A stretch of DNA of 64,000 bases, from UHGV virus genome UHGV-0312702; one strand, given 5' to 3'. How positions within the stretch are numbered: position 1 is the stretch's first letter; each line of letters starts with the position of its first letter. Shown here in pieces: positions 1 to 64,000 of the stretch. Both the position numbers and the translations under genes were made by a program. The notes below the pieces were generated by a model, which was not told the origin of the DNA, made no database searches, and was given only the letters and a program-made list of their open reading frames with translations. This DNA is from a virus.

Positions 1-4914
<4,914 letters not shown>

Positions 4915-4915
<1 letters not shown>

Positions 4916-5154
4916 TACATTTTTCCTGCTCTTCTAAGTTCATTGTAAGCAATTTCCTCTTTATACGACCTCTGAATTTCAAGAAATTGTCTCAATGATA
5001 ATAAATCAGAGAATGTCATAGCAAAGAGTTGGTCAAGTGTCTCTTTACACCCTTCCATACCATAAATAGCAAGCACAAATTTCATCTCGTCTGCTTCTTC
5101 ATAGGTTGCCTCTACAGCAGCATCAGTTAGTGGTGTCTGTAGAGTGTTACCCAT
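4915..5154 (-). CDS. putative tail assembly chaperone, 79 aa
   Basis: Small ORF between tube and tape measure genes. Confidence 0.4.
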
Positions 5155-5156
5155 GT

Positions 5157-5555
5157 TTACTGAGAAGTTAGGCTTTTGAAAATGCTTGCTTCGAAAAAAC
5201 TTCCGAAGTTTGCCTCCAGCGCAAATGCTAAGTAATCAATAAATTCACCATAGTTTGCTTGGAAGTACGTATCAATATTAAGTGGGAAGTCATCAACAGT
5301 TGCCCCTTGAAATAACAAGGTAGCCATCTCTTCTAGGTTAATTTCTTCAATTCTGTCAAAACAAGCTTCAACAAGTTCTTTAAATGGAACCATTGGAGCT
5401 TCTTTCTTATCTTTATCAGTCAGACTTGACAGCATCTGTGCAAATGTTGGAACAACAATTTTACCCAACTTCATAGACATCTTAATACCATCTCTTGCCC
5501 CAAGCAGAACGATATTTACTTTCTTACCATTAATTACTCTAGATTCTGTTTTCAT
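5157..5555 (-). CDS. putative tail assembly chaperone, 132 aa
   Basis: Small acidic ORF immediately upstream of tape measure. Confidence 0.45.
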   Translation of the reverse strand: MKTESRVINGKKVNIVLLGARDGIKMSMKLGKIVVPTFAQMLSSLTDKDKKEAPMVPFKELVEACFDRIEEINLEEMATLLFQGATVDDFPLNIDTYFQANYGEFIDYLAFALEANFGSFFEASIFKSLTSQ

Positions 5556-5580
5556 TGTGATTCCTTAATACTTTTAAAAG

Positions 5581-5618
5581 AAACAAAAAAGGGGAAGACC
5601 TTTTAAAGTCTCCCCCTT
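5581..5618 (-). terminator. rho-independent terminator after tail tube gene
   Basis: On - strand: GGGGGAGAC-loop-GGTCTTCCCC hairpin followed by TTTTTTGTTTCTTTT. Confidence 0.6.
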
Positions 5619-5628
5619 ATAGGATTTA

Positions 5629-6075
5629 TTAAACACTTGACGCTGGAATTGTAGAAGTGTAGTCTAGCTTCTCACAACCAAAAATCCAAGTTTTAGAGTT
5701 CTGGTCACGACCAAGTTCAATCTGCGGTAATTCCTGCAACCAAGCATTAATACCAGTTGCCAGAACAGAGCCTGATGGGTCGTAGATTACGAAGTTAGAA
5801 GAGATATCTTCTTCAAGTTCCATATTGTCTTGTTTAGCTTGAATTGCAGAAAGCATCTGGTTAGAGAGAGAAGTCTGCATTAACTCAATCTCAATAGTAC
5901 CTGTCTTGTCTGCATTTCTTGTCAGAGCAACTTGACCACCTGCACCAACAACTGGTGTCACAAGCGGTGATGTTCTCTGTAGACGCAAGAATGAATCTGG
6001 GGCAAAGCCTTCAATGGCAATACCATTCCAGCTACATACAACGTCTTTAGGGGAATATTGCTGATACATAGCCAT
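5629..6075 (-). CDS. putative tail tube protein, 148 aa
   Basis: Small ORF directly downstream of the sheath-sized gene and followed by a strong terminator. Confidence 0.5.
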   Translation of the reverse strand: MAMYQQYSPKDVVCSWNGIAIEGFAPDSFLRLQRTSPLVTPVVGAGGQVALTRNADKTGTIEIELMQTSLSNQMLSAIQAKQDNMELEEDISSNFVIYDPSGSVLATGINAWLQELPQIELGRDQNSKTWIFGCEKLDYTSTIPASSV

Positions 6076-6090
6076 TCCAATTTACCTCTA

Positions 6091-7443
6091 TTATTCGTAA
6101 GCCACTGTACCTTTCAAGTCAACATCCAAGATAGCCCCTGCTAAGATACCTGCGAAGGTAACATCTTTCAGGATACGAGCTTTCTTGTCTGCCAAAGCAA
6201 CTTGAGAGGCTTTAGGAACATTAACTGTGTAAGATGACAGGAAGTTTCTGTTGACTGCTCTTTGTAGAGAGGTTTCAATGACTTGACGAATACGGGTAAT
6301 ACCAGTATCATCATAAGTAATCTTACCACCCTTCTGGTTAATTAGCAAGTCTCTCAGAGAAGTTTTCAGGTCTGATTCTAACCAGTCAACGCCACGGACG
6401 ATATCAATCCATTCCCCACCAGAAGTAATCCCTCTACGAACCACTGGAACACCACCATCAAGGTCAATAAAGTTACAGTGACGTACATCTAAAGCAGACT
6501 TCTGAATACTTGTCAGAGGTCTCTGATTAGATGGTTGTAGAGAAGCTGCTACACCAGTTAGCTGAGCATTACCCCAAGCAATTGAACCTGCATCATATGG
6601 AGCACCATAAGCAATGTATGCCATCTCTGGATAGTCTTCTGCTGCTGCGTGATGCCACAAGCAAACTGTACGAGTGTACATATTCTTAGCAAGCTGTGCT
6701 GGAACATCATTTGCACTGGCTAATTCTGTACCTTGCAGGGCTGTTACATCAGAGTTAGCTGTAAAGAAGATTTTCTTGCGAGCCTGAATCTCAGAAGCCA
6801 TTGCTAAGACAAACTGTTGAGTTCTGTCTTCTGCTGCAATGAAATACCAGTCAGTAGAGTAAGCTTCGATAGCTGCCAGAGCAGTTGATGCTGTATCGGC
6901 AGTTGTACTTGCAATATACACAGTCTGTGCTGTAGTTGTTACTTTCACAAAGTCATTATCACCAGCTTTGGTAATAATCATTGTGGCAGAGCCATTGCTA
7001 CCAGTTACGTTCACAGAAACCTTATCTTTGATTGTTGGGTCAGCTTCAATCTGTGTTTTAAACTGTTGCAACACGTTTTCAGCAGTGTCTTCAGCTTGCG
7101 CTGTATACTGATATGGTTGAGAAATTCCACCGCCAGCAGCTACAGTAATTGAGTAGTCTGTACTTTCGGTAACAGCATCAGGAATTGATACAGTATACTG
7201 CATAGCACGTCTACCAATATAAAGCTGAGTTACTTTAGGAGTCTGACTCCAAAGTTGTTTAGCAGCCTTATATGCAGCAGTATTCTCATCGAAATCTTCA
7301 GCAACTTCAGTTAAGGAAGTGTAGCCACGCACTCTTTCTTCAAAGTTATCTGTTGAAGCTAAGAATAGTGGCAAACCAAAACCTTCTCTTGTAGTTCCTG
7401 CGGTGTTCAATGTAATATCTACATTAACAATTGGATTCCACAT
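6091..7443 (-). CDS. putative contractile tail sheath protein, 450 aa
   Basis: Size and position (upstream of tube, chaperones, tape measure) fit a myovirus sheath. Confidence 0.5.
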   Translation of the reverse strand: MWNPIVNVDITLNTAGTTREGFGLPLFLASTDNFEERVRGYTSLTEVAEDFDENTAAYKAAKQLWSQTPKVTQLYIGRRAMQYTVSIPDAVTESTDYSITVAAGGGISQPYQYTAQAEDTAENVLQQFKTQIEADPTIKDKVSVNVTGSNGSATMIITKAGDNDFVKVTTTAQTVYIASTTADTASTALAAIEAYSTDWYFIAAEDRTQQFVLAMASEIQARKKIFFTANSDVTALQGTELASANDVPAQLAKNMYTRTVCLWHHAAAEDYPEMAYIAYGAPYDAGSIAWGNAQLTGVAASLQPSNQRPLTSIQKSALDVRHCNFIDLDGGVPVVRRGITSGGEWIDIVRGVDWLESDLKTSLRDLLINQKGGKITYDDTGITRIRQVIETSLQRAVNRNFLSSYTVNVPKASQVALADKKARILKDVTFAGILAGAILDVDLKGTVAYE

Positions 7444-8043
7444 TTATTTTACCCCTTTGGAGTCTACATCTAGATGGATAGTATATTCTGGTGGCTCTTG
7501 TCCTTCTTCATAAACCAACTCACCATCAACAATGACACGCTCAATAATACTTCCACGTTCATCTTTCAGGACTGAATTTTTTACAAGAGTTACAACAAGA
7601 GGCGCAGAATTTTCGAAATCTGTATTGAGATAAGTGTAGTCATTAGGGATTGCTCCAGTGTCCAGCACTGTAGCTCCTGTTTCTTCAAGGATTAAATCTC
7701 TGACTGAACTCATCTCTAATCGTTGTTTAAGCTCAAGCATAACACTGTGAGCACCTTTACCATTTACCGTAATCAATACAGGAATCTGAAAAGCAATTCT
7801 GTAACAAACTACATCATCTTCAACAAACTTATCAAGAACCCAACCATAAGGTGTTGCAGCATCTTGACAATATACGGTAATAAATGGCTGGTCAGGTTTT
7901 AAACCTTTGTCATTTGAGTTATCAGAAGGGTAAGCTCTAATTACGTTTGGTCTATTATTTTTATCACGAGCTAATCTGTGACCAATAACATCCACTAAGG
8001 TTCTAACTAGACCTTTTTCAAGTTCTGCTGTTTCTAACTGCAT
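7444..8043 (-). CDS. hypothetical virion protein (tail terminator/completion region), 199 aa
   Basis: ORF in head-tail joining region. Confidence 0.4.
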   Translation of the reverse strand: MQLETAELEKGLVRTLVDVIGHRLARDKNNRPNVIRAYPSDNSNDKGLKPDQPFITVYCQDAATPYGWVLDKFVEDDVVCYRIAFQIPVLITVNGKGAHSVMLELKQRLEMSSVRDLILEETGATVLDTGAIPNDYTYLNTDFENSAPLVVTLVKNSVLKDERGSIIERVIVDGELVYEEGQEPPEYTIHLDVDSKGVK

Positions 8044-8419
8044 TCATTTTATCCCTTCTAATAATGATATATTCATAATGGGACGTATGGGCTAATTGCT
8101 GTGACCAATCCATAGTCATAAATACTTCATACTCATGACCATCAATCATAACAATATCAGACTCATTCCACTCTACATCATCTGAAGTTCTAAGTTTATA
8201 TGTAGTATACAGGATTCTTGTATCGGTTAGCCTAATACCTTCCGGTAAAGCAATCTGTGTACCGTTCTTTACAGAACCTTTGATATATGGCTGGATATTA
8301 CCTTTGCAGTTAACCTCTACAATATCTTGTGAAGCTACCCAATCACCATCATCATTATAATAACCGTCTTCAGAGACTTTACGCTTTACTACAAAGCTGT
8401 GTCTGTTTAAGAGTCTCAT
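8018..8419 (-). CDS. hypothetical head-tail connector protein, 133 aa
   Basis: ORF in late operon. Confidence 0.4.
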   Translation of the reverse strand: MRLLNRHSFVVKRKVSEDGYYNDDGDWVASQDIVEVNCKGNIQPYIKGSVKNGTQIALPEGIRLTDTRILYTTYKLRTSDDVEWNESDIVMIDGHEYEVFMTMDWSQQLAHTSHYEYIIIRRDKMNAVRNSRT

Positions 8420-8898
8420 TTTTTAATACCCTTCTTAGTAGAAATTTTATAAGCAAGGTTATCCCTTAAGTCACCTGTCTCAACAAGAGGTGCATTAAAG
8501 CCTTTTTTCTTGACTGTGGAAGGTGCGTTAGGAGGGAGGATAGCAGAATTACCAAAACCTCTTTTAATTGCCTTCTGAGCATTCTTTGCAAATGCTTCTA
8601 AGGTATTTGAAGGGTCTACGTTGAGACTGCTAAGTTGCTTATATAGATTCTTCTTAGTCTGCTCTAACAAGGTCTGTCTGTTTAGCATCATAGTGATTTC
8701 AAACAACCTACGATATACTTTACCAGAAGCTGAGGGAACCCCAATAACTTCTTGTAAATACATTAAAGCAGGATAAGAAAAACCAGAGCTATGTTGACCT
8801 TGTTCTTGAAAATACCCAACTTGAGCATTAGCCGTTTGCAAGTTCTTCATAGCCCCGACTAATTTTGCTCTAGCGGGGTGAATAACCCTTTTAACCAT
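8416..8898 (-). CDS. hypothetical head-tail connector protein, 160 aa
   Basis: ORF in late operon, overlapping stop/start with neighbours. Confidence 0.4.
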   Translation of the reverse strand: MVKRVIHPARAKLVGAMKNLQTANAQVGYFQEQGQHSSGFSYPALMYLQEVIGVPSASGKVYRRLFEITMMLNRQTLLEQTKKNLYKQLSSLNVDPSNTLEAFAKNAQKAIKRGFGNSAILPPNAPSTVKKKGFNAPLVETGDLRDNLAYKISTKKGIKK

Positions 8899-9347
8899 TA
8901 TTCATCTCGCTCGATAATAAATACGCCATTAACACGGTTGCAGTAATCTCTGCCCTCGTATCTGGCAGCATCACCATATTCTGTGTATTTCTTGACAGAG
9001 CAAGGATTTTGACGACGCATGTCAATATCGCACTGGTTAATACCACCTGCATAGGGTAGTCCTGAAACAGAGCTTTTAACAAGGTCATCATAAACAGCTT
9101 TCAGAGATTTGAATCTGGAAGAGTTACGTAAATAAACACCACCAACCTTCTCATCTCCCATCTTGGCTACTTGAAAGAGTAAATATTTAAGAGCTTTGAT
9201 GGCTGCTTTCTTTTCATCCTTTCCAGATTCTAGATAGAACCACTCTAGCACAGACTGCTCAATAAGAATTTCATCATTATTGGTGTCTGTGCAGAGGATT
9301 CTTACTCTATCAAGAGGGTTATTGGCTGGGTCGCCTGTATAACACAT
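8898..9347 (-). CDS. hypothetical head completion protein, 149 aa
   Basis: ORF directly downstream of major capsid gene. Confidence 0.4.
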   Translation of the reverse strand: MCYTGDPANNPLDRVRILCTDTNNDEILIEQSVLEWFYLESGKDEKKAAIKALKYLLFQVAKMGDEKVGGVYLRNSSRFKSLKAVYDDLVKSSVSGLPYAGGINQCDIDMRRQNPCSVKKYTEYGDAARYEGRDYCNRVNGVFIIERDE

Positions 9348-9368
9348 TCATAACCCTCCTTAAGAATA

Positions 9369-10475
9369 TTATTCGCCTTTAGCATCAGCGCGAACATCTA
9401 CCAGCAACTGAGGACGAGTACAGTATGGCAGCATGTAAGAGTGAGCTTCGAAGTCAATACCTTCGTCACGGTCTTTTTCGTATTCGAATACGTACAGTTC
9501 CTGACCAAGTGTATTTGCGTAACCCATCTTAGGACATGGACCATATGCAACTTCGAAGATGTTGTTAGCTTCACCCAGCATAGATACGTTAGGGAAAGCA
9601 TGACCAACACCAACAGTGTCTGCTACGCTGTCAATGCTCACCAGAGTGTGAACCTTACCACGCTTGTCTTTGAACTTACCGTTGTACTGGACAAACTTAA
9701 CACCACCGTAGTAGAAAGTGTTCATGTGAGCCTGAACGCCGTCAGTACCACCAGTTCTCAGAGAACCAGTAATCTGTTGCCAAGCCAGCGGAGTCTGCTG
9801 TGCAAGATAAGCGTCACGAATCTTAGGATGCTTAGTCAGCTTGCTGAAGAATACACGGTCAACAACTACGTGAATTTCTTCACCGTTGATTACAGTGCCA
9901 GTCTTAGCTTCGTCTTCCATGTGCATACGAAGTTCTTCAATAGAAGCGTCGATGTCAGCATTAGGGTTGTCAAGGTCGAAGTAAATAGTCTTCTTCTCAA
10001 CGTCGAACTGCTTGTACAGGTCAGCGTACAGAGTACCACGAGCATCAACAACTTTACCCTTCAGAGCTTGCATGAACAGGAACTCACGAGTAATATCGAA
10101 CTTGGTACGAATCTTCATCAGCTTCTTAGCACGTACTACAGCTTCAGTAGTCAGTTCGTTTGCAGTGCCTGGCTGACGTACACCCTGAATTTCATCAGGA
10201 GTAATGCTTTCAACTTCTTTGAAGTACATCATTGGGAAGCTGATTTGACGAACACGCTCAGGTGCGCTAGTCTCTGCTTTACGGCTGTCACGGTCTACCG
10301 CATCAAGCAAGCTAACATCCCAATCAGTCAAGTCCATAAGGAAAGTAGTTTGGGTGATTGGTGCTGAACGGAACAGACCTAAGTTGGAAATATACCCATA
10401 AGTATTTGGGATAGACTGGACTTCACCAGTCAGGTCAGCAAGGAAAAATCTGCTTTTTTCAGAATTAGTCAACAT
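9369..10475 (-). CDS. major capsid protein (HK97-fold-like), 368 aa
   Basis: Position immediately after protease/scaffold and decoration-sized ORF; size typical of an HK97-like capsid protein. Confidence 0.7.
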   Translation of the reverse strand: MLTNSEKSRFFLADLTGEVQSIPNTYGYISNLGLFRSAPITQTTFLMDLTDWDVSLLDAVDRDSRKAETSAPERVRQISFPMMYFKEVESITPDEIQGVRQPGTANELTTEAVVRAKKLMKIRTKFDITREFLFMQALKGKVVDARGTLYADLYKQFDVEKKTIYFDLDNPNADIDASIEELRMHMEDEAKTGTVINGEEIHVVVDRVFFSKLTKHPKIRDAYLAQQTPLAWQQITGSLRTGGTDGVQAHMNTFYYGGVKFVQYNGKFKDKRGKVHTLVSIDSVADTVGVGHAFPNVSMLGEANNIFEVAYGPCPKMGYANTLGQELYVFEYEKDRDEGIDFEAHSYMLPYCTRPQLLVDVRADAKGE

Positions 10476-10508
10476 TGTAAAATTCTCCAGAATGTCTTAT
10501 TATTGTTA

Positions 10509-10886
10509 TTACAGGCCAGTTGGTACGAAATCAATACCTTTAGCAGCCAGAGCTGTCTTGACTGCATCAGCATCAACACCTGATTCAAGAGTAAGCAGGT
10601 CTTTTAGCTCTGCGTCACGGTAGATACCAACAACTTTCAACTGACCGTGGTAAGACAGTTGCAGGTCTGCATAAAAGTTAACGATACATACTGAATCAGC
10701 CTGAGCTTCTTGCCCTGCTGTAACCTTAGTACCGTCTGCTTTCAGAACTTCACCTACACGGTATTCTGTTGAAGCAACCGGAGTGTACTCTTTACGAGAG
10801 TGGCCTGTTGGGGTAATCTGTTCCCAAAGAATGATATCATTCAGAGGTTCTCTTTTACCTAACTTAGTAAAACCTTGATATGCCAT
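10509..10886 (-). CDS. hypothetical head protein (possible decoration protein), 125 aa
   Basis: ORF between protease/scaffold and capsid genes. Confidence 0.4.
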   Translation of the reverse strand: MAYQGFTKLGKREPLNDIILWEQITPTGHSRKEYTPVASTEYRVGEVLKADGTKVTAGQEAQADSVCIVNFYADLQLSYHGQLKVVGIYRDAELKDLLTLESGVDADAVKTALAAKGIDFVPTGL

Positions 10887-10897
10887 TATTGTGTTCC

Positions 10898-12244
10898 TTA
10901 TTTGATAAGAGATTTTAGAGCATTCTGGAGAGCCAGTTTGCGTTGTTCAGCGGTGTCTTCGGAAGCATTCTTAGCTGGTTCTTTTTCTTCTTCAACCAAA
11001 TCAGCTTCGCCGTCATTACCCACTTCTTCCATAGCATTGGAATGTTCAAGAACAGCACCAGCAGTTTCTTTCAGCTTGGTAATTTCTGATTCTTTTTCTT
11101 CCATTGCAGAAGCATGGGACGCGATAGTTTCATTAAGTTTCTGGTTAGCACCTTCCATAGCATTCATAAACAGAACACTCAGAGGGTTATCAAGACCAGC
11201 ACCTAAAATAGTCGTTGCAGCTTCTTTTGCGTCAAATCCAAAAGCTTCAGCAGAAGCAGAAATCTTATTAGTCAAATCTGACAAAGCAGCTTCCTGTTCT
11301 TTAGCTTTCATTTGAGCAACCTGAAGACGCAAAGCTTCTAGTTCTTGCTTTTCTTGTTCAGTCATTTCTTCACCTGAATTGTTAACGTTTAAACTTACAG
11401 GAGCCTCTTCAGAACCTTGTAAGTAATTTAAGAAATCATCTTGAGACATGATTGAGTTAATTAAACCAAGTTCAAGAGCTTCCTGAGCAGAATAAACATT
11501 CGCCTCAGTATTCTTTACAGCTTCTTCAGAGAGATTACGCGATTCAGCTACAAAGCCTGTAAAGGTTGCGTAGGTATCATTAATTCTCTTTTGAAGTCTT
11601 TCTTTGCTTTCTTCTGAAAGTGCTTGGAATGGTGAACCCATACCTTTAAACTCACCAGCTTTGATGACGTTAATTGTTACGCCATTCTTTTCAAATGCCT
11701 TAGTTAATTCCTGATGAACCATGATTACACCAATAGAACCAACATCTGCATCTGGTGATGCAATAATTTCTTCAGCAGAAGATGCAAGAGCGTATGCAGC
11801 GGAACAAGCGAACTCATCTACATAGGCAATAATTTTCTTTTGGCCTCTTGAAGCCATGATGTGACGTGCTAATTCAAAGCAACCTGAAGCTTCACCACCA
11901 CCAGAATCAATGTGCAGAACAATAGTCTTGATTGACTCATCTGCTAAAGCTTCGTCAAAGCCTCTACGTAAACCCTCATAAGAGCTTAAGCCACCTGTAC
12001 ACATTGCATCAATGAATGTCATACGATGGGTTAAACCACCCATAATAGGGATAATAGCAATATCATCTTTTACTTTTAAAAGACTTCTTGCTTCACCTTT
12101 GGGTTTATCAAAGTTTACTGCTGCTTGGACATCACCCAGCAATCTGTTATTCACATAAGTTGCTGCTGAGTGAGCTAATGATTCAGTGGCTAGTAAAGGT
12201 TGGTTGAATAATCTATCAGCAAGTCTGAAGATATTCGAACTCAT
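10898..12244 (-). CDS. prohead protease (S49/ClpP-like) fused to scaffold-like C-terminus, 448 aa
   Basis: N-terminal half has SppA/S49-like motifs (HIDSGGGEASG ... CSAAYALAS); C-terminal half is a charged coiled-coil (EEMTEQEKQELEALRLQVAQMKAKEQEA). Confidence 0.75.
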   Translation of the reverse strand: MSSNIFRLADRLFNQPLLATESLAHSAATYVNNRLLGDVQAAVNFDKPKGEARSLLKVKDDIAIIPIMGGLTHRMTFIDAMCTGGLSSYEGLRRGFDEALADESIKTIVLHIDSGGGEASGCFELARHIMASRGQKKIIAYVDEFACSAAYALASSAEEIIASPDADVGSIGVIMVHQELTKAFEKNGVTINVIKAGEFKGMGSPFQALSEESKERLQKRINDTYATFTGFVAESRNLSEEAVKNTEANVYSAQEALELGLINSIMSQDDFLNYLQGSEEAPVSLNVNNSGEEMTEQEKQELEALRLQVAQMKAKEQEAALSDLTNKISASAEAFGFDAKEAATTILGAGLDNPLSVLFMNAMEGANQKLNETIASHASAMEEKESEITKLKETAGAVLEHSNAMEEVGNDGEADLVEEEKEPAKNASEDTAEQRKLALQNALKSLIK

Positions 12245-12255
12245 TTTTACTCACC

Positions 12256-12588
12256 CTATTTGTTTAAATCTACAGAGACTGAAGAGATAACATAGATACC
12301 TTCTTCAGCAAAGAATTGAGGTTTGCTAAGAGCACCAGTTGCCACGCATTTATCGTTAGCATCCCACAAGCTATAGTGTGAGACCGTTGCAGAAGCTGGA
12401 ACAGTAATATTAACTGTGTCTTCTGAGGCAATTAAGCCGTTATCCGGTTCAGAAAAATAAATAGCCACTGGCTGAGTAACCTTATTTGCTGTAGGGTCTG
12501 CCGTTGGGTCTACATTGTGTAAAATAATAGTCGTTGGGGTTAGCGTGGCGAGGATTTTATTCTTACCATCAATAGTTAATGTTCCCAT
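12256..12588 (-). CDS. hypothetical protein, 110 aa
   Basis: ORF in head morphogenesis region. Confidence 0.4.
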   Translation of the reverse strand: MGTLTIDGKNKILATLTPTTIILHNVDPTADPTANKVTQPVAIYFSEPDNGLIASEDTVNITVPASATVSHYSLWDANDKCVATGALSKPQFFAEEGIYVISSVSVDLNK

Positions 12589-13088
12589 TAATTAAACCTT
12601 ACTTTTTGTTTAAGGACTGTTGAATGGTTACCAGATTCATCTACCACATTTACAATCATATCATATACTTTACCTTTGACAAGTACTTTGTAATCATTTT
12701 GTGAAAAAATGTATTCAAGTCTGTTTGTTTCTTTATTAACTGTCATTGGAGATTGAAATGCAGTGTCGAGGGTAATGAAAGCGGCTTCAATGCTATTAAC
12801 ATTGATACGTTTATTCTCGCAGTTATATAACTTTACACCCAAAAGGCATGAACTGTCAAATGGAATTTTAACAATTTCACTACAATTTCCTGAAATAAAC
12901 GATTTTCCACTCATTGGTGCATCAAGTAACCTACAAATAGTGAAAACGTCAGAGGTTCCACCATCACTAACATAACCTGAAAGGTTGACCCTTGAGCCAA
13001 CCTCTACAGATAACTTGTCAGTGATGATAAGAACACCTCTATACGAATGCACTCGTGTAGCATTTGAAATAGAGATAACTTCAGCCAT
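12588..13088 (-). CDS. hypothetical protein, 166 aa
   Basis: ORF in head morphogenesis region. Confidence 0.4.
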   Translation of the reverse strand: MAEVISISNATRVHSYRGVLIITDKLSVEVGSRVNLSGYVSDGGTSDVFTICRLLDAPMSGKSFISGNCSEIVKIPFDSSCLLGVKLYNCENKRINVNSIEAAFITLDTAFQSPMTVNKETNRLEYIFSQNDYKVLVKGKVYDMIVNVVDESGNHSTVLKQKVRFN

Positions 13089-14563
13089 TATTTATTTGCC
13101 TTATTTGCTGTGCTTGGGTCTTTCGCTGAAGGTGTCTTTGCGGTACCTTCTCCAGCGGTCTTATAACCATCTCCTGAGCGGCTTTGGCTATTTGGAGAAA
13201 GTTTCTCAGATACTGGCTGAGACTCATCAGCAGGAGGAAGACCAATATGCTCTCTAAGCTTGTTAGATAGTTCCTTATCAACTTCCAAAGCACCCACTGC
13301 AACAGTCTTCTGAATATAAGAACCAATTACTTCAAGGTCTGGAGTTTCGATATCATCATATGTAATCTGCACATGTTCTTCATCATCCCACATATTAAGA
13401 GCATAAGTCTGTGCAACTAAATCGCGGTTAATTACGTTCTTAATTTGCTTCAGCAGAATATCTACTGACATTGCCAGTAAGCTTGTCTTAGAATCTGCAA
13501 GAGAGAATGAACCATATTTTGACTGACCCATAGCAAGAACATCTGACATGAATGCCATCATAATCTGCTTGGAATATCTGTCAATAATAGAACCTGTGTC
13601 ATATGCTTTAGCACCCTGTCTAGAAACTAATGAGAACTCAAAAATATCCTCTTTAGTATCTGGGTCGATATATCTAGGCCAGATTAAACCTGCTCTATCA
13701 TTAGCAATCATGTCATTGACAACAGTTTTGCAGTATTGTACGAAAGCTTTCTTTTCAGGTTCTGCGTTTTCATCGAGATAATCTGGTGGCAAACCAATCT
13801 TTGGCATACCTACCAAGTCTCTTGAAACACCAACAGCTTCATACTCTTCAATCTGTACTTTATACTTCCACGGTACATAGGCATTAAGTAATGGTGAACG
13901 ACCTTCTGGGTTTCCATATTCATCATCATACTTAAACAGCATGAATTTAGCTCGTGGAAGTTTTCTTGTTAGTGGTCTTTCTCCGAGATTAATTGCTCCA
14001 GCAATATGTGAAACATTTCTCAGATTCTGTCTAACACCAGTAACTTTTCTAAAGTCTTCGTCAAAATACCACTTATCAAGTGTTGACTGGTTTCTGATTG
14101 GTAATTTAGCCCATCCAATTAAACCGTCATCAAATTTTGACTGGTACTTTCCTTTCTTACCCTGACGTTTCTTATAAACCTTTTCATTAACACAGAACCC
14201 ATAAGTGCAGAATGACATTACAGAATTAATAAAATCTGCCCAATCATGCTCCATGTCATCCATTAAAGAATTAAAGAAGTCTGCTCTTTCAAGCATTTTA
14301 GGGTCTTGCTCTTTTCCCTTTGGAGGTACGAATCTCCAGTTGACTTTTCTGACAAACATCTTAATAATATTTACAGATGCTGCTACAGCAGGGTCACGCA
14401 TCATTAATTGGAAAGTTTTAATACTTTCAGGGAACCTTAGTGCCTGACGAGGTTCTTCATAGATTCTTCCATTCTTAACCTTCAGACCCAAAGAACCTAC
14501 TTCACCCATTCTAAATGGTGGTAAGCTTTCTTGTGTTTCTGTAATATCTGCCATTCTTCTCAC
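13088..14563 (-). CDS. portal protein, 491 aa
   Basis: Large ORF immediately downstream of terminase large subunit. Confidence 0.65.
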   Translation of the reverse strand: MRRMADITETQESLPPFRMGEVGSLGLKVKNGRIYEEPRQALRFPESIKTFQLMMRDPAVAASVNIIKMFVRKVNWRFVPPKGKEQDPKMLERADFFNSLMDDMEHDWADFINSVMSFCTYGFCVNEKVYKKRQGKKGKYQSKFDDGLIGWAKLPIRNQSTLDKWYFDEDFRKVTGVRQNLRNVSHIAGAINLGERPLTRKLPRAKFMLFKYDDEYGNPEGRSPLLNAYVPWKYKVQIEEYEAVGVSRDLVGMPKIGLPPDYLDENAEPEKKAFVQYCKTVVNDMIANDRAGLIWPRYIDPDTKEDIFEFSLVSRQGAKAYDTGSIIDRYSKQIMMAFMSDVLAMGQSKYGSFSLADSKTSLLAMSVDILLKQIKNVINRDLVAQTYALNMWDDEEHVQITYDDIETPDLEVIGSYIQKTVAVGALEVDKELSNKLREHIGLPPADESQPVSEKLSPNSQSRSGDGYKTAGEGTAKTPSAKDPSTANKANK

Positions 14564-14570
14564 CTAGCTA

Positions 14571-16187
14571 TCAACGTCTAAGCCCCTCATATGGGTTTCC
14601 TCTCACTAAGTCTGTGTGAGCACCCATTGATGGTGGCTTGAATAATTTAACTTCGTTAAGACTGTTGAAAGCATCACTGGTAGCATCCACTTGGTCATCT
14701 TTAGTTTTACCATCACCACAAAAGCCTTCAAGCTCTTGGAAGTAAGCTTCATTCCAACTACCTCTCAAGACTTTTACAAGCCCAGCTTCAGAAGCAGCAG
14801 AAAACCCCGCAAATCGGGTAACTTTGTCTTTGTTTGTTGGTTTAGCTCTTGCTCGATAACCTTTCTCGGCAAGTTTCCTGATGAGGGATGTTGCGTAGGA
14901 TTTACCAGCAGCGCCTGGGTCTTGAGGGATAAAAATACCAGTTCGCTTACCGTCACTTTCAGCAGTCAAATTAATTTGTGTTTCGACTCCAGAGGGTCTA
15001 TCTCTAAATCTTACTACATCAATGATATAATAGCAACCGTCTTTTTTAGATTTACCCATCTTAACACCTGCTGTCCAGTCTGGATTAGGGTTAATCTCAG
15101 ATGGTAAAGTTGCTGCTAAGTCCCATGCCCTGACATCGAATACGTCTTCTGGGAGTGAATCAACAATCTCACACCACTGTCTTTGCCAATAGTTTGAACC
15201 TTCTGCACGAGCCTTCCAGTTACCGAAACGAAGTCTTGCAACGTTTACAGGAGTGTTGTTTTCCAACTTACCACGATACTTTGGTTCTAAGAAGTCAAGA
15301 ATTGGGTTATCATCAATCGTACCGGAGATGAAGGTGTATGTTTGAGGAATCTCAAGAGGGAACATTTCAAGAATCTTGTCTCTTTCCCAATCAGAAACCA
15401 TCACACCATCATTCATCACATACCAACGAATACGACCACACTTTTCAGGGTCTGGATAACCTTCTTCATCTAAGAATGGTTCTACCCAATCATAAATAAA
15501 ATGGTCCCTGTCTGGGTTCATGGAAATCTTCATGTATGAGTCACCTTCAGCACCAGAACGTAGACGAGTCTGTAGGTATGAAATCTGTGAAGCAGAGAAG
15601 TGTGTACCTTCGTCAAAGTAAATAGCTGAGTATTCAATACCCTGATGACCTTCAGCGTGCTTTTCAAGTTCTAGGTAGGTAAACTTGATAGTTGCCCCAG
15701 AAGGGAATGTGATAGTCATCTTCTGCTCGTGAGGAACCCCACCAAACTTACCAAACAGTTTCTTTGCAGCAGGCCACAAACCACCTTGTAACTGTGTCGT
15801 ATTTCGACGGAAATATACAGCATTATAATTAGGGTCTTCAATAAATCTTAAAGAGTCCATTAATAATGCAGCAGTTTTACCAGCACCAGCAGCACCACCA
15901 TATAGAACCAAGTCAGCATTGGTGTTTAAAAAGACCTCTTGAGAACCCGGCTGAGGGGCTACATAATTCTTATCAGTCATTAATTTGAAGATAAGTCTAA
16001 CTTGGTCTGGTGTGTATCTTAATAAAGTCAGAATTTGAGTTGGAAGGAATTTAGAGGGGTCTTTACCGAATGATTTAATAATTTCTTTTACTTCATCAGA
16101 AAGCCCCAACTCTCCAGCTAGGACTTTCCTAACATCTTCCACTCGCTTCTGCTTAACAGCGTTTAAGTCCATTAAGCACCTCCGCAA
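14571..16187 (-). CDS. terL: terminase large subunit, 538 aa
   Basis: Walker A ATPase motif (LVLYGGAAGAGKTAAL) in N-terminal half, nuclease-sized C-terminal half, followed by portal gene. Confidence 0.85.
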   Translation of the reverse strand: MRRCLMDLNAVKQKRVEDVRKVLAGELGLSDEVKEIIKSFGKDPSKFLPTQILTLLRYTPDQVRLIFKLMTDKNYVAPQPGSQEVFLNTNADLVLYGGAAGAGKTAALLMDSLRFIEDPNYNAVYFRRNTTQLQGGLWPAAKKLFGKFGGVPHEQKMTITFPSGATIKFTYLELEKHAEGHQGIEYSAIYFDEGTHFSASQISYLQTRLRSGAEGDSYMKISMNPDRDHFIYDWVEPFLDEEGYPDPEKCGRIRWYVMNDGVMVSDWERDKILEMFPLEIPQTYTFISGTIDDNPILDFLEPKYRGKLENNTPVNVARLRFGNWKARAEGSNYWQRQWCEIVDSLPEDVFDVRAWDLAATLPSEINPNPDWTAGVKMGKSKKDGCYYIIDVVRFRDRPSGVETQINLTAESDGKRTGIFIPQDPGAAGKSYATSLIRKLAEKGYRARAKPTNKDKVTRFAGFSAASEAGLVKVLRGSWNEAYFQELEGFCGDGKTKDDQVDATSDAFNSLNEVKLFKPPSMGAHTDLVRGNPYEGLRR

Positions 16188-16193
16188 ATAGAA

Positions 16194-16394
16194 TTATTCA
16201 GAGTCTGTAGCAGTCTCTTCTTTCTTAACTTCGAACTTTGCATCAACAGCATCAAGAAGTTCATCCATAGATGCTTCTTTGATATCGATACCAGTGGCTA
16301 CAGATAGTCTGTCTGCAATTGCCATGATAGTATTCTGCATAAACTCTAACTTCTTGTTAGCTTCATAAAGTTCTTTATAAACGGTCTCGCTCAT
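16194..16394 (-). CDS. hypothetical small acidic protein, 66 aa
   Basis: ORF immediately upstream of terminase. Confidence 0.4.
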   Translation of the reverse strand: MSETVYKELYEANKKLEFMQNTIMAIADRLSVATGIDIKEASMDELLDAVDAKFEVKKEETATDSE

Positions 16395-16616
16395 TATGTT
16401 TTCTCCAAATAATTAATTTTGTTTCTCCTTAAAAAAGACGGCACAGAGACCGTCAAGGAGAAACCACAATGTACGTCAGAGACATACTGTATAAGGCTTC
16501 TTATAAAGTATAACTCTGTAAAAAAGCCCTGTCTAAAAATACTCTTCGGTAGCGAAAGGAAGAATACTTATAGCAGGGCATTATTATTATTTTAATTGAG
16601 AGAGAGTAAAATAACT

Positions 16617-16692
16617 TGGAGAATCCGAAGGGACTCGAACCCTTATAAACCTGTTTTGCAGACAGGCACATAGCCATTTCTGTCACGGATTC
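16617..16692 (-). tRNA. tRNA-Cys (anticodon GCA)
   Basis: Hand-folded cloverleaf: acceptor CGGATTC pairs with GAATCCG, T-loop TTCGAGT, anticodon loop CTGCAAA, CCA encoded. Confidence 0.75.
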
Positions 16693-16696
16693 AAAT

Positions 16697-16789
16697 TGGA
16701 GGAAGATACCAGACTTGAACTGGTACACCGATTTCTCAGCTACTGGCAGTTTAGCAAACTGCTCCCTTACCTTTTAGGGTTAATCTTCC
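16697..16789 (-). tRNA. tRNA-Ser (anticodon GCT), class II with long variable arm
   Basis: Acceptor GGAAGAT/ATCTTCC, anticodon stem GCAGT/ACTGC with loop TTGCTAA, long variable arm, T-loop TTCAAGT. Confidence 0.7.
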
Positions 16790-16790
16790 A

Positions 16791-17525
16791 TTATTTCTGT
16801 AATGCGCTCTTCATTTCTGGTGTTGCAATAGTGTCAATCACACCAGTTTTACAAGCATCATCAAACCAGTCTGGTAAGATACCTGCTAAGAACCCATTGA
16901 TATTCGTTTTAAGGTACTCTGCAATAAGGGCAGCTTCTTCTTCAATCATCTGCACAACTTCATCTGCATAAGCTGTAATCTTTGAGATACCTTCATTAAT
17001 CTTACTAACAGCCTGATTAGCTAAATCAGAAACAGTATCAAGACCCTTATCAATAGCATCTTGTAAGTCACTTAATACATCATTAACGCTGTCTAGTGTA
17101 TCATTAATAGCATCAATAGCTTTTTGACCATACTCTGTAGCAACACCCATAATACCGCTGAATGGTGTACAACCAACTTGTTCTCCCGCTGCACCCATAA
17201 CATTGGAATATCCCTTTGCTACCTGCATACGTGATGAAAACTCGTCAATAGACTTTTGACCGTAGTCTGTTAGGGTCTTAGTAGTTGCTGTAGTGCTTGT
17301 CAGACTCGTTGTAAAGCTGTTTAGAAGGACTGTTGTAAGTCCAGCAGCAACAAGTTTTTCCTTCATTGCAGGGTCTGTTACAGAGCTAATAGAGCTTACA
17401 AGTGATGTAGAGGCAGCTACGGTTCCACCTAGAACTGCTGCACCAGTAATAAGGGGGTTAGAAAACCCTTTACCAGTTTTTAAGAGATTAAAAATCTCCT
17501 TACCTTGTCCTGTCATCTCTTTCAT
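16791..17525 (-). CDS. hypothetical Ser/Thr-rich protein embedded in tRNA island, about 245 aa
   Basis: ORF-track start (17588, GTG) would overlap tRNA-Phe; first ATG that clears the tRNA is at 17525. Confidence 0.5.
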   Translation of the reverse strand: MKEMTGQGKEIFNLLKTGKGFSNPLITGAAVLGGTVAASTSLVSSISSVTDPAMKEKLVAAGLTTVLLNSFTTSLTSTTATTKTLTDYGQKSIDEFSSRMQVAKGYSNVMGAAGEQVGCTPFSGIMGVATEYGQKAIDAINDTLDSVNDVLSDLQDAIDKGLDTVSDLANQAVSKINEGISKITAYADEVVQMIEEEAALIAEYLKTNINGFLAGILPDWFDDACKTGVIDTIATPEMKSALQK

Positions 17526-17543
17526 TAAGCACCTTTGAAATTG

Positions 17544-17618
17544 GTAGTCCAGTGGGATTTGAACCCTCTTCTCATGTTTTTCAGACACGCGCTTTAACCA
17601 TATAAGCTACTTGGACTA
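17544..17618 (-). tRNA. tRNA-Phe (anticodon GAA)
   Basis: Acceptor TAGTCCA/TGGACTA, anticodon stem CGTGT/ACATG, loop CTGAAAA, T-loop TTCAAAT. Confidence 0.7.
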
Positions 17619-17623
17619 TAAAT

Positions 17624-17700
17624 TGGGGTGACCTACGGGATTTGAACCCGTATAGACCATGTTCACAGCATGGGTCATTACCATTTATGATAAGGCCACA
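17624..17700 (-). tRNA. tRNA-His (anticodon GTG)
   Basis: Anticodon stem CCATG/CATGG with loop CTGTGAA; discriminator C; CCA encoded. Confidence 0.7.
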
Positions 17701-17730
17701 TTTAAGGACTCTCGTAAGAACCCTTAGAAG

Positions 17731-17806
17731 TGGCAGCGGCATAAGGATTTGAACCTTAATAGGACAGCTTCAGAGACTGTTGCATTGCCAGTTATGCTAT
17801 ACCGCT
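17731..17806 (-). tRNA. tRNA-Gln (anticodon CTG)
   Basis: Acceptor AGCGGTA/TGCCGCT, anticodon loop CTCTGAA, T-loop present. Confidence 0.65.
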
Positions 17807-17811
17807 AAATT

Positions 17812-17890
17812 TGGTACTCCATATCGGATTCGAACCGATACATAACACAGATTTTAAGTCTGGCCTCTCTGCCAATTGGAGTAATGGAGC
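17812..17890 (-). tRNA. tRNA with leucine anticodon TAA but class I architecture (short variable loop)
   Basis: Acceptor GCTCCAT/ATGGAGT, D-arm CTCC-AATTGGCAG-AGAG, anticodon stem CCAGA/TCTGT loop CTTAAAA, 7-nt variable loop, T-arm ATCGG-TTCGAAT-CCGAT, discriminator A. Confidence 0.6.
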
Positions 17891-17892
17891 AT

Positions 17893-17968
17893 TGGCGGGG
17901 GATGTTGGAATTGAACCAACTTCTTCGATTTCAAAGACCGAGGTTTTAACCTTGTAAACTAATCCCCT
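17893..17968 (-). tRNA. tRNA-Gln (anticodon TTG)
   Basis: Anticodon stem TCGGT/ATCGA loop CTTTGAA; T-arm GTTGG-TTCAATT-CCAAC; A1-C72 mismatch. Confidence 0.65.
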
Positions 17969-17976
17969 TTAAATCT

Positions 17977-18534
17977 TTACTTTCTTAGTGGATGAATAAA
18001 GAATGCCAACATAACTCTTTCCCTTGAGAATGCTCTTTCTTCTGGGACAACACTTTTAAGTTTCCACCCAACATAAATTCTCCAGTAAAATTGTTTACCA
18101 AAGACTTTAATTGATGGGATAAAAGCAAATAATCCCCAAGCATTGCTGTTCCACATTAGGAGATAACCTGTCTGATTATCTTCAGGGTTAGAACTTACGT
18201 TGATATTACCTTTCCACTTAGTAACATCTTTTACATCTCTTCCTAACACATGGTAAGAGAAGTTATAAGCTTTGTTTCTCCAGAGCCATCCAACTCTCTG
18301 CATATAAACACCGAGCTTACCAATCTTTCTAATCTTAGCCCATCGTTTGATATGACCTGCATCACCATCAATTGGGTTGTCATAAGTCTCCATCCATCTG
18401 AAACCAAAAGGCAGATGACCTTTCTTCTCACTGTAGAATGGGACTACGAAAGGTGCTAAGATAACTGCCAAGATTGCTGCAAATGGCTCTAACAAAGCTA
18501 AGAAAATCCATGAAGCATACTTCAAATATCTCAT
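17977..18534 (-). CDS. hypothetical membrane protein embedded in tRNA island, 185 aa
   Basis: ORF with hydrophobic N-terminus (IFLALLEPFAAILAVILAPFVVPF). Confidence 0.5.
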   Translation of the reverse strand: MRYLKYASWIFLALLEPFAAILAVILAPFVVPFYSEKKGHLPFGFRWMETYDNPIDGDAGHIKRWAKIRKIGKLGVYMQRVGWLWRNKAYNFSYHVLGRDVKDVTKWKGNINVSSNPEDNQTGYLLMWNSNAWGLFAFIPSIKVFGKQFYWRIYVGWKLKSVVPEERAFSRERVMLAFFIHPLRK

Positions 18535-18773
18535 TGTCTAATCCTAGTAAGGAGGTAAACATTATTATTTGTTTCTGAGTTTTCTGGTAAAGCTGTCTCA
18601 AAATTGACGCTTTTAAATTGTCTCCCACCAAAGTAATGACCAATAAATTTTTGTACTTTTATTGGGTCACATTCCCAGCCAACTTTCAAGAAAATGTGGG
18701 TATCTATAGTGGGAACCCTTACAAACTCAATACTATTGGAATTTTCATGTTCAACGACGATTAATGTTTGCAT
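18531..18773 (-). CDS. hypothetical protein, 80 aa
   Basis: ORF overlapping the start of the downstream gene by 4 nt. Confidence 0.4.
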   Translation of the reverse strand: MQTLIVVEHENSNSIEFVRVPTIDTHIFLKVGWECDPIKVQKFIGHYFGGRQFKSVNFETALPENSETNNNVYLLTRIRQ

Positions 18774-18791
18774 AAATCTCTCTTATTTATC

Positions 18792-18867
18792 TGGCGCAGG
18801 ATAAGGGACTTGAACCCCTATTAACAGCTTCGTAGACTGTTGCTCTATCCATTTGAACTAATCCTGC
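18792..18867 (-). tRNA. tRNA-Arg (anticodon ACG)
   Basis: Acceptor GCAGGAT/ATCCTGC, anticodon loop CTACGAA, CCA encoded. Confidence 0.7.
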
Positions 18868-18872
18868 AAAAT

Positions 18873-18950
18873 TGGTGTTCCAAGACGGATTCGAACCGTC
18901 ACTAGTACAAGGTTTGAGCTTGCATCCTCTGCCAATTGGGATACTGGAAC
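18873..18950 (-). tRNA. tRNA with leucine anticodon CAA but class I architecture
   Basis: Acceptor GTTCCAG/TTGGAAC, D-arm TCCC-AATTGGCAG-AGGA, anticodon stem GCAAG/CTTGT loop CTCAAAC, 6-nt variable loop, T-arm GACGG-TTCGAAT-CCGTC; only 84 nt available between flanking tRNAs. Confidence 0.6.
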
Positions 18951-18951
18951 A

Positions 18952-19026
18952 TGGTACTCACTAAAGGACTTGAACCTTTTTCTTCATCTTGTAAGGGTGA
19001 TGTTTTACCATATAAACTAAGCGAGT
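18952..19026 (-). tRNA. tRNA-Val (anticodon TAC)
   Basis: Acceptor ACTCGCT/AGTGAGT, anticodon loop CTTACAA, T-arm AAAGG/CCTTT. Confidence 0.65.
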
Positions 19027-19122
19027 GTGAAAGAGGTCTGAAGTTGTGCCACTAACTCAACTCCGTGGAATTTGTTACGGTCTTCAGTTGACTCAAAGTG
19101 GTCTTTCACTTGACCTCTGAAT
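19027..19122 (-). ncRNA. candidate structured small RNA in tRNA-cluster spacer (not a tRNA)
   Basis: 96-nt spacer with complementary ends (AGAGGTC ... GACCTCT) and nested complementary segments (GTGAAAGA/TCTTTCAC, CTGAAG/CTTCAG); no T-loop motif. Confidence 0.3.
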
Positions 19123-19198
19123 TGGTGCTCCCACAAGGATTCGAACCCTGATAAGTTGCTTACAAGGCAACCGTAATAGCCAATTATACGATAGGAGC
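19123..19198 (-). tRNA. tRNA-Thr (anticodon TGT)
   Basis: Anticodon stem GTTGC/GCAAC with loop CTTGTAA; T-loop TTCGAAT. Confidence 0.7.
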
Positions 19199-19205
19199 AT
19201 TAATT

Positions 19206-19280
19206 TGGAGCATCCAGAGGGAATCGAACCCTCAACCTCAGTTTGGAAGACTGTAATTTTCCCGTTTAAACTATGGATGC
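19206..19280 (-). tRNA. tRNA-Gly (anticodon TCC)
   Basis: Acceptor GCATCCA/TGGATGC perfect 7 bp, anticodon loop CTTCCAA. Confidence 0.7.
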
Positions 19281-19286
19281 ACTAAT

Positions 19287-19362
19287 TGGTGGAGAAGCAG
19301 GGAATTGAACCCTGTACTTAAGTTTGCAAAACTTATGTTTTAACCATGTAAACTACATCCCC
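19287..19362 (-). tRNA. tRNA-Ala (anticodon TGC)
   Basis: Anticodon stem TAAGT/ACTTA loop TTTGCAA; G3-U70 wobble pair present (Ala identity element); T-arm CAGGG-TTCAATT-CCCTG. Confidence 0.7.
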
Positions 19363-19368
19363 AATGTT

Positions 19369-19444
19369 TGGTACAGGTGGAGGGAATTGAACCCATCGTC
19401 TTACTGATTAAGAGTCAGCCGCATAACCATTTTGCTACACCTGC
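19369..19444 (-). tRNA. tRNA-Lys (anticodon CTT)
   Basis: Acceptor GCAGGTG/CACCTGT, anticodon loop CTCTTAA. Confidence 0.65.
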
Positions 19445-19451
19445 ATTAATT

Positions 19452-19528
19452 TGGTACACCTAGAGAGATTCGAACTCACACTGAGCAGATTCTAAGTCTG
19501 CTGCCTCTACCAGTTGGGCTATAGGTGC
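19452..19528 (-). tRNA. tRNA with leucine anticodon TAG but class I architecture
   Basis: Acceptor GCACCTA/TAGGTGT, D-arm GCC-CAACTGGTAGA-GGC, anticodon stem GCAGA/TCTGC loop CTTAGAA, 5-nt variable loop. Confidence 0.6.
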
Positions 19529-19786
19529 ATTAAATCTTTTTAGAGAACTTCTAAGAACCTAAGCAACAAGGTTCCACAACAAGCTGTAATAACCTTAGAA
19601 GCCCTCTAAAAAGACCTAAAAAGGTCTTTGCATAGTCTTGTTTAATCCGGTGACTAGAACCTTTGGAGAGCTTGATATTATCTCTTCTCCGTGACACCTA
19701 CTAGGTGCTTTACTGTGCGTGTACGACAATACACGAGGGATACCAAAGCAACATCCGAATGAAGCTTGGCTTTAAATCTTATTAGG

Positions 19787-19874
19787 CGGTAAGTAAAGGA
19801 GTCGAACCCTCACCGTATCTCTACAGTGGCAACTGTTTTCAAGACAGTTTGGCTACCATTAGCCGCTACCTACC
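19787..19874 (-). tRNA. tRNA-Ser (anticodon TGA), class II
   Basis: 88 nt, acceptor GGTAGGT/ACTTACC, anticodon stem ACTGT/ACAGT loop CTTGAAA, long variable arm; CCA not encoded. Confidence 0.6.
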
Positions 19875-19887
19875 CCTAATAAGACTT

Positions 19888-19970
19888 TGGCATGGGACGG
19901 AGGAGTTGAACCCCTTTGAAACGGTTTTGGAGGCCGTTGCTCATGCCTTAGAGTCTTAACATCGTCCCAC
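19888..19970 (-). tRNA. tRNA-Trp (anticodon CCA), atypically long 5' half
   Basis: Acceptor GTGGGAC/GTCCCAT, anticodon loop CTCCAAA, T-arm GGGG-TTCAACT-CCTC; D-arm region about 7 nt longer than canonical. Confidence 0.5.
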
Positions 19971-20112
19971 ACTATAATTCGAAACTTACCGTATTATCTC
20001 AACACTGTAAAGCCCCTTCTCAGATTATTTACATGTTCTGGAAAACATGAGATACAGACCACCTCCCTACAGGAAGACCCGCTTAGGTCGTCTAAGTAAT
20101 CTGCTAACTAAT

Positions 20113-20189
20113 TGGCACACCCTACAGGATTCGAACCTGTAACTAACGATTTAGAAGACCGTTGCTCTATCCAATTGAACTAAGGGTGC
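20113..20189 (-). tRNA. tRNA-Arg (anticodon TCT)
   Basis: Anticodon stem ACGGT/ATCGT loop CTTCTAA; acceptor GCACCCT/AGGGTGT. Confidence 0.65.
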
Positions 20190-20526
20190 ATTAATCTTTA
20201 AAGACTCTCTTAGAAAGCCCTTAAAGATGCCCACCTTATTAATCATACCGTGGGCTAGTACGCCAAATTCTTTGATGAGGGATTGGAAGACCTCACTGGT
20301 GTTTAGCCTATCAAGCTACTGCCAGAAAAACATTGTCGTTTGCATTTATTTTAAATTTGCAAAATAGACGCTACGCAACGAAAACTATTCAGAATATGTA
20401 CAACAAATTTCCCCACATTGTGTTACGTCTAACGCTCATGTATTGGTGTTTGAATTATACATATTATGAATTATTTTTAGTTACTATAAAGTAGTCACAT
20501 CTCAATGTCAACAACTTTATTGAAAT

Positions 20527-20601
20527 TGGTTGTAGGTGAGGGTATCGAACCCTCTTCTAACGGTTATCAGCCGTTTGCATTACCATTTATGCTAACCCAC
20601 A
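20527..20601 (-). tRNA. tRNA-Ile (anticodon GAT)
   Basis: Anticodon stem AACGG/CCGTT loop CTGATAA; T-arm GAGGG-TTCGATA-CCCTC. Confidence 0.7.
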
Positions 20602-20602
20602 A

Positions 20603-20680
20603 TTGGAGGTTCAGGTGGGAATCGAACCCACATTCATAGGGCTTATGAAACCCCTGCATTACCTTATCTGCGACTGAACC
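20603..20680 (-). tRNA. tRNA-Met (anticodon CAT), elongator-like
   Basis: Perfect acceptor GGTTCAG/CTGAACC, anticodon stem GGGGT/GCCCT loop TTCATAA. Confidence 0.6.
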
Positions 20681-20684
20681 ATAT

Positions 20685-20760
20685 TGGTAGAAGTGGAGGG
20701 ATTCGAACCCATCGCCTGTCAGATTAAAAGTCTGCCGCATCACCATTCTGCTACACTTCC
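20685..20760 (-). tRNA. tRNA-Lys (anticodon TTT)
   Basis: Acceptor GGAAGTG/CACTTCT, anticodon loop CTTTTAA. Confidence 0.65.
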
Positions 20761-20909
20761 ATTAAATTATCTTTGTAGATAAGCTACCCAGACTTGCTTA
20801 AGGTCTGTAGCGATGTGCCTTGTTGGGTTTAAATCTAGAATTTACCCTTTCACCCTTTGTGGTCGCATACTCACAGGTAAGCTTAATAGCTCACCTACAA
20901 AGATAATTA

Positions 20910-21041
20910 CCAGACCGTTGTTTATCATCTTAAGTGCTACCATTACACCAACTCGACATCTGCCGAGTGAAGGAATCGAACCTTCGCCTTTTCTTTACCG
21001 GAGAAATAGATTGTTTAAGTTTTGCTGTAAACGGTCTTCTG
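20910..21041 (-). repeat. bounded spacer unit D (CCAGACC ... TGCTGTAAACGGTCTTCTG) containing a tRNA-like T-arm
   Basis: Shares both end motifs with units at 21055, 21484, 21637; contains GAAGG-AATCGAA-CCTTC (tRNA T-arm signature at 20969-20985) but no canonical anticodon loop or acceptor pairing. Confidence 0.5.
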
Positions 21042-21054
21042 TAAATTTGTTGAG

Positions 21055-21128
21055 CCAGACCAAGTTTTAAATTTTCAAAATTAAATTGGCTTGAAATTTC
21101 ATACATTCTTGCTGAATTTGGTCTTCTG
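21055..21128 (-). repeat. bounded spacer unit A (CCAGACC ... TGCTGAATTTGGTCTTCTG)
   Basis: Same terminal motifs as units B, C, D; the two ends are mutually complementary (AGACC/GGTCT). Confidence 0.5.
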
Positions 21129-21215
21129 CTCCTTTAAAGAATACTCGCAAGAACTCTTTAAGGGAGGGGCTAAATAGCCCTCTCAAAACATCATTTTGAA
21201 ATACTTATTATAATT

Positions 21216-21293
21216 TGGCGGTTACGAAGGGATTTGAACCCTCATCATCTCCCGTGACAGGGGAGTATTTTAACCAGATTAAACTACATAACC
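21216..21293 (-). tRNA. tRNA-Asp (anticodon GTC)
   Basis: Anticodon stem CTCCC/GGGAG loop CTGTCAC; acceptor GGTTATG/CGTAACC. Confidence 0.65.
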
Positions 21294-21298
21294 TTTAT

Positions 21299-21386
21299 TG
21301 GTGTGCCGTGTAGGAGTCGAACCTACCGAGTCTCAATGACAAGGGATTTACAGTCCCCACCGCTACCATCTACGGGATAACGACAC
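21299..21386 (-). tRNA. tRNA-Tyr (anticodon GTA), class II
   Basis: 88 nt; acceptor GTGTCGT/ACGGCAC, anticodon stem GGGA/TCCC loop CTGTAAA, long variable arm. Confidence 0.65.
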
Positions 21387-21395
21387 ATTTTAATT

Positions 21396-21472
21396 TGGCG
21401 GTTAGTCAGGGATTCGAACCCTGTGCCATTCGCTTAACAGGCGACCGCACATACCTTATGTGCTTCCTAACC
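21396..21472 (-). tRNA. tRNA-Asn (anticodon GTT)
   Basis: Anticodon loop CTGTTAA; T-arm CAGGG-TTCGAAT-CCCTG. Confidence 0.65.
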
Positions 21473-21483
21473 TTAATACATTG

Positions 21484-21542
21484 CCAGACCGTGTTTTTCT
21501 TTTATCCGCAAAAAGTAGTTTGTTGCTGAATACGGTCTTCTG
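21484..21542 (-). repeat. bounded spacer unit B (CCAGACC ... TGCTGAATACGGTCTTCTG)
   Basis: 59-nt unit between tRNA-Asn and the second CAT tRNA with the same end motifs. Confidence 0.5.
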
Positions 21543-21548
21543 CAAAAT

Positions 21549-21625
21549 TGGAGGCGGGTGCAGGAGTCGAACCTGCCGATACCATGCTAATGAGACATGT
21601 GAGACGCCCTTTCTCTATACCCGCA
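21549..21625 (-). tRNA. tRNA with anticodon CAT, second copy (initiator Met or Ile-lysidine type), atypical
   Basis: Anticodon stem CATGT/GCATG loop CTCATTA (pyrimidine at 37); acceptor pairs only with a 1-72 mismatch or a 1-nt register shift; D-stem GAGA/TCTC. Confidence 0.5.
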
Positions 21626-21636
21626 ATTCTTAATGA

Positions 21637-21709
21637 CCAGACCAAATCTCTTCTTTGTCCGATTGAATGTCAGATGAATAAGATTAAATTTGCTGTAATT
21701 GGTCTTCTG
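21637..21709 (-). repeat. bounded spacer unit C (CCAGACC ... TGCTGTAATTGGTCTTCTG)
   Basis: 73-nt unit between the CAT tRNA and tRNA-Glu with the same end motifs. Confidence 0.5.
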
Positions 21710-21716
21710 TCAAAAC

Positions 21717-21791
21717 TGGTGTCGTAGACAGGATTCGAACCTGCGAGCAACTGATTGAAGGTCAGGTGGCTAACCATTTGCCTTCTACGAC
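21717..21791 (-). tRNA. tRNA-Glu (anticodon TTC), C at position 33
   Basis: Perfect acceptor GTCGTAG/CTACGAC, anticodon stem CTGA/TCAG with loop CCTTCAA. Confidence 0.55.
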
Positions 21792-21792
21792 A

Positions 21793-22149
21793 TTAAACCA
21801 TTGTAATTCCACTATGAACCTCTCTGTGGCAATTAGCGCATAGCAAAACACATTTATCAAGTTCTTTTTTAACCTTTTCCCAAGATGCACCCATAAGTTT
21901 TGATGGTGTATTCTCTTTTTCGTTTGGGTTAAGGTGATGCCATTCTAAAGCATTTTTACATTTATTATAGCCACAAATTATGCAACTATCGCCATAAAGC
22001 TTATATGCTTTCTCCCTATTGGCATCCTCTCTAAGTTTTGTCCTTAATGCACAACATTTTAGACAATTTACTCTATTACCGGCGTTACCATTCTTATGAA
22101 TGCTATGTTCAGTTAAACCATGAACTGGACATTCTTTTAAAAATCTCAT
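21793..22149 (-). CDS. HNH homing endonuclease, about 118 aa
   Basis: Cys-rich zinc-finger region plus HNH motif (EWHHLNP ... LLCANCHREVH); ORF-track start at 22227 overlaps tRNA-Pro, so the start is placed at the ATG at 22149. Confidence 0.7.
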   Translation of the reverse strand: MRFLKECPVHGLTEHSIHKNGNAGNRVNCLKCCALRTKLREDANREKAYKLYGDSCIICGYNKCKNALEWHHLNPNEKENTPSKLMGASWEKVKKELDKCVLLCANCHREVHSGITMV

Positions 22150-22166
22150 AGTAACCCCTTTAAATT

Positions 22167-22243
22167 TGGTCTCTGTTGGAGGACTTGAACCTCCGGCCTT
22201 ACCGCCCCAAACGGAACGCTCTACCAAGCTGAGCTAAACAGAG
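22167..22243 (-). tRNA. tRNA-Pro (anticodon TGG)
   Basis: Perfect acceptor CTCTGTT/AACAGAG, D-arm GCTC-AGCTTGGTA-GAGC, anticodon loop TTTGGGG, T-arm GGAGG-TTCAAGT-CCTCC. Confidence 0.75.
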
Positions 22244-22270
22244 ATAAACTTTTCAAACTCTATGTAACCA

Positions 22271-22299
22271 CTTTAACATTATTTTTTAGTGGTTGTCAA
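22271..22299 (-). promoter_or_regulatory. candidate sigma70-like promoter for the tRNA operon
   Basis: On - strand TTGACA, 17-nt spacer, TTAAAG, about 20 nt upstream of tRNA-Pro. Confidence 0.3.
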
Positions 22300-22408
22300 G
22301 AACTTTTTTAAAATATTTTTCAGTATCTTAGAAAAGCTCTCATTTCGTTTCTATGTAGAACATATTAAAGGGTATCAAACACATTGTCAATACCCTTTTT
22401 AAAACTTT

Positions 22409-23824
22409 TTACCAGATGTAACGGTCAATCATTACTGCTTTGAGCATTACGCTGATTGGGTCAAACTTCTCACCACCAAGCAGGGCTTTTAAAGTGGCTG
22501 GGGAGAACCCTGATACCATTGCTACACCGTTATCCTTAACAGACACTTCGCAAGTACCACTACGGTTTGCTAAGTACCAGAATACCAGTTGTGGCATTTC
22601 GTATCCAGCTTTTTTGTACTTACTACGAATTGCTTCAAAGTTTGTACGACCATTTGCACCATCAACCTGATTGAACTCCATATCAGAGAAGATGATAAGC
22701 TTACTTGGCATATCTTTCTGAGTCAAGTTGTTTCTCTTGCCTGTCTCAAGAATACGGTCAAAAGCTGCTTGTAAGTTGGTTGAACCATATTCAACATGAC
22801 GCATTACCTGACGGTGACGGTTTCGTAAATCACCACTCAGTTCGATGAAATGAGGGTTTGTTGAATAAACCATTAACTCGTTCTTAAAGCAACCTGTATT
22901 GCGTTCTGCTACATACAAGGCAAGTGATACACCAATATCGAGGGCAGTAATTGAGCCAAGATTCACCCAAGACATTGAGCTTGAAACATCAGTCATACAC
23001 AAGATGTTTTCACCTTCTGCCATCCAGTTTGGTAGTGCTTTCCACTGCTCATTAGCAACATCTGCATTACCATACTTGATAGATTTAATCACATCGTATG
23101 GATAAACAGCACCAGCATTAATCTTAGTCTCACCCTTTGATAAGGACTCAACGTAAGCTTTGTAGCGTTCTCCATCTTTACGGTTAAATAATTTTTGGTA
23201 ACGTGCAGCAGCAAGTGAAGGAATCTTACTGTAGTCAATCTTACCAAACTCATTAGCAGAGATTTTTTGTTCAACTGTATCAGATAGTGCAGACAGCAGT
23301 GTGCGGTACTCTTTCTCGCTCAAGTTTGCAAACTTACAGAAACGTTTTACAAACTGTTTGTGACGTGGTTTTACTCGTGGTAACCACTTAGCTGCTAAAC
23401 CTGCTGTTGCAGGGTCTAGTAAAGCTGCTTCTAAATGTTTGAAGGCATCTGTCTCAAAACGAGTACCTACAAAGATTTTGAAGTCATCAAAGCGACCAAG
23501 CTCTGCAATCTTATCCATAATGCGAAGAACCTGTGTAGGCTCTAAAACTTTATCTTCAATCGCTTGAAGTAAAACAGTTCGGAAAGCCTTACGCTCACCC
23601 ATACCTTCTCGTACATCTCGCATATGCAGTAAAATACGAACTGCAACATCAACATCCTCATGCAAAGCTTTGTAGAACAAGTCTGGTAAGATTTCTACAT
23701 TGCTACGGCTAGAACCAGCAGCTTTGTAAAAGTCTACAAGAGCAGACATTGATGAAGTATGGTTTACAGCACCATTTTCAGTTCGACCTGCATGAAGGTG
23801 CGCATGTTTAAATAATTCGCTCAT
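22409..23824 (-). CDS. rsr: Ro60/Rsr-like protein (TROVE-like N-terminal region plus vWA domain), 471 aa
   Basis: C-terminal vWA with MIDAS DxSxS (CMTDVSSSMS) followed by ...LIIFSDMEFN...; segment VYPYDVIKSIKYG ... ENILCMTDVSSSM parallels the Ro60 region preceding its vWA domain; recognition from memory, not searched. Confidence 0.65.
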   Translation of the reverse strand: MSELFKHAHLHAGRTENGAVNHTSSMSALVDFYKAAGSSRSNVEILPDLFYKALHEDVDVAVRILLHMRDVREGMGERKAFRTVLLQAIEDKVLEPTQVLRIMDKIAELGRFDDFKIFVGTRFETDAFKHLEAALLDPATAGLAAKWLPRVKPRHKQFVKRFCKFANLSEKEYRTLLSALSDTVEQKISANEFGKIDYSKIPSLAAARYQKLFNRKDGERYKAYVESLSKGETKINAGAVYPYDVIKSIKYGNADVANEQWKALPNWMAEGENILCMTDVSSSMSWVNLGSITALDIGVSLALYVAERNTGCFKNELMVYSTNPHFIELSGDLRNRHRQVMRHVEYGSTNLQAAFDRILETGKRNNLTQKDMPSKLIIFSDMEFNQVDGANGRTNFEAIRSKYKKAGYEMPQLVFWYLANRSGTCEVSVKDNGVAMVSGFSPATLKALLGGEKFDPISVMLKAVMIDRYIW

Positions 23825-23905
23825 ATTTTACTCTCTTCTCTCATTTGTTGTTTGATGTGACAGACTTTAGAGCAACTTTGTAGAGTCTGTCAACACCTTT
23901 TAAAA

Positions 23906-24277
23906 TTATTTTTTAAGAGTCGCTACAGCAGAGAACGTTGGTTTGTTATCTGTCTGAGGTTGACCACCGTTATCGGGGGTCTTCTTAGTGTCTGCTGCAA
24001 GTGCTTTCATCTCACCTGCTGAGTGAGTAAAGATAGTTTTACCAACTTCAATCATGCTCTTGATGGTTACGTCATCTGTATTTAACCCGAACTCTGCAAG
24101 CTTAGCAGCATCCCTTGTAACAATCGCTTCAAATAACTTTGCAGCAAACTCAGCAGAATTGTCAATGGTCAGTTGAGCTTTTACAAGTGAGCTTTTGTTA
24201 CGAGAGCCTTTTGGTCTTCCAGATGGGTTTCCAGATTGGCCTTTTTTAAACTGGCCTTTGTTTGTTCTGTTTTTCAT
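23906..24277 (-). CDS. hypothetical basic protein with GNPSGRPKG motif, 123 aa
   Basis: ORF; N-terminal KGQSGNPSGRPKGSRNK suggests nucleic-acid binding. Confidence 0.45.
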   Translation of the reverse strand: MKNRTNKGQFKKGQSGNPSGRPKGSRNKSSLVKAQLTIDNSAEFAAKLFEAIVTRDAAKLAEFGLNTDDVTIKSMIEVGKTIFTHSAGEMKALAADTKKTPDNGGQPQTDNKPTFSAVATLKK

Positions 24278-24525
24278 TGCTATGCCTCTTATAAGACCTC
24301 TTAAAAGGCTTTTAAGATAAAAGATAGATATCCAGAAAGATATCTGTTTAAATAGCCTTTTTAGAGGAACCTTTTAAGTTATCTTCTAAGTATTTATAAG
24401 CCTATACCTTGTCAAGCCCTTTGTCAACAACTTTTTTAACTTGCAATAGTTCTTGACTTGTTGTATGGATTACTGTACCATCTTACTTAAAGCTGTAGGT
24501 CTGCCTTGTTCTACAAAGGAGACTT

Positions 24526-24688
24526 AATGAGAAAATCAAACAACCCGAAGAAAGGTAAGAATACCAATCACTGTAAGGAATCAAAAAGGGTAGAATTAAT
24601 CTACTATTCATCCTCTGAAATTGGTCTGTACCTGTTCTTTCAAAATTACAGAAGACAAGAGGATTATCTATGTGTAGTTCCCAATTAG
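24526..24688 (+). CDS. hypothetical small basic protein, about 53 aa
   Basis: ATG at 24526 preceded by AAGGAGA; the longer ORF-track start at 24506 lacks an RBS. Confidence 0.35.
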
Positions 24689-24903
24689 AAATCGCAGATA
24701 TTATAGATTTATATCAAACTGCAAAGAGTCATGGCTATATAACCTCAATTGGAAAGAATAGTCACTATGATGCTTTGACTGGAATGTATTTCAGGGCAAT
24801 GGCTCAATCTAGTGAACAGCACTTGATGGTTTCTTCCAGTGAGTTTACTTCGTTTCTCTATTGCAGCAAAATTATAAATCGCAGGAGAACTGAAAAATGT
24901 TAA
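24670..24903 (+). CDS. hypothetical protein, 77 aa
   Basis: ORF with AAGAGGA RBS. Confidence 0.4.
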   Translation: MCSSQLEIADIIDLYQTAKSHGYITSIGKNSHYDALTGMYFRAMAQSSEQHLMVSSSEFTSFLYCSKIINRRRTEKC

Positions 24904-25487
24904 CAGTAAGTTTTAATTACAATAGTGACGGCTCTGTATCAATTAATTCACCATATGCAAATGACCTATTGAAAGAGCTAGTTAATCAGTGTGATAGAGG
25001 TCTTCACTATGTTCCAAATTCTTTTAAGCAGAAGACTATTGCTAATAACTTGATGCGCGTGACGGTTACAACATCAAACCCAAACTATGACATTGATAGT
25101 GAAAGTCCTTACTCTTTAGTGGCTCTTGGAGAATGTAGTCAATTCAAACTTGTATGTCACGACTCAGAAACATTTCTTAAGGTGTTTTCAAACCTTATTC
25201 ATAATAACAAGTATGGGTATGTTGATGGGAGTGTTAACTTCTATCCAGCGAACTATACCTGTCTATTAATTGATAATATGAGAAGTAGCAAGCAAGAACC
25301 TACAGAGATTTCATTTGATGTGAACTCTAGTCCAGACGCAGAAACAAGTAATAACTTTGATATGAGTTACGCATTATCACTTAGCAAGAAATCCGAGTTC
25401 ATTGATTATGTCAATGGATTTGGTTTTAAGTTTGACGAGAGCATGAATCTCAAAAAGCTTAAGAACCTACTTAAGACCAAAGCTTAA
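24897..25487 (+). CDS. hypothetical protein, 196 aa
   Basis: ORF in + strand block. Confidence 0.5.
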   Translation: MLTVSFNYNSDGSVSINSPYANDLLKELVNQCDRGLHYVPNSFKQKTIANNLMRVTVTTSNPNYDIDSESPYSLVALGECSQFKLVCHDSETFLKVFSNLIHNNKYGYVDGSVNFYPANYTCLLIDNMRSSKQEPTEISFDVNSSPDAETSNNFDMSYALSLSKKSEFIDYVNGFGFKFDESMNLKKLKNLLKTKA

Positions 25488-25534
25488 GTATAAACAGGGG
25501 CTAATGCCCCTTTATCTATTTATAAGGATATTTA

Positions 25535-25906
25535 ATGAAGGCTAAGAGTGCAAAAGACTTTTATTGCTTCCTACAATCCTATATTAATTCCGTGGAGAAA
25601 GGTGAGAGATATAATCTTAACGATGTTATTGCATCACCTTTAACATGGAGACTAAGTAGATGGCCTGAAGAAGATATCACACCAACTAGTGAACACCCTA
25701 CCTACAAACCAGATATTAATCTCCCAGATTCAGAAAAGTTACTATACCCAATGTTCCACATTGTTGGGCTTGGTACGTTTCTTATGGATATTCAGTATGT
25801 AATTGGTAAGGGTTATAAGGTAGAAGGTATTGTTGTTGGTGATGTATCTCCACAACATAAAGGCTATTTTAGATTAAACGCACGTTTAGAGGCTAAAAAG
25901 AAATGA
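25535..25906 (+). CDS. hypothetical protein, 123 aa; paralog of the N-terminal domain of the next gene
   Basis: Shares KAK...RY...WPE.DI...YKPD...LLY...MD.QY...LNA.L pattern with the first about 120 aa of 25903-27036. Confidence 0.55.
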   Translation: MKAKSAKDFYCFLQSYINSVEKGERYNLNDVIASPLTWRLSRWPEEDITPTSEHPTYKPDINLPDSEKLLYPMFHIVGLGTFLMDIQYVIGKGYKVEGIVVGDVSPQHKGYFRLNARLEAKKK

Positions 25907-27036
25907 TTAAAGCAAAGACTTACCCAGACTTCAAAGAGTTTGTAAAGGGCTTCGTTGCAAATGTAAAGGCTGGTAAGAGATATGATTTTAGAACATATCA
26001 AGAAGCTATTTTGCCACTTACCTATAGTTCATATTGGCCTGAAGCTGATATCGCAGAAGTTGAGAAGTTTGACTACAAACCAGACTACAAAGTACCTTTT
26101 AGTGATGATTTGCTTTACAGCATCGGTGCTCAAATGAGAACTTCTGACTTCTTCATGGATTTACAATATGCAATTGTCAATGGTAAAGATGTTGATACAG
26201 TGTATTGTGAATGGTTGGCAAGAGTTAAGCCGTTCTCAATGTTAAATGCTAAGTTGAAGGATGCTATCAAACCACCATCAATCACTCAGCAACCAACCAA
26301 TCAGACAGTTAATGAGGGCGGTACACTTACCTTAAGCATTGTTGCAGCTAATGCCACAGGGTATCAGTGGAAGAAGGGTGATGAGGATATCACTAGTGCT
26401 ACCTCTGCAACTTACACAAAACAGTCAGTTGTTCCTTCTGATGCTGGTTCATACACTTGCGTTGTGTCTGGAGAGGGTGGAACAAGTGTAACTTCAGATG
26501 CAGCAACAGTCACTGTGAATGCCTTACCAGTGATTACCAAGCAACCTTCTAACCAGACCATTAATGAAGGTGGAAACATCAGCTTAGCAGTTACTGCAAC
26601 AGGTGCAACTGGTTATCAATGGAAGAAAGATGGTTCTGACATCCCTTCAGCTACAAATGCCACATATAGCAAATCTGGTGCACTTCCAGCAGATGCTGGT
26701 TCATACACTTGCGTTGTAACAGGTGCGGGAGGTTCTGTAACTTCTAACCCTGCAACAGTTACTGTGAAAGCTCTACCAGTTATCACTCAACAACCAACCA
26801 ATCAGGAAATCACTGAAGGTGAGACCTTAACGCTGAATGTTGTGGCAACAGGTGCAACAGGTTATCAGTGGAAGAAGGGTGGGGAAAACATCCCAGATGC
26901 AACGACTGCAACTTACACCAAAGAGGGTGCAACTGCTGCTGATGCAGGAAGCTACACTTGTGTAGTTACTGGCGCAGGTGGCTCTGTAACATCTAGTGCG
27001 GCAACAGTTACAGTTAACCCAGCAGGGGAGGCATAA
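25903..27036 (+). CDS. protein with paralogous N-terminal domain and three tandem Ig-like repeats, 377 aa
   Basis: Three about 83-aa repeats each with PTNQT(V/I)NEGG ... ATGYQWKK ... AGSYTCVV(S/T)G ... ATVTV; stop overlaps the endolysin start. Confidence 0.6.
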   Translation: MIKAKTYPDFKEFVKGFVANVKAGKRYDFRTYQEAILPLTYSSYWPEADIAEVEKFDYKPDYKVPFSDDLLYSIGAQMRTSDFFMDLQYAIVNGKDVDTVYCEWLARVKPFSMLNAKLKDAIKPPSITQQPTNQTVNEGGTLTLSIVAANATGYQWKKGDEDITSATSATYTKQSVVPSDAGSYTCVVSGEGGTSVTSDAATVTVNALPVITKQPSNQTINEGGNISLAVTATGATGYQWKKDGSDIPSATNATYSKSGALPADAGSYTCVVTGAGGSVTSNPATVTVKALPVITQQPTNQEITEGETLTLNVVATGATGYQWKKGGENIPDATTATYTKEGATAADAGSYTCVVTGAGGSVTSSAATVTVNPAGEA

Positions 27037-27500
27037 TGCAACTCTCAAGAAAAGGTTTAGAAGCTATTAAGTTCTTCGAAGGTCTGAAGTTAGAGGCTTA
27101 CGAAGACTCTGCCGGAATCCCAACAATCGGGTATGGGACAATCCGTATTAACGGAAAACCTGTTAAGATGGGTATGAAAATTACTGCTGAACAAGCTGAA
27201 CAGTATCTTCTCGCGGATGTTGAGAAGTTTGTTGCAGCAGTGAACAAAGCTATCAAGGTTCCAACTACTCAGAACGAGTTCGATGCACTTGTAAGTGAAA
27301 CATACAACATTGGTATCACAGCTATGCAGGATTCCACATTTATCAAGCGCCACAACGCTGGTAATAAGGTAGGTTGTGCAGAAGCTATGCAGTGGTGGAA
27401 CAAGGTTACAGTCAAAGGTCAGAAGGTCACTTCAAACGGACTGAAAAACAGACGTAGAATGGAAGCTAACATTTATCTTGACAGTGTATATCCAAAGTAA
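27036..27500 (+). CDS. endolysin, GH24 (T4-type) lysozyme, 154 aa
   Basis: Catalytic-triad context FEGLKLEAYEDSAGIPTIGYG (Glu, Asp, Thr spacing as in T4 lysozyme). Confidence 0.8.
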   Translation: MQLSRKGLEAIKFFEGLKLEAYEDSAGIPTIGYGTIRINGKPVKMGMKITAEQAEQYLLADVEKFVAAVNKAIKVPTTQNEFDALVSETYNIGITAMQDSTFIKRHNAGNKVGCAEAMQWWNKVTVKGQKVTSNGLKNRRRMEANIYLDSVYPK

Positions 27501-27551
27501 TATCTTCATAGGCTCCTTCGGGAGCCTTTTTTATTTTCTAAGGAGAAAACT

Positions 27552-27950
27552 ATGAAACTTTGGGCTAGTGACTTTGGGACTTTTAAATACACTCGCAATG
27601 GCTCAATGGTGAGAATCATTGGCAGCCAGATTGTAGTAAATGGAGATGAGGTTTCTACAAAGTTCACTGTAGAGTTAGCTGAGCTATCACCTATTACCCG
27701 TGCTAAAGATGGGCTTTTCAGGTTCGAGATTTACAAAGTAGATGAGTATGGTCGTTTCAACCCTCTTGGAGAAAGTGGATTAGATATTATTTCTGAACAC
27801 CCATTGACAGCAGAGCAATTGTCAGGTTACTATAAAACCATCCTTGAAAGAGAGTTAGCAACCCATGAATGTGAAGCAAGATACCACATCGAACGTTGTG
27901 AAACACTCAAAGAAAAGATAAAACTAGCAGAGAGAGGTTTTTATGAATAA
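27552..27950 (+). CDS. hypothetical protein, 132 aa
   Basis: ORF. Confidence 0.45.
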   Translation: MKLWASDFGTFKYTRNGSMVRIIGSQIVVNGDEVSTKFTVELAELSPITRAKDGLFRFEIYKVDEYGRFNPLGESGLDIISEHPLTAEQLSGYYKTILERELATHECEARYHIERCETLKEKIKLAERGFYE

Positions 27951-28338
27951 TAACAGTCATATCCACGTTAAAGTTGATGTCAGTCGTTACAGCGAAAATG
28001 AAGAATTAGACCTGAAAGATGCTCTTCTCTTTGAGAAGAATGGTAACCTTCATTTGCATTTTGAAGGCACAAATACATATCTCCACAGATGCCGAGATGA
28101 TGCAGATGGTTGTCCTGTTTTTGCTTGGTATAATTTAGAGTTCCCTCTTTATGCAATCCACTACCCAGATGGTGGAGAGGACTGGACTACTCAATCAATC
28201 TTTGATGAGCTTAATGGTGTTCCAGTTGAGCAAGAAGAGCAAGAACCTGTTGAACTAACCTTTACCTTCATCAAAGAAGAGAAGGTAGGTGATTTATCTG
28301 TAACTGAAGCAATTCAAGTCTCACAGGTTATTCGTTAA
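27943..28338 (+). CDS. hypothetical protein, 131 aa
   Basis: ORF. Confidence 0.45.
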   Translation: MNNNSHIHVKVDVSRYSENEELDLKDALLFEKNGNLHLHFEGTNTYLHRCRDDADGCPVFAWYNLEFPLYAIHYPDGGEDWTTQSIFDELNGVPVEQEEQEPVELTFTFIKEEKVGDLSVTEAIQVSQVIR

Positions 28339-28631
28339 TGAGCAAAGTACAGGTTATTTTCCCTATTTGTGACTTCTCACTAGAGCGTGAACTTGACCTG
28401 TACGAAGAGATTACTGACGAAATCATCTGGTCTGTTGTAGAAGAGGCTATCAAGAAACTGTATGGTGGCCTCTTAAACCCATCAAGTAAAAAGCTCACTA
28501 CTAAGCAAGTAGCTGATACGTATACTTCATATGATGCCTACAACAAACCTTTTGAAAATACCTGCTTTGACCTTATGGTAGGTAATAATAAAGTCAACTA
28601 TTTCTTCGTCAGAGAGTTTAACGATGAGTAA
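28338..28631 (+). CDS. hypothetical protein, 97 aa
   Basis: ORF. Confidence 0.4.
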   Translation: MSKVQVIFPICDFSLERELDLYEEITDEIIWSVVEEAIKKLYGGLLNPSSKKLTTKQVADTYTSYDAYNKPFENTCFDLMVGNNKVNYFFVREFNDE

Positions 28632-28968
28632 GCTCCATGTCACAGTGTACAAAAACTTCTCAGATATCAAAGAGTCTTTGACAAATAAGCTAGATATGCA
28701 GCGTAAAAGACTCTTTTTGATGTATGACATCGACAACTACAACCATCCTAAAGAGTTTAACTACAAAGATGGTACAAAGGTCGTTGAATTTGAAGATTCT
28801 GTAACGGTGTATGTTAAACACGACTTACCAGCAAAGTACATAGGGATGTTAGAGTACTATATATTCAAACATACTGGTATGCGTGGTGAGTCTGTCAAGA
28901 TATCTTCTATAGAAGTTTTTGAGAAACCAAACACACAACTTAAAAAGTATTTAATGAGGAAACTGTAA
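28624..28968 (+). CDS. hypothetical protein, 114 aa
   Basis: ORF. Confidence 0.4.
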   Translation: MSKLHVTVYKNFSDIKESLTNKLDMQRKRLFLMYDIDNYNHPKEFNYKDGTKVVEFEDSVTVYVKHDLPAKYIGMLEYYIFKHTGMRGESVKISSIEVFEKPNTQLKKYLMRKL

Positions 28969-29549
28969 TGCCCGAAGAGCAACAAAGTATCACTCCACAA
29001 GTGACATTAGTACAACATTTTGGAAACATTGAAGGGTGTATTGCACTTTTTCAACCAAACATCAATTCTCCTGCAAAAGTCTGTAAGTTGACTATGAATG
29101 TCAACAATATCAGTGTTTGTCTTGTTGATGAAGTCCAATACTTCAAATTCAATGACAGAGAGGTTGATGCTGCACTATTGAAGTATCGAGCAAGCCTCGA
29201 AAAAGACATTGACCATAAAGAGCTTGTAACACTGTTTGGTGACCTACACAAGCTTCTTGAAAAGGTTATGAAGCGTACATACTACATGAACAACGGTTCA
29301 ATTATCACAACTTTGATTTCACCATGTATCTCAGAACCTATCCTGACTGATGACGGTGGGTATTACGTGGTAGCATCAGCAGATTCTGACTGGTGGATGA
29401 AAAATACAGCACTGAAGACGGTTATTGAGGCTATTCGTGAACACATACCTTCATTCAGCCCGTGGAAAGGTAAAGGTGACGAATTTATCGCACTTTTGAG
29501 TGAAGAGAGCAACAAACGCAGTGCATTACTGCCTAAAAAATACTCTTGA
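28968..29549 (+). CDS. hypothetical protein, 193 aa
   Basis: ORF. Confidence 0.45.
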   Translation: MPEEQQSITPQVTLVQHFGNIEGCIALFQPNINSPAKVCKLTMNVNNISVCLVDEVQYFKFNDREVDAALLKYRASLEKDIDHKELVTLFGDLHKLLEKVMKRTYYMNNGSIITTLISPCISEPILTDDGGYYVVASADSDWWMKNTALKTVIEAIREHIPSFSPWKGKGDEFIALLSEESNKRSALLPKKYS

Positions 29550-29632
29550 CCGAGTATACAGTACTGATTATGATGGGAGCTATCGAGAGGTAGTTCCCTT
29601 TTTAGTTTCTAGAGAAACGTTACGGTGAAAGA

Positions 29633-29851
29633 ATGAAAAAACTAACTACAGTTGAAGATTACTACAAACTGTCTTTATTAGAACAGTATCGTAGAAGCCA
29701 GAACATAAGAAAGTGCTACGGTAAACACGCTGAAGGTGACTTCTACCATTGCTACGATGCAGATTTAAAAGGTGTAACACCTAGAGGAAAAGTCCTACAA
29801 AGACTTGTTGACCTTGAGTGGAACAAACGATTGAGAGGGATTGGAAAATGA
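29633..29851 (+). CDS. hypothetical protein, 72 aa
   Basis: ORF. Confidence 0.35.
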   Translation: MKKLTTVEDYYKLSLLEQYRRSQNIRKCYGKHAEGDFYHCYDADLKGVTPRGKVLQRLVDLEWNKRLRGIGK

Positions 29852-30351
29852 TTTATGAAGAAAGATACAAAATAGACTATCAAGATACTCGTCATCACAC
29901 CTCTTTGAGAGTAACCAAACCAAATGGGGATACCGGTATCATAGCACACTTTGGTGGTGATTATTGGTACGGTACAGGTTGCTTTGAAGGCTACACTCAA
30001 GAATACTTGAAAGCTTTCTACAGAGACTTTACAAATGACTACAACAGAGTTGTTGAAGAGAAGAATAAGTGCATTAAGCATGAATACCATGCCAGAGGTT
30101 GTCTGAATATTGCTATGATACTGGTTTTCTTCTTAGCAACATTACTAGCCGTATCAGCAATCAGCTACATAGCTCAAGACTTGACCATTACACAGATTAC
30201 CGCAAAGGTATATGATGTTTGGTACTTGTATGCTGTTCCTTTAGCTGGTATCATCATCTCACTACTAAGATTCAGAGTTCATAAGAAACGACTTAAGGAC
30301 TCGGAGATTAAACTTGAAGAGGTAAGTAAAGAATGCAACCTACAATTATAG
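29818..30351 (+). CDS. hypothetical membrane protein, 177 aa
   Basis: ORF with two C-terminal hydrophobic segments. Confidence 0.45.
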   Translation: MEQTIERDWKMIYEERYKIDYQDTRHHTSLRVTKPNGDTGIIAHFGGDYWYGTGCFEGYTQEYLKAFYRDFTNDYNRVVEEKNKCIKHEYHARGCLNIAMILVFFLATLLAVSAISYIAQDLTITQITAKVYDVWYLYAVPLAGIIISLLRFRVHKKRLKDSEIKLEEVSKECNLQL

Positions 30352-30427
30352 CTGTATGTGTTCGTTTTGCAATCGCTGAAATGATTAACAAGGCAATCTT
30401 AAAAGATGCCTATGGAGAGACTAAGTA

Positions 30428-30652
30428 ATGATTAAGACACCTGTACCAATTTTTGGATTTCCTTCTATTGAAGAGTTCAAAGTTTATCTTGACAAAAACT
30501 TCTACAATGAGCAGCCTGTTACTTTGCTGAAGAGTGACCTATCAGAGCTTCTTGATATGGTTATCAAGGCAACTTCTGAGAAGGAACCTGAGCAGAAAGC
30601 TGAGAAGAAGACTAGTAAGAAATCCGATAAGAAGACTGAAAAGTCTGAGTAG
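30428..30652 (+). CDS. hypothetical protein with lysine-rich tail, 74 aa
   Basis: ORF. Confidence 0.4.
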   Translation: MIKTPVPIFGFPSIEEFKVYLDKNFYNEQPVTLLKSDLSELLDMVIKATSEKEPEQKAEKKTSKKSDKKTEKSE

Positions 30653-30705
30653 TAGCTTGAGGGGTTATTTGATAGCCCCTTTATAGAAACTTAGAAGGTA
30701 GCGAA

Positions 30706-31170
30706 ATGAAAGTTAAAGTAGTAGTTCAAAAAGCAATGCTTAACAACTCAACTAAAGATAAAATGTACAAAGAGATTTGTGATAAGTTGAATTGTTCAAG
30801 ACATGCTGCTAAGGCTCTTGTACATTGCTTTATCTTGGAATGCTCAGAAGCTTATATGAAACATGTAGCTTTTGAAAGTTCTAGCTTACTAGGTGATGTA
30901 GAAGTTGGTGAGAAGCTAAAAGAGCCTGAGATGAAAACAGTTCCTAAAGTTGGTAATGTATACCGCCTTAAAGACTTCAAGACTGGAGAGGTTGTTGCAA
31001 AAGGTGTAGTAGAATCTGTTTATCATGACGGTAAATACCTATTTAAGATATTTGAGTGTGATAGCATCTATTTACATTTGTTTGGGCTTACATTCTTAGT
31101 AACAGAAGAAGACCTCATTAAGAACAACGGCAACAAGTTTGCAGTTCCAGCTTACCAAGTTTTACGATAA
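30706..31170 (+). CDS. hypothetical protein, 154 aa
   Basis: ORF with AGAAGG RBS. Confidence 0.45.
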   Translation: MKVKVVVQKAMLNNSTKDKMYKEICDKLNCSRHAAKALVHCFILECSEAYMKHVAFESSSLLGDVEVGEKLKEPEMKTVPKVGNVYRLKDFKTGEVVAKGVVESVYHDGKYLFKIFECDSIYLHLFGLTFLVTEEDLIKNNGNKFAVPAYQVLR

Positions 31171-31732
31171 TGGTGTGATAGATATGGAAAAAGATAACTT
31201 AAAAGATGTTGAAGGTAACTATCTAGTCCTTGATTGGAGTGATGCTCAAGAAGCACTCTCTGAAGAAAGTCTTGACAGATTAAAACAGATTGTTTTTGCA
31301 GTACGGGGTTACAGAGAAGTTAAAAATGGTAAAGACCCACTTGAAGGAGTCTTTGTAGAGAAATCTTATCCGTTCTATGAAGACACTTTGCAGAAAGTCA
31401 AGATGTACTTTAGACAGAAGAACCGTAAAGTGGTCACTATGGTATCTCTTGGTGGACAGAGTATGTCTGTGATGGAAGATATCAACCCTAAGAGACCGAG
31501 TAAAGGTGTTTGTATAAAAACCACAGGTCATGAAGAGTACATCTCAGTGGATGATTTTAGTTCATTCTGTAGTGGTTCTTGTGTCTTTAATGGTTTTCAC
31601 TATGATATCCGAGTGTACCCAATCAAGGGAGATGATATCATGATGCAGGTATTCGATAATAACAATGGATTTACTCATTTTTATCAGACAACCAAGTCAT
31701 CGCTGAAGACAGTTCTGGAAACACTGATTTAA
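31139..31732 (+). CDS. hypothetical protein, up to 197 aa (true start may be the internal ATG near 31184)
   Basis: ORF; first ATG overlaps previous gene by 32 nt. Confidence 0.4.
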   Translation: MQFQLTKFYDNGVIDMEKDNLKDVEGNYLVLDWSDAQEALSEESLDRLKQIVFAVRGYREVKNGKDPLEGVFVEKSYPFYEDTLQKVKMYFRQKNRKVVTMVSLGGQSMSVMEDINPKRPSKGVCIKTTGHEEYISVDDFSSFCSGSCVFNGFHYDIRVYPIKGDDIMMQVFDNNNGFTHFYQTTKSSLKTVLETLI

Positions 31733-31742
31733 AATATCTTAA

Positions 31743-31776
31743 GAGCCTCCTTAATCGGGGGCTTTTTAATTTTTAT
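31743..31776 (+). terminator. rho-independent terminator closing the + strand block
   Basis: AGCCTCC-TTAATC-GGGGGCT hairpin followed by TTTTTAATTTTTAT. Confidence 0.6.
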
Positions 31777-31859
31777 AAAATTTTATCGGTTGTCCCAACC
31801 TCTGGGTCACCATCATATGTGAACAAAATATCTACCCTCTTAATAACCTTCTTAATCTT

Positions 31860-31900
31860 ACTCTCTATATAGTTATATAGTACTATATAGTATCTTAGTA
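31860..31900. repeat. AT-rich tandem TATATAGT repeats
   Basis: ctctatatagt tatatagta ctatatagta in the ORF-free region. Confidence 0.5.
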
Positions 31901-32099
31901 CCTATCTAGTGGTTTTAATAGCCCCTCTGTATAGCCCTTCTAAACACTCTTCTAACAAGCCTTTTTAACAACCTATACAATCACCTTAACCACCTCTCTA
32001 TACACTCTTAGAAGCTCCTATACACATCTTAATCTCTATGTCAGCTATGATACCCTCTATAGGTGTTCACTAGGTATTACTAAGCCTCTATATAGACTG

Positions 32100-32850
32100 T
32101 TTTAACAAACTTAACAGGAATATCTTCACAGACCTTATCTCACAAGGTCTAACACGGTACTAACAAGGTATCTTATAAGCCTGTTTCTACCTGTATTTTT
32201 AAAAGACTGTCTAGGTAATTATTCAGAATTTTAAAATTTTTATAAAATAGGACTATCAAGTCATTTTTTAGGGTCTTTGAAGGAACTGAAAAATATCTGT
32301 CTAGGATGTATATCTGCTTGGTAGCCCTTAACATCCCTGTAACATCCCCTTTGCAGAATTTTAAAATATCCTTAACAATCTCTTAACAGCTCTTACATCT
32401 TCTTAACATCTCTTCAGAGGTCTTAACAGATTCTTAACAGAACTAACAAGGATGTAACAAGTTCTTAACAGTCGATACATAGGCTTTACAGAGTCTTAAC
32501 AGATGACTAACAAGAGCTAACAAGTTAATTTTTAAGAGTTATTTTGTTAAGATAATTAACAAGTTTCTAACAAGTGTTTAATCTTTTTAACAAGCTATTA
32601 ACATGGTCACTACTCTTTTCTTATCGTTCCCTCTACCTTCTTAGTGATTCTCTAAACATACCTCTTAAAAGCTCTCTATAGCTACTTATAAGCCCTTTTA
32701 AGCCTCTTCCTAGTAACTACACCCCAACTATACAGACACCTATTTATAGAGCTTTACAGGAGCTTTTAAGGCTATGCCAAAGGTTCTTACAAGTCTTTTA
32801 CGTGGTCTTAACAGAGATTTAACAAGGGGCTAACAAGTTGCTAACAAGTG
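32100..32850. repeat. iteron-like array, more than 20 copies of CTTAACAG / CTAACAAG / TTAACAAG
   Basis: Copies at about 10-11 bp phasing (for example tcttaacaga-ttcttaacag-aactaacaagg at 32421-32451; gctaacaagttgctaacaagtg at 32829-32850); no ORF of 60 aa or more on either strand in 31733-33389. Confidence 0.6.
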
Positions 32851-33325
32851 CCTTAAAAGCATAACTATGTAGGGATTGTTAAGAAATTGTTAAGAAAATG
32901 TTAAGGGGGCTAGCATTTACGTAACTTTATAGCCTCTTTTACGTAACTTTTAAGCTACTTCAGAGTAACTTTATAGCCCCTATAACATACTTTTTAGTGA
33001 CTATCAAGGGGATTGTTTAACTATTCACAAGATACTAACGAGATAATAAAGCTCATAACCTTATAAGATTCTTTTAAGCCTCTATAAAGCCCTGTAAAGA
33101 GCTTTTAAGGGTGAGTTAATGCAATCCCTTAAGTTAGATTGATAAGGCTGTTATAGCGCTTTATAGAGCGTTTAAACGGTTGCCCTTCCCTTTCGGGTTA
33201 TGGGCTTATATTTAAGTTGATTTGATAAGGGGCTATAGAGTAAGCTATAGAGTTATTACTTTTAAGGTATGAGATAGATTCTATCGAATCAGTGGGAAAG
33301 ATTCTGGGAAGGGATTGGATAGACG

Positions 33326-33352
33326 TAAAAAAGCCCCTATAAGAAGGAGCTT
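33326..33352 (-). terminator. rho-independent terminator closing the - strand small-gene array (possibly bidirectional)
   Basis: AGCCCC / GGAGCT stem flanked by A-run on one side and T-run on the other. Confidence 0.5.
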
Positions 33353-33389
33353 TTCAGGTATCTGGGGCTATTTAGCCCCGTTGCGTCGA

Positions 33390-33638
33390 TTAGTTGTAAC
33401 CTTGTTTGCTGTAGTATAGGGAGACGATTTTTTCTCCCCAGTAGTGGTAGTGATATTCCTCGTTTATGGCTTCTTTTACAGCATCCTTCCAAAAGTCATC
33501 GGTAGGGTTATAATCTGGTAGCACCTGCTGAATCAGCATTTTGATAAGGTCAAAGGTGTTATCTGTGCCACCGATATCGAATTTTGCATCAAGTTCGTGG
33601 CAGCCATAAGCATTAACAGTTACGCGGATAGTTGACAT
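33390..33638 (-). CDS. hypothetical protein, 82 aa
   Basis: ORF preceded by conserved leader cassette. Confidence 0.45.
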   Translation of the reverse strand: MSTIRVTVNAYGCHELDAKFDIGGTDNTFDLIKMLIQQVLPDYNPTDDFWKDAVKEAINEEYHYHYWGEKIVSLYYSKQGYN

Positions 33639-33705
33639 AATTTAGATTCTCCAGTTTAGGACTTTATTTAGTGGGAAGGTTAATCCCTCCCCGTTGATTA
33701 GTAAT

Positions 33706-33969
33706 TTACTGCATGTTGGCGTATGTTGCAAGCCTTTTTTCGTTGTATTTTGTCAGAATCTCACAAGATAAAACATCATATTTTGTAACCGCTTTGCCTT
33801 TGTCGAGGTCAAAGAATCCGAACGCTTTACCGTCTTTGAATCCGACAACCTCGTAAGACTCTTTGATGATTTCACCATTGAACAAATCACTTTCGATACG
33901 GTGGAATAGTGCTACATCCTCTTTGTCGGATGCAATTTGTAAAAGTGTGGTCAGTTCGACGTGTTCCAT
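33706..33969 (-). CDS. hypothetical protein, 87 aa
   Basis: ORF preceded by conserved leader cassette. Confidence 0.45.
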   Translation of the reverse strand: MEHVELTTLLQIASDKEDVALFHRIESDLFNGEIIKESYEVVGFKDGKAFGFFDLDKGKAVTKYDVLSCEILTKYNEKRLATYANMQ

Positions 33970-34030
33970 TTTGAATCTCCAGTTTAGGATTTTATTTAGT
34001 GGGGGAGGTCATCCCCCGTTGATTGACAAT

Positions 34031-34561
34031 TTACAGATTTTTGATTGTCTCGTCAATATCTTTTTCAATATCTTTTAAAGTTTTTTCTAAGTTCTTGATA
34101 TTAAACGTTAAACCTTCACCGAGAGTCTTAGAATAACCGCTAGGACGTAAACCATATAGCTCGATTTCTTCCACTTCAAAGAGGTTAACAGTCCAACCGC
34201 CTACGCCATAGGCTGAAGCAACAGTATTTGCAGGTGCGTTGTAAAACTTGTTCAAATTATGAATAGAACGTTCATAAGCCATTTTATAGCTATTTAAAAG
34301 GTTTTTAACGTGGCTGTGAACGTTTTTACACTCATCTAAGTAAAGACCTAAAAACATCGGGAGAAGTTCCGCGACAGCTTGCATAAAGTGAGAGACTACC
34401 ACGGTTGCAACATTACGACGATGAACGTAATAAGCCCCGTTTCCTGATTTGGTAATGGTTGCAAAGTGTACCCCATTACAACGGAATTCATAGGTATCTT
34501 TAACAGGCTTAGACATTACATTATTTGAACGAATATAGTTGATAGCTTTGAACTTGTTCAT
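34031..34561 (-). CDS. hypothetical protein, 176 aa
   Basis: ORF preceded by conserved leader cassette (CTAGGAGATTCTAAA then ATG). Confidence 0.5.
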   Translation of the reverse strand: MNKFKAINYIRSNNVMSKPVKDTYEFRCNGVHFATITKSGNGAYYVHRRNVATVVVSHFMQAVAELLPMFLGLYLDECKNVHSHVKNLLNSYKMAYERSIHNLNKFYNAPANTVASAYGVGGWTVNLFEVEEIELYGLRPSGYSKTLGEGLTFNIKNLEKTLKDIEKDIDETIKNL

Positions 34562-34630
34562 TTTAGAATCTCCTAGTTTAAGGACTTTATTTAGTGGGGA
34601 AGGTCATTCCCTCCCCGTTGATTAGTAATT
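34562..34630 (-). promoter_or_regulatory. conserved leader cassette, family B
   Basis: Near-identical copies upstream of genes starting at 33638, 33969, 34561, 35126, 36701; each has a GGGAA-TGACC-TTCCC hairpin, a CACTAAATAAAG box and a GGAGA RBS. Confidence 0.5.
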
Positions 34631-34784
34631 TACTTGTTTTGATAGTTGATTGCAAGCAATTTTTTAAGTTTATCTATAAAGAATCTTTTAAGTAAATCCC
34701 TTTTAGATAAACCCCCTCGAACAAATGTACTATTGTCAAGGGGTATCGTCAAGTAATTTTTTAAAGTTTTTTGTAAGTTATTGA

Positions 34785-35126
34785 TTAACTGATGAATATT
34801 TTTTCAGGTTTTACATAGCTGATACGCTGGCTTTTTAGCAGGTCATCCCAGATTAGCGCGGCAATATGAGAATAACCGGATTCACGTAAGAGCTTCATTG
34901 CTTTACTTCTCGTTTCAAAACGGCTTGCGTAGTACTCGCTATTCAGTGTCGTTTTATTCCCTTCGTTATCTGTATGGATGATTTGCATCACTTGAAAGGG
35001 GCTGACATCCTCGCCTTTGTTCCACTGCTCAAAGTATTTTAGGCACTGCATAGGTGACATCTTATCACTGACTTGAGTTGACCAAGATGAATCTTCTTTA
35101 TTGGTAATTACAGTTACATAAGCCAT
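34785..35126 (-). CDS. hypothetical protein, about 113 aa
   Basis: ORF-track start at 35192 lies inside the conserved leader cassette; ATG at 35126 has the conserved RBS spacing. Confidence 0.45.
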   Translation of the reverse strand: MAYVTVITNKEDSSWSTQVSDKMSPMQCLKYFEQWNKGEDVSPFQVMQIIHTDNEGNKTTLNSEYYASRFETRSKAMKLLRESGYSHIAALIWDDLLKSQRISYVKPEKIFIS

Positions 35127-35216
35127 TTTAGAATCTCCTAGTTTAAGGACTTTATTTAGTAGGGAGGTTATTGCCTCCCCGTTGATTGGCAATTTACAGA
35201 CTTTTATCAGGCTTGT

Positions 35217-35450
35217 CTAGTCTTTTTCAATGATAATTTCATATTGACCATCGACACTGTCAAAATAGACGCCGTCTTCATCTTCTGTCTTAAAGTAGCA
35301 TTGAATATCATCACTGGCGGGATAGTCTTGTCTTGCTATCTGGCAAACTTGAATAGCATTTTCTTTACTCCCTGTAAACTCCTCAAGCCCTTTAAAATCA
35401 CATGAATGACCATTACAAATAGAAAGGATAAGATAAACGGTTGTAAGCAT
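35217..35450 (-). CDS. hypothetical secreted/lipoprotein-like protein, 77 aa
   Basis: N-terminal hydrophobic segment ending LSICNG, Cys-containing. Confidence 0.4.
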   Translation of the reverse strand: MLTTVYLILSICNGHSCDFKGLEEFTGSKENAIQVCQIARQDYPASDDIQCYFKTEDEDGVYFDSVDGQYEIIIEKD

Positions 35451-35513
35451 GATTTAAGCCCTTTAAATGGCCCTGTATGGGCCTTAAGTTGGAAGTTGGT
35501 GTCTTTGTACTGA

Positions 35514-36077
35514 TTAACCTAAAAAGTCTTTTAAATTGCGCTCTGTGATGTTTGCCGTGATTTTATCCAGCAAGTCACAAAACACGGAACTATCACCGCT
35601 ATTCTGTACAATTTTCGCCATACTTAACAAATCATCGTCAACATAGCCTAAATTGCGGTTAGTTGCATCTGGTACAAAGAAAGGTGCATACATCGCACTA
35701 AATTTCGTCGAGTGAAGGCCAATAATCCAATTTTTATCAAAGTGTCCGGTAAAGCTGGCGATATCGCTCATGTTGTCACAAGAATAATCATCCTCTAGCT
35801 CTTCCTCTGGGATATCCATCTCAATGACAATTACGTCCTGCGTTTCCATTTGGAAAGCTGCCGTAATAAGCCCAGATTCTAAAGCGTTTTGAATGCAGCG
35901 TTCACGAATGTAAGAATCTTCCTCATCTTCCAGACATTCCGTTTTGATAATCTTGTTCATTGGGTAAACGTAGAAACAATCATCCATGTAGGAGCAGTTC
36001 CAGATTCCTTCTGGCTTGTCACCACCATTCAGCAAGTTTACAAAGTTTTTGAGGGTAGTGCCGTGATAGCATTTCAT
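35514..36077 (-). CDS. hypothetical highly acidic protein, 187 aa
   Basis: ORF; Asp/Glu-rich (for example DIPEEELEDDYSCDNMSD). Confidence 0.5.
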   Translation of the reverse strand: MKCYHGTTLKNFVNLLNGGDKPEGIWNCSYMDDCFYVYPMNKIIKTECLEDEEDSYIRERCIQNALESGLITAAFQMETQDVIVIEMDIPEEELEDDYSCDNMSDIASFTGHFDKNWIIGLHSTKFSAMYAPFFVPDATNRNLGYVDDDLLSMAKIVQNSGDSSVFCDLLDKITANITERNLKDFLG

Positions 36078-36078
36078 T

Positions 36079-36162
36079 TTTGAATCTCCAGTTTAGGATT
36101 TAGTGGTAAAGCTCTTTATCTGGGGCTTAAGATATCAACTTTTAAGCCCCCTGTAAAGTACT
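36079..36162 (-). promoter_or_regulatory. conserved leader cassette, family A
   Basis: About 85-nt element repeated almost verbatim at 36412-36503, 37210-37295, 39071-39158, 39417-39502, 39884-39972: 9-bp hairpin GGGGCTTAA...TTAAGCCCC, CACTAAATCC box, TAAACTGGAGATTCAAAA then ATG. Confidence 0.55.
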
Positions 36163-36411
36163 TTATTTAACTTTCTTTGAGAAAATTAGTTTAACTGCAA
36201 CCGTAGGAATCTCGTCAGCGCTTGTAACCAGCATTACTTTTTGGGTAACCAACTTATAACCGTTCTTTGCAGCATATGCGGTAAAACGGTTAACATTGTA
36301 ACTATAAGTTTTTGGTGTGCTATCTGGCATGTGGTAAAGAAAAGGTTTACCCAAATTTTCTTCTTGTGTCAACAGTCGGCAGGTATCAGGGATATTGAAA
36401 TAGTTCATCAT
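36163..36411 (-). CDS. hypothetical protein, 82 aa
   Basis: ORF preceded by family A cassette. Confidence 0.45.
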   Translation of the reverse strand: MMNYFNIPDTCRLLTQEENLGKPFLYHMPDSTPKTYSYNVNRFTAYAAKNGYKLVTQKVMLVTSADEIPTVAVKLIFSKKVK

Positions 36412-36503
36412 TTTTGAATCTCCAGTTTAGGATTTAGTGGTAAAGCTCTTTATCTGGGGCTTAAGATATCAACTTTTAAGCCCCCTGTAAAGTACTTTAT
36501 CAG
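36412..36503 (-). promoter_or_regulatory. conserved leader cassette, family A copy
   Basis: Near-identical to 36079-36162. Confidence 0.55.
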
Positions 36504-36701
36504 TTATTTTTTGACAACTTTTAAAACTGCAAGATAACCTAAGCAATAAGAATCACCGAAGAGAGTTCTGCCCATGAAAGAATCCTCTTTGATATCCTTT
36601 GCAGTGACAGTTTTTTCTACGCCGTGGGAAAGGACTACATCACCGACTTTGATGTCTTTGATGTGTGTTGTTTCAATGGTTAAGCCGTTAATAATAGCCA
36701 T
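36504..36701 (-). CDS. hypothetical protein, 65 aa
   Basis: ORF preceded by family B cassette. Confidence 0.4.
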   Translation of the reverse strand: MAIINGLTIETTHIKDIKVGDVVLSHGVEKTVTAKDIKEDSFMGRTLFGDSYCLGYLAVLKVVKK

Positions 36702-36804
36702 TTTAAAATCTCCTAGTTTAAGGACTTTATTTAGTGGGGAAGGTCATTCCCTCCCCGTTGATGTGTAATTTAGCCTATCTAAAAATCAGTGTCAATAATT
36801 TTTT

Positions 36805-37209
36805 TTAGAGTTCTGCGTAAATTGCATCACAGATATTACGGAAGTCATGATTTGACAAATTACGTTGTAACCAAGTGGCGAAGAAATCAGCGATTGCAAA
36901 ATTAGCATCATACTCGACAGATAGCCACACTTTAACAGCAAATCGGAACATTTTCAAGTCTAACTCTTTATTCATTACCTTAGATTTGCCTAACATGTCG
37001 GACATCTCATATTGTGCACCGTCTAGCGTGATACCTGCTGCAACGTCAGACAATGAGTTTTTTACGTTTTCAACGTCTAAGATAACACTTTGAATCTTCC
37101 CGATAATGTTGTGCAATGTTTCATCCGGTGCTGATGATGTAATAACATTAATCCGGTTAACGGTCAAACGTGCTTTTAAAATTGATAACTCACGGTTATT
37201 AATAGCCAT
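36805..37209 (-). CDS. hypothetical protein, 134 aa
   Basis: ORF preceded by family A cassette. Confidence 0.45.
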   Translation of the reverse strand: MAINNRELSILKARLTVNRINVITSSAPDETLHNIIGKIQSVILDVENVKNSLSDVAAGITLDGAQYEMSDMLGKSKVMNKELDLKMFRFAVKVWLSVEYDANFAIADFFATWLQRNLSNHDFRNICDAIYAEL

Positions 37210-37295
37210 TTTTTAGTTCTCCAATTTAGGATTTAGTGGTAAAGCTCTTTATCTGGGGCTTACTTTATCGAACTATAAGCCCCTTGTAAAGTACT

Positions 37296-37568
37296 TTATA
37301 CTAAATGCAGCTTTTTACCTTTTACTATGATGTAACTAGATGCGCTATTGCTGCATACATCTTGGTAAATTCTGCGCAAACGCCCTTCATAGTGTACTTT
37401 CCAACTGGTTGGAATCTTTTTCCCGTATCCTGTAGCAGTTTTTTGGAGTCCTGCAACTTGCCAATCCAAAATGTGCTGTTCAGCTTGTAAATCCTCGAAG
37501 TGCATTACACCGTTCACATAGTGGCGTAGGGTTACGTTTAAAGTGCGACCGTTGTTAGTAGTGTACAT
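37296..37568 (-). CDS. hypothetical protein, about 90 aa
   Basis: Start moved from 37610 to the ATG at 37568, which has the conserved RBS context. Confidence 0.4.
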   Translation of the reverse strand: MYTTNNGRTLNVTLRHYVNGVMHFEDLQAEQHILDWQVAGLQKTATGYGKKIPTSWKVHYEGRLRRIYQDVCSNSASSYIIVKGKKLHLV

Positions 37569-37841
37569 TTTAAAAGCTCTTAGTTTAAGGGTTTTATTTT
37601 GACAGTTCACTAATTAAGACATCAAAGATTATATCATTATCTGCTACAGTTGCAACACCAGTGATATAATCAATTTCTAGGATAACAACAACTTTCGTAC
37701 ATAAACCGTCATCTATATCATTCCAGACAACTTTATCACCTGCACAAAACATTTTCAGAATCTCCAGTTTAGGACTTTATTTAGTGGGGAAGGTCATTCC
37801 CTCCCCGTTGATGTGTAATTTAGCCTATCTAAAAATCAGTG

Positions 37842-38174
37842 TCAAACACTTTGTTTTCGTTTGCTCAATTCTTGAACAATTACAGCGTAGTAGTCTTTTA
37901 AGTCACTGATATTTAAAGCATTTATTAGTGAATTATAATCATCGACTAACTGAAAATCATCTTTGAAGATGTCACTTATCTGATAGGTGTTAGCTTTGTA
38001 TCTGAAGCTCATTTCTAACCGTTTTATTTGTTCATCACTTAAACGCTCCAGAAAACTCATTACAAGGCTATTATTGACCTGTTGCGTGATTGCCTTACTT
38101 GCCAGATTGTAGGCGCTGTACGCCTTATATAGCGCCATAATAGCAATGATTGCAGTGACTCCCATCATTAACAT
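37842..38174 (-). CDS. hypothetical membrane protein, 110 aa
   Basis: N-terminal hydrophobic segment; AAGAGG RBS. Confidence 0.45.
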   Translation of the reverse strand: MLMMGVTAIIAIMALYKAYSAYNLASKAITQQVNNSLVMSFLERLSDEQIKRLEMSFRYKANTYQISDIFKDDFQLVDDYNSLINALNISDLKDYYAVIVQELSKRKQSV

Positions 38175-38464
38175 GGTGTTACCTCTTTACGTGACACTTT
38201 GCCATTTACAGATATCTCATAAGATTCTAATAAATCACTTTTAGACTTTACTGGACTTTTAAAAGTATCATCATAAATATTAACTTGCAATACAGGTTTT
38301 TTATACTCCCTGCAACTGTTCCATAAACAAATCACTACACGACGGCCTTTTATTTTGCCGTGTAACCATTCCATAACATCATGACTATTCCTTGATGTTT
38401 CAATGAAATCAATTTTATTAAGTAACTTGCTTAGATTTTCACGAACTTTATTTGATAATTTCAT
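38168..38464 (-). CDS. hypothetical protein, 98 aa
   Basis: ORF preceded by cassette variant. Confidence 0.45.
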   Translation of the reverse strand: MKLSNKVRENLSKLLNKIDFIETSRNSHDVMEWLHGKIKGRRVVICLWNSCREYKKPVLQVNIYDDTFKSPVKSKSDLLESYEISVNGKVSRKEVTPC

Positions 38465-38557
38465 TTTAGAATCTCCTAGTTTAAGGGCTTTATTTTGATA
38501 AATCTTTTTATCTGGGGCTATCCTACCAGCTTGATAACCCCGTGTAAAGAAATCTAT

Positions 38558-39070
38558 TTAGTTCTTAAAGATATTCATCACTGAGTCTTTCAACGATTCC
38601 AAACGTTCTAATACTTCAGTTTCTGCGTCTGAATTGCTCACCTCTTCTTTTAGTCTATCCTCTAAATCATCACCGTCACGATAGCACCAATCGAAAGCAT
38701 AACCAAGATAAAAACTTTCTAAAACCGTGTTACCGTTTGCATCCACAACTTTCGCGGCAAGGTTGTACTCTGAAGCCTCTAAATCTCTTTCTAGTTCTTT
38801 CTGTAAGCTGGTGTAAGCCTCTTTTGATGGATTTTCCCGACCTTGTTTTGCATAGTCACTAGAAAGCTGTTTAAGGCTGTAATGTAAAGGGATTGCATAT
38901 TTAAACTCATTATGCTGATGGTTAGGATTTTTAATAGTTACACCGCCTTGATGGTCATCTGTAAACTGCCAATTATCAAGGTTATGGCTTGCTTCAAAGC
39001 AATTAACAGCCTCATAGATGATAGAAAATTTTTCTTTTACAACTTCAAAGGTAGCGTCTACAGTTTTCAT
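38558..39070 (-). CDS. hypothetical acidic protein, 170 aa
   Basis: ORF preceded by family A cassette. Confidence 0.5.
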   Translation of the reverse strand: MKTVDATFEVVKEKFSIIYEAVNCFEASHNLDNWQFTDDHQGGVTIKNPNHQHNEFKYAIPLHYSLKQLSSDYAKQGRENPSKEAYTSLQKELERDLEASEYNLAAKVVDANGNTVLESFYLGYAFDWCYRDGDDLEDRLKEEVSNSDAETEVLERLESLKDSVMNIFKN

Positions 39071-39158
39071 TTTTGAATCTCCAGTTTAGGATTTAGTGGT
39101 AAAGCTCTTTATCTGGGGCTTAAGATATCAACTTTTAAGCCCCCTGTAAAGTACTTTA
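39071..39158 (-). promoter_or_regulatory. conserved leader cassette, family A copy
   Basis: Near-identical to 36412-36503. Confidence 0.55.
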
Positions 39159-39416
39159 TCAGATTAAATTGCCAGTTAATGATAAGTGCATTTTATAGCC
39201 TTTTTTGGTAAAAACGTTCACTTTACCTAGTGTTTTTACACCTTTAAAAAGGTTGTTTGAACTGCGTTTTAAAGTTAACTGCTTATCAACCTTCACGCCC
39301 CACCTTACAGCAGATTGTTTCCCGTTGTCAATCACTTTACCGCATAACTTTTTAGCCATGTTGCGAGCGTCATCACGAGTCTTTGCAGTAATTACAACGT
39401 TTTTGATAATAGCCAT
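39159..39416 (-). CDS. hypothetical basic protein, about 85 aa
   Basis: Start moved from 39431 to the ATG at 39416, 9 nt downstream of GGAGA. Confidence 0.45.
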   Translation of the reverse strand: MAIIKNVVITAKTRDDARNMAKKLCGKVIDNGKQSAVRWGVKVDKQLTLKRSSNNLFKGVKTLGKVNVFTKKGYKMHLSLTGNLI

Positions 39417-39502
39417 TTTTAAGTTCTCCAATTTAGGATTGAGTGGTAAAGTTCTTTATCTGGGGCTTACTTTATCGAACTATAAGCCCCTTGTAAAGTA
39501 CT

Positions 39503-39883
39503 TTATTTAATTTTGAAAATTGTTACATAACCATCACTACCGATTATTTGAGACACTCCAGCTTTTTCTACTTGATAGCCCATATTTTCAAGATGATAAA
39601 CAGCATCATCATAACCATATGCGCCGCCTTGATAACGTCTCTTATCACATCTTACTAATACCTTTCCACGTCCAGCAAGTGCATTCAGTACAGCTTTTTC
39701 ACTTGAGAGTGTGCCATCTAACATGGTTGCCGTGTAATGGTTGATTCTATTCCCGTTAATATCATACTTAAAATTGAATGCGTGAACAACAATCAATTTG
39801 CCGTTAAATTTTTCATCAAGTGACTTCTCCAGTGCGTTGCGGAAGTTGTCTTTGTTGATGAATTTTGGTGCACGATAAGCCAT
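39503..39883 (-). CDS. hypothetical protein, 126 aa
   Basis: ORF preceded by family A cassette. Confidence 0.5.
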   Translation of the reverse strand: MAYRAPKFINKDNFRNALEKSLDEKFNGKLIVVHAFNFKYDINGNRINHYTATMLDGTLSSEKAVLNALAGRGKVLVRCDKRRYQGGAYGYDDAVYHLENMGYQVEKAGVSQIIGSDGYVTIFKIK

Positions 39884-39972
39884 TTTGAATCTCCTAGTTT
39901 AAGGGTTAATTTAGTAAAGCTCTTTATCTGGGGCTTAAGATATCAGCTTTTAAGCCCCCTGTAAAGTACTTT

Positions 39973-40179
39973 TTATTTATCGTAGTAGTAAATTGCTGTC
40001 TGTCTTGTAAACTTCTTAGTGTTTATTGTAAGGTAGCAATTAGAATTAATAGCCGTTTCTACATAGTTGCAATAGTCAGCTTCTGAAATTCTACGCCATG
40101 CGCCGCACACTTGCATGTAAAAACGTTTTACATTTGTATTAACGTTGGTTGTAACCATCAATTCACGACTGTAAAGCAT
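39973..40179 (-). CDS. hypothetical Cys-containing protein, 68 aa
   Basis: First gene after the candidate promoter at 40229-40257. Confidence 0.4.
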   Translation of the reverse strand: MLYSRELMVTTNVNTNVKRFYMQVCGAWRRISEADYCNYVETAINSNCYLTINTKKFTRQTAIYYYDK

Positions 40180-40228
40180 TTTTGATTCTCCAGTTTAGGA
40201 AGTGGGCTTGATTGCCCGTCTGATGCAA

Positions 40229-40257
40229 ATATTAGATAACCATACTCAAAGAGTCAA
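40229..40257 (-). promoter_or_regulatory. candidate sigma70-type promoter driving the small-gene array
   Basis: On - strand TTGACT, 17-nt spacer, TAATAT, about 45 nt upstream of the ATG at 40179. Confidence 0.45.
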
Positions 40258-40429
40258 TAGGAATTTTAAAAATATTTTTGCAAAAATTGTAATGAAACGG
40301 GCGCATGCGACTACCACAAAACAGAACTACAATCAAGAATTATTTTTCAATCCGCTACAAATTTTTCTGTTGACTTTTATTTCCAGATGTGGTAGCCTTG
40401 TGAGAAATGGCGACATCCCCACCTGTACC

Positions 40430-40630
40430 CACCTACCTGCACAATTCTAAAATGATTTTTCTTGCCCGACCTGAGCGGGGTCTGCACGTTTTGAAAATGA
40501 AAAAGCTCTTTGGAGATTACCTGCACAGTTTGAAAATGAATTTTCTCTTTGGAGTTCAAAATTTTCTCTACAGATTTCTGTCCAGAACTCTACCTGCACA
40601 ATCCTGAAATGAAAAAGCCCTCCTTACCTG
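40430..40630. repeat. tandem direct repeats (ACCTGCACAnTTnnAAAATGA...CTCTTTGGAG), about 4 copies
   Basis: Copies at about 40435, 40481, 40518, 40591 in a 500-nt ORF-free interval. Confidence 0.5.
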
Positions 40631-40685
40631 AAAAATTTACCAGATAAAAAAGGCTTAGTCTATTGTGAATATCTTACAGATTTTC

Positions 40686-41471
40686 TTAGTTCTTTGCGTC
40701 TAAGAAGGTAACTTCTGATGATGAGAAAATTTCCTCAACATCCTCATCAGTTCTTGCATAGATATATGTATCTGCATCACTGCCAAATGTTACTGCAATC
40801 CTGTGATTGTTCTTTGACAGGTGGGTAACTAGAGCGTTACTCAGAGACATCTTTTCAACCGGAGGGTTACTTTGATGTATCTTACCTTTTCTTCGTCTGA
40901 AGAGGGTAACTGTATTGTCTGTGAACGTTACTACACCTGCAAAGTATTCTGGTTCACAGTAGTTCTTCCAACCTGAGCGTAACTTGTGGTACATCTCTCC
41001 TTCATAGACATACAGATACACATCTACACTCTTCATCACCTGATTAATGATAACTGTGACGGCTTGAGGGTCAAGCCCACCGATACCTGCACCAATCATA
41101 GGTAACCCGACTTTCTTCAACTGATTGACTTCACAGTATCTGTTAAGCTGTTTCAAAGATGACTCTAAAGCACTGTATCGGGCATCTTTACCAGTCTTAA
41201 GCTGAGTGTAAAGGTTAGCTATACGGCCTTGTTTTAAACGTGCTACAGAGAAATTACCTAGTAGATTTTCACAGGGTTTGTTGCCTATACCACCTGCATA
41301 CAGATAGACTTCTGTATCAGTTTCATATGCTTTTGGGTAAAATTTAGAAATCTTGTCAGCAATACCTGCACCCATTAAATTCATACAGTTGCAGCCATGA
41401 CCAATGATATCAAATTTACCTTTATCAAATGCGTCAAAAATACTACCATTGATGATTTTTACAATACCCAT
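40686..41471 (-). CDS. macro-domain-like protein (putative ADP-ribose binding/processing), 261 aa
   Basis: N-terminal IVKIINGSIFDAF ... DIIGHGCNCMNLMGAGIA resembles the macro-domain Gly-rich ADP-ribose-binding motif; assignment from motif memory only. Confidence 0.45.
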   Translation of the reverse strand: MGIVKIINGSIFDAFDKGKFDIIGHGCNCMNLMGAGIADKISKFYPKAYETDTEVYLYAGGIGNKPCENLLGNFSVARLKQGRIANLYTQLKTGKDARYSALESSLKQLNRYCEVNQLKKVGLPMIGAGIGGLDPQAVTVIINQVMKSVDVYLYVYEGEMYHKLRSGWKNYCEPEYFAGVVTFTDNTVTLFRRRKGKIHQSNPPVEKMSLSNALVTHLSKNNHRIAVTFGSDADTYIYARTDEDVEEIFSSSEVTFLDAKN

Positions 41472-41708
41472 TTAGCATCTCTCCCAAGATTCTTTATCTT
41501 CTGAAGGTTTTACACGTTGCCCTTCGTGGTCTACCCAGATACACCCGCAACCTTCACAGATTACTGGCATTGCATAACCAGCTTTAAAGTCATCTTCAGT
41601 GATAAGACCTTTTAAGTCACCTGTATCACGTCCAAACATTTCGATAGAACAATCTTTGCAGAAGTCAGCCATGAATAATTGCCTCTTGAATGATAATACC
41701 TTTACCAC
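41472..41708 (-). CDS. hypothetical zinc-ribbon protein, up to 78 aa
   Basis: CKDC ... CEGCGC cysteine pairs. Confidence 0.4.
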   Translation of the reverse strand: MVKVLSFKRQLFMADFCKDCSIEMFGRDTGDLKGLITEDDFKAGYAMPVICEGCGCIWVDHEGQRVKPSEDKESWERC

Positions 41709-41898
41709 AACGACTTTTAAAATCTTCTAATGGTTCAGAGAAGAAGTCACGGAAATGGTTACTACACTCACGTTTCAGCACCTTCTTGTAAGTTAACACA
41801 TCTTTTTCTGCAAACGGGATGACTTCATTTCTCCCTATGAATACTGCTGAACTTACAATCTTACGAGTCTTTTTATTTCTGGCTAGTATTACTTTCAT
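41665..41898 (-). CDS. hypothetical protein, 77 aa
   Basis: ORF, overlapping neighbours. Confidence 0.35.
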   Translation of the reverse strand: MKVILARNKKTRKIVSSAVFIGRNEVIPFAEKDVLTYKKVLKRECSNHFRDFFSEPLEDFKSRCGKGIIIQEAIIHG

Positions 41899-42199
41899 AG
41901 TTTACCTTCTCAGTTAGCTCATATAAATCAACATGCTCAATACTGTCAATGTTGATATTAATCTTTTTGAAACGTTCTATCACTTCGTTGTCAGTCATCC
42001 ATATTAGACACCAATGATTCTGAATGGATTCTTCAAGAAGGTCAACACAATCTTTAAAAGTTTTTGTATCACTTCTTGTTCCGACTACTGCTATTGTTCC
42101 ATATAGCCACTTACCATTACCATAAGTTACTTGTGCTACACCAACTTCTTTATCGTTCTCGTAGTAAACGGCTACAAAGTCTCTTCCATTAATCTGCAT
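41873..42199 (-). CDS. hypothetical protein, 108 aa
   Basis: ORF. Confidence 0.4.
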   Translation of the reverse strand: MQINGRDFVAVYYENDKEVGVAQVTYGNGKWLYGTIAVVGTRSDTKTFKDCVDLLEESIQNHWCLIWMTDNEVIERFKKININIDSIEHVDLYELTEKVNYESNTSQK

Positions 42200-42201
42200 A
42201 G

Positions 42202-42471
42202 TTACTTCCTCGTTTTAAGAACTGCTAAGATTTCTTTAGAGTCTGGTAAGAACCATGTGTAGTGATTCTCTTTGATTTCTGGATGAGTGTCAACCTTTAT
42301 TTTGCAATCTTTACCAACATGCTTAAGCTGTGCTGTGACACCTTGCATAAAGATATGACACATCACATTATCCATAATGGTTGGGATGAAGTCAATTCGC
42401 ATATAAGTTTCTTTTGGTCGTGGTAACAGTAAGTACCCTTCTACGTAAAAAGTATCTTCATTTTCTGTCAT
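42202..42471 (-). CDS. hypothetical protein, 89 aa
   Basis: ORF. Confidence 0.4.
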   Translation of the reverse strand: MTENEDTFYVEGYLLLPRPKETYMRIDFIPTIMDNVMCHIFMQGVTAQLKHVGKDCKIKVDTHPEIKENHYTWFLPDSKEILAVLKTRK

Positions 42472-42737
42472 TGCTGTTTGTTCCCTAATAAAATCATATC
42501 AATAAGGTTGTTAGCTTTGATTGTGCACTGGTAAAAACCATCACGATAAAACTCAAGGGCTGCTGCCACATCACTACCAGTATTACCTTTGACGGTGAAT
42601 TTTGATTCTTCTTGTGTGTACTTATCACTCTCACTTACTTGGGAGTTTTTGAATGTACTGCTCACTTTGTTCGTTGAACACCCTGACATAATTATCAGTA
42701 ACACAAACATTATAAAACTCTGGCTTAGTTTTTTCAT
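42468..42737 (-). CDS. putative o-spanin (outer-membrane lipoprotein), 89 aa
   Basis: Signal peptide with lipobox-like LLIIMSGC; gene overlaps the 3' end of the upstream i-spanin candidate in another frame. Confidence 0.5.
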   Translation of the reverse strand: MKKLSQSFIMFVLLIIMSGCSTNKVSSTFKNSQVSESDKYTQEESKFTVKGNTGSDVAAALEFYRDGFYQCTIKANNLIDMILLGNKQQ

Positions 42738-42978
42738 ATGTTAGTACCTCTTTTGTATGCTTATTCTTAGCAAGCACGTCTTTCAAATCATTTTTGTAAT
42801 TGGTGCTCAGTGTAACTAATCCTTCCTGATAAGCATCTTTAGCAACACTTATCAGCTTCTCATTGTTTAACTCAGCTTCAGCAACTTGGTAGTCTCTGTA
42901 AGAGTATCCTCCCCAGACACCTGCCCCAACTAAGAAAACAATTATGAAAGTAGCTTGACAGAACTCTTTAAATGTCAT
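42631..42978 (-). CDS. putative i-spanin (type II inner-membrane protein), 115 aa
   Basis: N-terminal transmembrane segment (FIIVFLVGAGVWGG) followed by a helical periplasmic domain; overlapped by the lipoprotein gene. Confidence 0.5.
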   Translation of the reverse strand: MTFKEFCQATFIIVFLVGAGVWGGYSYRDYQVAEAELNNEKLISVAKDAYQEGLVTLSTNYKNDLKDVLAKNKHTKEVLTYEKTKPEFYNVCVTDNYVRVFNEQSEQYIQKLPSK

Positions 42979-42999
42979 TTAACAATCTCCTGAAATGAA

Positions 43000-43024
43000 A
43001 AAGGCTCCCGAAGGAGCCTGTATC
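43000..43024 (-). terminator. rho-independent terminator
   Basis: AGGCTCC-CGAA-GGAGCCT hairpin; on - strand followed by TTTTTCATTT. Confidence 0.5.
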
Positions 43025-43030
43025 TTAACC

Positions 43031-43495
43031 TTAACCGAGGACTTTAGCAAGGATATTTGCAGCCATCGAAGAAGCTTTTGCAGCAGCAACTACGCCAGCT
43101 TTGACAGTGCTATCCTTAATGGCAGATACCGTTGCAGCATCAGTAAAGAGGTAAGTGATTGTTTTAGAACCACTTGTAAAGGAAAGCATAAGAGTAGTTT
43201 CCAGATTGAAAGAGCGATACGGAGCACCTTCTTTAATGATACCCTCAGCACCTAACTCTGAAGCCTTACCCATATCATAGATAGTCATCAGGTTTTCTTT
43301 GTGTGCAGTCGTTGAACCAGCACCTTTTACGTGCTTTTTAACATTCAACAATGCACGATATTCACGAATGCTGCCATCAGCTTTTACATTAACAGCACGG
43401 AAAATTTTACCTTCAAAGTTACCCTGAATCATTTTACGAACTACTTCAGATTTGTTTGCCGTATCGTCCAGTGCTACCGTAATAATGTTGTTCAT
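43031..43495 (-). CDS. hypothetical protein, 154 aa
   Basis: ORF. Confidence 0.45.
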   Translation of the reverse strand: MNNIITVALDDTANKSEVVRKMIQGNFEGKIFRAVNVKADGSIREYRALLNVKKHVKGAGSTTAHKENLMTIYDMGKASELGAEGIIKEGAPYRSFNLETTLMLSFTSGSKTITYLFTDAATVSAIKDSTVKAGVVAAAKASSMAANILAKVLG

Positions 43496-43505
43496 AAGTT
43501 TTCTC

Positions 43506-44201
43506 TCAATGTTTAACTAACATGGTTTTGATGTGTGGAAGGATTCTGTTAACCTTCTGCACATTCTTCTCTGTATCTTCTATAAAACATACTATATCAA
43601 AGTAAGGCAGAATGCAAGACTGAATCATCCGTACTTTCAAACTTTCTGCACTTATAGAGTTAGTTCCAAAACCACGCATAAAAAGCATGTAGTCATGCTC
43701 TGTGTTATGCCTTAAAAACATCTCAGTAGGTATTCTCTGAGATTCACCCCTTGCTGTCAAGAGTCCAATGGCAGCATGATTAGCAATTGCATCAATAATA
43801 TTGAAAACATACGTTGGTTTTGCTCTTACAGAGTCAAGAAGGTTAGTATACTGTGAAAATGACCCATCAGTCAATTCCGTTGAGCAATCTTCGTGATTAA
43901 AATTTGTAAGAACACCATCAATATCTGCCAAGATAAGGTTGCCTTTCTCCACAAGGTCTTTATTGACTATGACTAAACTATCACGCCTTACACCTATAGT
44001 TTGTCCAGTCTCTTTGTCCATAACGTTCACAATTGGTTCTGATGTGTGGAACTCTTCAAGTGAACATACAACCTCTCTTGCAGTATCTTCAAAGTCTCTA
44101 CACTGCTCTGGAGTCCATATGCCAGAATCAATACCTAACTCATGAGGATGCAAGTCATAAGCATGGCACAGTACTTCATCAGACTTTCTTAATTTTTTCA
44201 T
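43506..44201 (-). CDS. HAD-superfamily phosphatase-like protein, 231 aa
   Basis: HAD motif I LILADIDGVLTNF (DxDGV/T) in the middle of the protein. Confidence 0.45.
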   Translation of the reverse strand: MKKLRKSDEVLCHAYDLHPHELGIDSGIWTPEQCRDFEDTAREVVCSLEEFHTSEPIVNVMDKETGQTIGVRRDSLVIVNKDLVEKGNLILADIDGVLTNFNHEDCSTELTDGSFSQYTNLLDSVRAKPTYVFNIIDAIANHAAIGLLTARGESQRIPTEMFLRHNTEHDYMLFMRGFGTNSISAESLKVRMIQSCILPYFDIVCFIEDTEKNVQKVNRILPHIKTMLVKH

Positions 44202-44727
44202 GGTTTACCTTAGAAATGTTTGTTGCAAATTCACATTGAGCAATAACTTTCATGTTGTTATAGACATCTTGAGAATATTTCTTAGCTTTAGGAATTTTGT
44301 ATGAATACCCAGCATTATAAGATGCTAAAACTTTTTGTAAAGTCTTCTTTGACTTTGGCTGGCCATGTACCTTCGTCCAAAACTCAAGCTCTTTATGTGT
44401 TTCTTTTGCGGCATAATCAAAGTCTTTTAAAAGTTTCTTTTTAGCCACATTAGGACTAATTTTGTTACGCTTTACAACAGTCTTCAAGTGATTCTGGAAA
44501 ATACCATAGTCATGTGTCTTTTTATTCTCTACCTTCAGACCTAACTCTGACTCTTGTAAGGCTATAGCAGCTAGAGTGATACCCCAACCTTTACCCATAT
44601 TATTCTCACCATACTGGTAAGCTTTTAACATGTTTACTTTTTGGCTAATTGATAGCTCTGGGCAGTCAACTGCATAAGATAAGTGTGCTGTAAACATTAA
44701 GCACAAACCTAGAATCAATTTCTTCAT
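44179..44727 (-). CDS. secreted lytic transglycosylase (SLT family), 182 aa
   Basis: Signal peptide MKKLILGLCLMFTAHLSYA; catalytic-region motif AIALQESELG ... YGIFQ. Confidence 0.6.
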   Translation of the reverse strand: MKKLILGLCLMFTAHLSYAVDCPELSISQKVNMLKAYQYGENNMGKGWGITLAAIALQESELGLKVENKKTHDYGIFQNHLKTVVKRNKISPNVAKKKLLKDFDYAAKETHKELEFWTKVHGQPKSKKTLQKVLASYNAGYSYKIPKAKKYSQDVYNNMKVIAQCEFATNISKVNHEKIKKV

Positions 44728-44785
44728 TGGTTCTCCTGTTTAGTTTATCGTGACAACAATTATACAGCACTCTGCACAAAATACA

Positions 44786-44815
44786 AATAAAAAAGGCCGC
44801 CGAAGCAGCCTTTTA
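44786..44815 (-). terminator. rho-independent terminator downstream of rIIB
   Basis: On - strand GGCTGC-TTCG-GCGGCC hairpin followed by TTTTTTATTTG. Confidence 0.55.
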
Positions 44816-44827
44816 AGAAATTACTTA

Positions 44828-45937
44828 TTAGATTTCACGTTTACGTTGAGAGATGAGTTCACCAGCAGTACCGACGATGACATGCAAAGCCTCAGTCTTA
44901 CCGTCCCATGCTTTCAGCACTTTACGTTGGTTATCAACGATTGCTGTAACTTCATAACGAGATGAACGCATCTTCATATCGTTGTAATCAGTTGGAACAG
45001 ATACAACATCTCGTGGATGGACACGAACCTTCAGAATTGTATCACCTGAGAAGCAGCGAACATAATCCCAAGCACCAACATGAAGACCCTGAGAGCAAGT
45101 CACGTTACGGTTATTATCAACCATCCAACGTGGCATTTCTACAATGTTACCCAAATCATTAGGTACTTTGTATGTGCGGGAATCAACCAGCTTGCCTTCA
45201 TGAGTAGAGACTTTCTTCCAACCAATGATGTAGCCTTCTTCATCAATCTCAACATCAAGGTGAGATACGAATCCCCAAAGTTGTTCTACAGAGTCTTTAG
45301 ATGGGTTTTCCATCAGTTTTTCGAAGAACATTACAAGTCGTTCAAAGCCTTTATCACCAGCCTTCATCATGTGAAGAATACGGTCAACCAGAGTAGAACG
45401 CATCTCAACAGCACCGTAGAATAGCTTGTCGCCTTTGATTGTGATAGCCCCCTGAGTGAAGTTTTCGATAGACTTACGAATGTTCATCAGTTCAAAGGCT
45501 TTCTTGAACTCACCTTTCACAACATGAACTACAATCTCTTGATAGTTCGGATGAGTAGACTCAACAATTTCAGATTCTGAACCGTAAGTCATAATTACAG
45601 AGTCACCAGTAATCATGTACTCAATCTTGTCATCTTTCTGCATAGCTTCATGCAGTTTATTTACCGGAGCTTTCTGTACAGAATCTTTAACAACCTTTTC
45701 AACTGGCTTGTCAGCTTTCTTTTTAAAGGTCTTAGCAACTTGTTTCAAAGTCTTTGTAGCTGGTGTAGAAGTTGCCTTCTTCTTCCCTTTTAAGGTTGCT
45801 TCATGACGTTCTACAGCACGACCGACTGAACGGGTTGAAGTATTGAATTTCTGTGCAATAGCTGTTTTGGTCAGCTTACCTTCTTTAACCAGTTTGTAAA
45901 TTTCTGCGTCAATCTGTGCTTTAGTTTTAGTAGTCAT
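44828..45937 (-). CDS. rIIB: rIIB-like protein, 369 aa
   Basis: C-terminal VHPRDVVSVPTDYNDMKMR closely matches the conserved T4 rIIB C-terminus (recalled, not searched); adjacent to rIIA. Confidence 0.75.
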   Translation of the reverse strand: MTTKTKAQIDAEIYKLVKEGKLTKTAIAQKFNTSTRSVGRAVERHEATLKGKKKATSTPATKTLKQVAKTFKKKADKPVEKVVKDSVQKAPVNKLHEAMQKDDKIEYMITGDSVIMTYGSESEIVESTHPNYQEIVVHVVKGEFKKAFELMNIRKSIENFTQGAITIKGDKLFYGAVEMRSTLVDRILHMMKAGDKGFERLVMFFEKLMENPSKDSVEQLWGFVSHLDVEIDEEGYIIGWKKVSTHEGKLVDSRTYKVPNDLGNIVEMPRWMVDNNRNVTCSQGLHVGAWDYVRCFSGDTILKVRVHPRDVVSVPTDYNDMKMRSSRYEVTAIVDNQRKVLKAWDGKTEALHVIVGTAGELISQRKREI

Positions 45938-46016
45938 CTTATTACTCTCTCTTGTCAGTTAATAAATCATTTTGTGAGGCTATTCTAAGGGGCTTCAAAG
46001 CCCCTTGTCAAACATT

Positions 46017-48383
46017 TTAATCGTAAATTGTAGTCCCTTCTGGAACACACTTCACATCAAAGCCTAAGAACTTACTCACTTCGATAGGTGACACTTTATT
46101 CCAATCTAAATGAGAAAGCAAGAAGTTTTCTTGTTTTCTTTTTGAAAGATAGTTTGTCACCTTAATGACCATACGGTCACCAGCTTTCTTAATTTTCTTG
46201 TACAGCTTTGTGTCGTTGTCAAGGCATTCTTTCAAAGTTTGTAATCTACTAACAGTGTAAGTGTATGCAAACGGTGCAGCAACGTATTGGATTTTACCGA
46301 ACATTGCCTCAACAGCATCCTCATTACCTTCTAAGAAGATAGTTTTGTTTGTATCCCGTGAATAACAATAGCCACGAGAAATCTTCCTGTTATTGAACGT
46401 AAAGTTTCTGGCAATAATCCAACTGCTTGTAAGGTCGAGGACACCATTCATATAGATACGTGTCATATACCTGTTATGATTAATCCAATGAACATCAGTT
46501 AAGCTGTCGTTCAAGAGCTTCTCATCTACTTCAATCCAGTCTTCTGGTATCTTTTTCCAATTTGCTTTTCGGAAAACATATACTGTCTTTCCAATGACAT
46601 TGGCAACTGACTTAGCTACATCTTCTGGAGATGAGCAAAAACATTCGCCATCAACTGTGTCGCCTACTGCCTTAATATAAAGCTGAGGCTCTTCAATCGT
46701 ATCTAAGTCTTCTGACACCTCTTTGTATGAAGCTACACCTTCTGCTGGAACAGCTTTCCAGAGTTTTACAACACCTCTTACAGCTTCTTTACGCTGATAA
46801 TGGTGTTCCTTATCAGACATCTTCACAATCTTTAACAAGCTTTTATCAAGTTTGTGTAGATTGATTAAGTCATCTAACTCTTTTTCAGTCGAGAATACAA
46901 ACACAATACCATTGTATCTGTGAAACAGACTTGACTCACTGGCATAGTCTCGACATGCACCACGCAAGATTTGGTTGCGTCCTACAGTCTTCTCAGTACC
47001 GTTCTTATTGCGACGGTCATTAATAACAAACAAAAACTGTTCAATTTGGCTTTTACGCATTGCACCAAAGATATTGAACATACTTGCCTCTTGAGTGTAG
47101 GAAAGTGCTGTTGCACGAATCTTACTCTCTAAAGAGTTGAACTTGACATAAGCAACTGGGTCATAAAGGTAATCTACTTTAGGTATGTTGTTTCCTTTGC
47201 TGTCAACCTTAATATTACCTTTACCATCACGTTCATAAATGACTGAGCCGTCTTCTGCGTAGATAATCCCACGACGAATGTTTAGTAATTCTTCTTCCAG
47301 AGAATCAAGCTTAACACCACCCCACTCTAGCTTTGGACACACAGCATTAAACATCTCTCGTGAGTTCAAACGTAACTCAGCATAAGCCTGTGCAGCATCC
47401 ATGAGTGTAGGTTGGTTATTAACACCCTTAATAACGTCCCTTGTGATTGCTTCAGTTATCTTTTTAGTAGCCTCGATGATAACATTTTTTGTCGTGTCAT
47501 TCATCTGCAATGCTTCACGAGAAGCTGCAATAGCAACTGAACCAATAGGCATGTAGATGTTTACAAGGTCTACGCTCCTACGGAAAAATTCTGGCAAGAC
47601 TTTGAAGAAATCATCGCCAAGTAACGCTTCCATGTTAACTGGATAGGCAATATTACCCATCACCACATTAAACTCTGTCCTGTTATCGCTAGAGCGCCAA
47701 CTTAGCTTATGAATCATGGCATCATAAACACCCTCTTCACGAGCAATGACGTTCATATCTGCTAATACATCGTCGTACACAATATTACTTTCTGGTTTTA
47801 CAGCAAAGTATGAGTATACATTACCAGCTTCTTCAAAGAACTTTGAGATACGATGGTCAGCAACTGCTACACGTACAGCTAAACCATTAGGCTCTTTTGT
47901 TGGGTTAGTTGTTAGCTTGGTTACTTGAGGAATACCATTCTCAAGATAAACAGAGTATTTATTAACAACACCATCAACGTAGCTCGATACTGTGAATGAC
48001 TGAGCAATTGCAAACGGTGACTTTGAACCGATACCCATTGCACCAATGTAGTCATTAGAGTCATTCTTTGTAGAAGCCCCGTAGTTTAGATACAAACTCA
48101 TAACTTTATCATGAGTCAATCCAGTTCCAAAATCACGAACTTCAAAGTAAGGCTCAAAACGAGTAGGTAAATGCACATGGAACGGGATGTTCTCTTTTCC
48201 AGCTTCTTTCTGAGCATCTACTGCGTTACATGACAGTTCACGAATAACTGCCCTTTCTTTAAATGTATATACACCAGAACTCAAAAGGCTGAACATTTCA
48301 GGTGTCATTGTAATCTGTGCTTGAGACGTCTCTAAAGAAGTTGAACTTTTAATCACTTCTGCGTGGTCGTTTACCATGCGCAT
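46017..48383 (-). CDS. rIIA: rIIA-like protein with N-terminal GHKL-type ATPase fold, 788 aa
   Basis: N-box/G-box motifs (RELSCNAVDA ... RDFGTGL ... IGAMGIGSKSPF) in the order seen in T4 rIIA. Confidence 0.8.
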   Translation of the reverse strand: MRMVNDHAEVIKSSTSLETSQAQITMTPEMFSLLSSGVYTFKERAVIRELSCNAVDAQKEAGKENIPFHVHLPTRFEPYFEVRDFGTGLTHDKVMSLYLNYGASTKNDSNDYIGAMGIGSKSPFAIAQSFTVSSYVDGVVNKYSVYLENGIPQVTKLTTNPTKEPNGLAVRVAVADHRISKFFEEAGNVYSYFAVKPESNIVYDDVLADMNVIAREEGVYDAMIHKLSWRSSDNRTEFNVVMGNIAYPVNMEALLGDDFFKVLPEFFRRSVDLVNIYMPIGSVAIAASREALQMNDTTKNVIIEATKKITEAITRDVIKGVNNQPTLMDAAQAYAELRLNSREMFNAVCPKLEWGGVKLDSLEEELLNIRRGIIYAEDGSVIYERDGKGNIKVDSKGNNIPKVDYLYDPVAYVKFNSLESKIRATALSYTQEASMFNIFGAMRKSQIEQFLFVINDRRNKNGTEKTVGRNQILRGACRDYASESSLFHRYNGIVFVFSTEKELDDLINLHKLDKSLLKIVKMSDKEHHYQRKEAVRGVVKLWKAVPAEGVASYKEVSEDLDTIEEPQLYIKAVGDTVDGECFCSSPEDVAKSVANVIGKTVYVFRKANWKKIPEDWIEVDEKLLNDSLTDVHWINHNRYMTRIYMNGVLDLTSSWIIARNFTFNNRKISRGYCYSRDTNKTIFLEGNEDAVEAMFGKIQYVAAPFAYTYTVSRLQTLKECLDNDTKLYKKIKKAGDRMVIKVTNYLSKRKQENFLLSHLDWNKVSPIEVSKFLGFDVKCVPEGTTIYD

Positions 48384-48411
48384 AATACTTTCCTCTTAGT
48401 TTACTGTTAAA

Positions 48412-48588
48412 TTACTTGTTAAACATTTTACCAGAACCGCCACACATAGGGCAACAACCTGCTCTTGTATACCCTTCTCCGCTACAGTAGTCACACTTTT
48501 TGTGTTCTGCAAAGTACTTACAAAGAAGGCAAACAAATATTGCTACACTACCAAGTGACAGTAAAATTTCTATCCAATATGCTTGCAT
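48412..48588 (-). CDS. unlisted small membrane-anchored zinc-ribbon protein, 58 aa
   Basis: Hand translation MQAYWIEILLSLGSVAIFVCLLCKYFAEHKKCDYCSGEGYTRAGCCPMCGGSGKMFNK; GAGAGGTGA RBS upstream; below the 60-aa cut-off of the ORF track. Confidence 0.4.
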   Translation of the reverse strand: MQAYWIEILLSLGSVAIFVCLLCKYFAEHKKCDYCSGEGYTRAGCCPMCGGSGKMFNK

Positions 48589-48905
48589 GACTCACCTCTC
48601 ATGTTTTTGTAAAGGATAAAGCTTCTGTCATGAACGATACTTGTAGATACTGCAAAGTTACTTTCAAGCATCTGTTTGTTTGGATTGTAGAAGCTTTCTT
48701 TAAACTCGTCAAGAGCAAACTGGTGATGTTGTGGAAGACCTTTTACACAAACCTTTATTGTGATTGCTGCTGCAACCTTGCCAGCCAGTTCTTCTTTAGC
48801 TGCTACTAAAATTTTGTTAAGGAACTTATGACCATCTTCAGGCTTTTTGATGTTCTCCCAACGTTCTTCTAAGACAATGTTGATGTTCATTTCTTTGATT
48901 TTCAT
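48570..48905 (-). CDS. hypothetical protein, 111 aa
   Basis: ORF. Confidence 0.45.
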   Translation of the reverse strand: MKIKEMNINIVLEERWENIKKPEDGHKFLNKILVAAKEELAGKVAAAITIKVCVKGLPQHHQFALDEFKESFYNPNKQMLESNFAVSTSIVHDRSFILYKNMRGESCKHIG

Positions 48906-48917
48906 AGTCTTCTCCAG

Positions 48918-48946
48918 AAATTAAAAAGGCTCCCGTAGGAGCCTCT
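48918..48946 (-). terminator. terminator-like hairpin between the Nampt-like gene and the next gene
   Basis: AGGCTCC-CGTA-GGAGCCT; on - strand followed by TTTTTAATTT. Confidence 0.5.
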
Positions 48947-48958
48947 TATCATATACTT

Positions 48959-50740
48959 TTAAAGCTGCTTGTCAATATTATTTCGAATATCACCAAGAGA
49001 TGTGTAACCATACTGCTCAGAATCACTAAAGACTAAGCGTAGAGCACAAGCTGGATGTTCAAGTGCATCTGCAAAGCTTTGGAATCCATAGCCATCTACA
49101 GCTTTCAGTTTATCACCATCCCACATAGGTGCTACACCACCAAAAGCAGACTTCTTAACACCACTATCTGTTTTAGGGTCTTTTGCAAGCATAATCTCTT
49201 TACCACCAATGCTTGCAAGAGTTGCTTTAACAGCAAATGCAAAGGTGTCACGAGTCATGTACTGGTAAGTGTAAGAGCCTACGCCAAACACTACGTTAGA
49301 GCTTGCAAAACCCATTTCATACAGACGCTTCAGGATTTCGTTTGCACGTTCCAGTGTGATAGAGTCACCATAGATAAGGCCAATATGTTCATCCAGTACC
49401 TTAAAACCTTTGGAGTTGATAGTCCCTCCGAAGATGTTATACAGAGTCTTAATAGCTCCATCAATCTCTGCTACAGGACGTGTTACAACGTTTGCAGAAC
49501 CAACCATATAAGCATTTTTCAACATCACTGTATCGGCAACTTCAAAGTCTTCTCGGTCAACAACCATTTCGTAGCCTTCTGACAGTAGCCATCCAGCAAT
49601 ACCATAGCTGATGTTTTCAAGCTTCATATTCAGAACAGCATTTAACATTGTGTCGCTGGCTTCCAGCTTACTAAGGTGCTCATAATAAGCCTTTTTAGCG
49701 CACTCTAAGTGGATTGCTTTATAACCTGTGACAATATGTACAGGGTCTCCAGAGTCAGGACGAATTACCAGTTTACCGTCACGTTCCATAATCTCTTTGC
49801 GAAGTGCTGGTAAGATTTCTGACACAGTTCTCCAGAAGTTATAAGTATCTGAAACAACACTTGCAATACCAGTCGGGTAAGTCTCTGTTAAGAAACGACG
49901 GAAGGTCTGCAACTCACCTTTAAAGCGTCTTTCCTCTTCAATCAATTCATTACCACCTTCCCAAGCAATGTTTGCACACATTACAGAGTGTTCAGTGGCT
50001 GGTACAGAACCACCAATATCAGAGATTGGGTAAGACTGTCCGTAGATGCGTTTAGCTGTATATACAGCAGGGAAGCTATCAGTTCCTTTAAAGCTGGTCA
50101 AGTGGCCTACAGCATTAAATGCGTCATCAGTAAAGCCTGACATACCACGCATAGCAAAGTCATGGCACTGATAAGGTAAATGCAAGTCATTGTCACAAGT
50201 AAGGTCAGCCCACTTCTTACAGATACGTTTGTAGTGCAATGCAATAGTTGCAATGGTACAAGCCTTCCAAATTTCAGCAGAGAAAGAATCTTCCAGATAC
50301 CCCGCTACCCAATGGAAGCCTGAAACAGTATTCTGGAAGACAATCATTGGGACACGCATAGGGACAACTGTGCCTTCTTCTACAGCGTATACTTCAACTG
50401 GCAGATAACCTAAGTCGTGAAGTGCTTCCCAATGTTCTCGACCAATAGCATCTTTACCCAGAACACCGTTCATGACTTCTAAGATTTCGTCAATTGCTTC
50501 TTTTTTGTCACGCTCAAAGAAAGTGGCGTTCCAATGGTCTACCAAGTAATCTTTAACAAAGCGTTGAATACCAAAAGCTACTACACCGTCAATTGCTAAG
50601 GGGCTGTTAAACCATTTGTCACTACGTGGTGTCAGGTTGAACATCAAGTACTCTGTTGCGCTAGGATACTGGTAAACATGACCAGATTTGTAAGCATCTG
50701 CATTCAAACCTGCTGGTACTGCATAAAGTGATTTAGTCAT
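48959..50740 (-). CDS. nadV: nicotinamide phosphoribosyltransferase-family protein (Nampt/NadV-like, or the Nampt-homologous Namat), 593 aa
   Basis: Length and overall similarity to Nampt-family proteins from memory; paired with a Prs-like gene immediately upstream. Confidence 0.7.
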   Translation of the reverse strand: MTKSLYAVPAGLNADAYKSGHVYQYPSATEYLMFNLTPRSDKWFNSPLAIDGVVAFGIQRFVKDYLVDHWNATFFERDKKEAIDEILEVMNGVLGKDAIGREHWEALHDLGYLPVEVYAVEEGTVVPMRVPMIVFQNTVSGFHWVAGYLEDSFSAEIWKACTIATIALHYKRICKKWADLTCDNDLHLPYQCHDFAMRGMSGFTDDAFNAVGHLTSFKGTDSFPAVYTAKRIYGQSYPISDIGGSVPATEHSVMCANIAWEGGNELIEEERRFKGELQTFRRFLTETYPTGIASVVSDTYNFWRTVSEILPALRKEIMERDGKLVIRPDSGDPVHIVTGYKAIHLECAKKAYYEHLSKLEASDTMLNAVLNMKLENISYGIAGWLLSEGYEMVVDREDFEVADTVMLKNAYMVGSANVVTRPVAEIDGAIKTLYNIFGGTINSKGFKVLDEHIGLIYGDSITLERANEILKRLYEMGFASSNVVFGVGSYTYQYMTRDTFAFAVKATLASIGGKEIMLAKDPKTDSGVKKSAFGGVAPMWDGDKLKAVDGYGFQSFADALEHPACALRLVFSDSEQYGYTSLGDIRNNIDKQL

Positions 50741-50785
50741 CTTTTAGTCTCTCTCAAAATGGGGCTTATAAGCCCCTATAAACTT

Positions 50786-51682
50786 TCAATCAATGGTTGC
50801 TACAGTCACTTGGCTATAATGTGTTAAGCCACGGTCCTTAGCTTCACCTAAAGTGTTTGTAGTGTAGATATGGTCTATTCCATTGTCAAGCAAGTTTTCA
50901 ACACCTTTAGAGAAAATTCCATGAGTTACATAGAGTTCCACACGTTTTGCACCCGCTTCACGAAGATGTTTAGCTGCTTCTATGAAGGTTCTACCGCCAT
51001 CACAAATATCATCAAGAATCATGACAGTTTTATCTGTCAAATCAACATCATCAAGGATTCTCATACCAGTAATCTCACCAGTCTTAAGGTTACGTACCTT
51101 AGACATTGTGATATATGGTTTATCTACTTCTTTAGCGGTATCTTCAGTCTTCTTAGCTGCACCTGCATCTGGGGCTACCAAGAAATCAATACGTGGGTCA
51201 CTTGCAAAGTGTGCTGCCACATCTTTTTGCTTCATACTCTGGAAGCACTTAAATAAGTTTTCCGCAACATTGCTGTGAGGGTCAAGAGCGCATACTGCAT
51301 CAAAGCCCATTGCATTAACGAGGTTGGCAAAAACTTTCAGTGCTGCCGAATCACCTTTGAACATGTGACGGTCATATCGAGCGTTTGGTAGGTATCCGAA
51401 AACAACGGTTTTCATCGCTGATTTATGGGGAACAAGACTGTCAACAACATCCTTAGCAAGAGCTAATGCAAATAGTGTATCTTTGTCATATCCCTGCACA
51501 GTGAGTATAACATTATCAATCTTACCAGCATTACGCTCAGTAAACTTAACAAAATCTTCAGAGAAGTTTCCACCAATTTCTCCAGATGGGAATTGGATAA
51601 TGTTAAATTTTTCTGCGTGGAAGAATTTCTCTTGTGCGGTGACAACGGCTTCAATAACAGTTTTCATAGTTTTCTCTCTCAA
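50786..51682 (-). CDS. prs: ribose-phosphate pyrophosphokinase-family protein (Prs-like, or the Prs-homologous Adps), 298 aa
   Basis: PRPP-binding motif VMILDDICDGGRTF ... AGAKRVELYVTHGIFS and ALDPHS motif, as in PRPP synthetases. Confidence 0.75.
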   Translation of the reverse strand: MREKTMKTVIEAVVTAQEKFFHAEKFNIIQFPSGEIGGNFSEDFVKFTERNAGKIDNVILTVQGYDKDTLFALALAKDVVDSLVPHKSAMKTVVFGYLPNARYDRHMFKGDSAALKVFANLVNAMGFDAVCALDPHSNVAENLFKCFQSMKQKDVAAHFASDPRIDFLVAPDAGAAKKTEDTAKEVDKPYITMSKVRNLKTGEITGMRILDDVDLTDKTVMILDDICDGGRTFIEAAKHLREAGAKRVELYVTHGIFSKGVENLLDNGIDHIYTTNTLGEAKDRGLTHYSQVTVATID

Positions 51683-51957
51683 TCAAAAGTTACGTTTGTT
51701 ACTGCCATTGTAGATTTGCATTTTGCAGGGTCTACAATGTGATAAAGTACACTACAGTTGCCTGTGCTGTCTGGTACAGGCTTTACCCATTGTTGCTTGA
51801 CAGTTGGTTCTCCTAAGTCTTTGTAAGAACCATCTGTAAAATTGTTTATCATCTCAAGTGCAATTGGTTCTGGAACATGACCTCGTATCATGTACATCTC
51901 ACAACCATTACCACCTTCGCTAACTAATGGTAAAATCTCCCACTTTTCTTTAGCCAT
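51679..51957 (-). CDS. hypothetical protein, 92 aa
   Basis: ORF. Confidence 0.4.
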   Translation of the reverse strand: MAKEKWEILPLVSEGGNGCEMYMIRGHVPEPIALEMINNFTDGSYKDLGEPTVKQQWVKPVPDSTGNCSVLYHIVDPAKCKSTMAVTNVTFD

Positions 51958-52465
51958 TATAAGTTGCCCTATAAACTGTCTCGAACTTCAACAGGAGAGA
52001 TATTGCCAAATCTGTATAGTTGTTGTCAAGCACATCTGGCATATTATTTTTGATATATTTCTCTTGCTCTTCATAGGTCATCTTAGGGGTGCTTAGAAGG
52101 CTATCTCCTTGCTTCTGGTTATCAGCTTTAGTTTGTATAAACCAGTTTGCACAGTGATGTTCACCACCCTTTGTAACAGGTTTGTGGTGACCTAATGTGA
52201 AGGCTTGGTTACCTGTGTATCTGCAAAGTTTATTGAGTACTGTGATGGTGTTCTTCACAACAAAACATTCATACAGGTTATCTATAGTATAGTGTGGGTA
52301 ATATCGAAATAATGCTCTTTCACGAGTGCTCTCACGATTCCAGAGAATCATGTGATTGGAGTTGGAAGGGTCGTATTGGTGGGAGTCAATGAACTCTTGA
52401 CGTTCCTCAAAGCTTAGTCTTAGAACTGACATTGCAGCCGAACGTTTCAGGTTTGACAGATACAT
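51950..52465 (-). CDS. HNH-like endonuclease, 171 aa
   Basis: Motif LGHHKPVTKGGEHHCANW resembles an HNH core. Confidence 0.4.
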   Translation of the reverse strand: MYLSNLKRSAAMSVLRLSFEERQEFIDSHQYDPSNSNHMILWNRESTRERALFRYYPHYTIDNLYECFVVKNTITVLNKLCRYTGNQAFTLGHHKPVTKGGEHHCANWFIQTKADNQKQGDSLLSTPKMTYEEQEKYIKNNMPDVLDNNYTDLAISLLLKFETVYRATYNG

Positions 52466-52516
52466 TTTATCTCCAAAATAAAAAGGGAACCTTTACAGTC
52501 CCCTTATAGTATCTGT

Positions 52517-52837
52517 TTACTGAGCTACTTTCAAGATGCTTGTGAATGAAATCTCACTCTCATCCATAAATTCTTTTGCTTCTCCAGTAACTTTTACAAA
52601 GTTATCTAGGCAGATAATTTTCTTATCTTTCTTGCTGTAGGTTAGCTTAACCTTTTCAATATCTTTCTTAGAACTTTTCTCTTCATTAAAGAGTTTTACA
52701 GCTTCTTTGAATGGTAGGTATGAACCATCATCGTCGCTAATAAAACCTGTGCCGCAATAGTAGAAGTTATATTCTTTAGCCATAAACTGGCACAGTACGA
52801 AAATCTGTAATTTGCGAGTGTTATAAACTTTGCTCAT
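52517..52837 (-). CDS. hypothetical protein, 106 aa
   Basis: ORF. Confidence 0.4.
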   Translation of the reverse strand: MSKVYNTRKLQIFVLCQFMAKEYNFYYCGTGFISDDDGSYLPFKEAVKLFNEEKSSKKDIEKVKLTYSKKDKKIICLDNFVKVTGEAKEFMDESEISFTSILKVAQ

Positions 52838-52839
52838 GA

Positions 52840-53097
52840 TTATTTAGCCTTCTTATTACGTTTACGGTTACGAGCTTTCTTAGCTGCTCGTTTAATAGCT
52901 GCTGCACCAGACGGACGGTGGGCTTGTTTCTTACCACCTTTACCACGGCCTACATAGATACTTTTCATAATCTCATTAGCCAGCTTCTCATCCATCTTGA
53001 AGTTCTGCATAAGGTGAGTCACATCAACACCAGTGAGCATACCTAATGAAGCTAGTGCTGCTTTTACTTTTGATTTAAAACTATTCCAGAGTCCCAT
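52840..53097 (-). CDS. hypothetical protein with highly basic C-terminus, 85 aa
   Basis: ORF; C-terminal AAKKARNRKRNKKAK. Confidence 0.4.
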   Translation of the reverse strand: MGLWNSFKSKVKAALASLGMLTGVDVTHLMQNFKMDEKLANEIMKSIYVGRGKGGKKQAHRPSGAAAIKRAAKKARNRKRNKKAK

Positions 53098-53220
53098 TTC
53101 ATATCTCTCTCAATCTTTTCACAAAATGTTTTAAGTTCTTTTCAGTGACACAAACAGTTAAGTTTGTTCTGTAGAACATTGTAAAGTGCCCTTTACCGAT
53201 AACCTACTTTACGACGAGAC

Positions 53221-53706
53221 TTACTCGGCTCTCCACTGACAATCACCTTGCCATCCATACTCTTTTCTCCAGAGGTTTTGGTTATCAGAACCACGATACG
53301 GTTTAACTGTTGGTTTAGATGAATCATACTTACCATCAATTACCACGTCAACATATTTCATCACATCTAAGTGAATCTTTTCGTGTAGTTGAAAACCTGT
53401 CCAGAGCCATATAGTCTTCTCTGGGTAAACAGTTTTAACACGTTTGCATATGTCTGTAACCTCTTGAATATTTCTATCATCCAGAGGTTCTCCACCAAGT
53501 ATTGACAACCCACTAACGGCATTATCACCCATTAATTGGATGATGCCATAAAGGTTTGCATAAGTAAACTCTTTACCAGCATTAAACTTCCAAGATTCCC
53601 TGTTAAAGCAGCCTTCACAGTGGTGCTTACAACCAGCTACAAAGAGGCTTACACGAACCCCTTCACCATTAGCTGTGTCAAATGGTCGAATCTCCATGTA
53701 ATTCAT
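53221..53706 (-). CDS. nrdG: anaerobic ribonucleotide reductase activating protein (radical SAM), 161 aa
   Basis: CxxxCxxC cluster (CKHHCEGC) near N-terminus; located next to nrdD. Confidence 0.75.
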   Translation of the reverse strand: MNYMEIRPFDTANGEGVRVSLFVAGCKHHCEGCFNRESWKFNAGKEFTYANLYGIIQLMGDNAVSGLSILGGEPLDDRNIQEVTDICKRVKTVYPEKTIWLWTGFQLHEKIHLDVMKYVDVVIDGKYDSSKPTVKPYRGSDNQNLWRKEYGWQGDCQWRAE

Positions 53707-53741
53707 CTAGTTACCTCACCAATATTATTTAATTGTTTTAC

Positions 53742-54137
53742 TCATTCAAACACCACCTGACAAGGAACATGTTTAGTAATAAACTCTTCACAATGCTCTT
53801 TAATGAAGTTTTGTAATGGCACACAGTCTTGTGCACAAGTCATTAGCATAATGTACTCTGGATTCATAATATTTTCAAGACTGTAGAAGACAACATCGTC
53901 AGATAGCTCGTGACCATCTTCTTCAGACCAAGTTCCAGTGACTACAGCTAATTTGTCAAGCAATTCATTAGGCAATGCTACACCGTCTTCTACGGAATCA
54001 CTTAGAACATTGTCGCTGATGTACAATGTGAAGGTCGTATGGAATGTTGAATATCTTACGTGATTCTTTTCGCAAGAGCCACACTCTGAGGCGTAATCTT
54101 TAATCCACTCTAGCTGTTTTTTGTTTAGCTTAATCAT
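53742..54137 (-). CDS. hypothetical protein, 131 aa
   Basis: ORF. Confidence 0.4.
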   Translation of the reverse strand: MIKLNKKQLEWIKDYASECGSCEKNHVRYSTFHTTFTLYISDNVLSDSVEDGVALPNELLDKLAVVTGTWSEEDGHELSDDVVFYSLENIMNPEYIMLMTCAQDCVPLQNFIKEHCEEFITKHVPCQVVFE

Positions 54138-54334
54138 AATTTCACCTTAGTTGGTAATGCACTGAATGCTATAGCTAACCCTAAGAATGGTTTGAAGCAT
54201 GACCATAAATCCATCTGACCATGATATGAGAAACCCCATTGTGGGTCTGAAAAACCCCACACCATAACACTAACACCAAAGAAGAAGATTAGAATATGGA
54301 GTATGTATATCATCGTTTTTGATATCTTAAACAT
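54134..54334 (-). CDS. hypothetical small membrane protein, 66 aa
   Basis: ORF, hydrophobic. Confidence 0.35.
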   Translation of the reverse strand: MFKISKTMIYILHILIFFFGVSVMVWGFSDPQWGFSYHGQMDLWSCFKPFLGLAIAFSALPTKVKL

Positions 54335-54488
54335 TTTAACTTATCTCTCAATTCACAATAAGAAAGTCCTAAAAAGAACCCTAGCAAGACAGAACCTATG
54401 AACAACCCAATAATACTCTCTGCCATATCTAACATCCAATAAAAAAGGTGATGTAAGCCTATCAAGACCCACATCACCTTGTCAAGTT

Positions 54489-56633
54489 TTACATGGAGAC
54501 TCTATCACGAATCTCAGCAATTTTTGCATCGTTCATTCGGGATTCACCTTTAATCTTAGTCCACCCAAGATAACCGCACACCCTGTTAATCACAGAGATA
54601 TCGTGTGAATGGCAAACCTCACATTCTTCAACGTCAGCCTTTGGTCTGTTACCACAATGCTCACAGATTGCTAAGTCAAAGTTAAGTCCCTGATAAAAAC
54701 CTTTCAACATCCCTCTTGTAATACAACTTTTAAGTGCTATTAAGTTTTCTGGGTTAGCTACCCTGACATACTGGATTCTCCCACCTCTACAGATATGGAA
54801 GAATGGCTCTTCTAAGTCCTGCTTCTCAAATGGTGAGATGTCTGCTGCGACATTCATATGGAAACTGTTTGTAAAGTATTCCTTATCAGAAACACCTTTG
54901 ATAACACCAAACATATCCCTGAACTGTTTTAGCTGAGTTCCACAAAGTGATTCTGCTGGAGTGCCATATACGGCATATAAGAAGCCATCTTCATCTTTAA
55001 ACTCTTCAGTTTTCATGTTGATGTATGCCAGAACATCATATGCAAAACTGTAGCTTCCAACTTCATGAAGTCGTTTACCTTCAGCAAGAACAGACAACTC
55101 ATCAAGCGCAGTAACCCCAAAAGAAGCTGTGAAAGATTTCACGATATCCCAGCCAACCTTGTCAGTAGATTTCTTAGTCCCTTTGTACAGACCACCTTGT
55201 GTGAATGCAAGAGGGTTAGAACTTGCTGGCATATTAGCAATCATTTCGTAGCGTTTCTTGTGGAAGCTACGAATCATCTCTAGGTACTTATCAAGCTCTT
55301 TCCAGAAATCTAAACCATTCTCTTTAGAGTACTGGTAAATCATTGGCAAGTTCAAAGATACAGCACCAATGTTAGCACGACCAACGTAAAACTCTTCCCC
55401 ATCCTCATTAAGATATGGTGATAAGAAGGCTCTGCAACCCATCGGTGAAATTACCTTACCAGAACGCTCAAAAGCCTCTGCTACAGCACCATGACCAGAC
55501 ACACTTAAGAAGTCTGGGTACATTGCTTTAGAGCAACATTCAATAGCTTTACTGTACAGTTGGCCTTGACAGATATTTTCATCATGTCTCTTCTGGTCAT
55601 AAATATAAACCAGTTTAGGGAATACAACAGGTTTTTTGCTCTTACCTTGTCCATTCATACGAACATCTAGGAGAGTACTTGCAATCATGTATTGTAGTCG
55701 ATTATCTTCATTAGACATATCTGAGTCAAGTAACCCAAATGTTAAAGTTGTAAATGCAAAATCACCACGGCTGCAAGGTACAGTGTTTAGTTTCATCTCA
55801 AGTGACTGAAAACCTTGAGTCAGTTCAATCTGTAGCTGCTCCATTACATAATTATAATAATGCTCTTTAGGAATACCATAAGATGATGCTTTCTCAGCAT
55901 GATAGCGTAGAGACTTCTTAGCATATGGTACAAGTACCTTATCAATCTCTGCTAAAGTAAAACCACCAAATTGCTGTGCAGTTGCTGAAAGTACTACGTC
56001 ACCAATAACCTGTAAGGCTGACAGTACAGATTTAGGTTCACAGTACTCAATGCCGGACATTTCAAAGCCACCTTTCAGTACTTTACCAATGTCAAACAGG
56101 CAACAGTTGATACCACCAAAAATCAGGTCTCTTAAATCGTGGATATAGATAAAGCCTTTTTCAATGGCTTCAAGTTCCTCTGGTGTTAGGTGATACTGCT
56201 TAAAGATTTCTTTAGTCAGGTAACCACGGATAATTGAACCTTTCGTAGAAATTAAACTACTGTCAAAGTTAGCATTTTCACGGTCACCTAAGAAGAGTGT
56301 GTCTCTAGTCTTCTGGTAAAGCTCATCCCAATTTTGAGCAACTTCTTTACGGTAATTTCTGTATGTTGAGTAAGACTCATAAATCTCGTGATTAACTTCT
56401 GCCAAAGCACCTTCAACAATGCTGTGAATATCATTTACCGAGATAAGCAAATTATTCTGCTTAGTGGACTTTACCAGAATCCTCATAAATGCTGACTCAA
56501 GAGCTTGGGTAACATCTGGTGGAAGTTCTTTATACCCAACCCTGTTAGCTGACTTAGTTACTGCTGCTAAAACTTTTTTGATATCAGGTTCTTCAAGTGA
56601 GCCATTCTTTTTAATAATCTGTACTTTGTTCAT
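54489..56633 (-). CDS. nrdD: anaerobic (class III) ribonucleotide reductase, 714 aa
   Basis: C-terminal glycyl-radical motif RVCGYLG preceded by a Cys-rich zinc ribbon (CEHCGN ... CEVCH). Confidence 0.85.
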   Translation of the reverse strand: MNKVQIIKKNGSLEEPDIKKVLAAVTKSANRVGYKELPPDVTQALESAFMRILVKSTKQNNLLISVNDIHSIVEGALAEVNHEIYESYSTYRNYRKEVAQNWDELYQKTRDTLFLGDRENANFDSSLISTKGSIIRGYLTKEIFKQYHLTPEELEAIEKGFIYIHDLRDLIFGGINCCLFDIGKVLKGGFEMSGIEYCEPKSVLSALQVIGDVVLSATAQQFGGFTLAEIDKVLVPYAKKSLRYHAEKASSYGIPKEHYYNYVMEQLQIELTQGFQSLEMKLNTVPCSRGDFAFTTLTFGLLDSDMSNEDNRLQYMIASTLLDVRMNGQGKSKKPVVFPKLVYIYDQKRHDENICQGQLYSKAIECCSKAMYPDFLSVSGHGAVAEAFERSGKVISPMGCRAFLSPYLNEDGEEFYVGRANIGAVSLNLPMIYQYSKENGLDFWKELDKYLEMIRSFHKKRYEMIANMPASSNPLAFTQGGLYKGTKKSTDKVGWDIVKSFTASFGVTALDELSVLAEGKRLHEVGSYSFAYDVLAYINMKTEEFKDEDGFLYAVYGTPAESLCGTQLKQFRDMFGVIKGVSDKEYFTNSFHMNVAADISPFEKQDLEEPFFHICRGGRIQYVRVANPENLIALKSCITRGMLKGFYQGLNFDLAICEHCGNRPKADVEECEVCHSHDISVINRVCGYLGWTKIKGESRMNDAKIAEIRDRVSM

Positions 56634-56681
56634 TATTGCCCCTTTACATGCTAAAAAGGTCTCCGAAGAGACCCTTTCATT

Positions 56682-56888
56682 TTAAATCTTTTTAGAAAAC
56701 TTTGAAACGAGTTTTCTCAGTTTTTCAGTGATGCCTAGCTGTATCTCTAATATTTCAAATATTACCCATAGTAACATGGCTCCAAACAATGAACCTTGTT
56801 CAAAATCAGTAAATAGGTTAACAACAAGCATACCAATCACAATGGCTGGTGCATCAACAACCAAGCCTTCCCAAATGCGTTTAAGCAT
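56682..56888 (-). CDS. hypothetical small membrane protein, 68 aa
   Basis: ORF, hydrophobic. Confidence 0.35.
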   Translation of the reverse strand: MLKRIWEGLVVDAPAIVIGMLVVNLFTDFEQGSLFGAMLLWVIFEILEIQLGITEKLRKLVSKFSKKI

Positions 56889-57123
56889 TATTCACCTCTG
56901 CCATAAAATTCTGTAGCGTTCCAACAGGTTTTAGGTTTTGTCCATCAGTTTTCATGATGAATGGCATCTGGCGAACTGGCATCTGTGCAATATCCATCAG
57001 GTCTGATAGCTCATAGTCCTGTCCTAACATTCTCACAACATGGTCAATACCACGAGCTTTTGCAAAATTCTTTGCAGTCTCACACTGAGGGCATCCAGTT
57101 TTGGAGTAAATTATATAAGTCAT
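56881..57123 (-). CDS. glutaredoxin/NrdH-like redoxin, 80 aa
   Basis: CPQC active-site motif near N-terminus; sits between nrdB and nrdD. Confidence 0.65.
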   Translation of the reverse strand: MTYIIYSKTGCPQCETAKNFAKARGIDHVVRMLGQDYELSDLMDIAQMPVRQMPFIMKTDGQNLKPVGTLQNFMAEVNNA

Positions 57124-58196
57124 TAAGGAACCTCTAAAAATCCACTATTCAAATCATCTACAACAGTATTCAATAGGTACGCACCGTTCTGTTGCTCCTG
57201 ATTAGCATTCTGCTCTTTGTCAATTTCCATCTTCTTAATCATATACTTCAAAGGTGGTTCTTTAGGAGCTACAAAATCTCTGGGAATGCCAAACATATCA
57301 TACAGTGGGGCAGCATTATAGTAAACCCACTCATGAAGAAGCTTTGTATTTAAACCAACTACAGCACGTCCTTCGGAGAAGATATAATACGACCATTTTT
57401 CTTCACTTTCAACTACTTCATCTAGGATTACTTTAATCTCTGGAAGAATTTGTTGGAAAGCTTTTTGCCACTCATCATCTCTTAAAGTTTCTTTTAAAAC
57501 TTCAATATCAATTTTGGTGTGAAGGATTTCATCAAGCATAATCTTCTGGACAGCTTGAGCAATACCCTGAAATTTATCCTGAGCATCAAGTGCAAAGGTA
57601 CATGCAAAGGATGCCATGAAGGAGATACCTTCAAGTGCAGTCACTGCAAATAGACCTTTTAGAATCACTTTATGGAAGTGTAAAGGGTCTTTGTCCAGAA
57701 GTGAGTCACGGACATAACTCAGTCGGTAGTTTATACCTTCATCCAGTAATTCTTCAAGAACACGATTCACAGTTTTTAATCGGTCTTGTACAGCAACGTT
57801 CTGGTTAATCTCATCTAAGATTGTTTCAGGATTTTTAATACATTGCCTTACAATCTCCGAGTAAGTAAGAGCGTGTAGGTTTTCAATCTCAGACTGCTTC
57901 ATAATTGCAGTTGCATAAATGTCATCAGAGATAAATGGTGCAAAGGCAAATGCCAAGCTCTTAGCAACTTGGGTGTCTGCTTCCCACTGCCACTTAAGAA
58001 TCTCAAGCATTACACCTGACATTGATGCTGGCACACTCTCAAAATCAAGACGTGATTGTTCAAAAGGGAACTCATCCTCTGACCAGTCTTGCGCTTTTTG
58101 TTGTTTATATAGTTCAAAGATTTTTGGGTAGTGCTTGTTAAGTGAGTCGAATGTCTTTCTCTCACCACCTAAAAAGATTGGGTGTTGGTTAATCAT
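57123..58196 (-). CDS. nrdB: ribonucleotide reductase class I small subunit
   Basis: Iron-ligand-type ExxH motifs (ENLHALTYSE, LDEILHTK); start taken at the ATG at 58196 (MINQHPIF), which overlaps the upstream stop as ATGA, rather than the ORF-track start at 58256. Confidence 0.75.
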   Translation of the reverse strand: MINQHPIFLGGERKTFDSLNKHYPKIFELYKQQKAQDWSEDEFPFEQSRLDFESVPASMSGVMLEILKWQWEADTQVAKSLAFAFAPFISDDIYATAIMKQSEIENLHALTYSEIVRQCIKNPETILDEINQNVAVQDRLKTVNRVLEELLDEGINYRLSYVRDSLLDKDPLHFHKVILKGLFAVTALEGISFMASFACTFALDAQDKFQGIAQAVQKIMLDEILHTKIDIEVLKETLRDDEWQKAFQQILPEIKVILDEVVESEEKWSYYIFSEGRAVVGLNTKLLHEWVYYNAAPLYDMFGIPRDFVAPKEPPLKYMIKKMEIDKEQNANQEQQNGAYLLNTVVDDLNSGFLEVP

Positions 58197-58534
58197 AGCG
58201 TGATTTCTCCTTTCTTTATCATTTCTAAGGCTTGTTTTCGGTCTAGGACTTCCCAATTTTCTTTGTTAAACATGTCATAGGGTCTTGCATAGATTTTACC
58301 ATCTGCTGTAGAGATGTATGACACACCATCGACCCATGAGTCATCATTTTGTTTTATCATCATATCTGTGCTACTTACATAGTACAACGTTTTCCGAGGT
58401 TTGTAGAGCAGATAAATTGGCCACTCATGATTTGCTATTAAGTCCTTCATACTCTCTCCAAAGTTATTTTTAGAGGGTCTTTTACGACCCTCATAGTTAT
58501 TAAAACTAAACACCACAACCCTCGCAATAAGCAT
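58193..58534 (-). CDS. hypothetical protein between nrdA and nrdB, 113 aa
   Basis: ORF. Confidence 0.4.
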   Translation of the reverse strand: MLIARVVVFSFNNYEGRKRPSKNNFGESMKDLIANHEWPIYLLYKPRKTLYYVSSTDMMIKQNDDSWVDGVSYISTADGKIYARPYDMFNKENWEVLDRKQALEMIKKGEITL

Positions 58535-60740
58535 CTTGCAGTGCAGACTTACCTACACCGATGCGACTGTTAAGGTAGTACATGGTTTTCATACCTACCG
58601 AGTTGGCATAAATCATGTACTTCAAAGCTTGAGCCAATGATACCTTCTTAGACTTTGCATAGTCAACATAGAAGTCTGAAGAGATAGCTTGACCAGTGAA
58701 CTTTTGAACAATTGCATAACAATCAATCAGGTCAAAGGTGTCAATGCCCCAAGCAATTTCATATACATACTTCAACTCTTCATAATCTGGAACAATAAAT
58801 AGTACGTTACCAGTTGCAGACTTTTTAGTTAAAATAAAGTCACGAATTGGGTACAAACCATTAGTCGTATTAGTTGCCAGTGAAGAACTCTCATTAGGCA
58901 TATAAGCCTCAAGTACAGAGTTACGGATTCCACCGTTCTCTTTAATACGTTGTGCTAAGTCATCCCAATCATATCTTAGTTTTGCATCATGCTTCTCATC
59001 AATCTTCTTGTTAGCTGTCTTTGGAGGAACCCAGCCTTCAGGATACTTAGTGAACTTCATATACTCAGGCACGCCACGCTCTTTAGCAAGTCTTAAAGAA
59101 GCTTCGTGTAAGTAGTAAGAGTGCATCTCAGCAAGCTCATGAAGCTTTGTCTTACCTGCTCTTGAAGAGTAGTTCACGTAGTTTTTCGCAAGGTAATGAG
59201 CCACATTTGTAAGGCCAATCCCAACAGAACGACGCTTCTGAACATGGTTACGCATCGACGGATACGGATAATCCATAAGGTCAATAACGGAGTCAACCAT
59301 TGCAAGAGCATAATAAGCAACGTCAGCGTATTCATCTTCTGAAATTCTCCCTGCAACCAAACTAGCTAGGAAGCAAAGAGCTACCTCACCATCCTCTTTC
59401 ACAGCATCGTCTCTGTAGAGGTCTGTCTCTTTCTCAAACCCATACACTGGCAATACGATTTCCATACAAAGGTTTGACATCTTCAAAGGCTCTTTAAATG
59501 GTGTATGTGTATTTGCATTATTCGTGAAGAATGGATACACACGACCTGTTGCATAACGCTGTTGAATAAACAGTTTAGCAATTTCACGAGCCTTTACTCT
59601 TCTGTGCTTAACACCTGAATGAACTGCGTGACCAACAGCCATAGCAAACTCATCAGCAGATGCTGTGTAGAACATGTCATAGAGCTTTGGTGCATCCTTG
59701 TAAGAGAATAGCAACCAGTCTGTATCGTACTGGACACACTGCCAGAAATAATCGTTTGTACCGAATGAGTAGTCCATCTCGTTAATACGCTTAGAAGGAA
59801 CCGTTGTAGGGTGCTTCAAACGCAGTAAATCTTCAATCTGCGGGTCTAGAGCAGTGTAGAAGTTGTTAGCTGAACCACCACGACTCTTCTGTTTATTTGC
59901 CTCTACAGATGAACGTACAAGCTTGTAATAAGGTAACTTACCCATATGCTCAATAGTATTTTGACGGATACCATCACCAATAGTGCGAGTCTCCATCAGC
60001 ATACCAATACCAGCTTGCTTTGTAGTCATGTCATAAGCAACCTTTGCAGCAATACCAAGTGATTCGGCAGTATCATTCGCCTTAATTAAACAGCATGACG
60101 CATAACCTGATTTAGTGGCTCTTAAACCATTCAGATAAGGTGTAGGAGCGTTAATCTTCAGGTCAGATAGGTAAGTGTACAGCTTGATAACATCTTGCAG
60201 TCTACGGTGCTTTGGTTGCTTCTCAAAGGCTTTCATAGCCATACCCATAAACATAAATTGTGGTGACTCAAAAAGTCTTCCCGTTTTAATATCACGGATA
60301 CCATACTTGTCTCTGAACTGTTTCAATACTGCATAACCGTAAGAGATATCTTTTGAGTGCACAATGTAACCTTGCAGGTATTCAAGCTCTTCCTGTGAAT
60401 AATCCATTTTCTCCCAAAGTCCTGCTCTCTCCATATTTTTAACGAAGGTAACCAGCGTAGGAACCTTAGTAAAGCCTCCAAAGGCTTCTTTGTAGATAAT
60501 CCCTAGAAGTAGCCGTCCAGCCATGTCTGAGTACTCTTGAGTTTGTTTATCAACACAAACATCAATCATGGCTTGGTGCATCTCTTTTGTAGTGCAACCC
60601 TCATAGACACGTTTCATGGCTTCCATAGTGACTTCTGACCAGATAATTCCACGCTTGTCTGCCCATGATGCCCACTTATTCAGTCTTTCTGGGTCAAAGC
60701 TTACTACTGTACCGTTTGATTTTTTAATTGTCTTAATCAT
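58506..60740 (-). CDS. nrdA: ribonucleotide reductase class I large subunit, 744 aa
   Basis: Active-site motif SNLCMEI; size and adjacency to nrdB. Confidence 0.85.
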   Translation of the reverse strand: MIKTIKKSNGTVVSFDPERLNKWASWADKRGIIWSEVTMEAMKRVYEGCTTKEMHQAMIDVCVDKQTQEYSDMAGRLLLGIIYKEAFGGFTKVPTLVTFVKNMERAGLWEKMDYSQEELEYLQGYIVHSKDISYGYAVLKQFRDKYGIRDIKTGRLFESPQFMFMGMAMKAFEKQPKHRRLQDVIKLYTYLSDLKINAPTPYLNGLRATKSGYASCCLIKANDTAESLGIAAKVAYDMTTKQAGIGMLMETRTIGDGIRQNTIEHMGKLPYYKLVRSSVEANKQKSRGGSANNFYTALDPQIEDLLRLKHPTTVPSKRINEMDYSFGTNDYFWQCVQYDTDWLLFSYKDAPKLYDMFYTASADEFAMAVGHAVHSGVKHRRVKAREIAKLFIQQRYATGRVYPFFTNNANTHTPFKEPLKMSNLCMEIVLPVYGFEKETDLYRDDAVKEDGEVALCFLASLVAGRISEDEYADVAYYALAMVDSVIDLMDYPYPSMRNHVQKRRSVGIGLTNVAHYLAKNYVNYSSRAGKTKLHELAEMHSYYLHEASLRLAKERGVPEYMKFTKYPEGWVPPKTANKKIDEKHDAKLRYDWDDLAQRIKENGGIRNSVLEAYMPNESSSLATNTTNGLYPIRDFILTKKSATGNVLFIVPDYEELKYVYEIAWGIDTFDLIDCYAIVQKFTGQAISSDFYVDYAKSKKVSLAQALKYMIYANSVGMKTMYYLNSRIGVGKSALQDAYCEGCGV

Positions 60741-60786
60741 TTTTGAATCCTACAGATGAAAAGAGCCTCCGAAGAGGCTCCCTAGT

Positions 60787-61122
60787 TTAAATCTTGAAAA
60801 TTTGCTCATTCTGCCACATATCGTAAAACTTATCACTTACCTTTGTGACTGAAGAGGTGTGCATACAGTTCAGGAACCATGATGGCGCACTAGCATCCAT
60901 AATTGTTTCAAGTTTTTGTGTAACGTTCACATCCATGTCTGCAACAACGTAATTACCTCTCATCTTGCAAACAATTCTTCCAAACAAGATTGCACTTCTA
61001 CCTCTTCGGTCATCACAGTACATAACTGTGTCTCCGTGCTTAACATCTTGTCCGATGCTATCAACACCTAACTTAGCACCTGAGATAATGTCATCATAAG
61101 ATAGCTTTTTTGCTTTAGACAC
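60787..61122 (-). CDS. hypothetical protein, 111 aa
   Basis: ORF. Confidence 0.4.
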   Translation of the reverse strand: MSKAKKLSYDDIISGAKLGVDSIGQDVKHGDTVMYCDDRRGRSAILFGRIVCKMRGNYVVADMDVNVTQKLETIMDASAPSWFLNCMHTSSVTKVSDKFYDMWQNEQIFKI

Positions 61123-61447
61123 GGTATTTCTCCAAGTTTCTTTTCAGATACAGCCAACCATAATCAGTCCTTTCTACACCCATAAAGAGTGGAGCCATCA
61201 CAACTTTACCAAAAGTATTTCTGTGTTGGCAGATTTCAAAAGAATACTCTTTCTCAATATCAATCCCGTATTTGTACAGGACTGCTTTTAAAACTTGTTC
61301 ATTGTCCAGAAGTGTATCTGGAGTCTCACCATATTTTTCTAGTAACGGGTCATTCATAAACACCGTCATAGAGATATTGTAGTTTGAGAAGTGGCTCTTC
61401 TGAGCCACACCTTCTTTATTAATGTTCTGTGAATCCATTATAACCAA
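61115..61447 (-). CDS. hypothetical protein, 110 aa
   Basis: ORF. Confidence 0.4.
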   Translation of the reverse strand: MVIMDSQNINKEGVAQKSHFSNYNISMTVFMNDPLLEKYGETPDTLLDNEQVLKAVLYKYGIDIEKEYSFEICQHRNTFGKVVMAPLFMGVERTDYGWLYLKRNLEKYRV

Positions 61448-62174
61448 CCCCTTTTAACCAGCACTTCAGGTTATTAGCATCATAATTCAGTTTCGGGTAT
61501 GAGGTTACATGGAACTGCTCACCATCATAGTAGACAATATCTGCAATCCATAGTCCGTTCTCTTTACAGAAGTCTTTATCTGCTTTAGAGGTGATTGGAT
61601 TAACTTCTACAAAACCATCTACACCCAAATCCTTTAAGCTACCTACAATACCTTTGCAGATAACGCATGTCTCAGATACTACCACAAAAAGTTCTTGGCT
61701 TTCAAGCTCTACAATGTATTCACCAAGCTGTACTTTAGGGAGATTCGATTGCTTCATAATCTTCCCATCGGCTGCACGAACAATGGCATACCATTCTTTA
61801 CCGTCAACAACTGACATTCTGACAATACAATCTTGACCAGTGCGCTTCTCAATATCTGCAAGACGTTTTAAAGCTTCTTCATAGTCATCTGTGTACTTCA
61901 GGTCATTATTATGGCAAACAGCTTCCATAGCACCGTTGTGGTCATGTTGTGACAGGTAAATCAAACCGTCAAGAACATATTGCAAATCTGCCTGAGCATC
62001 CAGTGTCTCAATGGGGTCTTTCTCTTCAATTGCTTTTACAAGCTCTTTTGCTTCTTCAAGCATACACAGAGATTGAGATTTCAAAGACTCCCAATACTCA
62101 TCACTGTAGGGTTGCTTTTGAGTGTTTCCACAACGAAGATTCCAGTTTTTTACTGATTCTCTTGAGTTAAACAT
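61419..62174 (-). CDS. hypothetical protein, 251 aa (N-terminal region weakly MazG-like)
   Basis: ORF; acidic helical N-terminus LEEAKELVKAIEEKDPIETLDAQADLQYVLDGLIYL; assignment tentative. Confidence 0.35.
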   Translation of the reverse strand: MFNSRESVKNWNLRCGNTQKQPYSDEYWESLKSQSLCMLEEAKELVKAIEEKDPIETLDAQADLQYVLDGLIYLSQHDHNGAMEAVCHNNDLKYTDDYEEALKRLADIEKRTGQDCIVRMSVVDGKEWYAIVRAADGKIMKQSNLPKVQLGEYIVELESQELFVVVSETCVICKGIVGSLKDLGVDGFVEVNPITSKADKDFCKENGLWIADIVYYDGEQFHVTSYPKLNYDANNLKCWLKGVGYNGFTEH

Positions 62175-62413
62175 TCGGACTCCTTAAAATATCTGTTAAC
62201 CTTTAGCTCTCGTGTTTCAATATATTCCAGATGCTCACGTAGCTCTTGACGTTTAAGCATTAGGTGCTGCATTTGGGATTCAACAGCTTCAACTTCTTTA
62301 ATTATTGACTCTCTAGCATTTGCAAGAATGCGCTCAAGTTCTTCAATCTTACTGTCAACTTTTGCTACATGGCTCACAGCTTTGCTTTTGTTAAACATTT
62401 TATTCTCTCTCAA
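62150..62413 (-). CDS. hypothetical coiled-coil protein, 87 aa
   Basis: ORF. Confidence 0.4.
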   Translation of the reverse strand: MRENKMFNKSKAVSHVAKVDSKIEELERILANARESIIKEVEAVESQMQHLMLKRQELREHLEYIETRELKVNRYFKESECLTQENQ

Positions 62414-62419
62414 TAGTTA

Positions 62420-62917
62420 TCAAGCACAGTTTGCTTTCATTACCTTATGGATTCTTTTTTCAGCATCTTCATAAGTTTCTTTAGTAATAAACTTAATTGC
62501 TGCAATATTGGCATTGTAGAAGAGTCTGAGCTTAGAGTCAATCCTTTTTGTCATTACATCGAATTTATGTTGGAGGTTTGCTTCACCATAAACTAGACCA
62601 CCTTTTGTGTAGTAGGTCTGAATAATGTAAAAGTCAAAAAATTCTTTTCCAAAACTCTCAATATCTTTTTTAATATACTCAGAAGAAGTCTCATAAGTCA
62701 TCCAATCACTCTCCTTAGTGACTACCTTCTTCCGAGTCTTGCCAGCAACCTTTCTTTTAGTCACACTATTAAGCTGTTTCTTTCCAATATAATATTGTCC
62801 GGTTTTCTTACAGTGTACTAAATAGACAAAGCCAAAATGTTTAGTGGGGTCAACTTCCCCACATAAAGATACCCAATGACCATAGGTAGGGCAATTGCCA
62901 AATCCTTTAATCTTCAT
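62420..62917 (-). CDS. GIY-YIG-like homing endonuclease, 165 aa
   Basis: FVYLVHCKKTGQYYIGKK has the GIY-(10 aa)-YIG spacing, followed by a conserved Arg. Confidence 0.45.
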   Translation of the reverse strand: MKIKGFGNCPTYGHWVSLCGEVDPTKHFGFVYLVHCKKTGQYYIGKKQLNSVTKRKVAGKTRKKVVTKESDWMTYETSSEYIKKDIESFGKEFFDFYIIQTYYTKGGLVYGEANLQHKFDVMTKRIDSKLRLFYNANIAAIKFITKETYEDAEKRIHKVMKANCA

Positions 62918-63947
62918 TCATACACGGCTCCCAATTATATTTCTTAAAAGAGAAATTATCTTTTGGATTTCTCTCTTGATATGCTATCCAGAAATGCTGT
63001 TCCATTAGTTCTAACGGTGTCTTTGTAACAGTCTGTCCATCCCATGACACATAGGTGTAAGAGTCTTTTTTAGCATAGAGTTCATAGATAGCATCAAGAC
63101 ACTCTTTGTAGGTTTCTTTACCATCTAAAGCATTCATCACAGCTACTTTTCCAGCACCTTTAAGGCCGAAGTAGTTGTCTGCATTATCCCCAGCAACAGC
63201 CTGATAACACAAGAATTTAAAACCTACACCGACTGTTTTTGCAGCTTTTGGCTTTGATTTAATAGGGCAATCCCAGATATCACCAACATTATTATCAGCA
63301 ATAAAAATCAGTGGTGCCTTTTCATAAGTCATATCAATACAATAAGTTCCTTCAGCTTGTCGAAGGTCTTTATCAATACTCATAAGAGCAGCCTTCTTAC
63401 CCATCTTTTCAGCTTTAGCAATTACGATGGAATCGGCTTCGAAGCCTCCCTTTAAGAGCTTGAACTCTGGCCTAGATAGGAGATATTCACGACAAGCAAC
63501 TAAGTGTGTTGGTGTGACAGCATCTTTACGGTTACCTTGATATTGGTGCTCAAGACCTTTAATGTCTTTATGTTTATGTACACCCTTCTCTGTTAAATAA
63601 CCTACCCAAGTTCTTTCTTTACCAACAACCTTAAGCCATTCCTGAAGAACCTGCTGAGTAGCCATGATAGCTTCTTTTTCACTCTTAGCTTCTTTCCAAG
63701 TCTGTCTTTCCCATTCATCTTCATCAAATGTCAGGCCAAGTTCTTCCACAAGGATTCTCTGGTCTGCTAACCATCTTGCGGCATCTTTTGCATTATCAAA
63801 TGGCTCAGATTCTTCTGCTGTAAGTTTATTCACATACTTATACTTTGCCTTTTCAACTACACAAGCACCTTTATAGGCAATACTGTCAGAGTCAATAAAG
63901 ACATGTGTAACTGAATCAGGAAGTTTTGTTAGTGTATACTGCTCCAT
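62907..63947 (-). CDS. RNase H-like 5'-3' exonuclease (FEN family), 346 aa
   Basis: Acidic motifs FIDSDSIAYK, EADSIV, MSIDKDL in the order of T4 RNase H-type nucleases; tentative. Confidence 0.5.
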   Translation of the reverse strand: MEQYTLTKLPDSVTHVFIDSDSIAYKGACVVEKAKYKYVNKLTAEESEPFDNAKDAARWLADQRILVEELGLTFDEDEWERQTWKEAKSEKEAIMATQQVLQEWLKVVGKERTWVGYLTEKGVHKHKDIKGLEHQYQGNRKDAVTPTHLVACREYLLSRPEFKLLKGGFEADSIVIAKAEKMGKKAALMSIDKDLRQAEGTYCIDMTYEKAPLIFIADNNVGDIWDCPIKSKPKAAKTVGVGFKFLCYQAVAGDNADNYFGLKGAGKVAVMNALDGKETYKECLDAIYELYAKKDSYTYVSWDGQTVTKTPLELMEQHFWIAYQERNPKDNFSFKKYNWEPCMNED

Positions 63948-64000
63948 TATGACTCTCCATATGAAAAAGCCCCATACTAAGTACAGGGCTTTAAAGTAAC

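What the first reader, a model, noticed from the sequence alone, without database searches (positions are those of the whole stretch)
22244..23824. Ro60/Rsr-like TROVE-vWA protein encoded immediately next to the tRNA island
The 471-aa protein ends in a vWA domain with MIDAS motif DVSSS, and the region before it parallels Ro60 (VYPYDVIKSIKYG ... ENILCMTDVSSSM). Ro60/Rsr proteins act with Y RNAs, and bacterial Y RNAs (YrlA) are tRNA-like and encoded close to rsr. Here the gene sits 165 nt from tRNA-Pro, and the island holds several structured non-tRNA RNA candidates. A phage Rsr-Y RNA ribonucleoprotein acting on host RNA decay, tRNA turnover or defence is a plausible undescribed module for this phage group.
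Basis: partly seen in the sequence, partly recalled or inferred. Interest (0 to 1): 0.8.

Follow-up and report, generated by a model that had tools for sequence, protein, structure and literature searches.

The report
Phage Ro60-like protein with partner RNAs
A FelixO1-type phage gene encodes a ring-shaped Ro60-like protein that a preprint already reports as an anti-defence factor, and right after it, hidden among the tRNA genes, lie four small structured RNAs of an apparently undescribed family that travels with this protein family across many phages and looks like its Y-RNA-type partner.

Summary

The protein is 98% identical to Bas63 gp130. A 2024 preprint already calls gp130 Ro60-like, notes the adjacent tRNAs, speculates about Y RNAs and shows that it counters the Ppl defence. 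The protein part is therefore known.

What I could not find described are the RNAs. Four paralogous elements lie at 20907-21712 (- strand). All share a covarying terminal stem, a UUACAGCAA-type motif and a 3' CUGG. One of them, E4, holds a permuted tRNA-like module (T arm, closed acceptor hairpin, D arm), as YrlA Y RNAs do.

The same RNA module sits next to DUF2828 genes, on the gene strand, in 47 of 77 diverse phage loci and 24 of 80 bacterial-genome loci. Some relatives score as Rfam YrlA. The short form resembles Dictyostelium Class I RNAs.

Protein-RNA binding is inferred, not shown.

The parts
22409..23824 (-). CDS, 471 aa: Ro60-like protein of the DUF2828+DUF7788 family, ortholog of Bas63 gp130
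23033..23824 (-). N-terminal all-helical ring region (residues 1 to about 264, DUF2828), which aligns structurally only with the Ro60 HEAT-repeat toroid
22460..23002 (-). vWA domain (residues 275-455, Pfam DUF7788). MIDAS DVSSS at 22976-22990, plus invariant T349 and D381
22244..22408 (-). 165-nt gap (25% GC). Two sigma70-like promoter matches (22390..22362 and 22299..22270) and a 12-bp hairpin right after the stop codon (22398..22367). No Y-RNA-like feature
   Evidence: These are consensus matches only; function is inferred.
22167..22243 (-). tRNA-Pro(UGG), first gene of the co-oriented tRNA island
21634..21712 (-). E1, short-type element between tRNA-Glu and tRNA-Met: outer stem UGAC/GUCA, internal loop AGA/G, inner stem GACCAA/UUGGUC, motif UUACAGCAA, 3' UGG
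   Evidence: (33.4 bits, E 1e-5).
21481..21545 (-). E2, short-type element between tRNA-Met and tRNA-Asn: outer stem UUGC/GCAA, motif AUUCAGCAA
   Evidence: 30.7 bits; z -2.4.
21052..21131 (-). E3, short-type element: outer stem GAGC/GCUC, motif AUUCAGCAA
   Evidence: (25.4 bits).
20907..21044 (-). E4, long-type (YrlA-like) element with the same terminal module. It encloses a V hairpin (20990-21006), a T arm (20969-20985), a closed 7-bp acceptor-like hairpin (20951-20968) and a D arm (20934-20948)

Best explanation
The window comes from a Felixounavirus, a FelixO1-like coliphage.

The protein. The ORF encodes a Ro60-like protein: a helical ring closed by a vWA domain with an intact MIDAS site. 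By sequence it belongs to the DUF2828/DUF7788 family, not to TROVE. It is the ortholog of Bas63 gp130, which a preprint shows is needed to overcome the Ppl defence and is sufficient to protect T7.

The RNAs. The first 1.5 kb of the co-oriented tRNA island that follows the gene encodes four paralogous small RNAs, E1-E4. I could not find this family described. Its members have a 5' G, a 6-bp terminal stem conserved in structure but not in sequence, a single-stranded UUACAGCAA-type motif directly 3' of the 5' strand, a variable interior, and a 3' C-UG(G/U/A). E1-E3 are short, with cores of about 59-74 nt. E4 carries a permuted tRNA-like module (variable-arm hairpin, T arm, acceptor stem closed by a tetraloop, D arm), which is the layout of bacterial YrlA Y RNAs.

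Inferred mechanism. The RNAs are transcribed within the tRNA precursor and released by the tRNA-processing enzymes. The protein binds the terminal stem plus motif, as Ro60 binds the Y RNA stem. The variable or tRNA-like module then tethers or gates access of other factors, by analogy an exoribonuclease such as PNPase or tRNA-handling enzymes. The resulting RNP would remodel RNA metabolism during infection and contribute to counter-defence.

Shown here or in cited papers: the protein fold, orthology to gp130, the existence, covariation and gene linkage of the RNA family, and the gp130 anti-Ppl phenotype (preprint).

Inferred: physical protein-RNA binding, RNA processing, the tethered partner, and any role of the RNAs in the Ppl phenotype.
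For: Protein.
- Pfam DUF2828 (E 7e-29) and DUF7788 (E 5e-43), and PHROG 850 'RNA-binding protein' (E 6e-183).
- AF2 model with pLDDT 88.9.
- The Foldseek top 10 are all full-length Ro60/Rsr/phage Ro60, E 2e-8 to 1.5e-6, best TM 0.45-0.65.
- hhalign to mycobacteriophage Bxz1 Ro gives E 4e-5.
- 462 of 471 residues are identical to Bas63 gp130. Its phenotype and Ro60 similarity are reported in 10.1101/2024.10.10.617714.

RNAs in the window.
- Four exact CAGAAGACC ... GGTCTGG pairs exist, all on the gene strand and only in the island.
- MFE folds give an outer 4-bp stem that differs in each paralog (UGAC/GUCA, UUGC/GCAA, GAGC/GCUC, UUAC/GUAA) around an invariant AGA/G internal loop.
- E4 folds into closing stem + V + T + closed acceptor + D.
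- In 14 variants from three genera, 99.4% of cells are paired, against 41-49% when the partners are slid. The acceptor-like stem is replaced wholesale with compensation: ACUCGGC/GUCGAGU, ACACG/CGUGU, ACCCUUC/GAAGGGU.

Linkage to the gene family.
- TTACAGCAA occurs 26 times on the gene strand and 4 times on the other strand in 77 non-Felix DUF2828 loci, against about 3 expected per strand from a 9-mer in 798 kb (my estimate).
- The stem+motif descriptor with a TG tail hits 61 times against 3.
- Model R1 gives 63 hits at E<0.005 in 47 of 77 loci, all on the gene strand, 57 of them within 500 nt of the gene.
- The terminal stem is 98.3% paired in 80 distinct sequences, and 6 of 6 pairs show double-sided changes.
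- Reverse test: 40 of 41 testable IMG/VR stretches that carry one clade's RNA have a DUF2828 gene just upstream on the same strand.
- Independent set of 80 GTDB genome loci: 35 of 36 hits are on the gene strand, with 28 at E<0.01 in 24 loci, mostly less than 350 nt upstream.

Link to Y RNAs.
- Rfam YrlA hits RNAs next to DUF2828 genes in L003 (40.9 bits, E 1e-5) and L086 (38.9 bits, E 5e-5). That equals or exceeds the positive control next to Bxz1 Ro (32.5 bits).
- Model R2, built only from Felix-group E4, finds those same RNAs and about 20 more, full length and on the gene strand only.
- In many loci a mini-element abuts the Shine-Dalgarno sequence of the DUF2828 gene itself, which fits the protein binding this motif.
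Against: - No experiment shows that the protein binds these RNAs, or that E1-E4 accumulate as stable RNAs.
- Rfam Y_RNA and YrlA give no hit on E4 even at E<=10 on 151 nt.
- The YrlA 5' motif GNCGAAN0-1G is not conserved (GGCGAAGG becomes GGAGAAGG in several variants).
- Folding-energy z-scores are modest, -1.1 to -2.4.
- gp130 alone, from a plasmid or inserted in T7, restores plaquing on Ppl hosts. The island RNAs are therefore not required for that phenotype, at least when gp130 is supplied this way.
- 30 of 77 phage loci and 56 of 80 genome loci show no R1 hit at the thresholds used.
- R1 was trained on sequences picked with a descriptor that demanded the stem, so pairing in the training rows is by construction. 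Model E-values are rough.
- The E4 alignment has only about three independent lineages.
Confidence: 0.6

Rival explanations
1. The protein works alone. It would inhibit Ppl or another host factor by protein-protein contact through its vWA/MIDAS face. E1-E4 would be unrelated structural spacers that help process or stabilise the polycistronic tRNA precursor.
For: gp130 alone rescues T7 on Ppl hosts. E1 and E2 almost fill the spacers between adjacent tRNAs, leaving 6-11 nt linkers. MIDAS sites are classic protein-ligand sites. About 28% of DUF2828 loci have co-oriented tRNAs within 1 kb, so both features may simply share an 'accessory' genome region.
Against: The same RNA module sits next to DUF2828 genes in loci with no tRNA within 5 kb (for example L015, L019, L021, L022, L068, L080). 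It also sits next to them in bacterial-genome loci. The reverse test gives 40 of 41. Some members are YrlA-like by Rfam. No copies occur elsewhere in the 64-kb window.
Confidence: 0.2
2. The elements are cis-acting operators or processing and stability signals of the DUF2828 mRNA (translational autoregulation or 3' end protection), not trans-acting partner RNAs.
For: In many loci a 38-46 nt mini-element ends in CUGAAGGA or CUGGAGG, that is, in the Shine-Dalgarno sequence of the DUF2828 gene. In another clade the element starts 30-36 nt after the stop codon.
Against: In the window the copies lie 0.7-2.9 kb downstream of the gene, behind tRNAs and separate promoter-like sites, and the gene's own 5' UTR lacks the motif. 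There are several tandem copies per locus, with large tRNA-like or other inserted domains. This reading does not exclude the main one: an operator that mimics the partner RNA is a common arrangement.
Confidence: 0.15
3. E4 is only the decayed remnant of two neighbouring tRNA genes, and E1-E3 are repeat scars of tRNA-cassette shuffling. None of them would have a function.
For: Rfam sees only a partial tRNA match (22 bits) in E4. One GenBank record annotates a tRNA there. The authors of the YrlA paper warn that T arm plus next D arm of tandem tRNAs can mimic YrlA (PMC4201824).
Against: The T and D arms are invariant, and the acceptor-like stem is closed by a short loop and changes with full compensation across three genera. 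The terminal module is conserved in phages whose proteins share only 35-50% identity. No ARAGORN tRNA overlaps E4.
Confidence: 0.05

Closest known systems
Bas63 (Escherichia phage JohannRWettstein) gp130, anti-Ppl counter-defence protein (bioRxiv 10.1101/2024.10.10.617714)
   Different: The preprint guesses that some annotated tRNA genes might be Y RNAs. The candidates found here are not annotated tRNAs but four spacer elements. The preprint names no RNA and no wider RNA family.
Ro60/Rsr-Y RNA ribonucleoproteins, including phage cases: mycobacteriophage Ro + YrlA (PMC4201824) and Thermus phage phiLo Ro60 + Yrl1/2 + PNPase (PMC12135203)
   Same: Ring plus vWA/MIDAS fold. Small RNAs are encoded within a few kb on the same strand. 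One RNA class carries a permuted tRNA-like module (T arm, closed acceptor stem, D arm) and another class lacks it, like YrlA and YrlB. Relatives of E4 score with the Rfam YrlA model.
   Different: No TROVE or vWA_Ro60 sequence match (against the control). Structure-based identity to Ro60 is 10-16%. The conserved RNA motif is UUACAGCAA next to a 6-bp terminal stem, not GNCGAAN0-1G or GGUCCGA. In this phage the RNAs are embedded in a tRNA cluster. Binding and partners are untested.
Dictyostelid Class I RNAs (Rfam RF01414; PMC7919456)
   Same: A conserved 5' G (often preceded by AA), a 6-bp terminal stem conserved in structure only, the motif (CC)UUACAGCAA directly after the 5' strand, a variable A/U-rich interior, about 60 nt in length, and a 3' end of C-UG(U). 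RF01414 is the top-scoring Rfam family for a phage short element (23.4 bits) and also hits E2 (20 bits) and E4 (12.8 bits).
   Different: Scores are far below the gathering score of 41.5 and below the authors' working cut-off of 25. Class I RNAs are reported as unique to Dictyostelia, have their own DUSE promoter, and have a known RRM binder, Rnp1A. No link to a Ro60-like or DUF2828 protein is known. I could not check whether dictyostelids encode DUF2828.

Membership tests
Ro60/Rsr (TROVE family: Pfam PF05731 TROVE + PF25045 vWA_Ro60) | Significant match to the TROVE and Ro60-vWA sequence profiles | tested here: not met
   No hit at E<=1. Control Bxz1 gp220 hits TROVE at 9e-50 and vWA_Ro60 at 4e-54. 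There is only a weak profile hit to 1yvp (E 0.75) and hhalign at 70% probability over 86 columns.
Ro60/Rsr (TROVE family) | Closed helical-repeat ring capped by a vWA domain | tested here: met
Ro60/Rsr (TROVE family) | MIDAS motif DxSxS plus T plus D in the vWA domain | tested here: met
   D279, S281, S283, T349 and D381 are invariant in 39 homologs.
Ro60/Rsr (TROVE family) | Y RNA encoded nearby on the same strand | tested here: inconclusive
   E4 has the YrlA layout 1.4 kb downstream on the same strand. It is linked by model R2 to RNAs that Rfam scores as YrlA. E4 itself gets no Rfam Y_RNA or YrlA hit.
Ro60/Rsr (TROVE family) | Binds Y RNA on the outer surface and single-stranded RNA ends in the cavity | not testable with these tools
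   Needs EMSA, CLIP or a structure.
DUF2828/DUF7788 protein family (Pfam PF11443 + PF25043; PHROG 850) | Profile matches above the curated cut-offs over both domains | tested here: met
   101.3 bits (cut-off 29) and 147.4 bits (cut-off 27.1). PHROG 850 at E 6e-183 over the full length. More than 2500 homologs.
YrlA (Rfam RF02553) | Order V hairpin, T arm, closed acceptor-like stem, D arm, all inside a 5'/3' closing stem | tested here: met
   MFE fold. Compensatory changes in the acceptor-like stem. Same layout as the Rfam consensus shown for Bxz1.
YrlA (Rfam RF02553) | Covariance-model score at or above the gathering score (69 bits), or at least a significant E-value | tested here: not met
   No hit for E4 at E<=10. 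Relatives in L003 and L086 reach 29-41 bits.
YrlA (Rfam RF02553) | Conserved 5' motif GNCGAAN0-1G | tested here: not met
   The only occurrence, GGCGAAGG at 20988, overlaps the T stem and is GGAGAAGG in several variants.
YrlA (Rfam RF02553) | Within 4 kb of the Ro60 gene and on the same strand (PMC4201824) | tested here: met
   E4 ends 1.4-1.5 kb downstream of the stop codon on the same strand.
Dictyostelid Class I RNA (Rfam RF01414) | 5' G, 6-bp terminal stem, 11-nt motif CCUUACAGCAA, about 60 nt, 3' CUGU | tested here: inconclusive
   All these features are present in many phage short elements. The window copies have UUACAGCAA or AUUCAGCAA and CUGG.
Dictyostelid Class I RNA (Rfam RF01414) | Covariance-model score at or above the gathering score (41.5 bits) | tested here: not met
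   12.8, 20.0 and 23.4 bits. No gathering-level hit in 13 loci.

The most novel reading that the evidence does not exclude
DUF2828/DUF7788 proteins and 'terminal stem + UUACAGCAA' RNAs would form a second, sequence-unrelated branch of Ro60-Y RNA-type ribonucleoproteins. This branch would be widespread in phages and prophages and used in counter-defence. The abundant but functionally enigmatic Class I RNAs of dictyostelid amoebae would be its eukaryotic members, bound by a DUF2828-type protein (Pfam lists DUF2828 in eukaryotes, from my own knowledge). The phage half alone, a real RNP of this protein with these RNAs, I put at about 0.55. The probability given below is for the full statement including the Dictyostelium link.
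Probability: 0.15. Interest if true: 0.9.

Novelty: new variant of a known kind. Interest (0 to 1): 0.8.

Why it matters
Ro60-Y RNA particles are a classic RNA-surveillance system, but bacterial and phage cases have been traced only through TROVE-annotated proteins.

If the DUF2828 family is a structurally equivalent ring with its own partner RNAs, several things follow:
- A domain family of unknown function with thousands of members in phages and bacteria, and in plants and other eukaryotes according to Pfam's family description (my own knowledge), gains a testable function.
- An experimentally validated anti-defence protein (gp130 against Ppl) gains candidate RNA cofactors and a defined binding motif to mutate.
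- Part of the unexplained non-tRNA content of phage tRNA islands is explained.
- The near-identical design of dictyostelid Class I RNAs, whose mechanism has been open since 2004, suggests a concrete protein partner to look for.

Tried and rejected
- phmmer and a family profile against PDB sequences gave nothing significant. Ro60 appeared only at E 0.75.
- NCBIfam and PADLOC gave nothing.
- Rfam on the island at E<=1, and on E4 at E<=10, gave no Y_RNA or YrlA hit.
- Rfam at gathering level on 13 tRNA-less DUF2828 loci gave nothing.
- I first took GGCGAAGG at 20988 for the YrlA Ro-binding motif. I rejected this because it is part of the T stem and is not conserved.
- I considered the 165-nt gap as a Y RNA site. 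I rejected this because it is 25% GC, holds two promoter-like matches and has no family hit.
- A plain MAFFT alignment of the short elements (A4) put the 3' strands out of register, so I replaced it with an interior-trimmed alignment (A5).
- One pattern hit, L097, was a true tandem tRNA pair and was discarded.
- Model R2 does not hit the Bxz1 YrlA.
- The afdb50 fold library was unavailable.
- The 2011 paper listing the Class I RNA-binding proteins is not held, so the Dictyostelium protein link could not be checked.
- A first folding script timed out.
- The spacer 19027-19122 is a stable hairpin but is not a member of the family.
Full report
**What is there**

The ORF at 22409..23824 on the - strand encodes 471 aa. 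ARAGORN finds 25 co-oriented tRNA genes between 16617 and 22243. The first is tRNA-Pro at 22167..22243, so the gap to the stop codon is 165 nt. Rfam adds a 26th, tRNA-Glu(UUC) at 21720-21791.

The window is a Felixounavirus. It is 95% identical to Escherichia phage nataliec over 4 kb, and 332 phage records match. GenBank and RefSeq call the gene 'vWFA protein', 'DUF2828 family protein' or 'RNA-binding protein'.

**The protein**

- Pfam gives DUF2828 (E 7e-29) and DUF7788 (E 5e-43). It gives no TROVE, vWA_Ro60 or VWA hit at E<=1.
- PHROG 850 'RNA-binding protein' matches end to end.
- As a control, mycobacteriophage Bxz1 gp220, a recognised Ro60 ortholog, hits TROVE at 9e-50 and vWA_Ro60 at 4e-54.
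- By sequence, then, this is not a TROVE protein.
- An AlphaFold2 model built on 39 homologs is confident: pLDDT 88.9, pTM 0.88.
- Its ten best Foldseek matches in the PDB are all full-length Ro60, Rsr or phage Ro60 (E 2e-8 to 1.5e-6).
- The MIDAS residues D279, S281, S283, T349 and D381 are invariant in the family.
- Conclusion: Ro60 architecture, separate sequence family.

**Prior knowledge**

The protein is 462/471 identical to Bas63 gp130. Bas63 also has the same gap to tRNA-Pro, 164-165 nt and about 98% identical.

The PhageMaP preprint (10.1101/2024.10.10.617714) states the following:
- It lies directly upstream of the tRNA genes.
- Some of those genes might be Y RNAs.
- Deleting g130 cripples Bas63 on a Ppl-carrying host.
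- gp130 from a plasmid or from the T7 genome rescues T7 on that host.

Phage Ro60 with Y RNAs is also known from mycobacteriophages (PMC4201824) and from Thermus phage phiLo, where the RNP binds host PNPase (PMC12135203).

**Looking for the RNA**

Rfam, run permissively over 15000-26000, reports only tRNAs and noise. The 165-nt gap is 25% GC and holds two sigma70-like promoter matches and a hairpin. I see no RNA gene there.

The spacers between 20910 and 21709 are different. They contain four exact CAGAAGACC and four exact GGTCTGG, all on the gene strand. These pair up as four elements, E1-E4, and occur nowhere else in the window in that form.

Each element folds with an outer 4-bp stem that differs in every paralog (UGAC/GUCA, UUGC/GCAA, GAGC/GCUC, UUAC/GUAA). 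Inside that come an invariant AGA/G internal loop and an inner 7-8 bp stem. The stem is followed by UUACAGCAA or AUUCAGCAA.

E4 (20907-21044) encloses four further features: a hairpin, a T arm (GAAGG UUCGAUU CCUUC), a 7-bp acceptor-like stem closed by a tetraloop (ACUCGGC AGAU GUCGAGU), and a D arm (GUGU AAUGGUA GCAC). RNAfold returns exactly this structure.

Orthologs in Suspvirus and Mooglevirus keep the T and D arms unchanged but replace the acceptor-like stem with full compensation. On 14 variants, 99.4% of cells are paired against 41-49% for slid partners, and three pairs change on both sides.

This is a permuted tRNA, which is the design described for YrlA. The positive control shows the same layout: Rfam YrlA finds the Bxz1 RNA 190 nt upstream of its Ro gene at 32.5 bits. 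E4 itself is not hit, and the YrlA 5' motif is not conserved.

**Is the RNA tied to the protein family?**

I fetched 75 non-Felix IMG/VR loci and two further loci, with proteins 39-51% identical to the window protein.

- Only about 28% have tRNAs within 1 kb, and 45 have none within 5 kb.
- TTACAGCAA occurs 26 times on the gene strand and 4 times on the other strand.
- A descriptor of 6-bp stem, motif and 3' strand gives 146 hits against 42. With a TG tail that was not required, it gives 61 against 3.
- Covariance model R1 finds 63 hits at E<0.005 in 47 of 77 loci. All are on the gene strand and 57 lie within 500 nt of the gene.
- The stem is 98.3% paired in 80 distinct sequences, with double-sided changes at all six pairs and a nearly invariant first G-C.
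- Starting from the RNA instead: of 48 IMG/VR stretches with one clade's version of the element, 40 carry a DUF2828 gene just upstream on the same strand, 7 lack the room to tell, and 1 lacks the gene.
- In an independent set of 80 bacterial-genome loci, 35 of 36 hits are on the gene strand. Of these, 28 at E<0.01 fall in 24 loci, usually less than 350 nt upstream.

**Long forms**

The terminal module also frames larger inserts. Several are T arm, closed acceptor stem and D arm modules.

- Rfam scores two of them as YrlA at E 1e-5 and 5e-5 (L003 7707-7815; L086 9497-9612), and a third at E 0.04.
- Model R2 was built only from Felix-group E4. It recovers these and about twenty more, full length and on the gene strand only.

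E4 therefore belongs to a set of YrlA-like RNAs that accompany DUF2828 genes.

**A further resemblance**

The best Rfam family for the short form is the Dictyostelium Class I RNA, at 20-23 bits and below threshold. The published hallmarks of that class are a conserved 5' G, a 6-bp terminal stem conserved only in structure, CCUUACAGCAA next to the 5' strand, a length of about 60 nt, and a 3' CUGU (PMC7919456). The phage short elements have all of them. I could not test whether dictyostelids have a DUF2828 protein.

**Mechanism**

I think the protein and these RNAs form a Ro60-Y RNA-like particle. The terminal stem plus motif would be the protein site, and the variable module would be the effector or tether.

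Mini-elements that run into the Shine-Dalgarno sequence of the DUF2828 gene in many loci fit direct binding, with autoregulation as a by-product.

The main caveats are these:
- Binding is untested.
- Energy z-scores are modest.
- Many loci show no hit.
- gp130 alone suffices against Ppl in T7.

So either the RNAs serve another role or host RNAs can substitute.

**Verdict**

I could not find the RNA half described: nothing in the papers I could search and no Rfam 15 family. It is strongly supported by comparative evidence.

Noticed in passing
window 21720-21791 (-): tRNA-Glu(UUC) is found by Rfam (55.4 bits) but missed by ARAGORN. By my reading of the sequence the anticodon stem has a C-U mismatch. 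The island therefore holds 26 tRNAs.
   Followed up: partly
window 21793-22149 (-): A 118-aa HNH endonuclease ORF (Pfam HNH, E 1e-4) is inserted between tRNA-Pro and tRNA-Glu. It is present in nataliec, DE7 and Meda, but absent in Bas63 and most relatives (89% query coverage). It looks like a mobile homing endonuclease.
   Followed up: partly
window 19027-19122 (-): This spacer between tRNA-Thr and tRNA-Val folds into a long hairpin (-28.5 kcal/mol, z -3.4, 0 of 200 shuffles as good). It contains CUGAAGACC, but neither RNA model recognises it. Function unknown.
   Followed up: partly
window 19894-19968, 20190-20584 (-): Weak sub-threshold tRNA-Sec-like and tmRNA-like Rfam matches lie in the larger spacers. 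They may be decayed tRNA-like sequences.
   Followed up: no
window 22367-22398 (-): A 12-bp hairpin lies directly after the stop codon and overlaps the -35 hexamer of the first promoter-like site. It may be a terminator/promoter overlap.
   Followed up: no
L068 3960-4017; window 21485-21537: Short elements give Rfam Dicty_Class_I_RNA as their best family (23.4 and 20 bits; gathering score 41.5). They share every published hallmark of dictyostelid Class I RNAs.
   Followed up: partly
L018 1761-1798, L013 4951-4989, L020 2856-2893, L063 4904-4946, L034 4947-4988: 38-46 nt mini versions of the element end in CUGAAGGA or CUGGAGG, that is, in the ribosome-binding site of the DUF2828 gene. This suggests translational autoregulation.
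   Followed up: partly
L013 4277-4371, L014 3134-3233, L018 150-281, L020 1266-1374, L034 4735-4829: Another long class with the same terminal module carries a conserved insert, GAACCUUUCUGGAGGGGAAAGCAAAAACUCGCC. Further insert classes occur in L017/L020/L023 and in L053/L063/L071/L085.
   Followed up: no
L003 1-5566; L002 4554-4913: Distant DUF2828 genes sit next to NAD+ salvage genes (NAPRTase, PRPP synthetase, NMN transporter, NadR-like) or a cREC domain gene. These are counter-defence or RNA-repair type neighbourhoods.
   Followed up: no
L161 1776-1834: This is the one stretch with the RNA element but no DUF2828 homolog within 11 kb upstream. It may be a lost or very divergent gene.
   Followed up: no
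window 23906-24277 (-): The gene just upstream encodes a 123-aa DUF5681 protein (E 2e-14). It is conserved next to the Ro60-like gene in Ounavirinae. Any functional link is unknown.
   Followed up: no

Follow-up and report, generated by a model that had tools for sequence, protein, structure and literature searches.

The window analysed here is a stretch of 64,000 nucleotides from the virus genome UHGV-0312702, whose source is a Felix O1-like myophage (Felixounavirus). The locus of interest within it comprises three consecutive genes on the plus strand, together with a ribosome binding site and two hairpins that resemble intrinsic terminators:

25496-25511, plus strand: terminator-like hairpin (G+C-rich stem followed by a T-rich run; consensus scan), of putative function
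25524-25528, plus strand: Shine-Dalgarno sequence AAGGA of the short paralog, 6 nt 5' of its ATG
25535-25906, plus strand: open reading frame of the short paralog (123 aa, 14.2 kDa, pI 8.6)
25903-27036, plus strand: Hex-Dec open reading frame (377 aa, 39.6 kDa, pI 4.8)
27036-27500, plus strand: endolysin open reading frame (154 aa; Pfam Phage_lysozyme PF00959, E 5e-41; PHROG endolysin)
27510-27537, plus strand: strong intrinsic-terminator-like hairpin (AGGCTCCTTCGGGAGCCT followed by a T run; consensus scan), which ends the three-gene block

The genes are packed tightly: the short open reading frame overlaps that of Hex-Dec by 4 nt (ATGA), and the Hex-Dec stop codon shares 1 nt with the endolysin start (TAATG), the latter overlap having already been noted in the sequence-only reading. 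The consensus scan revealed no terminator-like hairpin at either of these two junctions, and only two weak internal matches to the terminator consensus (26174-26201 and 27207-27227). The first hairpin, which sits between an upstream 196-aa open reading frame and the short paralog, is kept in 29/29 related loci, and phage mio and the divergent locus L033 have it too; the AAGGA motif of the short paralog is likewise retained in all related loci, L033 included, and Hex-Dec has a Shine-Dalgarno sequence of its own (GAGG). Because the genes overlap, their junctions are free of hairpins and terminator-like hairpins lie on both sides (25496-25511 and 27510-27527), we infer from the sequence that the three genes are probably co-transcribed; a search of the literature on Felixounavirus transcriptomes gave no relevant hits.

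The 377-aa protein is an ortholog of two proteins of known structure, Hex-Dec of phage Bas63 (PDB 9ncf chain S; phmmer E 1.3e-297) and gp20 of phage Sf14 (PDB 9c2d chain S; E 2e-169), both of which it matches over its full length, and it thus belongs with the Ounavirinae Hex-Dec/gp20 proteins, ‘Hoc-like’ decorations of capsid hexamer centers that have already been solved and published. Cryo-EM has visualized Hex-Dec and gp20 as monomeric Hoc-like decorations on the Bas63 and Sf14 capsids (PMC12609058, PMC11821841), and gp20 was detected in Sf14 virions by mass spectrometry (PMC11821841), as was the Felix O1 ortholog Gp36 in the virions of that phage (score 813, 14 peptides); the annotation of gene 38 in Erwinia phage phiEa21-4 reads ‘conserved structural protein’. 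The gene keeps its position directly 5' of the endolysin and outside the structural module, from which the Bas63 gene is likewise separated by more than 10 kb (PMC12609058). The capsid reconstructions and virion mass spectrometry of its orthologs therefore bear out the suggestion of a virion decoration protein whose gene lies away from the structural module, and nothing was found that contradicts the assignment. The protein would not be needed to form plaques on most laboratory hosts, judging by PhageMaP experiments on Bas63 gp124.

The Hex-Dec polypeptide can be divided into a capsid-binding domain (CapBD) at the N-terminus and a string of immunoglobulin-like units, and the protein to which it is expected to dock is encoded some 15 kb away:

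9369-10475, minus strand: major capsid protein (~15 kb from Hex-Dec; nearly identical to the Bas63 major capsid protein, 9ncf_A, E 9e-248)
25903-26262, plus strand: CapBD of Hex-Dec (aa 1-120), with R79 and R107 as its anchor residues
26272-26523, plus strand: Ig-like (I-set) unit 1 (aa 124-207), corresponding to Bas63 unit 1 (92% identity)
26524-26772, plus strand: Ig-like (I-set) unit 2 (aa 208-290), corresponding to Bas63 unit 2 (89% identity)
26773-27033, plus strand: Ig-like (I-set) unit 3 with a short C-terminal tail (aa 291-377), corresponding to Bas63 unit 4 (95% identity)

The CapBD (aa 1-120) shares 98% identity with the modelled portion of 9ncf_S, finds no PDB match other than 9ncf_S and 9c2d_S, and evolves under strong constraint (dN/dS = 0.044), with R79 and R107 invariant in 29/29 genomes. 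The full-length AlphaFold2 model reached a pLDDT of just 35-55 in the N-terminal domain, and so was not used for that part of the protein. A published description of the domain as two pseudo-C2 lobes has no counterpart in its sequence (hhalign of the two halves, searching for a trace of internal duplication, returned a probability of at most 0.3%), and the pseudo-symmetry is therefore structural only. In Sf14, residue D221 of the capsid protein pairs with R79 and R107 of gp20, whose CapBD comprises the N-terminal 118 aa (PMC11821841), and the same aspartate is present in the capsid protein of the phage analysed here (...KIRDAYL...). In both cases the capsid has T=9 geometry, and the N-terminal 118-120 aa of the ortholog occupy the center of those hexamers that are pentamer-proximal, while the Ig domains project outward (PMC12609058, PMC11821841). 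The true-3-fold hexamers exclude the protein because D221 is displaced there (PMC11821841), and neither cryo-EM paper reports density on the other hexamers (PMC12609058, PMC11821841).

By homology to these two virions, the head would be assembled first, after which a single Hex-Dec monomer would insert its CapBD into the central depression of a hexamer. The hexamers so occupied would be the pentamer-proximal (quasi-3-fold) ones of a T=9 capsid, so that each icosahedral asymmetric unit would have a single copy and each head a nominal 60, and each copy would be held by salt bridges that its R79 and R107 form with the D221 residues of capsid protein subunits.

That the remainder of the protein consists of three tandem Ig-like modules of about 83 aa, as had been proposed from the sequence, is supported by several lines of analysis. 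The units (83-84 aa each, the third proper spanning aa 291-373) are 65-73% identical to one another; the Pfam families Ig_3, Ig_2 and I-set each match three stretches with scores above their gathering thresholds (whole-protein E 5e-33 to 3e-25); AlphaFold2 predicts three all-beta domains with a pLDDT of ~95; and the nearest solved folds identified by Foldseek are I-set arrays (titin I67-I69, Robo1 and LRIG1, all with a probability of 1.00). Tandem Repeats Finder recovered no long-period DNA repeat in 25400-27600, because the units have diverged at the level of DNA (units 2 and 3 are 68% identical). Relatives encode Hex-Dec in forms of 210, 294, 377 and 460 aa, which differ in steps of whole units, and variation of the Ig copy number from 1 to 4 across the genus has already been published (PMC12609058); units may have been gained and lost as wholes, presumably by recombination between repeats. 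By homology to the solved virions, the three acidic I-set domains would reach outward as a flexible fiber, which might adhere weakly to surfaces or glycans in the manner of Hoc, or might modulate the aggregation of particles.

Among the systems that have been described, the closest is Hex-Dec of Bas63 (Escherichia phage JohannRWettstein; bas63_0124, PMC12609058), in which the gene again lies between a short paralog and the endolysin, capsid D221 is also present, the CapBD is 98% identical and the Ig units are 89-95% identical. The Bas63 protein differs in having four Ig units (460 aa), whereas the 377-aa protein has three, which map to Bas63 units 1, 2 and 4 and leave Bas63 unit 3 without a counterpart. 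Shigella phage Sf14 gp20 (PDB 9c2d/9c3a chain S, PMC11821841) belongs to the same family, with three Ig units and the same R79/R107-D221 anchor, is confined to pentamer-proximal hexamers and is found in virions by mass spectrometry, but comes from a different genus (Mooglevirus) and carries more diverged Ig units. Phage T4 Hoc resembles Hex-Dec as an acidic, non-essential monomer that places a string of Ig-like domains at hexamer centers; it differs in occupying all T4 hexamers rather than a subset, and its CapBD is C-terminal, of distinct topology and without sequence similarity, so that the domain order is reversed (PMC12609058). Membership in the T4 Hoc family itself was considered and rejected: besides that reversed order, matches to the ‘Hoc-like head decoration’ profiles of PHROG are confined to the Ig region (residues 121-371), and the CapBD is unmatched in the PDB outside 9ncf_S and 9c2d_S. 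The T5 decoration protein pb10 (PDB 5lxk, 8zvi) contributes an Ig domain that matches Hex-Dec unit 3 (E 4e-12), but it possesses a single such domain, and its CapBD is unrelated to that of Hex-Dec at the level of sequence.

The proximity of Hex-Dec to a lysozyme had also invited the proposal that the Ig-repeat protein might serve the endolysin as an accessory that targets the cell wall or carbohydrates; it would then act in lysis rather than in the virion. Three observations speak for this: the Hex-Dec stop codon overlaps the endolysin start, Ig-like domains are able to bind carbohydrates, and NCBIfam returns a weak match to an exoglucanase Ig-like region (24 bits, where the cutoff is 1950). 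The idea is not borne out, and we consider it very improbable. Cryo-EM shows the orthologs, for which it is already refuted, on the capsid, and virion proteomes contain them; the N-terminus carries a CapBD with conserved anchor residues; and no cell-wall-binding module (LysM, SPOR, PG_binding, SH3 and similar) was matched in either protein by Pfam or NCBIfam at E values up to 0.1 or 0.01. Furthermore, the two genes stand side by side throughout the subfamily, in an old synteny that persists even in a lineage whose homolog lacks any Ig domain, and annotated terminators part the two genes in phiEa21-4. Hex-Dec would be expressed with the endolysin simply because both belong to this long-standing syntenic block, with no role in lysis. 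Assignment to the tail, as a tail protein or tail-associated adhesin, is scarcely credible: it reflects a label found in many GenBank records and on phrog_3995 (‘tail protein’), and the occurrence of Ig domains on major tail proteins as well (seen as PHROG cross-matches via the Ig region), but it is already refuted for the orthologs by both cryo-EM studies, which place them at capsid hexamer centers (9ncf_S and 9c2d_S come from capsid reconstructions), and the Bas63 authors state explicitly that the annotation is inaccurate (PMC12609058). The practical value of the identification lies in correct annotation, since ‘tail protein’ or ‘hypothetical’ persists in most related genomes.

The 123-aa protein had been described as a clear paralog of the first 120 aa of the 377-aa protein, and this relationship is upheld: residues 1-119 align with Hex-Dec residues 2-119 at 36% identity (BLASTP E 2e-17), the corresponding PHROG profiles cross-match (phrog_4463 against the long protein, 5e-16; phrog_3995 against the short one, 1.4e-15), and phmmer reaches both 9ncf_S and 9c2d_S with an E value of 3e-12. 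An AlphaFold2 model of the short protein superimposes on those same two chains (Foldseek TM 0.69-0.71, probability 1.00) and on no other PDB fold. Sequence and model thus indicate that it is a true paralog of the CapBD, stand-alone and Ig-less. It is a full-length member of PHROG 4463 (E 7e-78), which carries no annotation (function unknown), and its C-terminus lies 3-5 residues past the domain, so that it displays no extension; its length is held at 122-124 aa in all lineages. Taken together, the locus is very probably best explained as the Felixounavirus Hex-Dec gene preceded by a tandem duplicate of its CapBD alone. An exhaustive profile search for homologs yielded just 12 clusters, word-indexed searches reached close relatives only, and no timing of the duplication relative to Kolesnikvirus is claimed, the printed bootstraps of the Hex-Dec clade in the neighbor-joining tree being unreliable after re-rooting.

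The two copies have followed different courses. The short paralog is under purifying selection (dN/dS = 0.126 over 393 pairs), evolves approximately three times faster than the Hex-Dec CapBD at non-synonymous sites, and differs from it at 26 sites that are invariant within each family. The position of R79 is occupied by glycine in 29/29 genomes, as it is in the divergent copy of L033, and the segment around this lost arginine is the most conserved region of the protein; that of R107 is variable among the 29 genomes (Q15/H11/N2/K1), with arginine only in L033. Distant single-copy homologs do not all have arginine at these two positions either (S, D and K are also seen), and the loss of R79 and R107 in the short paralog is therefore no proof of lost capsid binding.

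A search for the short paralog in published particles gave consistently negative results. No PDB chain corresponds to it, though Bas63 and Sf14 both encode one; the Felix O1 ortholog Gp37 is not in the virion proteome, in which proteins of 9.7-13.7 kDa were detected; Sf14 virion mass spectrometry does not list it (PMC11821841); and the text of the VpaE1 paper leads us to infer that the ortholog gp40 is absent from those virion proteins as well. The wV8 ‘proteome’ paper concerns the tail fiber only. The protein should yield five good tryptic peptides, among them DFYCFLQSYINSVEK, YNLNDVIASPLTWR and VEGIVVGDVSPQHK. Failure to detect the short paralog by mass spectrometry or cryo-EM is negative evidence. 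The gene receives no mention in the literature searched, nor in the main text of the PhageMaP study (Bas63 g125), and no mention of the kinship of PHROG 4463 with the Hex-Dec CapBD was found in related papers (PMC11821841 among them); its role appears to be unreported.

Several roles for such a protein can be envisaged. It could be a second, Ig-less decoration, bound to the 20 true-3-fold hexamers or to a few special sites and missed through symmetry averaging or low copy number: it shares the CapBD fold, it is maintained by purifying selection, the true-3-fold hexamers are closed to Hex-Dec by the displacement of D221, and the very residue that pairs with D221 (R79) is replaced by a strongly conserved hydrophobic segment. 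This arrangement is nonetheless unlikely, given that neither paper saw density on other hexamers (an asymmetric reconstruction of Sf14 also exists), that no PDB chain represents the protein, that it is missing from the virion proteins of Felix O1 and, by inference, VpaE1 despite its five good peptides, and that natural deletions of the gene are viable.

Those deletions (the gene is lost or decayed in ~20/253 records, or ~8% of relatives, with no obvious consequence; phages mio, REP9 and Z31 lack it) bring up the more skeptical view that the 123-aa frame is a decaying or neutral duplicate, serving for instance as an upstream reading frame that couples translation into Hex-Dec through the ATGA overlap, and its threefold faster non-synonymous evolution would agree with this. 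That view is improbable. Besides its low dN/dS, the frame is intact (122-124 aa) in all 29 genomes that were inspected closely, and tblastn recovers it with full coverage in 233 records; it is retained beside Hex-Dec in a lineage at only 47% identity, with 82 near-invariant columns and a conserved motif of its own; and Hex-Dec, in addition to having its own GAGG, is intact and annotated in phage mio, where the upstream frame is missing. What the viable deletions do imply is that the function of the short paralog is not essential. Fusion of the two products into a double-CapBD decoration protein by programmed -1 frameshifting, suggested by the -1 register of Hex-Dec and by the end of the short frame (...GCT AAA AAG AAA TGA, similar to the dnaX slippery site), was rejected as barely conceivable, since the AAAAAG run is confined to Felixounavirus (20/29 loci), is replaced by AAGAAA or AATAAA in Mooglevirus/Suspvirus and is absent in L033, no Gp37 peptides were found in Felix O1 virions, and the solved Hex-Dec chains begin at residue 1 of the annotated protein.

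We tentatively favor a short paralog that would be a soluble, non-virion protein, its retuned R79 surface still addressing the capsid protein or Hex-Dec inside the cell. It might, for example, occupy hexamer centers transiently during head assembly, and would then be a dispensable fine-tuning factor that stays outside the finished particle. Somewhat less likely, and doubtful as matters stand, is the more specific proposal that the protein has been neofunctionalized by trading the arginine anchor for a conserved hydrophobic surface, becoming either a capsomer-specific cap (of the 20 true-3-fold hexamers or of procapsid hexamers) or a regulator of the place and time of Hex-Dec binding; if true, the pair would illustrate, in a natural setting, how a decoration protein comes to tell quasi-equivalent hexamers apart.

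With the 377-aa protein accounted for, the remaining interest of the locus resides in its short neighbor, a conserved lone CapBD with a remodelled anchoring surface that is missing from virion structures and proteomes alike. If it still addresses capsomers, it could help to explain why, of the two classes of hexamer in a T=9 capsid, Hex-Dec is found on one only, and it could offer a compact ‘handle’ to those who engineer Felix O1-like therapeutic phages for capsid display.

The 377-aa protein of the window is, about as securely as homology allows, a member of the Hex-Dec/gp20 family of capsid decoration proteins, and every defining feature of that family that can be tested is present. The genes concerned are:

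9369-10475, minus strand: major capsid protein, near-identical to 9ncf_A, with D221
25535-25906, plus strand: short paralog, 123 aa (ORF listing)
25903-27036, plus strand: Hex-Dec, 377 aa (ORF listing)
27036-27500, plus strand: endolysin, 154 aa (Phage_lysozyme PF00959, E 5e-41)

A sequence search of the entire PDB with the long protein returned two overwhelming matches: chain S of 9ncf (an 'Immunoglobulin-like domain protein' in the Bas63 icosahedral capsid; E 1.3e-297) and chain S of 9c2d and 9c3a (the Sf14 capsid; E 2e-169). Hex-Dec/gp20 is a monomeric, Hoc-like decoration protein, present once per asymmetric unit and, within the T=9 capsid, only on hexamers next to a pentamer (quasi-3-fold, facet-edge); its N-terminal ~118-120 residues form a capsid-binding domain in the hexamer centre, and its Ig domains are flexible and without resolved density (PMC12609058, PMC11821841). 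In Sf14 the anchors of the domain are R79 and R107, which engage D221 of the capsid protein subunits, and gp20 was found by mass spectrometry (PMC11821841); the orthologous Felix O1 Gp36 (numbering verified) was among the best-detected virion proteins (score 813, 14 peptides). The capsid-binding domain in the window is 98% identical to its Bas63 counterpart and carries both arginines, which show no variation across all 29 related genomes. By homology with these orthologs, Hex-Dec would dock at the centres of one hexamer class only, via R79 and R107 to D221, and its Ig region would project as a flexible fibre that, by analogy with T4 Hoc, may give weak adhesion or aggregation control. The sequence-only reading had offered a virion decoration protein encoded outside the structural module as one possibility; this is borne out by the orthologs on the two capsids and by the position of the Bas63 gene, >10 kb outside that module (PMC12609058). 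PhageMaP reports that Bas63 can do without gp124, with strain S17-1 as the exception, on which the gene is needed more. Given the full-length alignment, AlphaFold2 produced a poor, all-helical model (pLDDT 35-55) of the capsid-binding domain of Hex-Dec (25903-26262, plus strand); the Sf14 authors also state that AlphaFold misrepresents this domain (PMC11821841).

Residues 124-373 of Hex-Dec comprise three units of 83-84 aa (pairwise 65-73% identical) that match Pfam Ig_3, Ig_2 and I-set, all above gathering scores, and that AlphaFold2 predicts as all-beta domains (pLDDT about 95), whose nearest solved folds are arrays of I-set domains in tandem (titin I67-I69 and Robo1, for example); the three Ig-like repeats first read from the sequence are thus confirmed by profile search and structure prediction alike, and the rest of that sequence-only observation holds as well. 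The window units pair one-to-one with Bas63 units 1, 2 and 4 (92%, 89% and 95% identity), and the window protein therefore differs from that of Bas63 by exactly one whole unit. Over 29 loci the protein measures 210, 294, 377 or 460 aa (1 to 4 units), a pattern suggesting that Ig domains are gained and lost unit by unit through recombination. The copy number in the window agrees with the published picture, in which the number of Ig domains varies from one to four within the genus (PMC12609058), and is nothing new in kind. T4 Hoc and T5 pb10 work like Hex-Dec, but Hex-Dec stands outside the Hoc family: its domain order is reversed, its capsid-binding domain is unrelated and Hoc-like profile matches are limited to the Ig region.

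Taken as a whole, the finding is already known, and the short paralog is the only part of the block that lacks a prior explanation. The residual new element, modest but testable, lies in recognising the 'hypothetical protein' next door (PHROG 4463) as a stand-alone, diverged copy of the capsid-binding domain; neither structural paper applies the words 'paralog' or 'duplication' to it (PMC12609058, PMC11821841), and the Bas63 copy (g125) is never named in the PhageMaP main text. Its paralogy with the N-terminus of the long protein, also proposed from the sequence, holds at 36% identity over Hex-Dec residues 2-119 (E 2e-17), and the PHROG profiles of the two cross-hit. The ORF is intact (122-124 aa) in all 29 genomes examined in detail, its own Shine-Dalgarno is conserved, and its dN/dS (NG86) is 0.126 (Hex-Dec domain 0.044, endolysin 0.082). 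Short copies are monophyletic (100% bootstrap), and a divergent phage, L033, keeps one next to Hex-Dec at only 47% identity with the window copy. These data are evidence for a real, functional gene. Across the whole PDB, 9ncf_S and 9c2d_S are the sole matches (TM 0.69-0.71) to the AlphaFold2 model of its product (pLDDT 71.5, pTM 0.72), evidence for the capsid-binding-domain fold; this model, a helix plus a beta-hairpin, matched the experimental domain.

The surface of that fold has been remodelled. Position R79 is an invariant Gly in the short paralogs of every lineage; at position R107 stands Q, H, N or K, with R in L033 only; the pI is 8.6, versus 5.5 for the Hex-Dec domain; 26 columns are invariant inside each family yet differ between the two; and nowhere is the protein more conserved than in the stretch that surrounds the lost arginine (…LLYPMFHIVGLGTFLMDIQ…). 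Such a conserved, directed pattern of substitution indicates a retuned interface, not decay.

Several observations are evidence against the short paralog as a major component of virions. Its gene is present in both phages whose capsids have been solved (bas63_0125 in Bas63, and Sf14), no PDB chain has the sequence of the protein, and the remaining hexamers of both capsids are reported to be empty (PMC12609058, PMC11821841). The Felix O1 ortholog, Gp37, is missing from a virion proteome in which proteins of 9.7-13.7 kDa were found, five good tryptic peptides are predicted from the short paralog, and the text of the VpaE1 paper implies that gp40 was not detected in virions. There is also evidence that it is dispensable: it is missing from 20 of 253 related records, which have a deletion boundary in common, and in phage mio its start codon is destroyed with an internal deletion of ~220 nt, Hex-Dec remaining intact downstream. 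An intracellular, non-virion accessory role, directed at the capsid or at Hex-Dec, is tentatively favoured. It is rather unlikely that the protein caps the true-3-fold hexamers and has stayed hidden there. Still less probable is that the short ORF, which overlaps that of Hex-Dec (ATGA), is a duplicate with no function or serves only to couple translation. A frameshift fusion to Hex-Dec is rejected as scarcely credible.

The block DNA is 92-94% identical with many Felix O1-like myophages (genus Felixounavirus, subfamily Ounavirinae; top match Escherichia phage EcoM2), in whose records Hex-Dec is variously labelled 'tail protein' (a mis-annotation in most genomes; PMC12609058), 'immunoglobulin-like domain protein' or hypothetical. 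As the sequence-only reading noted, the Hex-Dec stop overlaps the endolysin start, by one base (TAATG). Overlap of the three genes, together with flanking terminator-like hairpins (25496-25511 and 27510-27527), makes their co-transcription plausible, as we infer from this layout. The G+C-rich upstream hairpin (25496-25511, plus strand), between a 196-aa ORF and the short paralog, is kept in every lineage examined, including L033 and mio; because it lies ~23 nt from the start codon, it may be an attenuator or RNA-stability element instead of a full terminator.

Other observations concern neighbouring genes and records. Bas63 g123, the ortholog of the endolysin (27036-27500, plus strand), triggers the Ec67 retron defence system and is toxic in retron-carrying cells only (PhageMaP). 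Twenty-five tRNA genes (16617-22243, minus strand), among them two tRNA-Met(cat) and duplicate isoacceptors for Gln, Leu, Lys, Arg and Ser, lie between the structural module and the block. Adjoining them is a 471-aa protein (22409-23824, minus strand; DUF2828 and DUF7788; PHROG 'RNA-binding protein') whose Bas63 ortholog, gp130, is described in PhageMaP as resembling Ro60 in structure and is reported there to counter the 'ppl' defence system; the paper speculates that some nearby 'tRNAs' may be Y-RNA-like. A 131-aa ORF (27943-28338, plus strand) has a mio ortholog annotated 'D-alanyl-D-alanine carboxypeptidase', a label that looks unsupported; the ORF matches no Pfam family, and its PHROG label is unknown function. 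GenBank GU169904.1 ('Staphylococcus phage SA1', 147 kb) holds a short paralog beside a Hex-Dec gene, both Felix O1-like, at ~142300-143560 (N-terminal domain of Hex-Dec 96% and DNA ~85% identical to the window), which points to an assembly that is chimeric or contaminated, and not to a gene of a Staphylococcus phage.

The other early proposal, a cell-wall-targeting accessory to the lysozyme, is not supported: the position of Hex-Dec beside the endolysin is an ancestral arrangement, not functional coupling with lysis, and no cell-wall-binding family matched either the short paralog or Hex-Dec. The order of ~195-aa ORF, decoration gene and endolysin is kept in Kolesnikvirus phiEa21-4 (a single 204-aa 'conserved structural protein' with one Ig domain, and annotated terminators between it and the endolysin), in L033 (an 87-kb metagenomic phage) and in a more distant lineage, where the homolog P0099 (locus L035) lacks Ig domains altogether and carries a Lys-rich tail. 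A 123-aa DUF5681 protein (23906-24277, minus strand) stands at the divergent junction upstream of the block in every lineage, including L035. An exhaustive search of 1.84 billion representative proteins, with a profile built from both subfamilies, found just 12 clusters, in the same genomic context wherever checked; the capsid-binding domain is an invention peculiar to the lineage of Ounavirinae-like phages, and its stand-alone copy is confined to the branch holding Felixounavirus, Mooglevirus, Suspvirus and L033. In the distant lineage (P0099 at L035 5001-5462, and loci L036 and L037), which is without the short paralog, the gene of the homolog directly precedes that of the endolysin, and a C-terminal tail rich in Lys and Ser, probably disordered, replaces the Ig domains. 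As a decoration protein, such a homolog would put a charged tail on display, not an Ig fibre.

Follow-up and report, generated by a model that had tools for sequence, protein, structure and literature searches.

Phased TTAACA arrays in the probable direct terminal repeat of a Felix O1-like phage

Direct terminal repeats (DTRs) have been reported for several Felix O1-like phages. In UAB_Phi87, Bal31 digestion combined with run-off sequencing established a DTR of 608 bp (PMC4837284), and lengths of 581 bp and 613 bp have been given for Pr103Blw (PMC8303462) and Ro111lw (PMC6454146), respectively; the published support within the genus includes both wet-lab work and PhageTerm analyses. The paper on UAB_Phi87 places the large terminase (TerL) in a “Felixounalikevirus DTR group” and, citing Whichard et al. 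2010, states that the small terminase of Felix O1 and UAB_Phi87 was not identified (PMC4837284). As for the DNA of the ends, the Felix O1 genome paper, as far as searched, contains no description of the region considered here, and the other Felix O1-like papers, searched for terminal repeats, give the length of the DTR only.

The concatemer junction of T7 offers a second point of comparison, being likewise a non-coding end region that serves a strategy of short exact DTRs, with a terminal repeat of 160 bp. The secondary origins of T7, phiOL and phiOR, lie in the terminal non-coding regions, and their promoters are annotated in the T7 record. In the same record, we counted 13 copies of CCTAAAG in or beside the DTR, with a lag-13 autocorrelation of z=8.2. 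These flanking short-repeat arrays are presumably those called SRL and SRR, and, to our knowledge, no function has been established for the short repeats at T7 ends. Multi-site recognition regions for small terminases are known in other phages, for instance the R sites of lambda cosB and the pacL and pacR boxes of SPP1. Finally, direct repeats near an AT-rich block also characterize the iteron origins of lambda and of theta plasmids.

We compared these systems with a locus in a window of 64,000 nucleotides from the virus genome UHGV-0312702. The locus is a gene-free, repeat-rich region at 31733-33389 (1,657 bp), bounded by a stop codon at 31732 on the plus strand and another at 33390 on the minus strand. 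It matches 276 phage records, 208 of which cover at least 80% of the region at 80-92% identity, and almost all of the matching records are from Felixounavirus or Mooglevirus; by these matches, the window belongs to Felixounavirus, that is, to a Felix O1-like myophage. Exact repeats are found at both ends of the records of Pr103Blw (581 bp), I14.1 (581 bp), and HP1 (570 bp), those of Pr103Blw and HP1 being annotated as repeat regions, and both ends of all three records map to positions 32320 and 32910. Furthermore, five records with defined ends break off at query position 1211, equivalent to 32910. Since independent records from two genera end on identical bases, the edges of the repeat are fixed and defined by sequence, with no sign of circular permutation.

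Given that the records of relatives end exactly at 32320 and 32910, the segment between these positions is almost certainly the DTR of this phage, and the region as a whole is very probably a genome-end (concatemer-junction) region. The first-pass annotation had listed a packaging or terminal region only as an alternative, but this turned out to be the correct one. The locus has already been mapped in close relatives and is in this sense mostly an ordinary, known feature. In fact, the DTRs of UAB_Phi87, Pr103Blw, Ro111lw, and HP1 occupy the identical locus, with 74-92% identity, base-identical edges, and shared flanking genes, and the DTR described here does not differ from them in kind. The homologous stretch measures 558 to 614 bp across 14 genomes (614 bp, by alignment, in UAB_Phi87), and the length of 591 bp in our window arises because the 11-bp units described below differ in number from those of the relatives.

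As previously noted, the region contains no open reading frame (ORF) of 60 aa or more on either strand, and when we checked the homologous stretches of relatives for coding sequence, we found none longer than 56 aa. Tiny ORFs are annotated at the homologous place in the records of some relatives. The convergent terminators proposed in the first-pass annotation were also recovered, as hairpins with U-runs on both sides of the region (Table 1). The left one closes the plus-strand gene block ending at 31732, the right one closes the minus-strand gene block ending at 33390, and terminators are annotated in Moogle at places homologous to both. Another hairpin, at 33182-33205, was discarded, as it was no better than shuffles (z=-1.3). 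The GC content is 33.5% in 32001-33000, versus about 36-43% in most other 1-kb windows.

One may ask whether the region encodes a small protein or a structured non-coding RNA, given that tiny ORFs have been annotated and that the region is conserved to the same degree as the surrounding coding DNA. However, we consider this extremely improbable. The longest ORF in the region, with 53 aa (32173-32334, minus strand), is broken in most relatives, having lost its start codon or gained stops or frameshifts in 12, and was rejected as a hidden gene for its lack of conservation; no other ORF is conserved either, and the 11-bp indels of the region are not multiples of 3. An Rfam scan of 31000-34000 with E up to 1 returned only two chance-level matches, neither near the thresholds, and promoter-like sites are present at chance level (9 versus 6.8 ± 2.7 expected).

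Table 1. Features of the gene-free region and of two genes discussed with it, in window coordinates
Feature	Position	Strand	Basis or description
Large terminase (TerL)	14571-16187	-	Pfam Terminase_6N (E=9e-43), Terminase_6C (E=4e-33)
123-aa DUF5681 protein, candidate small terminase and array binder	23906-24277	-	Pfam DUF5681 (E=2e-14)
Intrinsic terminator	31741-31766	+	Terminator scan; RNA fold -14.5 kcal/mol (z=-3.6), then U-run
Left unique flank of DTR	31767-32319		CTATATAG repeats (31865-31892, 32088); several invariant blocks
AT-only block TAAAATTTTTATAAAATAG	32232-32250		About 70 bp outside left DTR edge; invariant in 13 genomes from two genera
Longest invariant block (27 bp), TGTATATCTGCTT / GGTAGCCCTTAACA	32307-32333		Straddles left DTR boundary 32319/32320; 13 genomes
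Probable direct terminal repeat (DTR), 591 bp	32320-32910		Exact DTRs of Pr103Blw, I14.1, and HP1 map to both edges
Array A	32329-32605	+	TAACA in 17 exact copies, together with degenerate units such as TTACA and TACAT; 11-bp register
Central DTR	32606-32786		Almost free of TAACA cores; CTNTATAG, CTTATAAG, and CTTTTAAG motifs
Array B	32787-32850	+	Six 11-bp units; exact TAACA in four of six (32809, 32820, 32831, 32842)
Invariant 16-mer AAGCATAACTATGTAG	32857-32872		Meeting point of plus- and minus-oriented arrays
Array C	32875-32907	-	Three inverted TGTTAAG units, 11-bp spacing, abutting right DTR edge
Right unique flank of DTR	32911-33328		Conserved TAGCATTTACGTAAC at edge; 22-bp repeat 32916-32978
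Intrinsic terminator	about 33329-33360	-	RNA fold -14.5 kcal/mol (z=-3.1), then U6

More than 20 copies of short repeats, often spaced by 10-11 bp, had been reported in this region, and both claims hold. On the plus strand, TAACA occurs 28 times in the region, while its frequency in the remainder of the window predicts 2.9 copies; TAACAAG occurs 12 times versus 0.17 expected, and CTAACAAG 8 times versus 0.04. Furthermore, 20 of the 43 plus-strand copies of TAACA[AG]G/TTAACAG in the window fall within the region, which represents 2.6% of the length of the window (binomial p ~1e-20), and none are found on the minus strand of the region. The orientation of the cores is strongly non-random (28 versus 5, p=7e-5), and the distances between them are mostly 11 bp, or else 9-10, 20, 22, or 33 bp. 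Lag-11 autocorrelation reaches z=11 in the DTR, versus 3.6-4.7 in the two flanks (z=3.6-4.5 at lag 11/12 in the left flank and z=4.7 at lag 11 in the right) and about 1 in coding controls. A period of 11 bp would bring the cores to almost the same side of the helix.

Most copies of the cores are located inside the DTR, in which TTAA occurs 25 times versus 4.9 expected. About 21 of the cores in the DTR point rightward, including the units of array A, which are TCTTAACAG or CTAACAAG and all have the plus orientation, and three inverted cores are found at the right edge. The latter, array C, forms with 32325-32334 a 10-bp inverted repeat, CCCTTAACAT, set 5 nt in from the left edge of the DTR and 3 nt in from the right one. 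In the left flank, there are three pairs of TAACA (31953/31966, 32103/32112, and 32150/32161) as well as three copies of CTATATAGT(A) at 31865-31892, which account for the tandem repeats formerly placed at 31860-31900, and CAGAATTTTAAAAT at 32224-32237 overlaps the AT-only block and has a second copy inside the DTR at 32354-32367. The GTTAAG-type repeats reported at 32870-32990 are likewise real, and correspond to three TGTTAAG copies with 11-bp spacing (32875-32905) followed by 2.9 copies of a 22-bp unit (32916-32978). Further into the right flank, TAAGTT(A)GATTGATAAGG is duplicated at 33130-33147 and 33213-33230.

Both edges of the DTR sit in the most conserved blocks of the region. At the left edge, this is the 27-bp invariant block, which we presume to be a site of terminase recognition or nicking, while the block at the right edge is 94-98% conserved. 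Within the DTR, conservation at TAACA positions is 0.96, versus 0.87 for the rest (Mann-Whitney p=1.6e-7, 14 genomes). All seven DTR indels longer than 1 bp have lengths of 11 or 20-22 bp; the comparison of repeat number across relatives, which had been suggested as a check, reveals variation by 11 bp in the copy number of array B. The adjacent 22-bp repeat also varies in copy number and is greatly expanded in FM4b. Whole-unit indels, variable copy number among close relatives, and the FM4b expansion are all compatible with neutral tandem-repeat debris produced by slippage or unequal recombination in a non-coding DTR. Nevertheless, we find this very improbable, as the cores are significantly better conserved than the spacers, their orientation is biased, and the core, period, and convergence are retained in Kolesnikvirus, where alignment fails.

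This last observation comes from Erwinia phages, for which blastn gave no alignment within the repeat region. In phiEa21-4, there is a syntenic ORF-free gap of 1.19 kb with identical cores and a lag-11 autocorrelation of z=8.1, while in Erwinia phage M7, an exact DTR of 444 bp coincides with convergent TTAACA/TGTTAAG arrays (7 plus and 13 minus cores; lag-11 z=6.4). The comparison covered these two phages; the record of EAP4 was left out owing to Ns and internal duplications, and that of Fifi106 because it starts in apparent coding sequence (lag-12/24 periodicity and no repeat arrays) and has a 120-bp assembly overlap. Thus, Kolesnikvirus has retained TTAACA as the core, with an 11-bp period and convergent arrays, despite surrounding sequence that can no longer be aligned. 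In the DTRs of Felixounavirus, Mooglevirus, and Kolesnikvirus, phased TTAACA arrays are a feature that is conserved and under selection, and one that is new within the literature that we searched.

The reading favored in the first-pass annotation was a replication origin made of iterons and an AT-rich element. In such an origin, which could act either instead of or in addition to a DTR, the iterons would be bound by a phage initiator and the AT-rich block would be the unwinding element. The AT-rich block does exist, as 19 bp of A and T only, and its invariance and position, the high density of repeats, and the precedent of T7, in which ends and origins are able to coexist, could all be taken in favor of this proposal. 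The details do not support it, however. The cores have 5-8 bp and recur more than 25 times with a period of 11 bp, whereas 3-7 iterons of ~17-22 bp are typical of lambda or plasmid origins, so that the resemblance to iteron origins fails in both unit length and copy number. In addition, no sequence in 31733-33389 comes within one mismatch of a DnaA box, and GC skew across the window tracks gene orientation only. The five flanking genes that we scanned match no Pfam family and only PHROGs of unknown function, and there is thus no evident initiator. Moreover, the repeats are found at genome ends, and the exact coincidence of the arrays with the DTR in two genera is explained directly by a function in packaging or at the ends. 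An origin at this locus is, in our judgment, improbable.

The resemblance to T7 is limited to layout, as sequence homology is absent. The motif is TAACA here and CCTAAAG in T7, with a period of 11 versus 12-13 bp; most copies are inside the repeat in the Felix-type ends and beside it in T7; the Felix-type arrays are convergent, unlike those of T7; and the TerL of our window is of the Terminase_6N/6C type. With lambda cosB and SPP1 pac, by analogy, the locus may share a logic in which phased short sites near the cut recruit a small-terminase oligomer, which then positions TerL, although those systems have few sites and cohesive ends or headful packaging, whereas this locus has more than 25 sites distributed over a duplicated repeat of 591 bp. 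Whether packaging or end processing in fact uses the arrays as binding sites is, in our estimation, an evenly balanced question.

By homology with the relatives, the DTR occurs once between genome units in replicating concatemers and is duplicated at packaging, so that virion DNA has a copy at each end, and the adjoining ~550 bp and 420 bp are the non-coding processing flanks, sealed from the genes by the two convergent terminators. If the arrays are binding sites, the processing of the ends could proceed as follows. The 11-bp-phased TAACA/TTAACA cores would be protein-binding sites and not replication iterons, and the arrays from the left and right edges would converge on the invariant 16-mer. 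A small-terminase oligomer, for which the best candidate would be the AT-hook-bearing DUF5681 protein of Table 1, could assemble on the cores, and its complex with the arrays would position TerL for opposite-strand nicks at the two invariant edges, at each of which an inward-facing CCCTTAACAT element is located. Strand-displacement synthesis might then duplicate the DTR, as in the T7 model. Because the CCCTTAACAT offsets differ between the two edges, symmetric nicking is only a suggestion.

The DUF5681 protein had been named as a candidate binder in the first-pass annotation, and this part of the note is plausible in view of the family, its AT-hook-like motif, and its small-terminase position elsewhere; the strand was wrong, however, as the gene lies on the minus strand. 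The protein corresponds to gp129 of Bas63, for which the PhageMaP data give scores of -3.1, -3.2, and -3.5 in MG1655, similar to those of portal and capsid (10.1101/2024.10.10.617714, supplement 3). These data cover genes, with intergenic sites falling outside them, and are thus uninformative on the DTR arrays. Outside Ounavirinae, the DUF5681 gene adjoins the TerL gene in four of the five contexts with usable flanks, and distant homologues are located immediately before TerL; in one marine contig, the gene is 2.5 kb upstream, and in our window, the gene lies 7.7 kb upstream of TerL, with 25 tRNA genes between them.

The motif PxGRPKGSxNK is invariant across DUF5681, and the form PsGRPKGSrNK agrees with the HMGA AT-hook PRGRPKGSKNK at 9 of 12 positions, although this match is short and not significant alone (E=0.12). 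AT-hooks recognize short AT tracts through the minor groove, a preference with which the TTAA at the center of the cores may be compared. The HMGA AT-hook (PDB 2EZD) can serve as a model for the N-terminal arm of the protein, which would have a single hook per chain and whose binding is a prediction. The AF2 model, of moderate confidence (pLDDT 68), consists of a disordered basic arm and four helices. Foldseek of this model against the PDB gave no match with E <3 and no solved small terminase, phmmer and hmmsearch against PDB sequences gave no terminase and only a sub-significant AT-hook match, and a scan of metagenomic DUF5681 loci for 11-bp arrays gave only codon-related lag-12 signals. There is also a competing candidate for the small terminase, namely, an acidic ORF of 66 aa directly upstream of TerL in Bas63. 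Given the AT-hook-like motif, essentiality in Bas63, and homologues upstream of TerL, it is plausible that the DUF5681 protein is the small terminase missing in Felix O1 and UAB_Phi87, a proposal that is new within the searched literature.

That the DUF5681 protein is also what binds the arrays is possible, but we would put it somewhat below an even chance. Still more tentative is the full version of this proposal, in which the arrays would be the docking platform of an unrecognized small-terminase family, DUF5681, whose AT-hook arm reads the minor groove of TTAA and positions the nicks made by TerL; one AT-hook per helical turn would then measure out and position the two nicks. The arrays could instead be a platform for a protein other than a terminase, with a role in end protection or synapsis, nucleoid-like compaction, or control of ejection, in which it would act on whichever DNA enters the cell first or last. 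Core conservation, phasing, and retention across genera argue for binding sites of some sort, nothing links the arrays specifically to the terminase, and a DTR is by definition present at both virion ends. However, no candidate protein of such a kind was found, the arrays reach the cut sites with an inverted element at each edge, and the sole conserved essential protein that we found to combine a motif of the DNA-binding type with a genomic link throughout its family is the one from the family that adjoins TerL, which leads us to regard a non-terminase platform as rather unlikely.

The main value of these results is a correction, as the combination of iterons and an AT-rich block invites annotation as an origin, yet the region is, as argued above, a packaging or terminal region. 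The group concerned comprises very common therapeutic and typing phages. For annotators, coordinates 32320 and 32910 show where to open or close such genomes, and, for phage engineers, there are ~1.6 kb that should be left intact. Finally, if true, the DUF5681 reading would supply Felix O1 with its “missing” small terminase and yield a concrete recognition code for a DTR-packaging myophage.

Ends recorded for related phages identify the ORF-free region of the window (31733-33389, 1,657 bp), which is bounded by the stop codons of a plus-strand gene (31732) and a minus-strand gene (33390). It matches 276 phage records, 208 of them over 80% or more of its length with 80-92% identity, and essentially all are from Felixounavirus or Mooglevirus (Ounavirinae, Felix O1-like myophages). 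Among the matches listed, several records break off at query position 1211 (window position 32910), and another begins near 32311. Of these, three contain both genome ends as exact duplicates, namely Pr103Blw (581 bp, annotated "short direct terminal repeat region"), I14.1 (581 bp) and Mooglevirus HP1 (570 bp, annotated repeat_region). For each of the three, BLAST against the window maps the left record end to 32910 and the right record end to 32320. By homology, then, 32320-32910 (591 bp) is the direct terminal repeat (DTR), and the ORF-free region represents the concatemer junction together with a flank on either side. The first-pass annotation had listed a terminal or packaging region as an alternative, and this was the correct reading. 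For UAB_Phi87, a DTR of 608 bp was reported from Bal31 digestion and run-off sequencing (PMC4837284), and its stretch homologous to the DTR, delimited by boundary words, is 614 bp. Reports also give 581 bp for Pr103Blw by PhageTerm (PMC8303462), 613 bp for Ro111lw (PMC6454146) and "direct repeats at both termini" for HP1 (PMC9120918), while the original Felix O1 paper only infers "short terminal repeats" and describes neither the region nor its repeats (PMC3185647).

Several records have peculiarities of their own. The taxonomy line of I14.1 (PP892526.1) says Tequintavirus; both its sequence and its 581-bp DTR place it in Felixounavirus. The beginning of the Fifi106 record (OR284297.1) was rejected as a true terminus because it reads as coding, with lag-12/24 periodicity and without repeat arrays, and the ends of the record overlap by 120 bp. 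The EAP4 record (OR185440.1) has a stretch of Ns and internally duplicated segments.

As first claimed, no ORF of at least 60 aa occurs within 31733-33389. It is unlikely that the region hides a gene or RNA, given that the longest ORF, of 53 aa, has lost its start codon or gained stops or frameshifts in most of 12 relatives; no ORF above 56 aa occurs in the homologous stretch of any of the 12, and careful annotations leave every relative non-coding here (for instance, garuso, finno, Bas63 and Moogle). The convergent terminators were also confirmed, as intrinsic ones closing both flanking gene blocks (each -14.5 kcal/mol, z about -3 to -3.6). The two are near-copies, forming an inverted repeat of 24 nt with 75% complementarity, and the left one is kept in Erwinia phages too, though the rest of the region fails to align there.

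The repeats that had drawn attention to the region are real and far above chance. Judged by the rest of the window, the plus strand of this region should carry 2.9 copies of TAACA, 0.17 of TAACAAG and 0.04 of CTAACAAG; it carries 28, 12 and 8, respectively. The region's 1,657 bases hold 20 of the 43 plus-strand copies of TAACA[AG]G/TTAACAG in the 64-kb window (p ~1e-20), and its minus strand holds none. The distance from core to core is mostly 11 bp, otherwise 9-10, 20, 22 or 33 bp, and lag-11 base autocorrelation reaches z=11 in the DTR, 3.6-4.7 in both flanks and about 1 in coding controls. Tandem Repeats Finder also recovered the further repeats annotated at 31860-31900 and 32870-32990, as three copies of CTATATAGT (31865-31892), three of TGTTAAG (32875-32905) and a repeated 22-bp unit (32916-32978). 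The latter, TTTACGTAACTTTATAGCC, lies just beyond the right DTR edge and varies in copy number; in Salmonella phage FM4b it is expanded by roughly 100 bp. Another motif, CTNTATAG, is almost restricted to the region, which contains 16 of its 21 window copies. The right flank contains two copies of the 18-mer TAAGTT(A)GATTGATAAGG, 83 bp apart, and a GC hairpin between them that folds no better than shuffles.

Features of the ORF-free region in window coordinates
Feature	Position	Strand or orientation	Description
Intrinsic terminator	31741-31766	+	convergent with 33329-33355 (-)
53-aa ORF	32173-32334	-	
All-AT block	32232-32250		invariant, beyond the DTR
Array A	32329-32605	+ throughout	17 exact TAACA cores plus degenerate units
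Central DTR stretch	between arrays A and B		~180 bp with hardly any TAACA cores
Array B	32787-32850	+	six units
16-mer AAGCATAACTATGTAG	32857-32872		invariant
Array C	32875-32907	inverted	three units (TGTTAAG x3), reaching the right edge
18-mer copies	33130-33147, 33213-33230		right flank
GC hairpin	33182-33205		
Intrinsic terminator	33329-33355	-	convergent with 31741-31766 (+)

Within the DTR, the 11-bp-phased arrays converge, since A (units TCTTAACAG or CTAACAAG) and B run in plus orientation and C is inverted. The left edge falls between TGTATATCTGCTT and GGTAGCCCTTAACA, within the region's longest invariant block (27 bp identical in 13 genomes from two genera), and the right edge between ATGTTAAGGGGGC and TAGCATTTACGTAAC. 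The arms of a 10-bp inverted repeat, CCCTTAACAT, are set 5 nt and 3 nt inward of the two edges, and the box CAGAATTTTAAAAT has one copy outside the DTR (32224) and one inside (32354). The AT-rich block seen at first pass is present as well, and together with iteron-like repeats it had suggested a replication origin as the leading interpretation. This is not supported: unit size and copy number are wrong for iterons, the region contains no DnaA boxes, and no initiator is present (Pfam). An origin may nevertheless be co-resident with the genome ends, as T7 keeps secondary origins near its own.

Three lines of comparison lead us to regard the cores as functional. Their five positions are 0.96 conserved against 0.87 in the rest of the DTR (14 genomes, p=1.6e-7). 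Repeat number across relatives, a check that had been proposed, changes in the DTR by indels of 11, 20-21 or 22 bp in seven of seven events above 1 bp, and the core register is therefore kept. The strongest line is retention across genera. Although blastn finds no alignment to Erwinia phages (Kolesnikvirus) within the repeat region, phiEa21-4 shows a 1.19-kb stretch free of ORFs at the syntenic position, where gene blocks converge, and this stretch carries the same TTAACA/TGTTAAG cores (lag-11 z=8.1); the phage M7 record has an exact 444-bp repeat at both ends that coincides with such arrays, seven TAACA cores lying in its left half and 13 inverted cores in its right (lag-11 z=6.4). Because both keep the arrays despite the lack of alignment, phased, convergent TTAACA arrays in the DTR are conserved in Felixounavirus, Mooglevirus and Kolesnikvirus. 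Neutral repeat debris is contradicted by both the core conservation and this retention; the 11-bp unit indels would reflect slippage or unequal exchange, with selection tolerating whole units only. Beyond the DTR, the phiEa21-4 flank (record 16600-16920) contains another 11-bp-phased array, about 12 copies of CTTCTAA(A/G), and phased arrays with genus-specific words thus mark the flanks as well.

What might bind the cores? The 123-aa candidate at 23906-24277, which lies on the minus strand, a detail wrong in the first-pass annotation, is a DUF5681 protein (Pfam E=2e-14) in a PHROG of unknown function. It equals Bas63 gp129, which is essential, being depleted in MG1655 as strongly as portal and capsid (-3.1, -3.2, -3.5; PhageMaP, 10.1101/2024.10.10.617714 supplement 3). 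Within the phage collection searched, this protein is confined to Ounavirinae. Distant DUF5681 genes in metagenomic contigs lie directly upstream of the gene for the large terminase, TerL, often overlapping it, in four of five contexts with usable flanks; two unannotated neighbours match PHROG "terminase large subunit" (E=5e-72 and 2e-99), and in a marine contig the DUF5681 gene lies 2.5 kb upstream of TerL. Small-terminase genes are classically found directly upstream of TerL; in this phage, 7.7 kb containing 25 tRNA genes separates the DUF5681 gene from TerL downstream (14571-16187, minus strand). A Ro60/TROVE-like gene (22409-23824, DUF2828/DUF7788) is likewise cut off from TerL by the tRNA cluster (16617-22243, minus strand), which has the appearance of an insertion between a small terminase and TerL that once formed a gene pair.

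The invariant N-terminal DUF5681 motif, KKGQSGNPxGRPKGSxN, is similar to the second HMGA AT-hook (PsGRPKGSrNK against PRGRPKGSKNK, PDB 2EZD), a match too short for significance (E=0.12), and the cores centre on TTAA (25 in the DTR against 4.9 expected). The AF2 model (pLDDT 68), four helices with a disordered basic arm, gave no Foldseek match. Given the AT-hook-like motif, the essential gp129 and the homologues abutting TerL, we consider the DUF5681 protein a small-terminase candidate in Felix O1-like phages; according to one report, no small terminase has been identified for Felix O1 or UAB_Phi87 (PMC4837284, citing Whichard et al. 2010). Alternatively, the arrays may bind a non-terminase protein for end protection or ejection control.

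Two observations concern the DUF5681 gene itself. The divergent intergenic stretch upstream of it (24278-24505) is dense in CTTTTAAG, CTTATAAG and CTCTTAAAAG, motifs that also occur in the DTR flanks, and shows 12-bp periodicity (z ~4) and two TTGACA-like boxes; by coordinate offset only, it is the rough counterpart of the Felix O1 intergenic region 40-41, the reported site of promoter P41, and the motif may serve these phages more generally as a regulatory word. The "Staphylococcus phage SA1" record (GU169904.1, 147 kb) includes Felix O1-like stretches, among them a DUF5681 gene that shares 99% identity with the window's, and is probably chimeric or contaminated.

If the arrays serve packaging, we infer that a small-terminase oligomer, most likely of the DUF5681 protein, would load onto the helically phased cores and position TerL, opposite strands being nicked at the two invariant edges. 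Strand-displacement synthesis, by which the terminal repeat is duplicated in the T7 model, would then duplicate the 591 bp. The T7 concatemer junction has a similar layout, with 13 copies of CCTAAAG that we measured at a 13-bp period in and beside its 160-bp repeat, but the two junctions are not homologous and differ in motif, period, placement and type of terminase. The locus itself is known, being the DTR that was mapped earlier in Felix O1-like phages. The additions, apparently undescribed in the literature searched, are modest and testable: the conserved phased arrays, and the DUF5681 protein as a candidate small terminase of these phages.
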